Positions 1 through 64,000 are shown, numbered from the stretch's first letter. The stretch is DNA of 64,000 bases from Tubulanus polymorphus (GCF_964204645.1 NC_134032.1:8110275-8174274), one strand, 5' to 3'. Notes: a model not told the origin generated them from the letters alone. Numbers and translations: made by a program.

Positions 1-1140
1 CATAATGCATATTCTTCAAATTCCTTTTAATGAAAGAAATTATGATTTAATACTGTCTAAAAGTTACAATGATTTGATTATTTTAAGAATTGAAAAAGAC
101 AATTATATTATTTCAATTTTGATAATAAACAAATTATCTATAATGAAAATTCATCAAATATTGGAATTCAATGTGAATCAGTTAATGATGATAATTCTTA
201 TAAAGATATGGGAATTCAATGTAATTTAGATGATGAATTTAGAAAATTCATTCCTAATGAGAAAGTGTATCGTGATTGTGGAGGTAAATATTTTAGATCA
301 CATAAATCAAAACATTATCAAACAATAAAACATATCAAATATGAAGAGAATAATAATTCTATATTGAAATAAGATTAAGCTGTATGTTTCAAATATACAA
401 TAGTTAAAACATTGTGAAATAAGTTAATTAATAACTGTAAGACTGTAAGTTTAATTGTTATTTGATTTAATCATTTTAAAGTTTAATATTTCAAAAATAT
501 TGAATTAAAAACTATCAAATATTTATCAATTTTTAATTTTTTTTCCCTAAATAAATGGATGGTTTCATTCCAACTGGAAGTAGTGATTCAAAACATTATT
601 TAGTTGCTGGAGGGTTAATATTGGCAACGCTTAACTTTTACTATGAAAATATCAGTAAAGATTTGATGAATGAAAATATGAAATTAAGTAAGAAATTAAA
701 GAAGTTAAATGGAGACACAATCAAAAAGAATTAGGGGATAAAAAAGCATCTTTTAATTTAATTTATTTTATATATTTTAACTACCGGTATAAAAATGAGT
801 GAAAATATATCAAATTTATTACATCTCATTTACAGAAATCAAGAGCGCATTAAGTTGATAATTATGATTTCAGGATTATTATTCTTTTCATTTTAAAGTA
901 TAAAACAGCTGTTAGAATTCTATGATAATTGCAAAATTAGATACGCTGAATTAAAAGATAACATAAATTATCTATCGGATAGAAATCATAATATTAAGTG
1001 TTGTGAAATATGTAATAAAAGATATAAAAATGAAAATCATTAAAAACTCATAAATATATTCATGCATTAAATGAAAAATTATACGAATCAAAATAAGAAA
1101 TTAGACTGTTAAATTGGTTGAAAATATATTGTAAAAATAA
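1..1140 (+). mobile_element. Degenerate AT-rich virus/Polinton-like block with packed small ORFs (copy 1, cut by window edge)
   Basis: Very AT-rich and intronless. Frameshifted ORF 5-372 ends in a CGGKY..H..H..T.KH zinc-finger-like motif. ORF 555-734 (MDGFIPTG...) is preceded by TAAATG. A disrupted ORF 795-1096 has a hydrophobic segment and a CEICNKRYKN..H..IH C2H2 finger. The block is homologous to the reverse complement of ~54270-55090. No polymerase, integrase or capsid gene seen. Confidence 0.55.
555..734 (+). CDS. 59-aa putative membrane micro-protein of the AT-rich element
   Basis: MDGFIPTGSSDSKHYLVAGGLILATLNFYYENISKDLMNENMKLSKKLKKLNGDTIKKN. Open in both copies (paralogue 54688-54879 minus). 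Hydrophobic segment followed by a coiled-coil-like basic tail. Confidence 0.45.
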   Translation: MDGFIPTGSSDSKHYLVAGGLILATLNFYYENISKDLMNENMKLSKKLKKLNGDTIKKN

Positions 1141-1558
1141 TATTTCATTAAAAAGGGGAGGTTTTAAGTATTAAGGTATCTAATACGTATTAAATACGTA
1201 TCAAATGCAAATTATGCTTTATTTCTGAAATGTTGATTGTTGTAATGTTGTAATTTATTCATATATGATATTAGTGGTATCTTTACGCTGACTAGAATAA
1301 TATGAGTGATACTAAGATAGTTGGTTTATTGTTTTTCTAATATGATTTTAGTCAAATGTAAAGAAATTTAAAGTAAACGAGAATTTAATTTTAAAAAAAC
1401 AATAGGTTTCTTTATCTTTAACTAAATAATACTAGCTTATTCAATTCTAATGTTTTTATTATTGAATCTATTTAAAATATTATAATTTTTATTTTCTACT
1501 CACTCGACCTCTCGACCTTTGGCTTGAAACAACACTTTCCTATTTACTGATCGAAAAT

Positions 1559-1960
1559 CTGGGCCAAGTTTCACGAATGAATTCCTGAATAACCGAAATC
1601 TAGAATGTCTGGAAGCACAATAAACAACTAGTCCACTACTAGTAAAAGCTTTTATATTTCTATTTTTATTATTCATTTGTATCTGGTAATCGATCGAAAA
1701 AATACATTCTTTCACCTACAATCTTTATTCGTTTTTTTCTCAAACGCAATCAAACTGAAACACGATGAGTGTAATGATATCACTGCATCGTTGGGCAAAA
1801 ATGCTAATTTTTTTCCAAACTTTTTTTTCCAAATTATTTATACTCACCGGGCCACGGTAGCCACCATCCATGGATTTACATTTCAGTAAAATTATGATAA
1901 AAAGTGAGGCTGTATCAGATGAATTGTCCAGGGGATAAATCGGCAATGTAATATTCGCTG
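1559..1960 (-). pseudogene. Duplicated 3' end (last two exons plus 3'UTR) of the ShK-metalloprotease gene
   Basis: Diverged direct repeat of 8610-9013. Retains KCKSMDGGYRGP|gtgagt and cag|FDCV*, but the micro-exon acceptor is mutated (ttttactg instead of ttttacag). Confidence 0.75.
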
Positions 1961-1963
1961 ATG

Positions 1964-2045
1964 AGCCCACCATCGTTCAAATGCCATCGCAATAACGACC
2001 CAATTCGAGATAAAGCTTGTCGAAGACCCAACAGCAGAACAACAC
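1964..2045 (-). pseudogene. Class A GPCR TM3 fragment
   Basis: Minus-strand translation CCSAVGSSTSFISNWVVIAMAFERWWA matches the S.W..VA...ER..A TM3 pattern also present in the GPCR at 55702-56697. Bounded upstream by a stop and downstream by the duplicated protease segment. Confidence 0.45.
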
Positions 2046-2620
2046 TAAGCCTTACTGTAATGCACATATATCATTCATTATTATTACAGTTATTCGTGGT
2101 TTTATGTTTGATAATCAATTGAGTTTTGAGTCTGTCATACAGTTGCAATCTGTCATACAGTCGCAATTCTATACTGTCGCGCTCTTTGTATTCTTTATAC
2201 ACTAGTTTGAGCCTCGAATTACCATGGTTTGCGATTTTCAGTGCTGTGTATTCAAACATTTTCTACTCGCTTCACTGGCAGTCAGGTATAAATCTATGTT
2301 AGGTATACAGTTAGGTATAAATCTATGTGTAATGCATTTTTGGGTGTCATTTCTTCTACTGGCTGCGAGTGGAGCGAGTCTCTCTTTAACTCAAGGAAGA
2401 TAACGTGTTGTAAGTAAATTAAATAACCGCTTTTTCGTGAAATTATTCAACTTTTCACTTCAAACCTAGTGTAATTCAAATATTCACTTGTACTTAGTAT
2501 CTGTATTTTTTAAATTGCAGAAACCGCTTGACTTGGTTTTTCAACTGTGTTGTAATAAAAAGAACATTCATTATCTTAAGCAAGTCTTGCTGTTATCCTT
2601 GGGGTGCCGATATACTTACC

Positions 2621-4868
<2,248 letters not shown>

Positions 4869-4986
4869 CGAAAGTACCATATGTAACCTTGCTTGCTAAG
4901 GACAAACTCTCGAGTTACGTAGAAAGAGTGTGGGCGAAATGTAGGCTTGTCGTACTCACTTAATACTTAAAACGCTGTTGTTACCA

Positions 4987-5291
4987 GTACGTGACTGTAC
5001 GGTGATTTCTACAGGTTAGCCATATGTGAGTACGTTGACGCTCAGACTTGCAATATTGGGATTCGAAACCAAACGAAAAAAAAATCCGGTAGTAGTCCAT
5101 TGATTTACCCACTGTGCCACAGAACGTAACTGGTGGGTTGATGAAATTTGATTTACAAATAGCCTAGCCTCACCTAACCCAAACTCTATTCTTTTACGCA
5201 TGCGCGTTTGTAGATTATAGGAACTCACGTACAGCGTTTTTAGGGAACTCACGTACGGTTAACCTGTGGATATCACCGTACAGTCACGTAC
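4987..5291. mobile_element. MITE-like element with ~45-bp imperfect inverted ends and an internal tRNA-like segment
   Basis: GTACGTGACTGTACGGTGAT... at the left pairs with ...ATCACCGTACAGTCACGTAC at the right. Minus-strand A box TGGCACAGTGG and B box GGTTTCGAATCCC at ~5041-5125. Confidence 0.55.
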
Positions 5292-6054
5292 GCGTTACAA
5301 TTTCGTACTTAAAATGGTATTGGCTTCTATATAATAGGCCTAGACAAATAAATACCGGTAGGCTTTCTTATAATCTTAGCTTCCACACTTCACAACCGAA
5401 CCAACGGACCAACCAGTATATTTATTTCCAGTACGCACCAACCGGCACAGGCCTAACACTGTTTGTCAACTGTGTGTACCGTAGTAGGCTATCGATAATC
5501 ACCTGATACTTTTCTGTCGTTTGTTCTCTCTCTCTGAGACGAAGACGAACGTAATTCTAGTAGCCTTCCGCGACTCAACGATTGATTTAAACTTGATCAA
5601 TTCAAAGTGTGTTTATTGTCGCTTTTGGTTACATGAACTGATCTGCAATATATCTGCAATAAAATAACCGGAATAACAAGAAATCAAGAATAAAGAGGTA
5701 ACAAACAAATGCCCGTAAACCTGTCAGACACGCGAACGCCGGACTCGTAAACTCTTGGACTCGGACCCGCTGAGCAATAAATTCATAAAATTGACTATAA
5801 AATTGATTGTGGAGAAGAGAGGGAATTATTCGATAGCTCTTCCTCGAAAAGAAGAGAGAAATATCGGTAAGAAAACACAACATGGCTACTAATTGAACGG
5901 AGCCAAATTTCCGATGTTTACGGCTCGACAGTGCCTTTATAACGTGGATTTATCAAAATTCCCATGCAGTATCTGGAGATTGAAGTGAGCTGAAGGACAT
6001 CATACGGATTGTATCGGCGACAGCGGTAAGGTAAGGAAGCCTTTACACTTTTAA

Positions 6055-6142
6055 CAAAAACTATGTGGAAAAGGGAAAAAATAATAATAATAATCACGCG
6101 AATTTCAATAGGTGTTTTCTGTGAAGAAACAGAAAACCCTAA
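6055..6142 (-). mobile_element. Helentron/HINE-like short element end
   Basis: Reverse complement is TTAGGGTTTTCTG..CAGAAAAC(A)CCTATT hairpin followed by (ATT)n. A related copy lies at 57161-57300 on the plus strand. Confidence 0.4.
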
Positions 6143-6145
6143 TTA

Positions 6146-6902
6146 CTTGTTTGATGGCGCTAGTCAGAACCGGAAATTGGAACCTAAATCCTCCATGCTC
6201 TAGTTCATTTGCAATGAAAATCTCTCGCTTCAAATTTTCAATGAGCGATATTTTACTTACTATATATCGTCACGTGTAATCCTTTATTATGTTATTCGAC
6301 CGCTATGTTGGATATGATAAAACATCACTGCGAAGGCTAGAAATGACTATAAAGGTCCTAAAATTATCAAAACATTATCAAACATTTTGCAACGGCTGAA
6401 GATGTAAAGACTGGTTGCCAGGTATCGCATGGTGGCAGCACTTGACGGCCCAATTTCGATTGTTGGTTCGAGTCCTGGTACTTTTCATATTATTATTATG
6501 AATCTACGAGTGTAGTCCTTCTAAAATCAATTTCATTTCGTAATATTATTTCATATTTATCAGTGTAGTCTGCAATGAATTCACCTTTGAGTCTTGAACT
6601 CAACAACAAAGTGATGCCACCCGGCACCAGTCATTACTTCCGTTAACTGCTTCGAGCGTCATCGCTAAATTTGTGATTTTTGGTAATTTGTTGACATTTC
6701 TCGTAATCTTTAGCGTTCAAAGTGAGGTTTTATCCAATTCAACACATTGTCAGGATATACTTAAAGGATTACGCGTGCCTATGTATAGTAAGTAAAATAT
6801 CGCTAACTAAAAACTTGAAGCGAGAGATTTTTATTGCAAATGAACTAGAACATGGCGGATTTAGGTTCCAATTTCCAGTTCTCACTAGCGCCATCAAACG
6901 AG
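6146..6902. mobile_element. Foldback/MITE with long (~200-250 bp) TIRs and TA flanks (Tc1/mariner-type, non-autonomous)
   Basis: CTTGTTTGATGGCGCTAGTCAGAACCGGAAATTGGAACCTAAATCC pairs with GGATTTAGGTTCCAATTTCCAGTTCTCACTAGCGCCATCAAACGAG. TA at 6144-45 and 6903-04. Confidence 0.8.
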
Positions 6903-6909
6903 TAATTCA

Positions 6910-7560
6910 AGAACTTGAATTTGTCGATATCCCGTATTGGCCTTCATTCAAGCTAAAAGACCGTACTGCTTCCAACGAGCCTATAAACAACACTCGGTGG
7001 CAATTCACGACGGATCATTTTTTCGGCTCAAAATGGAGACTACCGTTTCTATTGTAATCGTACGACGATTTCCACCACTTGTATGGTACTACCACCTCCA
7101 CCACTGTTATGGTACGAAGATCTTCACCAGTTGTGATGGAACTAAACAATCTCTGTACCACGTTGTTGTGTCACCTCATTATTCTCACTAATGCTGTGCC
7201 GATGGATCTTCCTCTTTTCTCAAGCAGATATTAAGTGAACACGTACAAGTCTTTCTTATATGATGATCACACTGCTTCTTTATTTTCTCTTCTTATTGTT
7301 GCATATCTTTCTGCTTTATCTCCCCCAACTCTCTTAACTTCAAAAACCTTAGACTTATATACTATTTGGCACATTCTTTACATTCCTATACCCTTACCTC
7401 ACCCGCTTCTATCCTTACCCTATTTTGGTTTTATCAATCCTGGCTACTTCCATTCTAGCCTACTCCCCCTGTACTACACTAACCATCCCTTAAAAGTCCT
7501 TACATAATAAATATAGTTACTAAATGCTGTTCTTTCCTTTCAACATACTCCCTCCTTGTA
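6910..7560 (+). mobile_element. Possible degenerate LINE 3' end
   Basis: SCDGTKQSLYHVVV resembles the C-terminal CCHC region of LINE ORF2, followed by pyrimidine-rich 3'UTR-like sequence. Confidence 0.3.
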
Positions 7561-8792
7561 ACCCGAGCCATTTGTCTGCAGTGTGCGCACCAGCACACAT
7601 CTAGTGTGTGCTAGCGTGCTCACTGCGCACACACTATCTTTTCCCATACACATAAAACCCTATGAATATTGCTTCTACACTATCATGGTCGACAACAAAA
7701 ATGCTGATGTTTCACCCTAAGGAACGATTTCGATTGCGGGATCTGTGAGATAACCCCAAGTCCACGCGATTACAGAGTTTTAGGCTCAGAAAACGACAAC
7801 TAAAACTTTAGGTACCATAACAAATTCGAATCAAGGTCGAATTCAAAATAGCTTTATTAGTCATTATTTATTGGTCAACGTTGAAGAAGACATTATCGGA
7901 TATAAAACATCAATAAAGGAGTTGAAACAAACATAAACACAGATAGTTTTTCTCAAAGATTTCACATAGAAACCATTGTTTTTGGTGGAAAACTGCATTT
8001 TGCTTTCGACCACACACTTCGAATCCATTTCTAGGAAAAAATGTCGATAGCATCGTCCAGAATGAAGGAGGCTTCGTCCATTTCCAACGAACGCACTATT
8101 CGACATCAAATAACGTATGCGTAAATCCGGAATGCCAGCCCGGACACGTCATTTAAACTCACCCGTGTAACAGCGAAAAAAACGCTGTCGAAAAACACAG
8201 GAATCATCGTATGCATTTTTTACATGTCGACATCATTAACCTAGGTATGCAGAGGTAATATCGTTCATTGATGTATGTTATGCATTGATCATTATTTTCT
8301 TCCATTTTCCAAGCAAATAATATATCAAAGGCGAAAGTTGGTGAAGCACACAGTCGAAAAATATTCAATATTAAATCAAATCAAGGGCAGTACTCATCTA
8401 CGAAATGATTTCATCGTGCACAATCTCTAGGAACTTAGGTTCAAACTCATTACTCGAGTATGAGTGCAACATAGAGCCAATATCAACGAAAATATTGAAA
8501 CATTGCAAAAGATTTACTGTGAGTGAAGAAGCTCTGAATCTGCTCTCGGGAATTAACCGCGGAAAATTAATTTCAAGCGCAGACTTATACATATAAACCA
8601 TCGAAAACCTGGGCCCAGTTTCACAAAACGAATGAATTCCTGAATCAGGATGACCGAAATCTAGAATGTCTGGAAGAAGAAAAGATAACTACTAATAAAA
8701 GCCTTTATATTTCTTTGTTTTATTCCTTTATATCTGGTCACCGATTTCGATAGAGAAAAACTATATTTTCTACAATCTTTCCTCGTTTTTTC

Positions 8793-11700
8793 TCAAACGC
8801 AATCAAACTGAAAAAGAAAACAACGAATATAATGATATCACTGCATCGTTGGGCAAAATGTTATTTTTTCCAAACTTTTATATTATCTATACTCACCGGG
8901 CCACGATGGCCACCATTTCTAGATTTACATTTCTGTAAAATTATGATAAAAAAAGTGAAGCTGTATCAGATGAATTGTTCAAATGGGACAAATCGACAAT
9001 TTAATATTCGCTGGTGTACGTGATATCGGGATTTATAGAGCCAGCGGCCATCTTTTCTAGAAGGGACTGTTAGGTTTACACGGGTTTAAGGAAATGTGAG
9101 ATGATGGAATTTTGTGATTTCATTGGGGAACCTATATGGTAGCAGCCATCTATTCCTAAAGTTGTGACTTAAGCAGTTTGATTCTGGTAAGATGAAAATG
9201 TGGAATGATGCAACTTTATGATTTCTTTAAGTTATCTTTTCCTTAAGTTAAGACTTTGGCAGTATGATTCTCGAATGATGAGAATGTGGAATGGAATCCA
9301 GGACGTAATTCTAAAATTGTAGGTTAACCAACAACTGATAATTGATTATCTTTGGAGCTAGGTACTCGGGCACTAGTTCACTAGTTCGTATCTCCGCTCG
9401 GGATTCTTAAACTGTTCAACATCAGTTTTTCCTCGCCCCAGATTTAGATGAATTGACCTCATTGTTACCAGTATTTTCCGGGCGATGTTTCTTTTTTTGT
9501 CAGATATGATCAATATTTCCTGGCTGAACGTACCTTATTGACTCCGCACGGTTTTCCGTTCATCCACGCCCCTTCCACTCCGGAATAGGCACCTGTTTCT
9601 GACTGGCACGGAATTCCTTTGCAAATATTTCTTGCCAACCACTGCAATTCAATCAGAGTTCTGAGATAGATTTGACCCTTATTTTGGTTTTCAAGTCAGA
9701 TCCAACTCGCATCCGCAAAACTAGATCTAGATGCACGGGTATGGTATGAATCTTACTGAGTATTTGATACTAATTGATTTTTAAGAAATTGAAAATTGAA
9801 AACTAATCAGAATTTAGATTCAAATTTATCAAAAATTATATGCAAGGCATTCTTTAAGCATGGCTTTTTTCTCTATTCAATCTCAGTGAATTGAATAATG
9901 TCATACCCATTCTTTATTTTCCCACAAGACTTTATTGATTGTATAGCGTGAATTCGGGGTTCCTTTCGCTCCTTTCGCGGCTCCGAACGTCCACTTTTTG
10001 CCGTCGTTCTGCGAACTGGTGCAGAGATCATCGAGTATTTTTCGTTCGGCGTCGTTCACCGCTCCCGGTAAAACGGTCGGCTTCGGCATTTGCCCGCATT
10101 GATAATCCATACACGGGTACACCCAGTCATCACTGCGGGAAAATAGAAAACCTGTTTTTTAAATTGCTTTCAAAAAAACACGAGGAAAAATTGCTGTGCA
10201 TAGGCATCTTGCTTCAGAAATATATGGCCTCGAGGGAAAAGGTGCAACCCGAAATGATGTATTCAAAAGTGCATGCACTGGCAAGCCTGTATCAGTGAAG
10301 TCTGAATAAGTGCGTCCGGGGTGGTTTTAGACTAAAACCTCTGACTTAATTACAAATCATGACAAATCGACTGAGCCAACAATCGCGTCTGTAAACACTA
10401 TAGAAATGGTCTGTGTTTTTAAAAGTAGAAAAAGCCCTTTCATAGGACCTTTCAGCGTTTGATGTTTTCTTTTTTAATATCCAAATCCCTCAACCCAGTG
10501 AACGCCACTCCAGGTGTTAAATGCAATTCGAACTTAGAAGAGTCCCGCCATCCATCTGGCGGGAGGACTAGTAGCATGGGACCAGACTGGTCTTGAATAT
10601 AAGTCGTGGTTTCGTACCCCATTCAGAGTATTAATTTCGGTGAAATACTTGAGAAAACTCAAAACTCACTTGAAAATTTCCTTCGCTTTTTGTTTGATGC
10701 ACTGAGACCAGGTGAAATAGCGGCCGGGAGCCGTCATTATACCATTCCTACAGTGACCTTGCTGCGGGTGCATGAATCCCAACCTGTCGAAAAATGATAT
10801 TTGATACAATTTCCATAAAATGAGTAATTCGATTTAATTGATGATGAAATAAATTACTACTATCATTATTACTAGATCTGTTAACGTAATCAATTTTTAG
10901 ATTAAAGTGTTAAAGTAGTTAATATCGAGTTTGTAACTAAGAATAAACCTCTAAATATCACTTTCAATTAAAATAAATTGCCCATCGGCAAAAGGAGGTT
11001 TACCTTGAAAGCTAGAAGTTGTTTGGAGCAAGGGCATTGTTTATGAAAAATATTTTTCATTCGTGACTTCAAAGTTCTATAAGTTTATATTGTATTTTAT
11101 CTTTCTCAAATAATCATTTTGCCGTCAAATAAGGCCAAAAATATACATTTGTTTACGGTCCACGTCCAAAATTTCATAGGGTACATGTAGGTAGGGAAAC
11201 TATTTTATATTTTGAAAAAATATTTTTCACGATATGAAAAAATATTCATTTAAATTAATATTATGTCACCAATCAGGGCGCAAAACAAACTTATAGCGCG
11301 CAAAAACGGATTTTTTCGTTTTTGCGCGTTAAAAGTTTGTTTTTGCGCGGTAATATTTGTTTTTGCGCGTTTTCGTGGAGGACGAAAAAAAATTTTACAT
11401 GTCCCGAATCAGCCACCATAGGTTCGCCATGCGATCGCATTAATTATACGTCGTTTAGGCCGAGAACCAATGAAAAAAATGCTCACATAAGAAAACATAC
11501 CGCGATTTTACATAATTGGGCTCAATGCCAACTTCAATTTCGCTAACAAAGGTAAACCAAAAAAAGTATTCCGAAAGTAACCTCGATTTTTTTTTCATCG
11601 ATAGACCCTGTTGAATCGAGAAGATACACAATATCCGTGTAAGATGAATAACGAAAGAAATCCCTCAACAGATTCAGCCAAAAATGAAAAGTTCTATAGG

Positions 11701-14700
11701 CTATGTTCTAAGGATGCTTCTGTCTCTATTAATAATGTTTTTTGCTTGATTTCAATTTATGATGGAATATTTTCTCGCATGTTTGTTGAAATAATTTTAG
11801 ATTCAGCTGACCTTGTTTCGTACTTACAAATGGCCGGTTTCGTGTGCGAATAGCTTATCGTAAACCATGTGTTTATAGGTCGGGTCTCCGTGTACGATAC
11901 CGCAGTTCCAAACGGGCGTGGTCTTGCAAGCGCTGCCTATAGCCCGGGTGCGACCTCGAAAAGTGTAAAGCGGACGAAATTGAAAAAGATTAACGAAACG
12001 AACTACCACAAAAATCTCACTATCGGATGGATATCTAGGGCTTTGAATAATACGAACATTTGAAGTATTTCCCAGTATTCATAAACTCCCCTTATGAATA
12101 GAAAACTATATGAATGTGGTTTTTTGCGACCTTCGACCTCTGGTGTGAAACAAGATATTCCCTATTACTGCCTACCTATCGACTTCGCCCTATAGACATT
12201 TCATTAATGTTTTCCTTAGTTGTGATTCCGGAAGCCATTGAACTTACCAGCAGCGCCTTGTGTCAAACGTCGGCCTTCATTTTTGCTGAAATTGATGAAA
12301 ATCATAGATTCAAATGACGTCATCAAATAGGAGGCGCTAAAACACGTCGGTCAAACGTCAGAAGTTCCGGAATTCACAACTGTTGAGCGATTTCGTGGTC
12401 AAACGTCATCAAGTTACGGGAATGTTTTGATCGGCGTATTTAGAGGTATAAAGGATGATTATTGTCAACATCGAAATTCAAATGTTAACCTATTTCATAC
12501 TTTAGCGAAAGAAACGCGCGTTTCGTATTGTGCATGAAGTAGCTAAACATACGATCGTAACGTTCGTACTCACTGTACAAGGTACATGGCCATGTCCCAG
12601 GGTTTACCCTTGTTTCGTTGAGCTAGACGTTTCGAGTATTCGCAGAACGAAGCCACGGCGGCGCCGTCCCGTCCGGCATCGCGGATATACTTGTAACTTT
12701 CCGTCTGAATATATTGCTGTGAGAAAAAGGACAGTTTTTTTTCAATATCATTTCGTGTCTATGTTGGTTGTTTTTGAGAACATTGATATATGTATACGGA
12801 TCAACGCGCGATAAATAGCGTAACAACAAAAAGTTGCATTCAAATTGCGAAATTTTTCTATCGTGCATGTTGCCATACAATATATATATATGTGAGTATG
12901 TCCCGAATCAGCCGCCCTACATTTCGAAGTCAAAAGTCCTTTTCATTCGTTTTTCCTTAAAGAAAAGATCTATTTCCCAACTTGAAAAAGTGGTTAGATC
13001 TTGAATTTTTCGACTGTACGAATTGCTGCAACAACGCATTTTTCTACAATATGCAAACACTCAGAGGAGATCATAAATAAACCGAAATATGCACCAGGTT
13101 CTTCTGCGAGAGATGATCGTTCTTACTTTTGAGTTTTGTTCGAAATATACGAACAGTTAATAGGCCATGTCAAATAGTGAATACTTACAGCCTCGGATTG
13201 TGAGAAAGATCGGACAACGTTCATGTTGAATTTGATGTCGATTCCGTTCAATTGTTTGTAACTATAAACTTCATTTAACTTCAAAAATGAAAAAAAAAGA
13301 AAAGTGTGAAATCATTACGATTCGTCTGAATGACACCTCGTGACCTAATTCAATTTCAAAATCAGAATACTCCATTATATTGGAGCGAAACATAACCGCC
13401 TACTATCGACAATAACTATAATCTGCAATAACCATCGGGGTAACACTGTGTCCGTGTTGTGGCGAAATATACGGCGAATTTATCGAATTTATTCGAATTA
13501 ATGGGTATCGTTGATTTTCGTTGCAACAAATATGGCCGAACTGCCAACGAGTGGCCACCATTTTCTTTTCTCGGGTATACCCAGGGTCATACCGTGCTCT
13601 TGAGCGTGGTAAGGCAAGTACAGTACCCAAAATTAGGTTTACCCTTGCATAAATGCGTCGAGTACCATACTTGAAAACGAATATAATTTCGTCGATTAAT
13701 GCGCAGTTGGGGTAATCGGAACTTAGCACGTTTCGATACATTCGCCTATAGAGAATCCCACGCTGATACGATTAGGTTTTTTCGGACTTAATCTTTTTCG
13801 TTAAGTCGGTGGGATTCTCTATCTGCATTTCTCCGGTCCTAAATAAAGGTTAACAAGTCGTACATGATGATCTCTTTTTTGAAAGTGGTGTCACTAGCCT
13901 CAATCCATGATCACCACTGGCATTTAATACACAGCTACCAAGTGCTGCCATTATATCATTGAATTCGTATGTTCCAAAATTGTCAAATATAAAATAGTTG
14001 TTTTGTTATTTTTTCAATTGGATATTGATGGTTCCTTTTATTTTGTTTAATTGACTGTTTGAATAATACTCATGGTGTTCCCCTTAGATTCCCAAAATAA
14101 ACGAAAAATGAAGTTCGATTCATTGCTGTTATTCGATCTAAACATGGCCGTCGAACAATTCAGGTTGTCAAAACAGTTTAACAGAACAATTGGATACCTT
14201 TTGAGCCAGGTCATTTTTAATGGCCTGCACCATTGCGGCCTCGGAGTTCGGTTGGTGTTGTTTTCGCCAGTGATCGCGCAGCATCGGAGACACGAATATG
14301 GCCATATCAGCCGTACGCCAATATTTACCGGAGATTCCTAGAAAATTGAGATTCAATAAATATCGTTTTAAACGTTTGAACCAAAAGCGCTAGGCTGATT
14401 CTAAGAACCATTTCTAACTTGACATTGTAGGTTGATATATGTACCGGTAAAACTGCGATCCGGTGAGCAGCCACTGTCGAGACTCGAGTTCAAATGGTCC
14501 CTCAAACAGCATGGTCACCTCAAACAGATGACGGGCCTCATAACTTTTTTTTCCACTAGATGGTACACTAGTCAACCTGGCAGCTCAAACTGGACAGCAT
14601 GTTTGAATGTGCTAAAACTCGTGGGGAATGCTAGCATGCAGTGGAAGGTTTTGATAAAATGACGGCAACAAACTGCTTTAAGGAGAATCTAGAATTCGTT

Positions 14701-17366
14701 TTTCAAAAATAAATATTCGCACACGAAATAGTTTAAAACTCCTTTTGGAACCAAAATTATATTAGGCTGGCCCTAATTTGTTAAATTCGGAAAAGAACCA
14801 AAATAAGCACGGTCTCGCCTTCAGTTGTTAGATAGCTTAAAGAACCAAAATGAGCTTTGACTGATCTTAAGTTGCTAGTGGCCTTAGAACTGAAAAATTT
14901 AGATTGGTAAGCCTTGACTGTGCATTGGCCTCTGGCGTTTAGAAATGCTTACGTTGAATGTTCTATAAATTTGGCCCCAGGGTAAAGATTTGAAGTGGTC
15001 TACAAAACCAGCCCTGGGTTAAAAAATCATTTTTTGGGGTTCCCGATATTTTCCGTTATTGCTCCAAATATATTCAAAATTCATTTCTTTATCTATCGAA
15101 GCATTTTATGTTCAGACCAAAGTTTTGTTTTGGAATCGTGTCGGTAAACCATCTAGTGACCTACTAATAATCGACAACTTAGAAAATCGAGAATTCGTAT
15201 TTCGTTTCGCTTTGTTTATGATAGACAATGAAGAATAATTGTTACCTTTAGCTCGCATCGTCTGACACGCCGATGACGACCCACCGCCATTATTCGATCC
15301 ACTTCCACCACTTCCACCATTCGGTTTTGTGGCGCCACCTGTCGTTCCGCCTGGTTTACTGCTACCGGATGTACCGGAAGTGCTCGCAGTACCGACGCCC
15401 CCGCACTTTTTATCGCAAGACTTCTTACAATTCGCCGCCATCCACTTTGGATTCTTGGCGCATTCGCCGACTTTGGCCCATCCGACGCATTTGGTGTGAT
15501 CGTGCTTGTCCACGCAGTCCGTAGCTTGCCCGCCGCCTGTTCCGGGCGGTCCGACACCAGGCGGGTCACCTCCGCTGGACGACAAATCTACCGTACATTT
15601 CTTACAAGCCCGCTTACAATTGACCAACATGTAACCGGGGTTTTTCTTGCATTCGCCCGCTTTCGCCCAACCGGGACATTTGTCGTCTTTATTGTGACAC
15701 GGATCGGTTAGACAGTTCTTGCAGGATTTGCGACAGTTCGCCAGCATCCAAATGGCATTTTTTGAACACTCGTCTTTTCTAGCCCAGCCCGCACACTTAT
15801 CGTTCTTATCCGTACAAGAATTGCCTAAAAAGTGCGGAGAAAAATAAGGAAATAAAATGCACACAAGGCCCAGTTTTATAGCACACATTGATATTCAATC
15901 CTGTTTCAATGAGTCTTTGACCAGTTGGGCCTGATTCTAAAGTTTTTGGCGATATTCTAGGGCCTGATTCTAAAACCTAATAAATTTTGTAAATTAAAGT
16001 GAATTTCATTTTATGCCTTTATTTGTACAGCATTTTTTGTCAATTTTTTGACGCCTTATAAAACGTTACCATTATGAAACCTAAACAATGATAACCATTC
16101 AGCGTCATTTTACAAACGACAACCGTAAATCGATGTGCAAAACGTCACAGGTTTATGTGTACACATACAAGCTATTTGGCAAAATATTATTGATAAAGAT
16201 GTAGAATGGCTCCCTGGGATTATGTAATGACCTCTATTTGAACGTCGAAATGTTATATCGCATTGAATATCATGAGAAGACGTATTGTAATAGTAAAGGA
16301 TGTATGATTATATCAGGAGCGGCAGCGATAAATAGAAATGATAAGTAAATCGGATTATTCGGTTAAATGGCGGATGTATACACGATTTGGAAGTCTGATA
16401 TAAAATCAGACCCTGACATGGGGCTGCTAGTGGAATGACGAAGCTATCTACGATCTGAGTTGGGCCGGCGTGAATTTCATCGGCGGCTACAAGCGGTCTA
16501 TATAAAAACGTGTAAAATAATTTCAATATTCAAATGTTTTAGAAAATATGTTCGATATTAGACGTATGCAGGTTTCATGACATTAGCAATTTATTATAGC
16601 ATAGCTGTCATATACGGCTCCGCGTCCACTGATGGCATGTGTATAAGGTGACAATTAAATTCAATACTTTATTGATCCTTATTACATTGAAATTCCGGGA
16701 TAAAATTCCAAAAATCAATACATTTACAAATTTTAAAATAAGAAAATACAAGACACACGGGTAATTCATACAGAATAACATGAATAAGTTAATTATATGA
16801 CAATGTCTACTTCAACCCAGACTCAAGTCTAGGATATCAAGTGACAGCCAGACCGGGCCCCAGGACTGGGCTGGCTGGCTACACGATATGCTCAAAGTCA
16901 TGATGAAGCAGACATCAGAAGAGCTCTTTCTTCAACCATGGAGGCAATGAAGTTGCAGACCAGCTTAGTGGCAAAAGTGAATCGAAGTCACAAGTTGACA
17001 ATTTTTTTTTTAAATTAGACCAGTCGAAGACTGTATCATCTACCCAATCGCCAAATCTCATAATTCCCGAAATTTCTTAAAACTTCGATTTCAAATTTGC
17101 AATTCCACATTAGCTTATACCAGAAATTCTACATTTTTTCGCAGGCGTCAAATAATTTATTAAAGTTAATTTTCTTGTTCATTTCTTTGATCCAAAGTTC
17201 ACTGTTGAATTTGTTGAATTTGAACATTGTTGAATGTTGTTCACGGCACCCTGAGGTCTTGTACCGTAGAAAACAGAAAATGGATCTCACCTTGAACTTC
17301 AACGGCTACGAACACTAGCAAAATACAGACGAGCAGTAACGAAACGAGTGAAGAAGGTGCCTCCAT
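8793..17366 (-). CDS. Secreted ShK x3 + reprolysin/ADAMTS-like (M12B) zinc metalloprotease + disintegrin-like domain, 559 aa
   Basis: Exons 17291-17366, 15246-15824, 14198-14337, 13189-13278, 12574-12704, 12248-12285, 11828-11954, 10670-10783, 9907-10132, 9534-9641, 8897-8932, 8793-8807; all GT-AG with matching phases, 1680 nt total. Signal peptide MEAPSSLVSLLLVCILLVFVAVEVQG. Three six-Cys ShK repeats and a G/S linker. Catalytic-domain motifs SFCEY..DMAMYL, GSAC, HETGHLLGFMHP, Met-turn GIM, WSQC. Then LPG..C and NGKPCG..KC..CV*. Confidence 0.9.
13748..13822. mobile_element. Small MITE in intron
   Basis: ATAGAGAATCCCAC ... GTGGGATTCTCTAT terminal inverted repeats. Confidence 0.55.
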
Positions 17367-19171
17367 TTCGCCAGGAACCTCGGGGCAGTAAGGCTCCTAT
17401 TTCCCAAGTAGAGATTTAAGCTAGGTTCACCCTGAAAATTTTCATGAATAGAATTTTGGCTGGTCTGAGATGTATTTGTGGAAAGAATTAGATATCTATC
17501 AACGGAAATGAGATGCCAGTATTCAAATAAGTCAAATATCTCATTGAAAGATTTCGACGAAAGACATACGAAAATATGGCGGCCTCCCTAAATCCCATAT
17601 GACATCATTACATTTCCCATTATTACTCTGAAAAGATAGCTTCCTCCTAGAATTCCAACATGGCATCACCTCTTTATATCTATATACATAGGCCTTTCTA
17701 GAAAGATCGCTGCTTTCATAAATTCCCCTATGACATCTTCATATTCTTACTATATCAAAAGTGAATATTATAAGTGATTTTAAGACTTTTCCCTAAACGG
17801 TGAATACATTCCTTATTCTCCCCATCACATCATCAAATTGCCTAAAACAATTGATTTTGATATAAAAGATTCACACAAAACATAGGCTTGAAAAGGAATT
17901 CGATGATATGATACGGATCGAAGGAAAGCCTTTTATGGAAGTCTTTAAGGAGAACGTAGCTACTACCTACCTACCACCAGTAACTGTTTCAACGTAACAG
18001 GCCAACAGCAGAAATAGCGGGGAAATTTGAGCGGTTATTTGACTGTGTGGTATAATTAGAAAATTCAGAACAAAATAGCTGTTGCCATCAAATAGTCGTC
18101 GCTGTAGGGCACATGATGATTGCTGCAATTTATCTATAACCTTCGCATTATCAGTAAATTGTTTTCATTATGGCTGTTTTAATGTAGCAAACAATAAGCA
18201 AACACAATATTAATTGCGGGTTAAGTGTTTTTATACGGTGTTCTGGTGGGCGATGGCCGAGATGGCCGAGCTGAATGATATGCGGGCTGCTATGTATCTA
18301 CTTTTATGGACGGTGCAGGGATGCAATATAGTAATTGTGTCCAAGCTTCAGAATATGATAAAACCATTGTTAAGTTCAGTGCCGTATTTTTTTCAAAGGC
18401 TGAAGAATTGGCACGTGAATTTTTTATTTTGGCTTAAAGAAAAAGTAGAATGTTTGAACTAATTCAAGCCCATTCTAATTCTAATTCGTAACGAACTTTG
18501 GACCTGGAACTGGACCGGATTAAACCCCCGCAAGTTCATTGAAACTGGCACAGACACAAATGAAACCTACATAAACGTGAAATAGCCCAGAGATGAATCA
18601 AGCTCACACAACGTTGTAGAACTGGGCCCAGAATTAAATGAGAAGTTGCACTGTTGTAGAGGACGTGGTCAAGACAGATAATGCAACTGCGGAACTGGAG
18701 CATGGTCCAAGTTACACCAACAAACTCTGGATCCAGAGTCTATCAAAAACCACATAACTACTTAGTCCGCGGTCGTATTGACCCTGGGTCTAGTAGATCA
18801 AAAAGTACAGGGAATTTCCCTTTTCTACGTACAAGTATTACCTCCACTTATACCTGAATTAGTCACAAGGATAAAGATGATAAATGTTTTTTTTTTCGAA
18901 AATTATATTCAATTGATGAATCATGAAATCGCTTGTGATGAGATTAACAATGTTTTGTTTGACTCGCGCGTCTAAATAAGGAACACAAATTGATTAGTCA
19001 ATATACCTAGTATCGGGATGAAATATCCTTTTCGCTAAATAGCCGGACGGAAAACGCGGAACTTAAACTTTTATCAGTCGATTAACATTAACAAAAAACG
19101 TGTTCAAAGATCAAACATTTCAAAACATTCGCTTTTCATTCATTTCGCAATTATTTACCAGAGCACCGAGA

Positions 19172-22100
19172 ATGAAGCACGCACTCCAAATGGTAAGCCA
19201 CTTTTATGATCATTGAACAAAACGATTTTTGAATAAGTTTTTGAATCTCAATTCCGAAAATAGACACACTAGTTCATTTTAACAGAAAGGCGTTATTTGG
19301 TATTTTGAAATACAAAAGACACAAGAATATTGACGATTTTTGAAGATATATTTTTTACAAAAGACCTCTTGCCACCCGCAATGGCATATTTTCAAAATAT
19401 TATACGTTCTAAGAATATTTTGAAAAAAGAAAAAACAAACAAAAAAGTGTTAAAATACAAAAATGTATTATTGATCTAAGATCTATGTGATGGGTACGAA
19501 AGAATGATATTTTTTTATATCTGAGTCGCCTTAAATGGGCAAATATTTCTTGAATGATTCTTCTTCTTTTTACTTTCTTTTTTTTTGGGGGGGGGGAGGG
19601 ATACGAAAAGAAACATATGAATACGTATATTTCCAAAAATATTCATCATTGTCGTTACGTATTGTATGCATTCCATTTTGTAAGCCTGCGCATTTGTTCA
19701 GTATTGACTTTTATGTGAATTTTGCAGTTAATACCCGTTACTAATCTCAGTCACAGTACCTCAATAAATAGGTCCGATTTCCTGTACTGGGATTCATGTT
19801 ATGTAGAGAGAGAGAGAGAGAGAGAGAAATAAACTACTGTTATAACTGAAATGTACCGTCCTCGTCAGTCTCTACAACCATTTCAATAACATGATTACCT
19901 GCCGCTTTACTTTTTAAATCACTGGTATATACATTTTACAGGGTTGTATAAGGATAATAATTTGTGTCGCACTGGTGGTCGCTGCTGCTACAGCGAATAA
20001 GCGAGGTAAGACAGTCATATAGGGCTGGGACAAGATACGAGGATACAGTTCATCCAGCATAGTTGGTTACGTTTAGGGTTAGGGTTATAACTATCACTAC
20101 ATATATATTGCTATAGTTCCCTATTCTTGAATCGCACCAATACAGTTTATCCCCGAATAGGAACAGTGAAAAGTGAAACTATTCATTTTTATTTTCAATT
20201 CGAACATTGAGGACTTTGAAAAATTGTTTCGTTATTTTCACAGGTCGTAAGTTGAGATTTAGAATGAAACTCAAAGTTACCCACCAAACACTGTTAAACT
20301 GGATCCTAATCATGAAAATTGATTGTGATTTCATTGAAGTTTTTCACAGGTTTTACATACTATCAGAACTTATAGGAGAGTGAATGCCCTCGCCTAATAC
20401 TAAACTAAAATACAATCCCTAAAGCATAATTCTAATCGTAATACGAATTCTAATCGTCCTTAAGAATATTTTGAGATTAATTCCGAGTTAGTTTTTTTAT
20501 AGTTAAAGGTGATTTTTGTAAGTTTAATCCGCGAGTTTGTAACTTGGAATAAGTTTTCTCAGTTAAAAGCGATTTTTGGAGGTTTATTCCGAGTTACAAA
20601 CTCGGAATAAACTCGTTCTTTCAGTTAAAGGTGATTTATGAGATTGATTCCGAGTTTGTTACTTGAAAAAAACTAGTTTTTCTAGTTCAAAGTGAAAAAA
20701 ACCTAGTTTATTCCACAAACGCGGAATTGACCTCAAAAGTATTTCGATAGATACGTCCAACGCACACTTCCGTATCGTGATTTTCTATCCTTCTATTCTT
20801 AATTTCCATCAATTTAGATAATGTATCTATCAATATTATCTAAATCGAGCGATGAAATAATTAAATCAACATTTAAAACGTTCAATATCCAATATGAACA
20901 GTTTTCATCGACCAAAGGCAATTACTGATCGGGAGAGAATGAAAATCCTTCCTGGTTTTTAAGCGCTAGCTCGACATACATTCAATCGGAATCCAGTCCA
21001 TCACACAAAAAACAGCTAAAAAGTTGTTCGTGTTCGACTTTAAAAATCCAATTCTCATGAGAAAAAAATTGTTTTATTACATTTTTTCTGGGCGAGTCAT
21101 GCCTTTCTCAGGTGGAGGTCGTTTTTTATGCGCAGTCACCAAAACCCGGCGACTTTTTCGAAAATTGTAAATGTTCAACAGAATATTAAACAATCGAACA
21201 TATCCTATCCGCGAAGCTTCAGACTTTTGTAATCAACTGGGGGTAAGTTCCATAATCGAGACTTTAGACTGAAGTGGTCTAAGACTGGACTTGTTGTTAG
21301 ATAAGCTATAGAAATAAGATGGTCTTAGACTAGTCTTAAGTCAAAGCCCTGACTATTGAACTAGCCCATGAAGCTAAAGCTCTTTCTTTTAACATTTAAT
21401 AATAAGTCTATGTATCCGTGCACGTTCGCCTATCTTTTCTAAAGCTCTTATGAGTGTTTTTCTTTTAATTCCGAATGTTCATAAGTTGTCGAACAACTGT
21501 TTTTAAATTTTTAGAAATATTCCTTTGTAATGATCGTTTAACAAACAAAATCAGAGATTATTCAAATATGTGTCCCTCGTGCCTTAGATAACATGTGTAA
21601 ATTCTATTGGGATCTACTTTCGTGTCCAGAATAATCGAACCCGCTTGAACTTGGCATCTTGGTGTAAAATCCTGTTACTAGCACCTTGGAGTAATCATTT
21701 GACAAATTTGTCAAATGATTACTCCAAGCTAGCACGTAAATGTATGAATGGTTTCGCTCCACCATACTTTAAGGAACTTGTTACTCTGTACACCTAATCG
21801 CGTTCCTTGCGATCTGCGGACAACTTACTACTGGCGCGCAACCCAGAAGTAGGCTGGCCTCGCTTGGAGACCTTGCTTCCTCACCTACATCGGTGCAATA
21901 ATATTCCACGTTAAATAATTGCGCAGCCAGCAGCGCCGCGGTCTTTTCATTCCATTGTTCGACTGCCGAAATCGTGTAATCGACTGTAACTTCTTTCAAA
22001 CGATCGTTTATTTTCCCATGAACTCATGAACTTGTGTTTTTTCGACGTGACGACGACATATTGGTTTGGAAAATACGATTAGTGATTCCCACGGCAAACC

Positions 22101-25100
22101 TTCGAAGTTCGGATTTGACTAAGAGTTAACTTTAACTCACAACTGTGAAACGGGGTCCTGATTATGTTTCATATTGACATTGTATGACCTTCGCAAACAA
22201 TGACATCACACGCAAGACCTCTACACGCGGCGATACTGAACGCCAGGATATAGTCTCACAACCAAATTACCCCACATCGGTTCTGATAATCTTCTGGCAC
22301 TATATCGATAATCCGTGTCTGCTGGTTGCAAATTCAGGACCCAGTTCTACAGTTGCGAGTAATGTAGTTAACTCTGAGTTGAAATTACTTAATCTTAGAA
22401 CTTCAATCTTAGATCAGTCATCTTAACTCGGAACTGTGGAACTAGACCCTGATCTAAGAGGGTTCAATCATTACCAACACGTTTACTCCGCGCACAATTG
22501 TTTCTTCCAGGTGAAATTATTTCCCTATAATAATGTTCCTAATTGTATTTTCTTCTTTTTCCACAGAGCCGGAGCCTCCGGTGATCACCGAAGGCCCTAG
22601 CGACGTGATCAACAGTGTCAATTTATTTCTGCAATGTCAGGCGTCCGGGTACCCGAAACCGAAGTAAGCTTCCTGAAACGTGAAACCTAGCAATCAATTG
22701 ATGTCTCAAATGTATACGAATTTCCCATACAATTCAGCCGCAAAAAGATACGACACGATGCCCAGAAATCATGGACGGCATCACATTTTTAGTTCAGATT
22801 GTTAGGCCGATCGTTCAAAAGTTACTTTCAAGTTCAAATTCAAAGATTACCGTCTAAAGTCTACTCCAGATCTGACTAAATGATCGATCAGATTAAATCT
22901 AATGAAAAAAATTTCATAGCAGCAATTTGAAGAAGCGAGTTATTTGATATGGGTGGCTGGCTAGTCATCTTTTCTGTACGAAATATAGGGGCCACTTTTT
23001 GGGAGGATATAGGAAGTAATTTGATGATGGCATTAGGATTAGGCAGCCATTTTATTCGGGTAGGATTTATACGGGTTAAGGGGACCGTGCGCTAAGATGG
23101 CAGTAACCTTTTCTGATCGGGTCTGGGTTGAGTACAGGGGATTAGTGAACGCAGGCTCTGAGCAAGGGTCTATCGGGGTAGCCTAATTCGATGATGTCAT
23201 AGGAGAGTTGTTGGGCCAGCCATGCTCTAGAGAACAATCTTATTTCACCAGCATCACGTGGTATAAAGATGGAGAATCGTTAAAAAAGGTGGCTGCTGAA
23301 GATGAGGCGGGTGACATCACTGTTCGACCTTCGCAGCGGGAATTCGGGGCTGACGGCAAATTCAATGTCAAGACCGGGTCGTTACGCATTCGAATGGGTG
23401 ATACTTGGAACGGTAATTTTTACTGCGTGGCTGAAAACCAGTACGGAAACGTAACATCTAAAACGGTCAATTTTGAAAAACCGGGTAAGCATTCTCTAGT
23501 ATCGTGATACATAAGTGGTAAAACTAAAAGAAATTAGTCGAATTTCAATATTCCATAGTTTTGGGTTATGGGGAGCGTTATTCAAACCCTTTAAGTCCAG
23601 TTGTCGAAAATTAAATTCAAAAGTGATCTTAAATGAGTTTTGCAGTTGCTTAATTGGCTGTATGAAACTTAAATAGACGTAATCAGGCCTTGTGCACAAC
23701 TGGCCTTTGTTCAGTAATTGTGTGTTAAATGAAAGAAAGAAAATCAAATTTTAAAACTGATTACAAAATATTTCGGAAATTTTACGTAAATCGGCGACTG
23801 ATAGCGACCCGCGTGCACTTATTAACTCAAATATTTATGACGTCATAGTTTTAGAAGAGCGACGAAGTTACAAGACATACAGTGAGCAAGTTAATCAATA
23901 CACTAAACTGGAACTGGACTGCGACCCGGACAAAATCATAAGTATAGTTCCCGAACGGTACGCCAAGCGGAGCTGGGTGCTTTATTCGGGACCGGACTCG
24001 GACAACGGCGGATTACATGCGCACCCGATCGCAGACGATTACCGAAGATTCGTCACAGATGACGGTAAAACTAGTTTTTAAAGTTCTCCATAAAAAGAGT
24101 GTAAAATGAATTAAGATATTTTGACTGTAGAGTCAAATTCAGAGCGGTGGAACTGGGGACTGGTTATTGCAATCCATTTTTTCCACAAGGCCATGGGGGA
24201 ACCTAATTCCGTTGGTGACTCGAATGACTATAATCTCTAACTTCTCCAACAGAATTCATCTAAGTTTTATCTTACGTAGTGAAGTTACATAATGTTTTTT
24301 CAAGGTGTTCAATTCATACCTTAAGCATCGTCAAGTGGAATTTCCGAATGATAATGTCATATTAGTTTATTGACATCATATTTTACAAAACATAATCTCG
24401 CCACGCATGATAACTTCCTTATTCTTTAACTCTTATCAAACTATTTTCTTGCACAATCATTCTAAAATTGTGTAATTCTGAAGAAAAAAAAATCTTTTAA
24501 AAGGTCTTCACGATTTCAAATGAGAAATATATCTGTTGTTTACCATTAAACCGAGTAAAACTTCTCGACGATTCAAACGTTCTTTTTTCTACCTACAATG
24601 TGTGTAAAGCCCACCTATACGGCGCAGGGAAACACGGGGAAAGGCTGTGCAAACAGAACTTAGTCAAGTTAACTACCACTGTAAAATAAGAATTTAAAGA
24701 AGTTAACTAGATCTAATCAAAAGTTACGAACCTTTGCTACTAGTGAATGGGTAAGTGCGTATCCCACTCATTGACCCGATGAAGCGCTACGCAAGTAGCG
24801 AAAGCTCATCGTACTTTGGATAAAATCTAACCGACAAAGTATTAATTTTTGCCTTTGCGTTTACTGATTTGACGCGAGGATAATACGGCTCTCCCCGCGG
24901 CCCACCTCGTGATTGTAACCGTGATAACTTCGTTTTTCCTCGTCAATTACTTCAGGTAAACTGATTATCGCCAATGTAGATAAACAAGACGAGGCGTTGA
25001 ATCAACGATACTACGTTTGCGAGGTGACCAATCGACTTTTGGCAACTAGAAAATACGCGTCGAAATGGCACGTCAGCGTAAAATCCAGCGGTGAGTGATT

Positions 25101-28100
25101 TAAAGACGACGGGAGCGAAATCTAACGAAAATATTTCACCACCCGAAATTGAACTCGGTGAAAAAAAAACAAACAGATTAAAAGCGATTGGGCATTAGAG
25201 AAATCTATACACAATATGAAACAGGCCCGTAGCGTGAGGGATCACGACTAACCACCCAAAATCCTGATAAGTCCCTTTAAAAAAAGATTGAATTAGATAA
25301 GGCGTACCCCGGCTCTTTAGGCCTACACATGTAGATATGACTGGCGGCGAACTCCATAAAATGCAAGCATATTTTGCCGTAAGAAAGTGACTTAACCTTC
25401 GAGCGCTTTTTCAAAATGCCCGCCATTATAGGTTAATGATAATAATCTTTATCTACATTGAAATTATAACATAATATAACACTCAGTTTTATAGATACAT
25501 AATTAAATAGATATATAAATATGTTACAGAAGTTATAATATCGATGAAGGTGCCCGAGAAGCAAGATGCTTGTAAATAGGGTCACCTCAATCTTGGAGTA
25601 ATCATTTGACAAGTGCAAGCCTCAACACACTGCTACAATCACACAATCACAAAGTTTTTCGCAATAAATGTATCTTTAACAGGTAACAATCAAGCCCAGG
25701 GCTGGAAACTATTCTACCCGCCGAACTACGTCACTCCCATTGAGATACAGGCACTGGAAGGCGAGGATATACAGTTCAGATGCGCTTTCAGTGGCTTGTA
25801 AGTAAAGTGGTTTAGGTATAGGCCCACTTCATATGGCTGCCTTCGTAAATCCTCCTATGACTGTCATATCAGGCAGTTTATGGGGGCAGTCATTTTTTCT
25901 GCAAGTGTCTTTAGAGGTAATTTCGGCGACTTCGTCATTACGAGGTAAAACTTCGCAATGAAATTCGAGAAGAGTTAAATGTAAGTCCCAAAATCACGAA
26001 ACCGAAAATTTGTTGGAATTTATCCCCAAAAAAAAACTGAAGCTTCGGTTTTCCGCTGAAAACCATGATTGCGGGACTTACAATTCTACGTTACCGTTAC
26101 ATTGCAAGTGAACAAAAAAAATCCAAGGAATAGACTAAAATTCAAGAAATACGAGGTGATACGAATTCAAAAGTTGCTCACAACTGTGAATTTGTCTCTA
26201 GTGAAACGTCGAGTTCGAAACGTCGTGTCCTGTATTTCAAATTTAAATTTGAATCGTTTTTGAATCAACAAATATTGTTCTTAGATTTCTACATAGTACG
26301 TTTTATATCATATTATCTTTTTTTCGCCACGTTTGATTGTGGCTATTCTACTGTCGAAAATTCTCAACTTCCAGCGAGGAAGTATGGTGGCTGATAAGGG
26401 CCATAGCGTAAAATTCCTGGTATGTTAATGAAGGCGCCAGAACGCCAGAACGCCAAAACGAAAAAAAAACGTCCATTTTCACTGAAAGTTCGTTTTGTCG
26501 CGCCAAAACAAAGAATATTCCGTTTTGGCACCCTCGCCAAAACGAACTTTCATTTTGGCGCCCCCGCCAAAACAACGAAAAACGTCGAAATTTCTCTAAA
26601 AGTTCGTTTTGGCGCGCCAAAACGGAGAATATTCCGTTTTGGCGCCCCCGCCAAAACAACGAAAAACGTCGAAATTTCTCTAAAAGTTCGTTATGGCGCG
26701 CCAAAACGGAGAATATTCTTTGTTTTGGCGCGCCAAAACGAACTTTCAGAGAAAATTTGACGTTTTTTTCGTTTTGGCGTTCTGGCGTTCTGGCGCCCTT
26801 ATTTACATACCAGGAATTTTACGCTATGGCCCTTATCAGCCACCAAAAAGGAAGTGTTTGATCTGAGAAAAGTTCCTCGCGCGATATGTTGACTATAGTT
26901 TCTCTAAGCAACTTGTTTTCGCTTTTTTTCAGACCGATACCGCGGGTATTTTGGTACAAAGACAATGGATACGAGCCACTGGCGAAAAATCAACTGGCCT
27001 TCGCGATCAAGAATGTCCGGGTCGAAGATGAGGGCAGCTACCATTGTAAACTTGACCCTAGACACGGTTACACCGGGACTCAACCCACATTCAAACTTCA
27101 AGTTGACTGTAAGCCTAGATTTCCATACTTACCCTGGTATTGCCGCTTGGTCCACTCTTTGAGTAAGCTTACAGTCGTACTGGGTCAGTTACCGGAAGGT
27201 TGTATACAATTCAAACCGTTGTTTGATACTTTTTCTTCGGTAAACTGACTTATCACGAGCAGAGCCAGGATTTTTGGGAGGTGGAGGACGACTAAAGAGC
27301 ACAAAATTAATCGCGAAACCAAAAGGGGTGCGGGGGAATTTTGAAATTTTGGCGTTCTCCAAGGTCCGAAGACTATTTGATGGTTGCTATTCATATTTCT
27401 TCACATAATTAAACAAGAAATTTTTTTCTAAAAGATTTGAGTCCGCCTAAAATGTAGGGGGAAACCAGTCCCCCTGGGTCCGCCCTTGCTTATGAGACCT
27501 GACGAGGTAATCTACAGGTTTGGGCGTGGTTACCTGATGGATGACGGACGTCATAACTATAATTTCCGTTAGATGGCGAACTAATGCTTTGATTGGATGC
27601 TGCCTTACAGTCGTTTAAATGCACAGGTACTCATTGGGAGTGCTGGGGTGTTATATTCCCTATGGCCAAGGGGTCAGTTACTTAGTCCTTTTTATTTGAA
27701 GTAGAAAACACAATAAGTAAGAAGAGCTAAATGAGTATTTGACGTTTTGATCCAATTCTATGGGCCATTTTCAAAAACTGTTTTTGAAAATGGCGACCAG
27801 AATCGGGTCGAAACGTCAAATGTTTACCTTGCCCATTTAGTTACTTTAGTTTTTCATAATTATTGTGGGTTTCTTTATATTTCAAATAGGACAGTCACGC
27901 GTCTTGTTTAAGACCGTATATTGACAATTATACGTTTTTCTACGTGTAAATATTCCGAGAGTGTTTTTTGGTATAGCTTTTTTCTCGAGTAGATGTTCAT
28001 GCCAAAGCCTATGGTGTTCGTGCTTAGACTCGATCGAGTAAAACGAAGCGCTTATCAGAAACGTAAATCATACAAATGAGAGTTTTTTTCCGTCTCTTCA

Positions 28101-29391
28101 GCCAAACCGCGTTGGATCGAGAAACCGGGTCGAGTCTCCGTGTACAGCGGGGACCGCGAGAATGTGACGTTGCGCTGCGCGGCGAGCGGTCAACCGGAAC
28201 CGTCAATACAATGGATAGTCGACGATCAAGTAATTCCAATTGGAGGTGAGTTCAATCTAATGAGGTCATTTTCAAAATTATCTGAAATTACAGGTAATTT
28301 CAACGGTTCAAAATCATCGCTACATTCATATATAGAATCAATCATACATGAGAGGCAAAATCCAAGATGGCGCTAAAACTTTCGAAAATTGAAGAAGGAT
28401 ATTCAAAAAGTGGACTTTGATTCAAAAATTTGATTTTTCTTTCAGAAGATTTCAAAATGATTTTATATTAAAAAATTGGATCTTTTTTCACCTGTACGCT
28501 TACTCCGTAGTTTCAACTGACCAGAATTTGAATATTTCAACCAATTAAGGTGGCTAAAAAGCACAATATCTTTTCCGTTTTACAGCTAACACCAAATATG
28601 TGAATAAAAACGACAATAAGTTAATTTTGCTCAACCCTCGGCCAACCGACCCCAAGCGGAAGTTCATTTCAGTCACGTGTCAGATCAAAAACCGATACGC
28701 GACGGAACGTAGCTACGGATTCGTGTTCGTCTGTAAGTAGTGATTTGTGATCTGATTGGTCCGCGTAAAGAACGTTTTACTCTGCAATAGTTGGACAAGG
28801 ATAGCGCCAAAGGGTTTCGCGGGGAATTAAAGGCTTCGTGACGAACCCTCTGACATCCCACACACCAGGCCGGATCTAAAATGTGATAATACATATGAAA
28901 TGCCGCAAATGGGGATCCCCAGGGTGTTAGAATTTTTTATGCTAAAATCTTAACGATGCTGTGTATTGACAGCCTGCGAGACGGCAGGGGTATGGGCGCC
29001 CACTAAATATACCCTCTATCACTCCTTTTCGGACACGACTTCGAGGCGTTCAAAATCTATTAGATAAGATTGAGAGTAGTTCAGTGAAATGTCCGATAGA
29101 AACATCGATACTTCCAGGGTTTAGGTCAAAACAATGATCTGAAAGGTTTCGAGTTATTTCTGTAGCGCAATTGTTAATTTCTAACTTTCTACTTTTATCT
29201 GAATTTCAGCACCGTTTCCGATCACCACGCCACCACCGGCCACCGTGAAAACTACCCCGAAACAGCGGGCTAAAGAAGACATCCCTAAATTAGGAGTAGT
29301 CGGTGCCTATTCCACGGCGAGCGGTCTACAATCTACCGTCGGCCTACTACTGATATCTACAGCTATGTTGACACTCGTAAACCTGTTTTAA
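19172..29391 (+). CDS. GPI-anchored four-Ig-domain protein of the L1/neuroglian/contactin family (hemolin-like architecture), 509 aa
   Basis: Exons 19172-19192, 19942-20005, 22567-22663, 23252-23484, 23849-24064, 24956-25090, 25683-25797, 26933-27108, 28102-28245, 28586-28732, 29210-29391; phases consistent, 1530 nt. Signal peptide. Ig motifs CQASGYPKP.ITWYKDG..FYCVAEN, C..W..GKLIIANV..YVC, CAFSGLP.P.VFWYKD..DEGSYHC, CAASGQPEPSIQW..TC. T/P-rich stalk and hydrophobic C-terminus without a cytoplasmic tail. Confidence 0.9.
20471..20737. repeat. Inverted element built from ~55-bp internal repeats
   Basis: Repeated TTCCGAGTT..AGTTAAAGGTGATTTTT units around the central hairpin GTTTATTCCGAGTT-ACA-AACTCGGAATAAAC. 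Confidence 0.55.
21240..21368. mobile_element. MITE of an abundant GGGCCAGTT..AACTGGCCC-ended family
   Basis: Related copies at ~22337-22450, ~34840-34945, ~41673-41806 and ~42675-42790 share TTAAGAC/GTCTTAA or TTAACTC cores and similar inverted ends. Confidence 0.5.
21739..22000 (+). mobile_element. L2/CR1-clade LINE ORF2 C-terminal remnant
   Basis: Frameshifted translation KCMNGFAP.YFKELV..Y..SRSLRS..SLGD resembles the L2 ORF2 tail. Confidence 0.45.
26383..26848. mobile_element. Foldback MITE with ~125-bp TIRs and internal TTTTGGCGC..GCCAAAA arrays (copy 1, intronic)
   Basis: TIR TATGGTGGCTGATAAGGGCCATAGCGTAAAATTCCTGGTATG. About 7 palindromic units. Flanked by an AGGAAG direct repeat (probable TSD). 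Confidence 0.9.
27686..27892. repeat. ~200-bp imperfect palindrome, possibly a Penelope-like element remnant
   Basis: Arms ATTTGACGTTTTGATCCAATTCT.. and ..AGAATCGGGTCGAAACGTCAAAT, centred on CATTTTCAAAAAC-T-GTTTTTGAAAATG. Confidence 0.5.
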
Positions 29392-29619
29392 GAATACTGA
29401 CCCACTGACCCATTTTCGCTATAATTCGTTTGAACCGTTGGAACGGACCCGTAGCCAGTGTTAGTTCCACTCTTGAATTGGTTTAATTTCACTCGGTATA
29501 TTTCTTGCGCCGCCATCTGCGAACTTGCCACGGTCAAGGACACCTCTCAAGAAAGGGGTTGCGCCGAGAATATCCAAATCAGGGTTATACATATCGCGAT
29601 AGGAAATGACCGTTGGTTT

Positions 29620-29830
29620 CAAATTTCACTCGGTCCCCAGTTTTACAGCGGAGTGGGCTTAATTTCACTCGGACACCAGTTCCAGTGGAGTGGGCTTAAT
29701 TTCTCTCGGACCCCAGTTATACAGTTGAGTGAGTTAAATTTCACTTTGAACCCAGCCGAGTGGGTTTAATTTGATCTTGGATTCAATCTGAGGATTCTCA
29801 TTAGTATATGTTTAGGACCCAGTTCCCTCC
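29620..29830. repeat. Degenerate ~35-40-bp tandem repeats downstream of the Ig gene stop
   Basis: TTAATTTCACTCGGACCCAGTT..GAGTGGG units. The reverse-complement family occurs at ~18490-18740 and ~43440-43830. Confidence 0.55.
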
Positions 29831-30384
29831 ATCGAGTGGTCGAAGTGTTGCATGCCAGGCTTACACGCCCTAAGATTTCAATAGGAATTTCAATGCCCCC
29901 TTTTTATATAAGGCAGAAAATTAACATCTTCAAACAATTACATTCTTTTTTTGTTGAAGTCCAATGTATCCAAGAATTGTATGCAACTCGTTAGGAAGAG
30001 AATTCTATAATGTTCTAACTTTCTTTAAAATGTGAAATTTTGTTACTTTTTACTCGAAATATTTGACGACATCCACTTTCTATAAGAAAGAAAAAATCAA
30101 AACTACAAACTGCCGAATACGACATTTTTTTTCTAGAAAATATCGCCATTTTATTCGCTGATGTTGAAAATCAATAGCCCGTTATACAATTAATTACAGT
30201 CATAATTAATCATTATTACACTTACAATCGATGAATAATTAATATACAATATTTTACATCGTTAAGAATTATGTACAATAAAAAAAAAACTAAAAATTTC
30301 TTGTCGATTGTAATGGCGTTTTTTAATTTTCCGATTTCGTTTTTGGAAACGAACAGCCGGAGGAACTGCGGAGACTTTAATAGC

Positions 30385-30691
30385 CGCGATCACAGGAGCG
30401 CTTTTGGCCCGGGACAACTGTTCACACGGGTGCCAAATGAGCCCGTGCCAACTTGGCCCGACCAAAAACGTCGGACCAGGCCAGAGACAAATTTCAGCAC
30501 GAGACAAATGATCGCGTTTGAATTGCTGAAACTGGCACCGGAAATGAGCCACTTCGCTTTGTTTGAGCATTGTTTAGTATCGAGTGAGTGGTTCGCGTGT
30601 GAGCACTCTCTCTAATTAGGCACGGGCCAAATTTGGCACGAGCTTGATCCGTGCCAATTTTTCCCGGCCCAAATCAACTCCGTGTGATCGC
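30385..30691. mobile_element. MITE-like inverted-repeat element with GGCACG/CGTGCC internal motifs
   Basis: GCGATCACAGGAG..TTTGGCCCGGGA at the left pairs with TCCCGGCCCAAAT..CTCCGTGTGATCGC at the right. Confidence 0.55.
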
Positions 30692-32349
30692 ACATCATTC
30701 AAACGAAACTATAGTAAAAGATGATTGAGATCGATATAAAATCATTGAGAGGAACGCATATTTTCGAAAATATCTTTCATAAGGCTAAAAAGTAATCGAT
30801 ACCTTGTTTCTCTTTCTGCTGGGCTCAAAAGTTGACCCGGTCGGCCGCCTATATACCCTGTACATTACTTTTTTTCAATCATGATCGAATTAACCATATA
30901 ACAGACCCGGTAACTATATAGAAATGAACCGATTACAAATTTTATTGCAGTTAACAAAATGACCGCTTTGGAGAAACGAGGTGTCATTTTTCTTAGCCAA
31001 ATTACCTGCATCGAAACCGGCATCCGGCTATACAGAACAGAGAACAAGTTCCGCAGTTGTGGGATAAATGTATCTTAACCGTTATAGGGTTTACCGTGGA
31101 CAGTAAGAATCTATGAACACAAGCATCCATGAACCGAAGGTTTACTATTTCACTGTCGCTATAGCCGCCGTTTTATTAGGGTACTCTTGTCCAGTATCGT
31201 TGTGTCATTTTTTCTCTATTTTAAAAACTATTTCTGACCCGTTCGGCAAAAACTGGCCACAGTTTTTTATTTTCTTTTTGATCTCGCTCTCGTTTCGGGT
31301 TGTGCGAATTAAAAAAAAAGAAGGAATGTGACATAACTGAAAATCAGAGATACACAGGGGTTAAGAATACTGTAATATTTACTGATGTTATTAATAGTTA
31401 CTGGCAACTGTCAACAAGGCGAAAGTACCATAACAAAATGGCGGCTTGCAACCGTAAAATGGTCTCTATTGAAAATGGACCGATTTTAAATTCCGAATCT
31501 GGGCCCGCTTCCGTGGGCTTTGGTTGAGTCTGACTCTAGAGTTGTGATCAGTTTACTTCCAAATTTCGTCCGGTCGTTTTTAATCTGTCTTTAATAGTGC
31601 AATTTTATGTCACAATACTTTTTTATTCACTCGATACAACGGACGATAGTGCCACCAATCGGACTTGCCCCGGGCAAGTGGCTCTCATTCCTTAGATCGG
31701 ACCCTGTTAAGTCTAAGCCATGACTTCGAAACCAGTTCTTTAGTTGTCGGTTAAGTCTGACTAGATAAAAAACACAATAATTCATCTGGAAATTTTATCG
31801 AAGTCGAAACCCTTAAGGGAACCAGTTCTAATTCCTGGTACTGACAACGAACTGATTTCGGCTCTCGGAGTCTAATCATTTATCGAAAGGACTCCATAGA
31901 TTATACTTAAAATTGCCTACGAGTCAAATGTCAATCAACTAGGGAAATTGGTCCGGAAAATGAACTAATTTTCACCCCATTGAGGCATTCGAACTGATCT
32001 CACTCTCAACTCCGGAGTCCGACTCTACAACTGTGGATCTGGCATTAGCTCTGTAAAACAGAACTTTGAGTAATCGCTGAATACTCCAAGGTAAAACCAG
32101 GCCGAAATGGAAACAATGTAGATTTATCACTTTAAAGTACAAGATCAAATAAATGCTTGATATGTATGTTTTAAATTAACGTCAAAATTTTTATCAGTTA
32201 TCAGTAATATTCGTTCGTTTGTTCAAGATTATCAAAATCGAGCAAAAAAGAGAAAGATTTAGCACCAAATTCGTCGAAAAATGTTCCAAAACAATCGATG
32301 ACGTTAAAATGAAAAAGAAAATCGATTGATTGCGAAACTGTATCTCTTA

Positions 32350-32499
32350 GGGATCATTCATTTATTACGTACGCATAAAATTAGAATTTTTCGACCCCCC
32401 TCTGTACGCAAAATCGGCCATTTTTCATATACATTAAGCATTACAGTAGGCAATTGCACTTACCCCTCCCCTAATGCGTACGTAATAACTAAACGACCC
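32350..32499. mobile_element. PIF/Harbinger-like MITE
   Basis: GGGATCATTCATTTATTACGTACGCA ... TGCGTACGTAATAACTAAACGACCC terminal inverted repeats. Confidence 0.6.
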
Positions 32500-35400
32500 A
32501 TCACCGAGCTGGATCGTTGAAAAAACTGATTTTTCCGATTTAACAATTTTTCTACACGGAATACATAAAAGAAAGAAGCACTGACTGCGATCGCCATCTG
32601 TTGAGGACCAGACTGACTAGATATGTCGATTCGATTTTAAAAAGAAAATAAAATTTTCATCAATGCAATTTTTCGAAGCGTTTTTTTTGCACACAAAAAA
32701 TATCCGAGAGCTAAAACATGGATATCAACACAATAGCCCGGACTTTTGAATTGTGGGCCCCCAGTGAAGCAACAATGTTTGAAAATCTAACGTGCATCCA
32801 CACTAATGCGCGACAATTCCAAGCACATTTTCCAAGTGCGTTTATGTACATTATAACCAAGTATATTTCAACACATTTCTAAGTTCATCCACTTGTATGC
32901 GTAGTAAAGTAGAATTTCATGCACATTTGAAAGTACGATTTTGTTTACCGGTGCCCCTTTTCGTTTAACCCTCAGAACAATGCGGTATATTTCCAAGAAC
33001 ATATTTTGCTTTTTTGAAAGCATTAAAGATTAAGTAAAACCCTCCATAACAAACACCTCTCGACGACAAACGCTTTTCCTTTTCGAGTAATATGCAATGA
33101 ATACCTCATTACTGGGAAAAGTGACACCAAAGGAATATTTTTTTAACTTCACCGACTAACACAATGCACGCACAAGCATGTCTGGACAGGCGAAAGTTGT
33201 TAAATGATATGTTGTTATTGCGATAGTGTTCATTATCGATCAGTCTACTAACAATGTACACTATTCATGGTTTATTACTGGGTAATTGTACTGAATGGTT
33301 GCGCATGGTACCAACAATTCCTACTTAATCAGGAGGGAAATTGAGAAATAAATGACTTGCGTGATCCCAAGGTGGCATGATGGCGAAAGTTCATAACGCT
33401 TCCTTGCGCACATTTTGCCCGAAACCATAGGTGTTTGTTGTGGACGTTTTTACTGTGTATGTCTAGTACATTTCTATGTACATTCTCCACTCATTTCAAA
33501 CACATTTCTATGTACCGTTTCATTACGTACATATGACTCATTTAGTAATTTGTACATTTTTTTCAGTTAGATAATAATGTAATATTTGTACATATCAAGA
33601 AGTTTAAATGTACACCATGAAAAAAATAATAATAACAATAACCGAAGTACATAATATGTACCGCATCATTGTACACCGGAAAACGTACATCGCGCCTTCA
33701 TTTGATCATTACAACGAATACAAATATCCTATGATAAAAACTGTACATCATACGTATAACTGCACGTGTGCACATAAACTTTCACGTTTAACGTCCCAGA
33801 GCTTGAAAAAGCTGCGATATGTTTGAAAAGACTGACAAAGCATCCAGACACCTCGAGAAACGTCGAAATACGCAACGATATATCGAGGTATTTGAGAGCG
33901 ATATATCGAGGCACGTTAACGATGAACTTCACCGATACAACATTGGTATCGAGATTGATCGATTGGTTGATTTAGACATGAAAATACATCAAAAGTATCG
34001 CGATAATCAGTGATTTATCTCAATATAGCGATGTAGTCCTATATCAATGATATATCAGGGCACCATTAAATAACATGTGATACTACAATGTAACCATTGA
34101 TTTAACTCGATATATTCGAGGGCGGATCTGGGAGCCTAAGGGGTCCGGGCCCACCCTATATTTTTGCCGCGTTTACGTTTTCACAACCCGACTAACCATA
34201 GTTACTCATTAAGTGGCAAATGATTACCGGCCACGTTGTTCTAGAATCACCTTGGGCCAAATTCGGTTTTTGTATCTAGTTGACTAGAGGTCTGAACTTA
34301 TAACCCAATGCGCTTAATTTCTGAACTATTTCCGAAATATACTTCCGAGACTAACGGACATTCGGTTTCGCTTAGTTCGACTATAGTCGACTAACTCCCA
34401 TAACCGAAGTTGGCCCTAGATGCTCAGAAAATCGTCCATTCTTTCATCCAACCGCCCGAACCAACTGGTGAAAGTTTCACCATCTCTCAGGAAAAATCAG
34501 AACATAGAATTAAACGGTGCGCAATGACTAGTCTTATACAATACTCATTGATGAGCCGAGTTCGTCCTACGCGCATCAAATGGCAATTGATTGTCAATTC
34601 GACGAGCCCACCTCAATACACCCAGTGAAAAGGTGATCTCCGATTCTATGAAGGAGACATCTATCATAAAACGATTAAATGCTAGCTTTTAGTAAACGCA
34701 AAGATTTTCAGGGGTTGATTTAAAAATCACATTCTACGCACGATTTCGACAACGACATTTCCATCTACGAATGACACTTAAGATCAAAAAATAAATTCGG
34801 GTGATTTCGTTCGCAGATAAAAACACCTTGAGCATCAGCGTCCAGTTCCAGTTCAGAGTTAAGATTTGACTCTGAATTAACTCATTGAAAATAAATTGAT
34901 TGTAACTCGAGAGTTAACTCGTAACTCACAACCGTGAAACTGGGTTGGGGAGGATTCTAAATCAGATACGTGTAGGGCTTATACAGAATTTGACTGGGTA
35001 GGGTGATTTCCCTAAGGCGACACAGATAACTTCAGATGACCTAGACCCAGTTGCGTGCGAGTTAGTCCTGATTTTGATTTTCACTTTTAACTTTCAATTT
35101 TCAAAATTTATCCTTACAAAACTGAAGAAAATGGTTTAAATTTCGAGATAAACCGCCTCATCAATTCTTTCAAAATTTAAGAAGCCATCTTCGAAAGGGT
35201 CGAGACTGACCTCCCTATTCGATGAGTCGATTAAGCTGTCACCCGAGAGGCCATCGTCGCAAAAGACAAGAATACGATCAAAATTTCAGGATAAACTGCC
35301 TGCTTTATAGTTGAGGTCGACATCTCTGACGAGTCTATAAAGCTGTCACCGCGAGCTCGTCCTCGCGAACTGTAAGAATCGAATATCGGAATGAGCTTTT

Positions 35401-35614
35401 CTTACGTTAAAATCAAGCGCTCATTTCGTAATTCTATAAAGAAGCTAACGGGAGGCGGACACAAAAACTGTCGGAATAAATCACGATTAATGTCGACCTC
35501 GCATTTCATCGAGTCCATAAATAAGTAACCGGGAGGCAGTCAAATAACTCAGAAGGAATCGATCACGATTTTGCGGGCGACAGTCGATGAGGCTTTCCTC
35601 GCGTTTCGTCGAGT

Positions 35615-38600
35615 CTATAAAGAAGTAACCGGGAGGCCGTCCTCGCCAATCGTGGAAATCGGTTCGTACATGCCGCTTTCGTTCGCCGCCGCCGCCGACA
35701 AAGAAGACGACGACGGCTCCTGATCGTCGACTTTCTCGTAGACGTGCTCGCGTCGCACCCAGAAGTTCTTCGGAAGTTGATGATTGCTGATATGAAACAT
35801 CGGGTCGTTTTGTCCTTTCGGTATTTTCGTTTTGCGGATGATTTTCCCGTCGAGCGACGGTAGATTGATGACGACGGGCGGCGGCGTCTGCGCGGCGGCC
35901 GCCTGTTGCTGCTGCTGCGCCGCCGCGCCGGCTAACTCCGTCTGCACTTCACGCAGCGTCGCGTAGTCGCCGGCGTCGAATTGCGACGACTCGCCGCACG
36001 TCGCGGCCGTCGTCACCGGCATGGACAACGACGACGCGTCGGCCAGTTTATGATACGGTCCGTCGATTGAACTGGTCTCCGACGATTCCATGACGTCGAA
36101 TTCGCGGAATTCGGCGTCCGACGATAAAACGCCGTCGCTGTCGGCGCCCGCTTCGGCGCTCACGCGATTACTGAACCGATTGTTATTACACGCCGCAGCC
36201 GTAGACGACGTCGACGATGACATAGTTTTAGGACGCGCGCCGCCGGTGTTCGATTTCTTAAAAACGACCGGCACCGAACTGACCACCGGGAAGAACGTCG
36301 CCAGGTCGACGTCGCGACATTTTTCCGGATCGTCGCAGGGCGGCGGCGGCGACGGGCACGACGCGTACGACGTCAGTTTCTCGTAACTGTGACTAAGTCT
36401 CCGGTTCAAGTTGGATCGTTCGCCTGGCGCACGCCCCGATTGCTGATTGTCGTTTTTCGTCGCCGCCGATTTCTTCTTGTTCACATCGATTTGAGCATAA
36501 ATTGGAAGCTCGGTGGCTCCGCCTACTTCGTTTCCGTCGGCGTCGTCGTCCGCCGCTATTCGACGCAGTAAATGTTCCATGTCGCCGTGGATCGTGTGGC
36601 GTTTCGAGCGTTTGTCGTTCGTCAGGTGCGCGGCGAAATTCGTCGAACGCATCGTCACCGGCGTCGTCGCATTGTCCGCATCTAGAATCGACAAAACAAA
36701 TATTAGGATAACTACAACACTGTAATTGATGGTTTGGCCTGTAAAAAAAAAACATGCGTGACTGTCAACATCTGAAAAGCACTATCAGTAACAAGTTGAA
36801 TATTTTTCTACTCACTCACTCAGTTATTAATTATCATGTCACTCATCTTTTATTTGTAATTACTCTTCTCAGTTCTCTGTAATTAGTGTCAGCCCACCTG
36901 TAAATACTGTTGTTTTTCTATTGACTATACTCATTCACCTGATGGAGCTTCTATTGATTAGAAGCGTAAGCTCGTGCGTCAAATAAATAGTTAAACTATA
37001 CAGTACTACTCGTTACTCATTTCAAACCTGGTTAACACGGCTACTCTACGAATATTTTTCAGGAACATCTCATCGAAATAAGAAAGCAAGAGTCCCAATT
37101 AATCAGTAATCAACGGTTAGAACTTCAGTGACATCTTTCATATTTCTGTATATACATCAAAGAAATCGAATCAGTATTTCTCGAGACAAAAGGCGGCTCT
37201 AATGATCTGAGGCATTTTAAAACATAAAACACCGCAGATGTTCATGATCGTTCATTTTTCTTCCCACCAAGTAAATTTACTTTTATTTCGCATCTCATTG
37301 TCAAACAAGCCATCGTAGGATCGAATGTTTTATTCAGGATCAATTTTTCTATGATTTTCAATGATGAATTTCGTCAAAACCCCAAATCGCTTAACTCGAT
37401 TTTTTTCCGGTCGCAATGAATTCGAGTTGATCGGAGTCTACTCTAGTAAAATATTTACTTCTCAGATCTCGGATCTTTACGAAACTCCGCTCATCAATAT
37501 TGGTGTTTTAAAATAACCATTACAACAATTAAGAAGAAAAATTCTCAAACAAATCTTACCTGCGTAAGCGAGGTCTTGTAGTTGTACCATACCAGCGTGT
37601 AGCGCCCCGGCCCTTACTTCATCAATATCACTGTACAGGGCAGCACTAGCATCACGAGGTGTACCGCCACCTAGTGAGCAGAAAAGAACAAGAAACGAAA
37701 TTCTTAATATGGACTTTCCTAAATTCTACATGATGGTGTATGTTTAATCCAGTATCAAAATTAAATGTAAGTGAATAGAGTTCAAGCATTTAAAATTCAT
37801 GAAGATAGGCCATTATAGATCATTATAGGCCTACTCCTTATTTTAACGATTTAGAATATGCACGCTTGCCATTAGCGTTTACCACGGCCGCGCGCAGTTG
37901 AATCATTAACAGTTTCCAGGAAAACTTTAACTAGGCCACACGCAAGGCGTGCTTTTCATATACTGGAACGTAGCTAGCAGTAGTGAATAGATCAATACAC
38001 CACATAGCAGCTAGTCTATGTGAGCGTGTGTGCAGCATGAATATACTTAACGGCGCACGTGTCCTTTCGAAACGTAATGTGGTTTCAACGACAAATAAAT
38101 AACTTAATTGATAAATAAGCAACGCAATCCAATGAAATTCAATAGGGTCAGAGATTTTATTACTGCATTGAATGTTTTGAAAGTTCCGAAGAGAAACTTA
38201 GCCTCGTTCGCAAGTTATTTCGTACCAAAGGAAGAAAGTGTCCGTCATATGCGATAGCAAAAATAGACTTAGCTGTAGCAAAATTCCATAAAAAGAAGAA
38301 AATGAACGATCGACCATCAGCCAAACAAGTTCAATGTCAAATTTTTCGAGATCTGAGATTGGAAAGGTACGGAAGTGCCCTGGGGACATCATGAACGAGA
38401 ACTTTGATTTCATATCGAGGACTAAAAACCGCATCATAATTAAGTCAGAAACAAACAGAAAAGTCTTTTTTCAGCTTTACATCTCCGTTCATCGGGATCA
38501 AACCGCAATCCTTACCAGCCACTGAGGTAATTATCGGTGAGTTTGAGGTTTCTTATCGAGGAGAGAAGCCAGAACTTCTACTACAAGAAACTGGTTATAC

Positions 38601-41600
38601 CTATCTCGAAAAGCTGACTCGACATGTGGAACGAAAAATAGAATATGATTGGCTTACCCGTTGATCCATAGTTGATTTCCGCGTAGTAATCGCTTCCCGA
38701 GTTATTACTAGCGTTGTCCATGGGCCGATAGATGGCGCCCCCGATTTGTTCGCTGGTCGCTCTCTGAAAAGAAATGACACGAGCAAAAATAACAGTGGGG
38801 AGAAGGATGACTGAGGGAGTGAACTTTTCATTGAAATATCAAAGGGGCTCATTCAAAAAGATTAATAATCCATGAAGGGAGCATCTAGTCCGTCAAATGC
38901 CCGGTTTTTTCAGACAACATCAGCGTTTTCTCTTGGAGCCAGCGACTAGATCAGGGACCTATTGAGAATAACATCATAATTCGGATACCAAGCGTCTACC
39001 CACAGCCACAACATTAAGGCATAGCTCAAAATGTCATCGGATAATCTCGGGAGTGCCACGTTCAAAACGACATCCGATATTCTTCGAACAACTAACCGTT
39101 TTAGCACTAGCCGACGCACCGCCAGGTGGCGGTAGCGGTGGTGGTAACGGCGGAGGTCTCGTGTTGCTGTCGATCGGTTCGTACATGCCGTCGTCCTCGT
39201 ACATGGCCGGCAGTAGAGGGGGCGGAGCTACCGATGATGACTGACGCTCTCGAATGCTGGCTAGCGACTCGCGAGCGGTCACCTGACTGTAACGCGGGTC
39301 CAACTGGTCAGCTGAAATTTAGAGGAGAAAAAATATCAATCAGACGGTAAGAACATTAGAGAAGGGCACTAGGAAGCAAGGAGATGAATAGGTATTTTTT
39401 TCTAAAATTGATAAACGATTTCACATGAATTTTGCCTGAAAACTCAATACTTTTTAAAAGATGTTCATGAAAAATGATTGCTGGTTGCGGCAGCATTTTA
39501 TCAAGAGCATCTACTAGCGTATAGACGGTTCTGAACCCAGTTTGCCAGTCGTGAGTTGAATTCGACTATCGAGTCAAGGTTCTTACAAATCAGGGAATCC
39601 ATTGATATATTTGTATTTCCCTAATCCTTGACCAAAAATTCCCCCATTAGATCATAGGATTACCCGCATTTCGTCTGATGAGGTTGCTTGTGCCACTCTC
39701 ATCACAGCAAGAACAAGGCACCAAAAATTCCCCCACTTTTCCCTGATTGTTGAGAAAAGCGTAGGAATTTCTGAACTTTCCCAGCGAGGGAAAATAAACT
39801 AGGAATTCCCTGGTTTTGTCTGATTCCTCCTGATCAGGCCCTAATTGAAGAGAAAGTTGTTAAAACTGCGAATCTGATTCTGCCATGTCTGGGGTTAGGG
39901 TTCTGTAAATTTTATGCAAAGACCTCGTCTACGAAATTGAGCGCGATATCCCGAAAAAGCGCCACCTACCGTCCATGAAAACCGCTCCGTTAGTGAGAAC
40001 AGTCGGCGGGAAACCGACCGTGCCGACGTTACCCGTCGAATTCACCGGCCCGGCCTCGTCCGGGTTGTAGTTACGCTGCGGTATCGGCGGCGCGACGGCC
40101 GCGTCTAAACTCGCGTAGCTGCTGTCCTCGTTGAATTGTTCGTCGACGTCGCTGCCGCCGATGAGCGTCTGCTCGGTTCGCGTCAACGAGGACAGGCGGT
40201 GCTTCGGCTTTGTGTCGACGTCGCGTTCGTCGGCATCGACCGACGAGGAGTCGTCCGACACCTCTGAATACAGCGCCTCGGTGCTCGCGTCGTCGATGTT
40301 TGAGTACTGGCGCGAATAGCCGACCGGCGGTGGCAAAGCGGGCGGTGGAGGCGGCGGCGGGCTGAAATGTCGCTCGGAATTCGGCGAAAAGTCCGATTTT
40401 CGTTCGTCCGGCCAGTTTTTGTTGATGCACTGTTTCAAATTGATCAGGTCGTCGGCGTTCTCGTAGCGTAGTTCGCGTTGTTGCGAACAGGTGTCGCCGC
40501 CGCCCGCGCTGTCGCCGCCATTGCTCGATTTCTCCGATTTATCCTTGACGACCGCGTACAGATTCTCGTCGGTCGAGCCGGTGCGCTGCGACTCGTCGAC
40601 CATCATCATCTCATCAGCGATATCGACTTCAGTGTTCAATTTCTGCAAATTTGAAAAAGCGTATAAACGATAAGACGTCATGGGTTCGATTATTTAGGAT
40701 ATTCTTCTAAACAATCTATCAGTACATTGCAAAATGGATACAAAAACGATGGTTTACTCAGACGGCACAGTTTCACTGGTTGAAGTTCGACCAATTAGAG
40801 GTACGTGGTGAAACGAAATATTCAAAAATTTTTTATCCCAGACGAAAAAAATGCCTTAAGCCATCTTTTCCAGGAGTAAACAAACGCGAGTAACGGGGGG
40901 GGGGGGGATTCATGGAGGCAGCCACGTTTTTGGAAGGTCTATACACATAAGTTGACGATATCATCGCATGATTTATAGAAGCAGCCATTGTTTCTCTGGA
41001 AGTATCTATCAGTAATTTGATAGTCATTGGGGGGATATATGGCTGCAGTCAACTTTTGAGGTTCAGTCTACACGGGTAGGCCTATTTTGAAGACATCGTT
41101 TGGAGCTACGTGGAAGCAGTGTCATCTTTTCTCTTCTAGTGTCTATAGGGGATAATGTGATGAGAAGACTGAACTGACCTGATAGAGCAATTCCTGAGAC
41201 GACACGTTTTCACACTTTTTACACGAACCGTTCCGCTCTCGACTCAGAGTGCGCTTTTTACGCGGCGACTCCACGCCGACGGCCGCCCCATTGTTGCCAG
41301 CGGCGCCGTGGTTGAACGGACTATCGTTGCTGTGGTTACCGAGACGCTCATTGGGTATTATAGCGTATAGAGCGTCGGACTCGCACGTGGCGTTAGCAAC
41401 AGAAGACGGCGGGTCGGGCAGACGCCGGTCAAGATTACTGCCAGTCGACGTGTTCCTGAAATTTGGAAATAACTTTTCTTCTGAAAATTTATTATCAGAT
41501 TTTACTGCGTCCATATCATATATAGCCCTAGTTTGACTAGTAGACTGAAATTAATAGTATTTCAGTTAATTTTGGAATTACTTCAGACTTAAGGATGGAT

Positions 41601-44600
41601 CCAAAAAAATGTTAAATTTGCCTGAAATTTTAAGGGAAATGAAAAATATGAATCAGACCCTGGATCCACCCATGGTTGCAAAGTCATTGCTTAGATTTAA
41701 GACCAGTCAAAGACTAACTTAGTTCTATAGCCAATCTAACAACTTATGACCAGTCTTAAGATTTAAGACCAATTTTGGACTTAAGTCGCTAGTGCAACTG
41801 GCCCCTGGAGTTCTTGAGGGACATTTATATTTTATGATTATTGTACATCATTACTGTTATTTTATCTCTCTGATGATGAAAGCTTAGTTTCAAGAACCTG
41901 TCAAAATAATTTGTTATATCATCAACACTGCAGGTTTTGCTCAATAGCTCAGTTTTTGTAAAAAAAATAGGTTACACGAAAACGTTTTTCAAGATTCTAA
42001 GGATATCTTCATATCCTTTTTATTTCATTTAAGGAATCGATAAATTCATTTTTATCACAATTTCTCACATTCATTTCATTTGCAAAATATATCTAAACAT
42101 CATGAAAATCACAAACGTAATTTCTTCATACCGTGTTATTCTACTAAATAATGTTTTTGTTGAAAATACCCAGTTTATACCCAAACAATACAATTGGATA
42201 TCTAATATCATCGTTTCGAATAATCATTTTACGCAATTCTTTAAAAATATTTCAATGAAGCACAAAATGAATGCATCCCTTGAGCTAATCAATACCTTTT
42301 ATGTCCGCGGGCATTTCCGTTTACTTGACTGGCACGGTTCCCTGCTTCTAAAGCGATTACATTTTCGACGGTTAAAGGTCCCTGAAACAGATCGAACGGA
42401 AAAAGTTGTCCGACAAAATTGCAAGAAAGAGTTGAGGCAAAAACGTGTACCGGAAAACTTTGAATACAAAGGTTAGTTAATACTTTTTGTTAGGAAGTTA
42501 GTTTTTTAAATGAATACTAAAAGAAAAGCTGATTTGGTCAGAGAAAAACTAAACAAACTAAGAGATAGCAGCCTAAGATAATTTATTTCTCAAACTCTTA
42601 CTGAGTATTTGAAACCGATACCAGCTCGCAGTAGAATTTTACCAGTCTCAACTTTACCGAGTAAGAGACCAGGCTTGGTTCCATCGTCAGGGTTATAGAC
42701 TTAACACCAGTCTAAGACCATCTTAGTTCTGTAGCCAATCTAACTCAAGACCAGACTTAGGCTTTAAAACCACTTTTTGTCTCAACTACCGTATCCCTCA
42801 ACTATGAAACCTAACACTAACTTGGGATAGACTTTTTTACTGGTTTACTGGTTTCTCAAACACTTACTCAGCATTTGACACAAACTCAGGGTAGATTTTA
42901 ATTAGTCTAAACTTTACCAAGTAAGGGAAATTACTGTACAAGTATTTCACAGGCTCTTACTAGGAATTTGACCCCAACTAATAGGGGTAGAATTTTACCA
43001 ACTCAACTTGACCTAGTAAGAGACAGAGTACACCCTATTTCATAAGCTCTTACTCTGTATTCTACACCAACTAGGGGTAAAATTTTACCAGTGTCAACTT
43101 GACCGCAGTAAGAGACTTGAGTCTACTGAAGTTTTCAAAACTCAAATTTTCATTTTTTTCTCTCAAAATGTTGTTAGAAATTAGTGATTCTTACCACGTG
43201 AGACACATTTTTCTTGATCATACTCACAGAGGTGATGTTTTCATCATCGGGTAAACTGAAAATACATATTCACGTAAACGCACGGCGTCGACTACGAACT
43301 CCGAGCGCCGTAGTTCCTCATTACGCAACTCGGTGCTAGTAATTACAAGCTTCATTGTGATCGTGAAATTATCTTGCAAAGATTTCGTGATTTTTTAGTA
43401 ACCCAATCGTGAACCGATTGTGTGAAATATAACCCGCATTCAACTGCAGAAATGGGTCCAGAGTCAAATGAAACCTACTCGACTGTGGGACTAATTTCAA
43501 AGTCAAAATTAACCCTCACAATTCTGTAGAACTGTCCCAGGGAAAAATTAAATTCACAGTCAACAGTCCACAGTTGAACCCTCACAACCAGAGTCAAATG
43601 AAACCCACATAACTGTGGAACTTGGCCCAGAGAAAAATCAAACCCGCACAACTGTGGAACTGACTGTATGCATAGTCAAAATACACCCACTCAACCGTGG
43701 AATTGGACCCGCCACAGTCAAATGAAGCCCGCTGAACTGTGGATTCAGACTGAAATTGGACTCACGCAATATTGGATACGGAATCGAATTAAACTGACAA
43801 ACGTGGAAACCCGGTGTCCAGGTCAAATTGCAGGATAAGTCCGTGAGCATTTTAGATTTTCAAACTGTTTAGTACTCGAAATTACACGAATATTCTACGT
43901 TACGAAAAGACGATAAATTAAGAGTTAGATAAATGAACTTACTCGGGTTTCGGCATTTTCTTGCACGATATACACAGAGTTAGTAGTATTAGAATCACAA
44001 TGACACTGACCACACCGACAGTCGTTACGAACAACAACGACACCGGTAAACGGCCGTCATCGTTACGTTCTTCGACGGCAACCGACAAAAGTTTTCTACC
44101 TATGCCTCGTATCACAGGGATAGCGTCTGAAAGGATGAAGAACGAATTCATTTCTACTTCGAACACAAAGATTTTGATGGATAATTTTGCTGCATTCGTA
44201 AGTGTATGATGTATGCGCAACTCTGGAAAACAAATTTTCATTATTCGGTGAAAAGATTTGGAGATTTTGCTGTATTCCAAAAAAAAAAAACAGTCTTTTT
44301 AAACTTCTTAAAAATTTTCATAAACGATATGTAAAAAAATATCTACCGAATTCGTTAAAAACATCTGCGATTTTCCAAAAAAAAAGGTTGCCAAAACATA
44401 TCTTTTCACAGAATTCATAATTCAAAAAGAATCACGTCTTTTTTTACCTTCTTTCATTTCAAAGTTCACACAATATGGAAGTCCATCATCACATGTCATC
44501 ACAAATTGCTAAAAAAAATCAGAGAAAACCATCAGGTATCATTTCAGCTACAACCAGGGTCGGGTTCCACAAAGCGGGGTCAGGCTGGGTTTAGGGGCCG

Positions 44601-45839
44601 TGCATAAAGTACGTCGCATCTTCGTCAGAACGTCACAATCAAGGGGCCAGTTGCCCGAGAAAGTTTGATAATAACAGCAGGGGTCTACTGACGAACTATG
44701 AAATTCATATTTTTTCAACACAATGTGTCTTCAAAAATGTCCTCATTGAAAGGGGCTTAAAAGGGAAAATTGACTCCATATTTTGACAATAAGTTTAACC
44801 CTTTCAGGGCTGACTAATTAAAACCCTATAGTGCTAGAGATAATTTTGAAATTTTTGAAAATTCCACCCGTGTGTCCAATAACGGGAGTACCACTAAAGT
44901 GCCTCTACACCGCGGTGCAGTGTATCGTTAGTTACTAGTATTTCACTTATGACAGGTGCTGCCATTTTTCAAGAAATATTTACTAATTACATCAATACAC
45001 CGCAGTGCGGTGTACTAGCAATATCTATCACTGATTTATACACCGCACTGCGGTGTAGACACTGAAAGGGTTATCAATATGTTTCCATGCCTACATACCA
45101 AACTTCAGTTGGTAGGCATGGAAACATATTGATAAACTTATTGTCAAATTATGGAGTCAATTTTCTCTCATGAGCCCCTTTTCGGTGCAGACATTCTTTT
45201 TAGGCCTATATCCTTCAATAAATCAATGTTTAAGGACCACTGTCAGTGCTTTCTGGTCATAATAAGACTTTTATCAAGTATGTATCATCTTAACAGACCG
45301 AGCTAGGCCATCCAGTATGCTCTCAAGTCAGGTTGAAATAGACATTAGTAGAGATCATGACTTACCCAGGGAGAGGGGTTACGGTTCAACCGCTTGGTAA
45401 CATGCAGAGGTCTAAAATTCTGAGGCAAATCACTGACACCATCATTCCGAAACCGACATTTCAACACGACCGGACTCCGCTGCTGAAGCAAAACCAGATC
45501 GTTGACATCAGCAATCACGCGAAATATCCATAAATCGTTAGGCCTACGGCCAACCACAATTCTACTGCTGCTGGTGCCATTCAATAAAATCCATCGTCTA
45601 CAAGGCTTAGACCGTGGCGAGAACGTTTTCCCATACCCCGTGGTGAGGATATTTCTGCGGCGACGATTCTCAGCTAAAACCAGACTTTCCTTCTCGCCCG
45701 ATATAGAATACACCGTCAAAATCCGCCGGGATTTCGGGGAAAACCGATTCGAGCTCTGGTCAGGGACGACCAATTGACAGATTAGAAAAAGCTCGATTAC
45801 TACGAGCAGAATCGTTCCAGGCACCCCAAACGGGGCCAT
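35615..45839 (-). CDS. Single-pass palmitoylated tyrosine-rich transmembrane adaptor, PAG1/Cbp-like, ~1094 aa
   Basis: Exons 45366-45839, 44448-44508, 43943-44126, 43228-43255, 41179-41544, 39970-40642, 39097-39311, 38658-38763, 37560-37670, 35615-36681; phases consistent, 3285 nt. Hydrophobic N-terminus; TM LLFVTTVGVVSVIVILILLTL followed by CISCKK; RRLPDPP. About 20 Tyr motifs (YAII, YAVV, YSEV, YASL, YSQV, YEPI, YSDI, YAQI, YATL, YEKV). C-terminus YEPIS...VTSL*. Confidence 0.8.
42590..43130. repeat. Degenerate intronic tandem repeat
   Basis: Recurring GGGTAGAATTTTACCA..CTCAACTT..CC..AGTAAGAGAC..CTCTTACT units. Confidence 0.55.
44733..45200. mobile_element. Palindromic MITE containing a nested piggyBac-type MITE (44799-45070)
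   Basis: Outer arms AAAATTGACTCCATA..TTGACAATAAGTTT and AAACTTATTGTCAAA..TATGGAGTCAATTTT. Inner element CCCTTTCAG...CTGAAAGGG flanked by TTAA and TTAT. Confidence 0.75.
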
Positions 45840-45949
45840 TGTGTGGTAATAGACCAGACCAAAGCGGCCCTAATCGTTTCCGAATCTAAAACAGCATACG
45901 ACGCCGATTAGAAATCATTTTTCGCCGAAGAAAATGAATTTTTCATTCA

Positions 45950-46330
45950 GAATTTCAATGGCGGCCATCTTTGTTTTTATGACAGATGGCGCCGCAATCA
46001 GTCACATAATTTTCCATTTTCTAGAAAATTTCATTTCTAATTTTTTTTCACATATCTATATTTCGAGCTCAAAATTTTTCAAAAATATTGACTTTGAATT
46101 GTTTAGATATTTAAGAATACATTTTTCTATGCGTCCCATTCATAAATAGCAGGCTCCGCCTATTTTCCATATTTAGAAAATGACGTAGCCGAATCAGTCT
46201 ATGATTGGCTAAATGTTGCGTCACATTGCCGCTAGATTACACGATTTACTACGGATAGTAACGTTTACGCATACACCGGCATTTATCATTCGAACGTCAA
46301 ATACGGACTCTCAAAACAACAAACTACGGT
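45950..46330. promoter_or_regulatory. Probable bidirectional promoter between the adaptor gene and the AAC4-like gene
   Basis: YY1-like GGCGGCCATCTT and GATGGCG, GC-box-like CTCCGCCT, CRE half-site TGACGT, reverse CCAAT (GATTGGC). Plus-strand donor-like site ACG|GTATGT at 46327/8 and minus-strand acceptor near 45886. Confidence 0.45.
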
Positions 46331-47591
46331 ATGTGTAAGCTTACCTTCTTTTAAATCTCTTAATTCTTTGAATAGCCGGTTACATGTCATTTTTAAAATA
46401 AATTCGAAATTGATCTGAAAATGAACTGGATAATGGACTGCTCAATGCAATGATGCTTCATAGTTTGGGAGGCCGCCCTTTTTAATCTTGGAGTACCATG
46501 AGTACGGATCCGCGCTCCCGTATTTTCGCAAAAGATTAAAAATTCAAAAAGAATTTTTTTCTGCAGTCTTTCCGAAGTTTTACCGGAAAACCGCTTAACA
46601 TAAAAATGGTTTTTTCATTTTCCCCTGCCATTTTTAAAATGGCATTGGTGGCGCTGGTGAATGACAAACAAATTAACAATTAAGCAACGGAGTAACAAGC
46701 GAGTGGCAATTAGCAATTGATAAAATCAATCGTATTTGGCAACTAGCAAATGACATGACGACCCTGGAATTCCGTAGAATACCGGGTTTGATTTATTCAG
46801 CAAAAGATACTTAAGAAGCCCGATGCATCTCAAAAATCTAACCGTTGCCGGAGAAAATTCTAAAAGGGGATAATTGATTGATAATGAGAGATGGCAGCCA
46901 GTTATACCTACCCGCATAAGTGGTTCGGTGGCAGTAGACAATTTTTCTTGAAAACGATTCAGCAGCGCATGGCAACATTTTTCATTGTATTCTCTTTTGA
47001 CGTCGTTTAAAAACTGTTATGAGATAATGTTTGTACATGATAATACATGCGGATTGATACCTACAGTGCGGGGGCCGGTGTCTGGGTCGATGTGGACTAC
47101 GTCATCAATATTGGCGTAAAATAACAGTTACAATTGTAACTTAAGCGTTTACTTTTTTTGATAAGATATATTTCATAACTCTTCTTATTTTGGATAAATT
47201 ATAATGTTTGATTATCTATTGAGAGGACGCGCACTGCCGCATCATCAATATATCAGAGCTAGACTGGTTGCCGGTCAATTCAATTCAATTATATCGATAT
47301 ATTCAAATCCAATAACTTCATTGATCCTTAATATCATTGCACATTATCTTACTCAAGCAATATATGTGCTATTTTTCAAGGCATCAATAAACGTTCATGT
47401 TAGTTTTCTTTGTTTCGTCTTCTCGAATCTAAAAGCGTCTTTTTCAAAGACTTTCTCTTTTCAAAGTTTCGAAAAAGATTTAAGTTTCTAAATTTCTGTT
47501 CTTAAAATGAGATAAAAATTCATAACCAAAATTTTAAATTTTTTAGGTCAGCGAGGAATCAGTTTTTATCATTCTGGTCGAGAGATAACCA

Positions 47592-49512
47592 ATGACGAAC
47601 TCAGTCGAAATGCACCAAAAACATCAACCCCCCTCGAATATATCATCGATATTGTCTGCTACGCAAATCGGGCATCATCCTCGTCATCGACACAAGCATC
47701 GAACCCGGAACACCCGAGATTTGCGACGACACAAGAGCACCTTACGAGTTTCTCGACAGTGGGAGTCTGGGTGCGGTATTTACGGTCAACGGCCTCTCGG
47801 CGAAGAACGACCGCAACCTCCAGGGATTGTCGACGACGAATGGAAACTTAATATCTCACCGGCAGAAAGCCCAGACTTCTCCGCCGCAGATTCGCGCCCT
47901 GAATTTGTACATCGGCCAAAATTTCTCCGTCGCGCTGGATGAAGACTGGATTCGCTTTCGTAGACAGGTTAACGACGTCGCTAACGACGGTTTCGTCGTC
48001 TGTCGATTCGAACAGTTCAAATTGTTTGATGAAATGCGTCTGTCCGCGGCGGCGCTAAAACTACGGGATGAACCGAACGCCGGCGGTAACTCGGTCGTGT
48101 CCGAGGTCTTATCGTATGAACTGCTAGCAAAATGTTTCGGCGCGCGATTACAAAAGGTAGATTGTAAGAATCCTCGACGTATAGAAGAACCCCCCGCTGG
48201 TAGTTTCTAGAGAAAAGCTGATATAGATGTTTCCTACAGGGGTAGATTCGAGGGGGGTTAAATCAACCTATTTACTATTCCTAATTAGAATTCTTCGTCT
48301 GTGGAATGCCCTGCCTATCGACGTCAAGAGACGTGCTCATCAAATGCTTTTAAATGTCCATTGAAAACCCATCTTTTTAGAAAACATTTTGACCACATCA
48401 CTCTTTCACTGTTTTTGTACTGCTTACGTAATCACATTTCGTGCTTTATTCAATTGAATCTTGGTTTTTCTGAACAGTGCCTCAACGCTTTTGGGAATAA
48501 GGTGCTGTATATGATTTAGATAACATTGATAATGAATTAGTTGGTGACAAAATTCACAAATTAATTGATATTTGAATAACATAGTTTCATCCTCGTTATA
48601 AATTCCTAAATAGTTGTGTAATATGTACGTAGCATGTTACAGAAAACTGCGTCTGTTTGATATTGGAGGAAAGCGATCGATAAAAAATCCAACTGTTGTC
48701 CGAAACTGAAAATAGTATCTATAAAAGTTCACTAAATATCGTTTTCTTAATCCTCCGATTTTTCAGACCGAAATGGAGGTATCGTATTTTCCGCTAGGGG
48801 GCGCTATGACCGATTATACGTGTCGTATCCAGGAAACGGCGTTGGGAGTGTCAGTAACCAGGGCGTTGAGATACCGAGCAGATTTCGACGAACAAGACGC
48901 CGAGAGACTTCTGAACAAAAAACTGCAAGGTAGGTTTGAGCCTCGGTTGACAAGCCTACTGTATTCGAACAGCAAATTCTGCTTGACGTTATCAGACAAA
49001 AAGAATCCCACGATGATAGCGAAAAGAATTAATTGCATTCTAAAATTTTTGAAAACGTATCTGAACAACATGCTAAATGATGACAATCATTGGTAGTGAA
49101 CCAATCATTTTAGCTTAATTTTAGCCAATCAGCTTAATTGAAGCGGTGGCTCCTACGTAGAAGTGTGGTCTTCCAGTCAGAACAATTATTTTTTGGAATC
49201 GATAACTTACCCTGTTAACTCCGTCGGTGGTCACACCGTGAATGAATTGAGAATGATTTTCGTTTTCTGTTTTATTTATATTAAAAAGGTGTTATTAAAT
49301 CGTCAGCCACGGCTCAGGAGAAATGGAGTAAACAAATTTTACACGTGTGGGCGACTTCTCAACGCGTTGCCGAATTACTTAGAACAGCGTATAGAGATCG
49401 GGTTTCCATGGAAACCAAATCGAATACAGTCGTTTTGGTTACGGTTACCGAATCTGAAATTTCGAACGAAATATTTTTTGACAGATTTAAGAGAATGTTA
49501 CCTCATGGTTAG
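47592..49512 (+). CDS. AAC4-like protein (Dictyostelium AAC-rich mRNA clone AAC4 family); start/frame anomalous
   Basis: Exons ..-48156, 48767-48929, 49289-49512. Conserved blocks PNAGGNSVVSEVLSYELL..CFGA.L.KTEMEV.YFP.GG..TDY..GVSVTRA..LL.KKL.G..KQILHVW. The conserved frame is open from 47596 but has no AUG until 48034. Confidence 0.75.
48297..48520 (+). mobile_element. L2-like LINE 3' remnant in intron
   Basis: LWNALP...FKCPLKTHLF (with frameshift) followed by a short 3' tail. Confidence 0.5.
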
Positions 49513-50289
49513 AGGATGAAATTATGCCCAATATTGCACCCGTATTGTGGAGCCTTCGTAACTTGCCATTTTGCCGCAGGATGCCCAACTGCACAAGCGA
49601 CACCGGTTGGATCCTCACTTGCCACGTCTTATAGAATCCTCTATTTCCACAGTACAGTCACACACTAGCGAACCTGGTGGATCCTCTATTTTGTTACAAG
49701 TGGAATCGTTTTGCTACAACAGTAACTGTTGACGTCCCATAGAAACTTTGCCACCGGTTGGCGTGGTCTGCGCACCATGCATGAACAAGTCTTTAGTACC
49801 GAATGAAAGATACTGGCCGCGTGAATGCTTTAGGATCAAATTTTTGCCGATACGATAAATTTTGGAAATATCGTATATCGTATAAATAGAGATTTCTACA
49901 ACGAGTCCGACCTCAGATTCGATTTCCTTTAAGAAAAATACCCTGGATTTTTAGAAAGAAAATCTTATTTCGAACCTAAACTGTTATCTTACTAAGATTT
50001 AGAAAAGGGATAAAACCCTTGAACAAGATCGGGGATCGGGTAATTGTAGTCCTATCAGTTGTTTAATTCAATTCAATTCAATTTTTATTATCATAAAATC
50101 ATGCACGATTGTTGATTAACAGATAATGGTGTCTAGGCCTACTCGACTAGTTCTACGATGTTTTGGACCCCGAATTCCCGGATTAAGACTTTAATACACA
50201 CAGTATTCCAATACGATCAAAATATATTCATTCAAATTTTGTTTGTGATTTAATGTTTCAAGATGTCTATTATGATTCCTTTGAAATTG

Positions 50290-51129
50290 AACGTGTCCAC
50301 ACTACCAATTTTTTGGGGGTTTTAATAGATGAAAAACTGTCATGGGATGATCACATAAAATCTGTATGTAAAAAAGCAAGTTGTCTTCCAATTCTTTACG
50401 TACCTTGTATTTATCCTTAATAGACCCATATCTTCAATATTGTAACATTGTTTGGGGAAGAACTTCCTGATTATAAACTGCATCCATTAACAATTCTACA
50501 AAAACGTGCTGTCCGTTTGGTCAGCAAATCCCATTATTTAGAACACACTGATCCAATTTTTGCTCGGTTAAATATACTTGAAATTAAGAATATTAACAAA
50601 CTCCAACTAGCTATTTTTGTACATAAATTCGTCAATTCAAAATTGCCTAGGACCTTTCACAACTATTGGAACTTCAATTATCAAATTCATAGTAAACCTA
50701 CGCATAATAGATTTAGAATAAGATTGCCTTATTTTAGAACTGTAACTAGAAAATCTTCTGTCAAAATATCCGGTCCCCTATTATGGAACACTCTATCTGA
50801 ATCAATTCAAACTATTCAAAGCGAACCTGCCTTTAAGCGTACCTACATCAAATCATTATTCACACTTTGTAAATTTTCATTCTATACAAACCTATGTTAA
50901 TGTGTAATATGTGAAACTTTTTTTTTTCTTTTCGCCTGTAAATTACTTGTGTGCATGATGTGTGAGAGTGATGAATGTGGTGTGGATGCTTCTGGGTGAT
51001 ACGGCTTAGATAGACTGTTTCAGTCTCTCCGTGTAGCCCTATTATCCTGTTACATTTTTCTTCGTCTAATCGTACTTATTATATCGATCAATAATGTAAC
51101 ATCGTAATGAAAATAAATTTCAATTTCAA
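50290..51129 (+). mobile_element. 5'-truncated CR1/L2-group LINE (RT C-terminus plus 3'UTR)
   Basis: FLGVLIDEKLSWDDHI..; LQKRAVR..HTDPIF..LNIL; GPLLWNTL..FKR. Ends AATAAA-TTTCAATTTCAA. Confidence 0.8.
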
Positions 51130-51202
51130 CGCAACTCTAGGCTACTTGTTCGGTACAGAGATAATAAGATCTCCCTTCTGTACGTATTTTACATGATTCT
51201 GC

Positions 51203-52219
51203 TCATCTACGTCGCGGGCAACCTTTGAATGCGAGCGATCGGAACTTTTTACTAGATAAACAGTAAACAACAAAATTGACAGAGGAATCAATCTGAACAA
51301 ACATAGCCGCCACAAAGAAGAAATCAAGATTTGGGATGAAACCTCTGAAATTAAAAAATTTATTAAGCAATTTGTGCACAGCCATTGGCATTTCGAGTAA
51401 AGCAAACGTTGTTACAACTGAAATCGCTAATAAAACAGCTTGGTTATCATTAATTTTTTGAGTGCTTATTTCCGAGCGCCTTTTAGACGCTATATACAGT
51501 GAATATACTAGTATTATGTTTGCGAGAAATATACCAAAAAATGGTACAAATATGCCTGAGAAGTGCATGAGATTAATTGTCTTTTGAATTCGGAGAGAGG
51601 GGCGCATTTCAATCCGAAGGTTTTCTCTAAAAGGGCAAACAACGTGAATCTGTTCAACACCTCTGACAAAATACTGCCAGCCTTGAGTAACTACACTCAA
51701 AATAACTATCAATGATAAACAAATGTTACACGTCGATTTAGTACAGATGAGTTTGGACTTTAATGGAAAGAACACGACAATCAATCGTTCTAAACTGATC
51801 AACATAGTTAGTAGATTTCTAATCATTTTAGAAATTCCTTGCACCATGTTTGTGTGGCGGTGGTGAATTGAACCAATGAAATGATTGCGGCCAAAATAAT
51901 AAATGTTCTGGCCGTACGTAAGCATGCCGTCGAAATATCTTCCAGACTTTGAAACAGCTGTACCCAGTAGAAACATATTATCCGCTATCGTTAGCTGACG
52001 TAAAATGTAATACGTGGTTATTACACTTTTAAAACGAAATAGAACGAAATACGTGTAAGCATTAAGGAAAAATCCAGTAGTCCACACTACAGGAAAACAG
52101 TAAACAAACACGATTACTATGTTGACAATTTCCTTGTTGACTGGACAAATTTCCTCAAATGTAGCATTGGGCCATGTCGCATTTCCTTCGTCACTAACCG
52201 CTGGTGTTTTCAGGAACAT
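51203..52219 (-). CDS. Intronless class A GPCR, FMRFamide/peptide-receptor-like
   Basis: Seven hydrophobic segments; N-terminal NAT glycosylation sites; G..LN, LTIAD, SLERLIVVFFPLK, EMP, SVNFVVYCLSSKKFR. First ATG at 52219 (the ORF track extends to a TTG at 52369). Confidence 0.88.
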   Translation of the reverse strand: MFLKTPAVSDEGNATWPNATFEEICPVNKEIVNIVIVFVYCFPVVWTTGFFLNAYTYFVLFRFKSVITTYYILRQLTIADNMFLLGTAVSKSGRYFDGMLTYGQNIYYFGRNHFIGSIHHRHTNMVQGISKMIRNLLTMLISLERLIVVFFPLKSKLICTKSTCNICLSLIVILSVVTQGWQYFVRGVEQIHVVCPFRENLRIEMRPSLRIQKTINLMHFSGIFVPFFGIFLANIILVYSLYIASKRRSEISTQKINDNQAVLLAISVVTTFALLEMPMAVHKLLNKFFNFRGFIPNLDFFFVAAMFVQIDSSVNFVVYCLSSKKFRSLAFKGCPRRR

Positions 52220-52643
52220 ACCCAGGTTTCTAGAAAGACTCCGACCTCTGATTAACTTTCGACAGACGGTCTGGTAATTTCTGAATGGATACGCCTTTAT
52301 GATTTCAATAGAAAAGCCCTTTTGAAACTGAATCGACCAAAGACACGTGCCGTATAGCGGAAACGTCAATTCTGGCTAATTTTCATCCCATGATCTTCAA
52401 CATAAATGCATTTAGCGCATTTCTTCGTTTCCATTCATCTATTCAGACATAGATATATTCCCTTTGTTATCTTATAAAAGCCCATGATACATTTTGAGTG
52501 TAATGTCAGGCCACTATAAATAGTATATATAATTTGTGCCAGCGTGGTTTATTGCATCGGCAGAAGTGCCTGGGCAGTGATATTAACACATAAGGAATTG
52601 TGTTAATTCGACCGGTATTTCCAAAATAACAGGCCCGTGAGTA

Positions 52644-52759
52644 AATAGGAATAAGTTGGTTCAGGCCAAAGATCGAAGGGTCGAAAAAATAAATTCTCGC
52701 ACACTCGAATTTATTTTTTCAACCCTTCAACTTTCAACCTGAACCAACTTATTCCTATT
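52644..52759. repeat. ~115-bp hairpin / mini-MITE
   Basis: AATAGGAATAAGTTGGTTCAGG ... CCTGAACCAACTTATTCCTATT, with inner arms AAAAAATAAATTC and GAATTTATTTTTT. Confidence 0.75.
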
Positions 52760-52863
52760 GAGTCTAATAATATTCATATTTATGAATATCATATAAATTA
52801 TATTAAATGAAATCAATTTTAATAAAAAATTTGATATTAAAATGGAAGCAAATAAGAAGTACT

Positions 52864-53593
52864 TATGGTGGCTGATAAGGGCCATAGCGTAAAATTCCTG
52901 GTATGCAAATGAGGGCGCCAGAACGCCAGAACGCCAAAACGAAAAAAACGTCCAATTTTCTCTAAAAGTTCGTTTTGGCGCGCCAAAACAACGAATATTC
53001 CGTTTTGGCGCCCCCGCCAAAACGAACTTTCATTTTGGCGCCCCCGCCAAAACAACGAAAAACGTCCAATTTTCTCTAAAAGTTCGTTTTGGAGCGCCAA
53101 AACAAAGAAAATTCCGTTTTGGCGCCCCCGCCAAAACGAACTTTCATTTTGGCGCCCCCGCCAAAACGAACTTTCGTTTTGGCGCCCCCGCCAAAACAAC
53201 GAAAAACGTCGAAATTTCTCTAAAAGTTCGTTTTGGCGCGCCAAAACAACGAATATTCCGTTTTGGTGCCCCCGCCAAAACGAACTTTCATTTTGGCGCC
53301 CCCGCCAAAACGAACTTTCGTTTTGGCGCCCCCGCCAAAACAACGAAAAACGTCCAATTTTCTCTAAAAGTTCGTTTTGGCGCGCCAAAACAAAGAAAAT
53401 TCCGTTTTGGCGCCCCCGCCAAAACGAACTTTCATTTTGGCACCCCCGCCAAAACGAAATTTTCTTTGTTTTGGCGCGCCAAAACGAACTTTTAGAGAAA
53501 ATTGGAGGTTTTTTTCGTTTTGGCGTTCTGGCGTTCTGGCGCCCTCATTTACATACCAGGAATTTTACGCTATGGCCCTTATCAGCCACCATA
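52864..53593. mobile_element. Foldback MITE with ~125-bp TIRs and TTTTGGCGC..GCCAAAA arrays (copy 2)
   Basis: Same TIRs as 26383-26848. About 15 units at 30/54-bp spacing. AGTACT duplicated at 52858-63 and 53594-99. Confidence 0.92.
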
Positions 53594-54687
53594 AGTACTA
53601 CTGTCCAACGTGTAAAATTAATATAGATAAATCTCAAAACGCAAGGCATAATAAAACTAAATCTCACTTAGAGAATGATTTGAAATTAGAATATAAAGAT
53701 GATATATTAGAGACTTAATTAGAAGAATTAAAGAATGAAAAAGAAATATATAAATGTGATACGTGTAATCAATCATTCAGTAACCAATAAGGGTAAAAAA
53801 ACATTCTAGAGCGAAAGGTTTCAGCGAACTCTAACTCTTTTTCAATTTCAAGTGTGAGTAAAGTGTGATTGAAATAATTCATATTTAAAACATTGAATAT
53901 TTATATGCGTTAGATTCTTGTTTTTTTTTACATAAAAAGTGTAAGTAAAGTGTTAGTAAAAATAATTCATATTTTAAACATATTTTAATATTTGAATTTG
54001 TATGAGTTAGATTTTTAAACATAAAAAGTGTGAGTAAAGTGTGAGTGAAATAATTCATATTTTTAAAAACTAATTTATATATCTATGTACTAGACGTACG
54101 AGTAAGAATCCAAGAATTCTTACTTTCTTACTTTCTTGGCAAGAATCTTGGATTCTTACTCGTACCTCTCGTACGTAGATATATAAATAATTTTGTAAAA
54201 ATTACAAATATAAATTATTAATCTAAGTATAGAAATTTAAGTGGAAACATATAATTTATTCATTTTTATATATTTCAGGCAATATATTTTATATTTTCAG
54301 CTAATTTAACAGTCTATTGCTTAATTTGAATTATATAATTTATCATTTAATTCGTGAATGTATTTATGATTCCTTAATGATTTTTAATTTTTATACCTTT
54401 TATTACATATTTCACAGCATTTGATATTATTCAATCTTTCTGAAATATGATTTATGTTATCTTTTAATTCGGTGTATCTAATTTTGCAATTATCATAAAA
54501 TTCTAATAACTGTTTTAATGAGTAAACTGAGAATGAAACTAATCCTGAAACCATAATTATTAATTTCAGTTGCTCTTGATTTCTGTAAATAAGATGTAAT
54601 AAATTTAATATATTTTCACTCCTTTTTATAGTTAAAATATATAAAGTAGATTAAATTAAAAGATGCTGTTTTAATCCTCTAATTCTT

Positions 54688-54879
54688 TTAAATTTTTTTA
54701 TTCTTTGTATTTTTATGATTTCCATTTAATTTCTTTAATTTCTTACTCAATTTCATATTTTCATTCATTAGATCTTTACTAATATTCTCGTAATAAAAGT
54801 ATAGCGCAGCCAATATTAACCCTCCAGCGACCAAATAATGTTTCAAATCACCACTTCCAGTTGGAATGAAACCATCCAT
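54688..54879 (-). CDS. 63-aa putative membrane micro-protein of the AT-rich element
   Basis: Paralogue of 555-734, preceded by T-run-TAAATAAATG. Confidence 0.45.
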   Translation of the reverse strand: MDGFIPTGSGDLKHYLVAGGLILAALYFYYENISKDLMNENMKLSKKLKKLNGNHKNTKNKKI

Positions 54880-55701
54880 TTATTTAAAGAAAAAAAAATA
54901 AAAGTAATTTGAAGTATCTTATTTTGAATAACTCATACAGCTTAATCTTATTTCAATATAGAATTATTATTTTTTCCATAATTGATATGTTTAATTGTCT
55001 GATAATGCTTTTATCTATGTTATTTTAAATATTTACCTCCGCAATAACAATACACTTTTTCATTAGGATTGAATTTTCTAAATTCATCATTTTCATCATA
55101 ATTTGATGGAATAGTATCAAGTAGAAATAACGATCTCGATTAATGTATGTATTTCAATACGACTGTACTAGATAAATCGTGGCATCATAAGAAACTTAAA
55201 TTACAAGCTTTTAGATTCAGGTTTGTTGAATGGGATTTTCAGGGGCAACAAAACGAATGTGGCATTATATTGGTGGGAGGTATAACGGACTTCGACTTAT
55301 ATACATTATGCGTATACAAAAGATGGCAAGGTAGATACGCATATACGGATAAAATTGAATATTTAGATTAGAGATTGTTGTTGAAAATCCTTACATTTGT
55401 GATAAAATCCGTTGCAATCGATTATCTTTTTTCTTCCGTTTTGGTTCCTGCGTGCGCGCGCGCCATACGTACGAATTATTGGCCATGATAATCGTGAAGC
55501 TTGCGCTGTTGATAATTCCTCACTACAGGTCGATTATTGTGCATTGGTTGACATGTATTGACCAATTAGATCTATTTCACTACACAGGCTACAACCGTTG
55601 ATTGGTCTAGCAACTGCAGGGGCTGGCCTGTTGTATTTGGGACAAATTCTACTAGAAAAACTATTTTGACTTTGCGTTCGTCGTCTGAAGGCCCCAATAT
55701 C

Positions 55702-56697
55702 CTAACTCGAACAATAGCAAAAATGAATGATTTTACGAAGCTCATTTCTTATTTCGACCCCGGTCAAAATATAAAGAAAAAAATTTATACCGTAATTAGT
55801 GACATAAAGCAAAGTTAAAAGATCATTTAGTATTATGACGAGTGGAATTTTCGACTTGTAGGATTCGGTGGTCTGAAAAATCCAATGGGGGGAGCATAAC
55901 AACAAAAATGAAAAGGTCACAACTAACGTCATCAACAGGACAACTCTGTTCATTTTAGAAGATTTTCTTTCGGCTTGTTCACTTCGACGCCCTGTGAATT
56001 TTCTGCTTCGAAGAATAACCAGTATCAGTACGTTGGCAATCAGGATAATGGTTGCCGGCACGTAAAACACCGTAAACGCGTAGGCAACCTTTAACGTAGC
56101 GTTAAGATCATCGTAATGCATGTATACGCATTGGCTTTGCGGAGCGTAGAATCGAACACTGAAATAATGTATGAACCCTGAAGGCATGCACCATAACGTA
56201 ACGAGAAGCGCGATGATACGTGCAGTTTTAACTTTGTTCAGACGTCTGGTCATGAAAGGAAAGGACACGCAGGCTAGACGTTCTACGGAAACCACTGCAA
56301 TAAACCACGAAGACATATTCTGGAAAATGTGCAACAAGTTATTGACAGCGATGCACGCCGGTGTGTTGTGGAACGTCACCAATACATCTCGGCCGAAACA
56401 CTTACGTAGGAAATTCAACCAAAACAAAAGTCTAGCTATTAGGACGAACGCGTCGGTGATGGCGATCACGGAAAAATATACGCAATAGGTTCGGCTCCGT
56501 AGTTTAATCTGCATGATAAAAAGTGTCATCGAGTTACCGAAAAGTCCAACGAAAATGATAGCTGGTAGAACGATCAGTGTCAACCAGTACTGTGTTTTTC
56601 TCATATACTTTATATCCGGAATGAATTTGTTCTCAATTTCTGCAGACCAGTAAACGAATTCATATGGCTTTGTGATATTTTCAATTGAATTAGACAT
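55702..56697 (-). CDS. Intronless class A GPCR, peptide-receptor-like (FMRFamide/GPR139-type)
   Basis: VGLFGN, IAITD, C..SSWFIAVVSVERLACVSFP, FYVP, CSP, NYGINFFLYILTG. First ATG at 56697 (MSNSIENIT). Confidence 0.9.
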   Translation of the reverse strand: MSNSIENITKPYEFVYWSAEIENKFIPDIKYMRKTQYWLTLIVLPAIIFVGLFGNSMTLFIMQIKLRSRTYCVYFSVIAITDAFVLIARLLFWLNFLRKCFGRDVLVTFHNTPACIAVNNLLHIFQNMSSWFIAVVSVERLACVSFPFMTRRLNKVKTARIIALLVTLWCMPSGFIHYFSVRFYAPQSQCVYMHYDDLNATLKVAYAFTVFYVPATIILIANVLILVILRSRKFTGRRSEQAERKSSKMNRVVLLMTLVVTFSFLLLCSPHWIFQTTESYKSKIPLVIILNDLLTLLYVTNYGINFFLYILTGVEIRNELRKIIHFCYCSS

Positions 56698-57160
56698 TTC
56701 AAGAGCTATTGTATCGCTTCGAGAACTCGAACTATTGTTCACTCGACACAATTGAAAGTTGTAAACGTATGGATGATAACTTAATCATATATAAATAGAA
56801 AGTCTATTTCAATTGTGTTATACGCCCTGGGGTATTGTTAAGAAATGAATGCCAATTTCTATTAGTTTGAGAAGCGATACTTCGAAAGAAATAATTTAAT
56901 TCATTTGTCCAACAACAACACGCGTTTATTTTAGTGTCATTCATTTTGCAAGCCTGAAAAACATTGCAATACGCTTACGTTGGCTTTTCTAGAATACAGT
57001 TGACTCTCTCAAATCCGCTGACATCATCACTTCGCCTTCTAGTCGCAGTGTGGCGTTTTCTGCAGTAGCAATAAGCCACACAATATAAGCACATTTAAGG
57101 TTTCCAGGTGCCATGCCTTGGCTACCAGCTGGACCCACATAGAAGAATTTTCTCGCTATT

Positions 57161-57300
57161 TTTAGGGTTTTCTGTTACTTCACAGAAAACCCTATTGAGA
57201 TTCGCGTATTTCTTATTAGGGTTTCTACTGCTTTCGCATATTAGGGTTTCTGCTGCTTTCGCAGAAACTCTCTTGTAATTCTGTTGATTATTATTATTAT
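57161..57300 (+). mobile_element. Helentron/HINE-like element end
   Basis: TTAGGGTTTTCTG..CAGAAAACCCTATT hairpin, repeated TTAGGGTTTCT and (ATT)n; matches the reverse complement of 6055-6142. Confidence 0.4.
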
Positions 57301-59566
57301 CATAAATTTCTCACTTTCTAGCCAAAAATTTTTCATAAATGTATCTTCTCTCAGATTCGACTACTAACAGCTAATAAACGTTATAATAAACATTCAATTG
57401 TGACAGAAATATAACTCAGCGCCTGACCATTTCGAATTTGCGTATTGTAATTTATCATGAATTAATCCCGCATTATTACTGGGTCTAAACAGCAAATAAG
57501 AATGTCGTAAGAATCATCATCCATTGATTAATGTACATCCCGAAAAGCCTACAAATTACCGGACGACCTTGAGCTTCAAACTCAACCGTAAATCACGGAT
57601 TCGGACTAACCATTAGTCCGGATCCGTCATATCCCACGACCGATAACTACAGCCGGTGCGCAATAAGTGTCTTATTAATGAAACATGGCGGATGGTTGAA
57701 ATCATTTTCGGCATAAACTTATCTCGGAGTTTTAGGACCTTAATGAATTTCACGAAATCATGATCCTTAAAATGAGTTAATTGGTTAATTCTATTCGTAA
57801 ATCAATTAACGTTGGCTACATTTCCTGCAGATTTCTGGCTCGATTCAACGTAATATGGACAGAAATGGTAGGAATTTTCGTACGGAATTTTACTTTCGCG
57901 TTCACTCGACGACTCAGATCGATGACAACGACAGCAGATTTTACGTAATTTAAGGTGAGAATCCGTTAACCAGGGAATATTTTACATGATTTCTTTATAA
58001 TATTAGTACATTTCGTAGCAAATGAGTACTCGGTGAAGCAATGATCATTGTTGGCTAGCTACTTTACCTAGCTTTTTTTTTGGGGGGGTACACCTAGAAT
58101 AGGCCCTAAATGTAGTGTGTAGTGCGTAGAGTCAGTGGAAAGCCTAAGTTGTTAGTAAGGGGCTGCTTTACACTTATGTGTGCGACTATTTATTACTTTC
58201 TTTCCAGCTATTATTCGTGGATTGAACTGGTCACTACGGTCTTCAATTCTTGCAGATGGTGGAAATAAATTTAAACCATAGTGTGCAAGTGTACGTTCCA
58301 AATCAAGCTTTTTCGTCATTGTCGTAACTTAAGCGCAACTGTCTCAGATGCTGTAAGTACTTGACGTTTTATGTGATTGTTATTTTTTCAGTTGCCATGT
58401 TTACAATATTTGGATAAGTAATCAGTTATTATACTTTCTTTCACTCCTCTATGATATTATAAAACAGAGTAATTATTTCATTTGATTGCTTAATTACAGG
58501 TGGGAAGAGGTCGGATGGCATGACAATCGACTGTGGCTGACTAATTAGTGCGAGTAGATCAGGCGTTTCAAAAGGTGTAGCCAAAATGCTTGTATCATCA
58601 GGGGGTAGAAAAATATCTGAAGATAAATGAAAACTTCACCTCATTGATCGTCAGTTCATTTTGCTGGAATTTTTTCGCCTGGATAAATCAACACGTCATT
58701 CAGTTCAAAATCTGTGCTCAGTAGAATTTCTTTCAATAAAATGAAAATTTAATTGACTTATTTTTATGTATTCATGATTGAAATTGAATGGATCTTAAAA
58801 CCAGAGAAAGCATTCGTCTTCAGAAATTTAGAAAATCCTAGACTCAAATTCTGTGAAGTCAGTTAAGGTCTTTTGCTCGAATCAAGCCGAGGGCTCAGGT
58901 GGCTAAAATTCAATTCCTCAATGTCCTATAATGCAGAGTATGATAAAGTTTACACACTGAAAAACGTTGGGCTGTGTAAGTGTAATTTGGATAAGTTAGC
59001 AATATAATGACCGCCCTGGCCCGCTGCATCTGCGACATGAACAAGTTAGACTCTGTTGCTTTGATGCTTTGACAAACGGACTCCTAAGCAAGATGACCTG
59101 CCAAATCAAATGTAAATTAAGAAAGAAAACAACACAATTGATCAGTCAATGCCTTGCGTCTTCAAAAAATTTTCCCGAAAATATTTCTTTTTCTGGCCAA
59201 CACCTGCCTCGACACGCGACGTTCAAGTTGATACAACTGCCATAGGGGGACCATATATCTTCGGTATCCTCAAAGTCACTTTGATTAGACTTGGTACATC
59301 AGTACTTTTTACATGGTAGCCCTTTTGGATCCACATAATCCAGCATACTGTTGACCCAGGTTATGAGAGTTAGAAAAGATCGTTTTCCCTGCATGATACC
59401 GGGATGACGACTCTAAAAAACATGTCGTCTCATTGAATGGGGCTAAATTTTCGATGTTTAGGGCCCGACAGTGCTTTTGTAACGTTGATTCATCAAAATT
59501 TGCACGGAGTATTTGTATCATGAGGATTGTATCAAAAGTACACAAATAATTATTTAGAGTCGGGTC

Positions 59567-62500
59567 TGTGAATACTATAATAGTGAATACTGTAATGCTG
59601 TAATCTGGATTTAACTGTATGCAGTGTATACCATTTCAAGCATGAATTCTCTTTTATATGTTAAAGCAGTTTGTGATTTACACATCATTGAACACAAGTA
59701 TTTATACTGTTGAGCCCTGTACTGTGGGTGAGAAATAAACTAGACGTCTTCTAATACAGTCGTTTCGTCGTTCGTAATCTAACAGGGAAGGCGTTTACAT
59801 GGTCCCTCGAGCCGTAGAGTTGTAGAACTGAGAAAACTGCTACGTGAAATCCGAGTCTGAATCCGAGATGTCTGATTCTTTGAAAAAGCAGAAAGCCAGC
59901 AGAACGGCAAACCGTGGAGTGGCGACAAAAATTCTAGGGGATGTGAAAACCCACGTCGAAAAACAAGATGTCCTGAAAGCAACCATTGCATTAGAAACTC
60001 TCAAGCGGAAATTGACGCAACTGGAAAACATCGACGCACAGTTACTTGAACTTCTGGAGTCCGATGAAGATATAACGTCGCACGTGATGGAAGGTGAGAC
60101 GTATTTATCTGGTTTATTTGGAGAAATAATGACATACTCAAAAAGAATAGAAAAACTCACGAAAACTGAATCTACTCCGAAAAGGTATACATCTGATATT
60201 CAAAAATCGACATTACCGAAATTACAATTACCCAAGTTTGACGGGAATATTTTGAACTGGCAAACCTTCTGGGGTCTGTTTGACGCTGCAGTACATAGTA
60301 GCAGTTCATTCTCTGATGTCGAAAAATTTGCATATTTGAAATGTCAGTTATTAGAAGCAAAAGGCTGTATAGACGGGTTACCATTAACCGAAGAGAATTA
60401 TCGTACAGCCATTAAATTACTGAAGCAGCGATTCGGCCAATCTCAGAAAATTGAACAAGGTTATTTACGTGCTTTATTAGAAATATCTCCTCCATCTAAC
60501 GATCATGTATCACTGAGACATTTCTATGATCAAACCGAAAGTTATATTCGTCATCTGGAGTCCGTCGGTAGATCACCATCCTCGTATGGCTCGTTATTAG
60601 TGCCAATTATGTTGGAAAAATTGCCGTTAAATTTTCGTCGAACAATCGCCCGTTCGTGTAACAAGTTACATTCCGATTGGTCATTAGATGAACTTCGTTG
60701 TGCCATATTAGAGGAGTTACAAATATTCGAATCGTGCGATAAATTCAATGAAGTTTCCTCTTCTAAGCTTGCATGTGACGCTGATGTTACCTCGTTACTG
60801 ACAAACGCCAAGTCAGTGAATCCCAGAAAGACTTATCAAAGTCAGAGATTTTCAAGAGAGAAACGAAAGTTTTGTATTTTCTGTACTAATTCTGCACATT
60901 TTTCTTCAGATTGCCCTACTGTCACCGATATTCAACAGAGGTTGAAATTAGTTAGAGAAGCAAAGAGGTGTTTCAACTGTTTGGGTGATCACCTAGTGAA
61001 AGATTGTAAATCATCTGGCCGCTGCCGTTTTTGTTCGAAGAAACATCACTCAAGTCTATGTTTTACTCGAGAGAAAACTCATCAACTACGTACACAAGGT
61101 ATCATTTCTCCTACTCCAGAAATCAAACCTTCGAATTACGGTAATATAGTTCTACCGGAGTCTAGAGATGCGCCAGGTGATTCTACAATCATCACCCAAA
61201 CCGAACCGAAACAACCTACACTGTCAGTCAATCACTATAATTGTACAGATTCATCGGTATATGAGAGTTCAAATAATCATTCAGTTCAGGCTAGTTCTGT
61301 TTTGTTGAAAACAGCAGTAGCTAGAATGGCAGGTCAAAATGAATCTAAAATTTGTAATATTTTGTTTGACGACGGGTCACAAAGAACGTTTGTATCTAGG
61401 AAGGTTGTAGACTCATTAGATTTAGAAATCTACGCTCGTTATAGTTTGAAAGTTTCGGCATTTAGTTCTAACTCTCAGATACGATATTTTGATGTTGTTG
61501 ATATTCGTGTCCATTGCATAGATGGCTCGACTGTTACTATTCAAGCTTTAGTGATAGACGAGATTACTGAACCACTATTGGTACCTGCTAGTACTGTTGA
61601 AATACCCGAATATAAAGGGCTTACGTTAGCCCATTCTATCGATCATTCTGAGAGTTTTGAGGTTGAGTTACTCATCGGTGCAGATTTCTATTATCAGTTC
61701 ATTTGTGATGAAATTATTCGAACGAAATCTGGCCCGATTGCTCTAAAATCTAAATTAGGTTATTTGATTGCTGGCCCTGTTGACCTTTCTTTATTTCATT
61801 CGATTAATGTTTTAATCAATCTTACTTCTCAACCTGATTCATCGGATTTTTGGTCATTAGAGTCTATAGGTATAATGCCAGAGTGTACACATGATTCCGA
61901 TCAGAAATTTCTTGATAATTACTGTTCAAACTATATCGACAAAGAAAGGGATAACAGGTACCAAGCAAAGTTTCCGTGGCGAGAGGATCATCCTCCTCTG
62001 CCAACCAATTACAATGCAGTCACAAACCGTACTCGTGGTACTTTGCAACGTTTAGCGAGAACTCCAGATATGCTGAGAGTGTATTCTAACATAATCTCTG
62101 ATCAATTAGAGAAAGGGTTTATCGAGAAAGTGTCAGATTCTGAATTATCAAAGTCTGATAGAATCCACTATTTGGCGCATCACCCTGTCTTTCGAGATTC
62201 AAAAACCACGCCAATTCGGATCGTTTTCGATTGCGGTTTTCGGACTTCGGATAATCCTAGCCTTAATGATTGTCTTGATTCGGGCCCTTCTTTATTAAAT
62301 GAATTGACATCAATTCTATTGAGATTCCGTTTCTTTGACGTCGGATTGGCCGCCGACATAGAGAAGGCTTTTTTGCAGATTGGCTTACATCCGAAAGACA
62401 GGGATGCGACTAGATTTTTCTGGCTTAGTAATGCAGATGATGCAAATTCAAAATTTGAAATATACCGTTTCAAAAGAGTGCTATTTGGAGCAACTTCATC

Positions 62501-64000
62501 TCCTTTCATTTTGAATAGCACAGTACTGCATCATCTGAAACAGAATCGTAATGAGACTTCTTCTAATTTAAGTAAGAACATTTACGTTGATAACGTTTTG
62601 ACTTCAGTTCCTTCTGAAGCTGACGCCAAAACTTACTACACACAGTCACGTAAGATACTAGCTGACGGCAGATTCAATTTAAGATCTTGGTCGTCAAATA
62701 GCGAAGAAATTCGCAAGCTCGCCGGTATAGATGGCGTCTTAGAGAATTCTTTGACTATAGACTCGCTTGGCATTCGTTGGGACACAGATCGAGACACTTA
62801 ATCTCTAAAACCAAAATTTATTGATGCTGATGTGCCTTTAACTAAGAGGGTAGTTATCCAGAACTTGTCAAAAATCTACGATCCTTTAAGTTTGATTACT
62901 CCATTGACTATAAAGGCAAAGATTTTCGCTCAAAATTTGTGGAGACAAAACTTTGATTGGGATACGCCATTGCCTTCTGATCTGTGTCAACAATGGAAGC
63001 AAATAGCATCCGAATTAAATGTAGTTTCTGATTTTCATATTCCAAGATGTTACTTTCATAACAGGGATTCAGATAGGATAGAACTGCATACATTTGCGGA
63101 TGCCAGCAAGATGGCATACGGTGCCGTCTCGTATCTTAAGTGTGGTACTGAAAGTACACTGATATTGTCAAGGTCTAGAGTAACTCCTTTAAAAGATATG
63201 ACGATACCTCGACTTGAGCTACTCTAATAGCAGCTAGGATGTCTCATCATATTAGTGAAGCATTAAAGGATGTTACACCGGTTTCTGTTCACTTGTATAG
63301 TGACAGCCAAATTGCTCTATGTTGGATAAAGTCCAAGAAGAAGTTGCCTGAATTTGTTCAGAATAGAGTGAATGAGATTCGAAAATTAGTGGGAGAAAAT
63401 TGGTATTACTGTCCAACTTCAGAAAACCCTGCAGATGTTCTTACCCGGGGATTTGATAAATCGAACCTAGTTCAAAATTCCGAATGGTTCCAAGGACCTA
63501 AATGGTTAACTAGTGAACAGAAACCGGTTACATCACTATCACTTCTGGCGCTTCATTCATCATCAACAATAGGAGAGCAAAATCTTAAATCTCCTGTTTC
63601 AGAAGATAGGAGTCATATGCTCGACTTTTTATTTGCTAGAGAACATTCGTCTTTGACGAAACTTTTACGAGTTACAGCATTAGTTTATCGATTTATATCT
63701 AACTGCCGTGCAGCAGTGAGCGAACGTGTTACATCTTCAGTTACGGCTGAAGAAATTGAGAATGCAGATATTAAGATAGTTAAAGCCATGCAATTTGAGC
63801 AGTTTTCGGAAATTAGAGAACAGTTAATATGTAATAAAAACGGTTCACACCGCTTACCTATCATTAATCAGTTACAACTGTACATAGATAGAAATGATAT
63901 AATTCGTTGTCACGGGCGTTTCGAAAACGCACCGATACCGGATACTGCGAAGGATCCAATACTTCTCCCTAAGTATCATGATTTGACGAAATTATTTATC
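59567..64000 (+). mobile_element. BEL/Pao LTR retrotransposon (5' LTR, PBS, gag-pol), runs off the window
   Basis: LTR ends CA at 59799 (start approximate; AATAAA at ~59734). PBS TGGTCCCTCGAGCCG at 59800. Gag LPKLQLPKFDG..W..F with three Cys/His knuckles; protease LFDDGSQ; RT ADIEKAF..FGATSSP..YVDN; RNase H FADAS..AYG, RLEL, YSDS, NPAD. Confidence 0.95.
59868..62801 (+). CDS. BEL/Pao gag-pol polyprotein (gag, protease, RT), truncated by a frameshift
   Basis: ATG at 59868. The frame breaks after ..WDTDRDT; homology continues in another frame (62832-63227) and breaks again at LELL*. Confidence 0.85.
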   Translation: MSDSLKKQKASRTANRGVATKILGDVKTHVEKQDVLKATIALETLKRKLTQLENIDAQLLELLESDEDITSHVMEGETYLSGLFGEIMTYSKRIEKLTKTESTPKRYTSDIQKSTLPKLQLPKFDGNILNWQTFWGLFDAAVHSSSSFSDVEKFAYLKCQLLEAKGCIDGLPLTEENYRTAIKLLKQRFGQSQKIEQGYLRALLEISPPSNDHVSLRHFYDQTESYIRHLESVGRSPSSYGSLLVPIMLEKLPLNFRRTIARSCNKLHSDWSLDELRCAILEELQIFESCDKFNEVSSSKLACDADVTSLLTNAKSVNPRKTYQSQRFSREKRKFCIFCTNSAHFSSDCPTVTDIQQRLKLVREAKRCFNCLGDHLVKDCKSSGRCRFCSKKHHSSLCFTREKTHQLRTQGIISPTPEIKPSNYGNIVLPESRDAPGDSTIITQTEPKQPTLSVNHYNCTDSSVYESSNNHSVQASSVLLKTAVARMAGQNESKICNILFDDGSQRTFVSRKVVDSLDLEIYARYSLKVSAFSSNSQIRYFDVVDIRVHCIDGSTVTIQALVIDEITEPLLVPASTVEIPEYKGLTLAHSIDHSESFEVELLIGADFYYQFICDEIIRTKSGPIALKSKLGYLIAGPVDLSLFHSINVLINLTSQPDSSDFWSLESIGIMPECTHDSDQKFLDNYCSNYIDKERDNRYQAKFPWREDHPPLPTNYNAVTNRTRGTLQRLARTPDMLRVYSNIISDQLEKGFIEKVSDSELSKSDRIHYLAHHPVFRDSKTTPIRIVFDCGFRTSDNPSLNDCLDSGPSLLNELTSILLRFRFFDVGLAADIEKAFLQIGLHPKDRDATRFFWLSNADDANSKFEIYRFKRVLFGATSSPFILNSTVLHHLKQNRNETSSNLSKNIYVDNVLTSVPSEADAKTYYTQSRKILADGRFNLRSWSSNSEEIRKLAGIDGVLENSLTIDSLGIRWDTDRDT

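Follow-up and report, generated by a model that had tools for sequence, protein, structure and literature searches.

Membrane anchors of Csk, namely PAG1, LIME, SCIMP and SIT, are described in vertebrates. Csk and the Src-family kinases themselves are conserved across animals (PMC3492796), and no invertebrate counterpart of the anchors was found in the literature searched. Positions 35,615 to 45,839 of a 64,000-nucleotide stretch of the Tubulanus polymorphus genome (GCF_964204645.1 NC_134032.1:8110275-8174274; the window), in which a first-pass annotation had recognised a PAG1/Cbp-like lipid-raft adaptor, raise the question of whether such an anchor is encoded in this worm.

The locus, LOC141909481, is a real, transcribed, single-copy gene in the T. 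polymorphus genome. It is protein-coding and lies on the minus strand, with its ATG at 45839 and its stop codon at 35615-35617, and all of the sequence strings quoted in the first-pass annotation were recovered from its minus-strand exons within this span. The RefSeq product, XP_074655966.1 (1104 aa, 11 coding exons; Table 1), indeed bears the name "uncharacterized protein", the label that similarity search had been expected to give it. The exon lengths total 3315 nt, equal to 1104 codons and a stop codon, the ten introns all have GT-AG ends and phases that agree, and residues 751-1104 show 100% identity to the translation of exon 11. Exons that failed to join in transcripts were to count against the adaptor reading; contig 26 of run X4, a run which is without an RNA label yet contains spliced contigs, spans exons 1 to 7 with every joint exactly at a predicted border, including the exon 2/exon 3 joint (44126->44448), and the parts it skips read CT..AC on the plus strand, corresponding to GT..AG on the minus strand. 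The splicing of exons 8-11 rests on the RefSeq model and the intron phases. Exons 4 and 5 together sum to 147 nt and are thus in frame. The exons have a GC content of 0.47-0.62 (0.33 in one 61-nt exon), against ~0.37-0.47 in 2-kb windows over the span, and paralogue searches in the worm's own genome with exons 1, 7 and 11 recovered only LOC141909481 itself. Five non-synonymous and four synonymous coding differences between individuals indicate only moderate constraint.

Table 1. Coding exons and sequence features of LOC141909481, with positions counted from the first nucleotide of the window
Feature	Position	Strand	Residues and remarks
LOC141909481 coding span	35615..45839	-	XP_074655966.1, 11 coding exons
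Exon 1	45366..45839	-	aa 1-158; ATG 45839, donor GTAAGT; joined to exon 2 in X4
Signal-peptide-like hydrophobic start (exon 1)	45765-45839	-	aa 1-25; rest of exon is most of the ectodomain
Exon 2	44448..44508	-	aa 159-179; Cys-x6-Cys hairpin piece of ectodomain
Exon 3	43943..44126	-	aa 179-240; ectodomain end, TM helix, CISC-KK
TM helix (exon 3)	43966-44043	-	aa 207-232; hydropathy 3.05; AF2 helix 207-234
CISC-KK juxtamembrane cysteines (exon 3)	43963-43974	-	after TM helix
Exon 4	43195..43255	-	aa 240-260; DDENITSV cytoplasmic juxtamembrane block; RefSeq, tblastn, X4 contig 26
Exon 5	42296..42381	-	aa 261-289; RefSeq, tblastn, X4 contig 26
Exon 6	41179..41455	-	aa 289-381; both sides joined in X4
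RRLPDPP (exon 6)	41407-41427	-	class I SH3 ligand
ALYAII (exon 6)		-	Y319
Exon 7	39970..40642	-	aa 382-606; X4 contigs end or join exactly at 40642, 39970
NLYAVVKD (exon 7)	40541-40564	-	
YENA, SYASL (exon 7)		-	
Poly-Pro (exon 7)	40325-40363	-	
YSNI (exon 7)	40295-40306	-	
ALYSEV (exon 7)	40259-40276	-	
PPIPQR (exon 7)	40073-40090	-	class II SH3 ligand
Exon 8	39097..39311	-	aa 606-677; RefSeq model and intron phases
PRYSQVTARESL (exon 8)	YSQV at 39280-39291	-	optimal Csk-SH2-type motif
MYEPID (exon 8)	39172-39186	-	
RPPPLPPPLPPP (exon 8)	39124-39159	-	
Exon 9	38658..38763	-	aa 678-713; carries IYRPM
DYYAEINY (exon 9)	38674-38685	-	
Exon 10	37560..37670	-	aa 713-750
ALYSDI (exon 10)	37624-37641	-	
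Exon 11	35615..36681	-	aa 750-1104 and stop
PIYAQIDVNKKK (exon 11)	36473-36499	-	
YEKL, YASC, YHKL, YATL (exon 11)		-	
YEKV (exon 11)	35729-35740	-	
MYEPISTIGEDGLPVTSL (exon 11)	35618-35671	-	C-terminal; ends in class I PDZ ligand TSL

XP_074655966.1 is predicted to be a single-pass membrane protein with a signal-peptide-like start. It contains two hydrophobic segments only (aa 1-29 and 203-238), the second followed by basic residues, and AF2 places helices at residues 5-24 and 207-234. The ectodomain of ~180 aa is basic, with one N-glycosylation sequon and four cysteines, and the X4 transcript contig connects exon 1 to the TM exon. The first-pass description mentioned neither this ectodomain nor the signal-peptide-like start (exons 1-3). 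A prohormone reading of the basic ectodomain, with its RRRR and KSRR sites, was discarded because the ectodomain is continuous with the TM helix and tail. The TM helix runs ...LLTL-C-I-S-C-KK, so that CxxC (C230 and C233), a predicted palmitoylation motif, follows it directly. The exon that encodes this segment ends in phase 2, directly behind KKMPKP. The tail of 870 aa is acidic (net charge -37) with 55% disorder-promoting residues, and comparison of the protein with itself revealed no internal repeats. Both AF2 models were computed without an alignment and are of low confidence, the tail having a mean pLDDT of 35 and almost no secondary structure, and the ectodomain plus TM helix a pLDDT of 41.

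The motif anatomy is genuine and departs from chance. TM-CISCKK, RRLPDPP, ALYSEV, LYAVV, RYSQV(TARESL), ALYSDI and the ending MYEPISTIGEDGLPVTSL are each present as originally reported. The ~20 tyrosine motifs in acidic context ascribed to the tail do reflect a true excess of tyrosine motifs, with the count corrected to 25 tyrosines, 16 of which have an acidic residue at -4 to -1 (10.6 in shuffles; reached by 106/5000). Against the same baseline of 5000 within-exon shuffles, Yxx[VILM] occurs 16 times (3.9 in shuffles), Y[AST]x[VILM] ten times (1.1) and YEx[VIL] four times (0.2), counts that were each reached by 0/5000, while the Csk-optimum pattern Y[AST][KRQN][VILM] occurs three times (0.2; reached by 3/5000), as YSQV (Y613), YAQI (Y811) and YSNI (Y494). 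L/I/V/M is found at -1 in 11 and A/S/T at +1 in 13 of the 25 tail tyrosines, the aliphatic -1 residue fitting Src-family substrate preference. The SH3 ligands RRLPDPP, RPPPLPP and PPIPQR are present in the tail, although the SH3 ligand count is not above chance (2 vs 0.56; reached by 519/5000). YENA (Grb2-type) and YRPM (p85-type) sites also occur, and the C-terminus reads -P-V-T-S-L, of the x-T-x-L class typical of class I PDZ ligands. An ITIM/ITSM reading was discarded, since the -2 residue that it requires (I/V/L/S for the ITIM) is missing from every site. Short linear motifs are easily over-read, YxxPhi doubles as an AP-2 sorting signal, and this motif set is known from a single T. polymorphus protein.

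PAG is described as a TM protein with two palmitoyl cysteines; its YSSV site recruits Csk, its YEEI/V sites are bound by the Src SH2 domain, two of its regions are Pro-rich, and its VTRL C-terminus is a ligand of the EBP50 PDZ domain (PMC3492796; PMC4861716). In both PAG1 and the worm protein CxxC and basic residues come immediately after the TM helix, the first tail motif is RxLPxxP, of the SH3-ligand type, many tyrosine sites are of the YSxV/YAxV (Csk SH2-type) and YExI/V (Src SH2-type) forms, and the last tyrosine lies in YExIS, ~16 residues before a [V/I]-T-x-L PDZ-type end. A post hoc comparison with human PAG1 12-mers (PMC6277618, Table 2), made by eye and without a shuffle control, sets the worm CISC-KK..DDENITSV beside CSSC-DREKK..DHENLMNV, RRLPDPPSS beside RELPRIPPES, NLYAVVKDKSEK beside DLYATVKDFEK, IYAQIDVNKK beside EYASVDRNKK, and the MYEPIS..VTSL end beside DYESIS..ITRL, with the tyrosine 17 and 16 residues from the C-terminus, respectively. 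The worm protein differs in its signal peptide and ~180-aa ectodomain, where PAG1 has few outer residues, and in its 25 tail tyrosines, compared with ten in PAG1. Human PAG1 has 432 aa against the 1104 aa of the worm protein, and the tail of the latter has more than twice the length.

The PAG1/Cbp-like designation is partly supported, by the motif anatomy, by PAG as the top sub-threshold Pfam family and by TRAP-type neighbours in the ESM-Atlas; it does not extend to PAG family membership or to architecture. On the TM/juxtamembrane cut-out (aa 205-262), Pfam PAG (PF15347) was the top family at 17.2 bits (E 0.003), below its curated cut-off of 27 bits, with the match covering aa 210-259 (profile positions 16-68) and extending 25 residues beyond CxxC. 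PAG scored 10.4 bits on the TM exon alone and LAT (PF15234) 12.1 bits on the TM-CxxC piece. The PAG score on the TM/juxtamembrane piece was 1.5 to 3 bits above those of unrelated TM families; being sub-threshold and barely above these, it is largely driven by the TM helix. Neither the whole of XP_074655966.1 nor nine other tail cut-outs (23-121 aa) matched PAG at E<=10, the HMM having no match over the tail. Six-frame genome scans with PAG (PF15347) and EBP50_C (PF09007) gave no match and are uninformative, as the controls were silent too. PAG-type proteins have a very short outer part without a signal peptide, in contrast to the hydrophobic aa 1-25 and ~180 further residues here, and no orthologue chain to the vertebrate PAG family emerged from the searches run, which yielded no relatives.

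An exhaustive phmmer search with aa 751-1104 (exon 11) against 1.84 billion representatives returned only XP_074655966.1 itself, and word-index protein searches with exon 11, exon 7 and aa 1-750 returned the protein itself or nothing. Pfam searches with exon ORFs, trimmed exons, the whole protein, the ectodomain and the tail gave weak TM-type matches only, and in the PDB the sole sequence match was to ezrin (E 0.76), a poly-Pro alignment attributable to chance. In the ESM-Atlas, where scores <0.9 are leads only, exon 1 found nothing (best score 0.75), while the top matches of aa 200-1104 (0.92) were unnamed Ser-rich arthropod clusters, with LIME1/PAG (0.89), UL135 (0.88), A36R (0.84), PAG (0.84), SCIMP (0.81) and LIME1 (0.80) as named neighbours. 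Given the sizeable outer domain and the lack of detectable relatives, the protein is a PAG1 look-alike and not a demonstrated homologue. The "old Src-Csk-raft circuit" proposed at first reading is not supported, since the antiquity of a circuit cannot be inferred where the searches run found no relative in databases and no paralogue in the genome.

Transmembrane adaptors comprise few extracellular residues, one TM segment, juxtamembrane cysteines and a long SH2-docking tyrosine tail (PMC4861716). The worm protein has the TM segment, cysteines and tail of these TRAPs, which are a functional class and not one homologous family, and lacks the short ectodomain. LIME1 (PF15332), SCIMP (PF15050) and LAT, other Csk- or Src-linked transmembrane adaptors that rank with the closest named Atlas neighbours, similarly have a single TM segment, palmitoylatable juxtamembrane cysteines and a disordered tail with tyrosine motifs; they are, however, much shorter, without an ectodomain and without significant sequence match, and were vertebrate-only among the Atlas rows. 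Vaccinia A36R (PF05950) and HCMV UL135 (PF25733) resemble the worm tail in being membrane-anchored and disordered and in bearing SH2/SH3 docking motifs, but are viral, much shorter and unrelated in sequence; they show that such tails arise by convergence. Among receptor-like Src scaffolds with a real ectodomain, the worm protein can be likened, by general description, to CDCP1/Trask, a type I protein that combines a folded outer part, built of CUB-like domains, with juxtamembrane cysteines and with Src-SH2 docking tyrosines in a short tail.

The interpretation preferred here, which has about an even chance of being correct, is that the worm protein is a lineage-restricted, receptor-like phosphotyrosine scaffold working like the PAG/LIME/SCIMP adaptors. 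True homology with vertebrate PAG1/Cbp, followed by strong divergence, retention or gain of an ectodomain and expansion of the tail, is unlikely. The rank of PAG as best family on the TM/juxtamembrane piece, reaching past CxxC, argues for this descent, as do several blocks that match human PAG1 by eye beyond the bare binding consensus and are mostly collinear; one block is nevertheless out of order, and all were chosen after the fact. The failure of PAG to match the whole protein or any tail cut-out, the phmmer result for exon 11, where two of the blocks lie, the outer domain and the lack of an intermediate invertebrate member in the searches run all speak against homology, and the PAG genome scan, its controls silent, likewise gave no match.

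A lineage-specific receptor or adhesion molecule, in which YxxPhi would serve mainly for AP-2 sorting or for other SH2 proteins (SHP-type phosphatases, PI3K, Grb2) with no special Csk/Src link, is doubtful but deserves some weight. In its favour are the real ectodomain and signal peptide, continuous with the tail, the generic nature of YxxPhi as a sorting signal, the presence of YENA and YRPM, and the fact that unnamed arthropod proteins, and not adaptors, are the nearest Atlas neighbours. Sixteen YxxPhi motifs are, however, far beyond sorting needs, the +1 and -1 preferences are characteristic of substrates of Src and ligands of Csk/Src SH2 domains and not of AP-2 signals, the ITIM -2 residue is found at none of the sites, and Src/Csk-linked adaptors make up nearly all of the named neighbours in the Atlas. 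That unrelated ORFs were strung together by gene prediction, or that the locus is non-functional, is very improbable; the absence of relatives in every database searched and the low confidence of both structure models would suit such an artefact, which is contradicted by the seven exons joined at canonical borders in the spliced contig, the phase consistency of all ten introns, the exon GC content and the strong motif enrichment.

In the scaffold favoured above, palmitoylation, phosphorylation, every binding partner and the raft link are predictions from sequence. The juxtamembrane cysteines would become palmitoylated, and the SH3 domain of a Src-family kinase could dock on RRLPDPP or RPPPLPP, whereupon the docked kinase would phosphorylate the many [L/I/V/M]-Y-x-x-[V/I/L] sites. 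The resulting pYE(P/K)[I/V] sites might then bind Src-type SH2 domains and the pY[A/S]x[V/I] sites, including the Csk-optimum YSQV, YAQI and YSNI, Csk-type SH2 domains, while the C-terminal -V-T-S-L may engage a class I PDZ scaffold. Potential readers of such phosphotyrosine sites exist, with at least 36 SH2-domain matches in the same genome. As the protein, unlike PAG1, has a real ectodomain, an outside ligand or contact may be coupled through it to the tail scaffold. The ectodomain departs from the adaptor class as defined in PMC4861716.

With Csk and Src conserved across animals and their anchors described in vertebrates, the worm protein, with its full complement of PAG-like docking motifs, is a concrete candidate for the missing protostome anchor. 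Its value is limited in that it is a single-species orphan from a non-model animal, its functional steps are inferred from short motifs and the ancient circuit is so far without support. Should it belong to the PAG1/Cbp lineage, as its first member from an invertebrate and as a receptor-like form of ancestral type that has an ectodomain, which seems improbable, palmitoylated anchoring of Csk and Src-family kinases at the membrane would be older than the vertebrates, and there would be a candidate explanation for the membrane recruitment of Csk in protostomes. If convergent, it would represent a clean case of the easy re-invention of such scaffolds, as the viral neighbours A36R and UL135 suggest.

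A single minus-strand gene, LOC141909481, fills positions 35615-45839 according to the ORF listing and direct reading, and the limits proposed by the first-pass annotation coincide exactly with its ATG and stop codon. The exon borders are canonical (GT-AG), polypyrimidine tracts are present and the intron phases agree with one another; in its final form the model comprises 11 coding exons (3315 nt). Exhaustive phmmer with the last exon returned a sole protein of 1104 aa, RefSeq XP_074655966.1, annotated there as uncharacterized (100% identity over residues 751-1104), which, when mapped back on the window, places two small exons totalling 147 nt and thus in frame. If both were skipped, the reading frame would be preserved and the protein would lose 49 juxtamembrane residues; the sole form seen, in one contig, includes them. 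Single exons served as search queries and the public protein was used for whole-protein scans, while joined exon coordinates served codon numbering only.

The 5,941 letters at 39960-45900 were compared with four sequencing runs, none labelled RNA. A 1457-nt contig of run X4 (contig 26) joins 45366 / 44508-44448 / 44126-43943 / 43255-43194 / 42380-42295 / 41454-41179 / 40642, with all skipped parts reading CT..AC on the plus strand, that is, GT..AG on the strand of the gene, and a second X4 contig (4855 nt) ends exactly at 39970, the exon 7 donor. Exons 1-7 are therefore joined in transcripts, the opposite of the finding that the first-pass annotation had named as speaking against its proposal, and the ectodomain exon shares a message with both the tail and the transmembrane (TM) exon. 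Support for exons 8-11 comes from intron phases and the RefSeq model. Run X1 appears to be DNA from another haplotype or individual. X1 and one low-depth contig of run X3 differ from the window at nine coding positions within 39960-45900 (five non-synonymous, four synonymous), suggesting, on very few sites, only moderate constraint.

By hydropathy, aa 1-29 and aa 203-238 are the only hydrophobic segments, and AF2 without alignment places helices at 5-24 and 207-234, leaving the rest without confident structure. Positive charge follows the TM helix, which ends ...LLTL-C-I-S-C-K-K, indicating an N-out, C-in topology. Residues 26-206 carry a net charge of +14 and four cysteines, with a single NGT sequon and several di- and tetra-basic sites, and have no recognisable family or neighbour in Pfam or the ESM-Atlas; judging from its sequence, this ectodomain may undergo shedding or processing. 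The tail is acidic, with a net charge of -37 over 872 aa; 55% of its residues are disorder-promoting, and its model is nearly devoid of secondary structure (mean pLDDT 35). Alignment found no internal repeats in the protein.

The motif anatomy described for the tail by the first-pass annotation is real and non-random, since its tyrosine motifs far exceed 5000 within-exon shuffles. Among 25 tail tyrosines, 11 of which have L/I/V/M at -1, Yxx[VILM] occurs 16 times (shuffle mean 3.9), Y[AST]x[VILM] ten times (1.1) and YEx[VIL] four times (0.2), counts reached in no shuffle, while the Csk optimum Y[AST][KRQN][VILM] occurs three times (YSQV, YAQI, YSNI; mean 0.2; reached in three shuffles). The SH3 ligand noted earlier, RRLPDPP, is present alongside the predicted ligands RPPPLPP and PPIPQR, but their number is not above chance: class I [RK]xxPxxP occurs twice against a mean of 0.56, a count reached in 519 shuffles. 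By sequence, the protein ends in a class I PDZ ligand, -V-T-S-L. In the Atlas feature search (query aa 200-1104), the best neighbours were unnamed arthropod Ser-rich clusters (0.92), followed among named entries by LIME1/PAG (0.89), HCMV UL135 (0.88), poxvirus A36R (0.84), PAG (0.84), SCIMP (0.81) and LIME1 (0.80). The named neighbours among the matches listed are all membrane adaptors with Src/Csk/SH3 docking tails, a pattern that agrees with the proposed function, scores below 0.9 counting as leads only. The viral UL135 and A36R show that docking tails of this kind arise by convergence.

PAG/Cbp has a few outer residues, one TM helix and two palmitoyl cysteines; among its nine or ten tyrosines are the Csk site YSSV and the Src SH2 site YEEI/V, and it also has two Pro-rich regions and ends in VTRL, which binds EBP50 (PMC3492796; PMC4861716). 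The worm protein resembles it in these motif-level features as read from sequence, but differs in its signal peptide and ectodomain of about 180 aa. No match to the PAG profile (PF15347) was found on the whole protein, nor in a six-frame genome scan whose controls were also silent. Among 20 overlapping cut-outs (23-125 aa) spanning the tail, only the two covering the TM/juxtamembrane piece matched PAG, which scored above every other Pfam family there (16.6-17.2 bits, E 0.003-0.004, profile positions 16-68). These scores lie below the 27-bit cut-off and exceed those of unrelated TM families by only 1.5-3 bits; LAT also matched this piece. The PAG1-like reading fits the motifs as read from sequence, but the formal profile test failed and the outer part is not short. 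These are two defining features, and the evidence does not establish the protein as a PAG family member. True homology to PAG1 would explain several blocks that agree, by eye, beyond the bare binding consensus with human PAG1, printed as overlapping 12-mers in Table 2 of PMC6277618: juxtamembrane D-x-E-N-[IL]-x-x-V, RxLPxxPP-x-S, LYA-x-VKD..EK, YA-x-[VI]-D-x-NKK and terminal YE-x-IS ... [VI]-T-x-L, which lies at almost the same distance from the end in the two proteins. The blocks were selected post hoc, one of them breaks the order and the PAG profile reports none; such descent appears unlikely.

The searches revealed no relatives: exon 11, exon 7 and aa 1-750 as word-search queries gave no hit or just the protein itself, the exhaustive search, which spanned aa 751-1104, matched nothing else either, and no paralogue was found in the 268-Mb T. 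polymorphus genome. Missing relatives within Nemertea mean little because public nemertean proteomes are scarce; many annotated molluscs, annelids and arthropods are without a sequence-detectable orthologue. The ancient Src-Csk-raft circuit proposed earlier is therefore unsupported. The gene is a real, expressed, single-copy orphan, and its product is most likely a receptor-like phosphotyrosine scaffold, probably palmitoylated, with a function most likely resembling that of PAG-type adaptors. A Src-family kinase would dock on the tail and phosphorylate it, Csk and Src SH2 domains would then be recruited, and the C-terminus would give PDZ anchoring. At least 36 SH2-domain matches, potential readers of the motifs, occur in the same genome, and Csk is reported from all animal phyla (PMC3492796).

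Features of the gene and its surroundings in the window
Feature	Position	Strand	Remarks
Start codon ATG	45839	-	direct reading
Stop codon	35615-35617	-	direct reading
Small exon	43195-43255	-	protein mapped back
Small exon	42296-42381	-	protein mapped back
Ectodomain part of exon 1	45366-45764	-	unusually basic; RRRR, KSRR, CRR, KR resemble proprotein-convertase sites
MITE-like element	44749-45181		intron 1; 49-nt terminal inverted repeats, 90% complementary; inner palindromes
Intron stretch	41552-41949		very high depth, all four runs
Intron stretch	42547-42745		very high depth, all four runs
Intron stretch	43542-43740		very high depth, all four runs
Exon-like ORFs	23208-27248	+	weak Ig_3, V-set, Ig_2 (immunoglobulin-domain) matches, E ~1e-4
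Repeat copy	26348-26760		open on both strands
Repeat copy	52727-53718		open on both strands
Intronless ORF, 388 aa	51203-52369	-	7tm_1, rhodopsin-family 7TM receptor, E 2e-9
Intronless ORF, 349 aa	55702-56751	-	7tm_1, rhodopsin-family 7TM receptor, E 4e-12; weak Srg chemoreceptor match
LTR retrotransposon long ORF	59844-63227	+	DUF1759 (gag-like), Ty3-type aspartic peptidase, reverse transcriptase

Logan contig depth over the MITE-like element reaches ~1e5 in X1 against ~30-40 in flanking DNA, which marks the element as a repeat present in very many copies in the genome. The high-depth intron stretches are presumably other dispersed repeats, and it is they, not the gene, that give rise to many of the odd joints among the read alignments. 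The two repeat copies share reiterated ...ARQNELLEKFRRFSLFWRGRQNE... units and probably represent a mobile element bearing tandem repeats. The exon-like ORFs with weak immunoglobulin-domain matches sit between an ADAMTS-like gene and the gene encoding XP_074655966.1.
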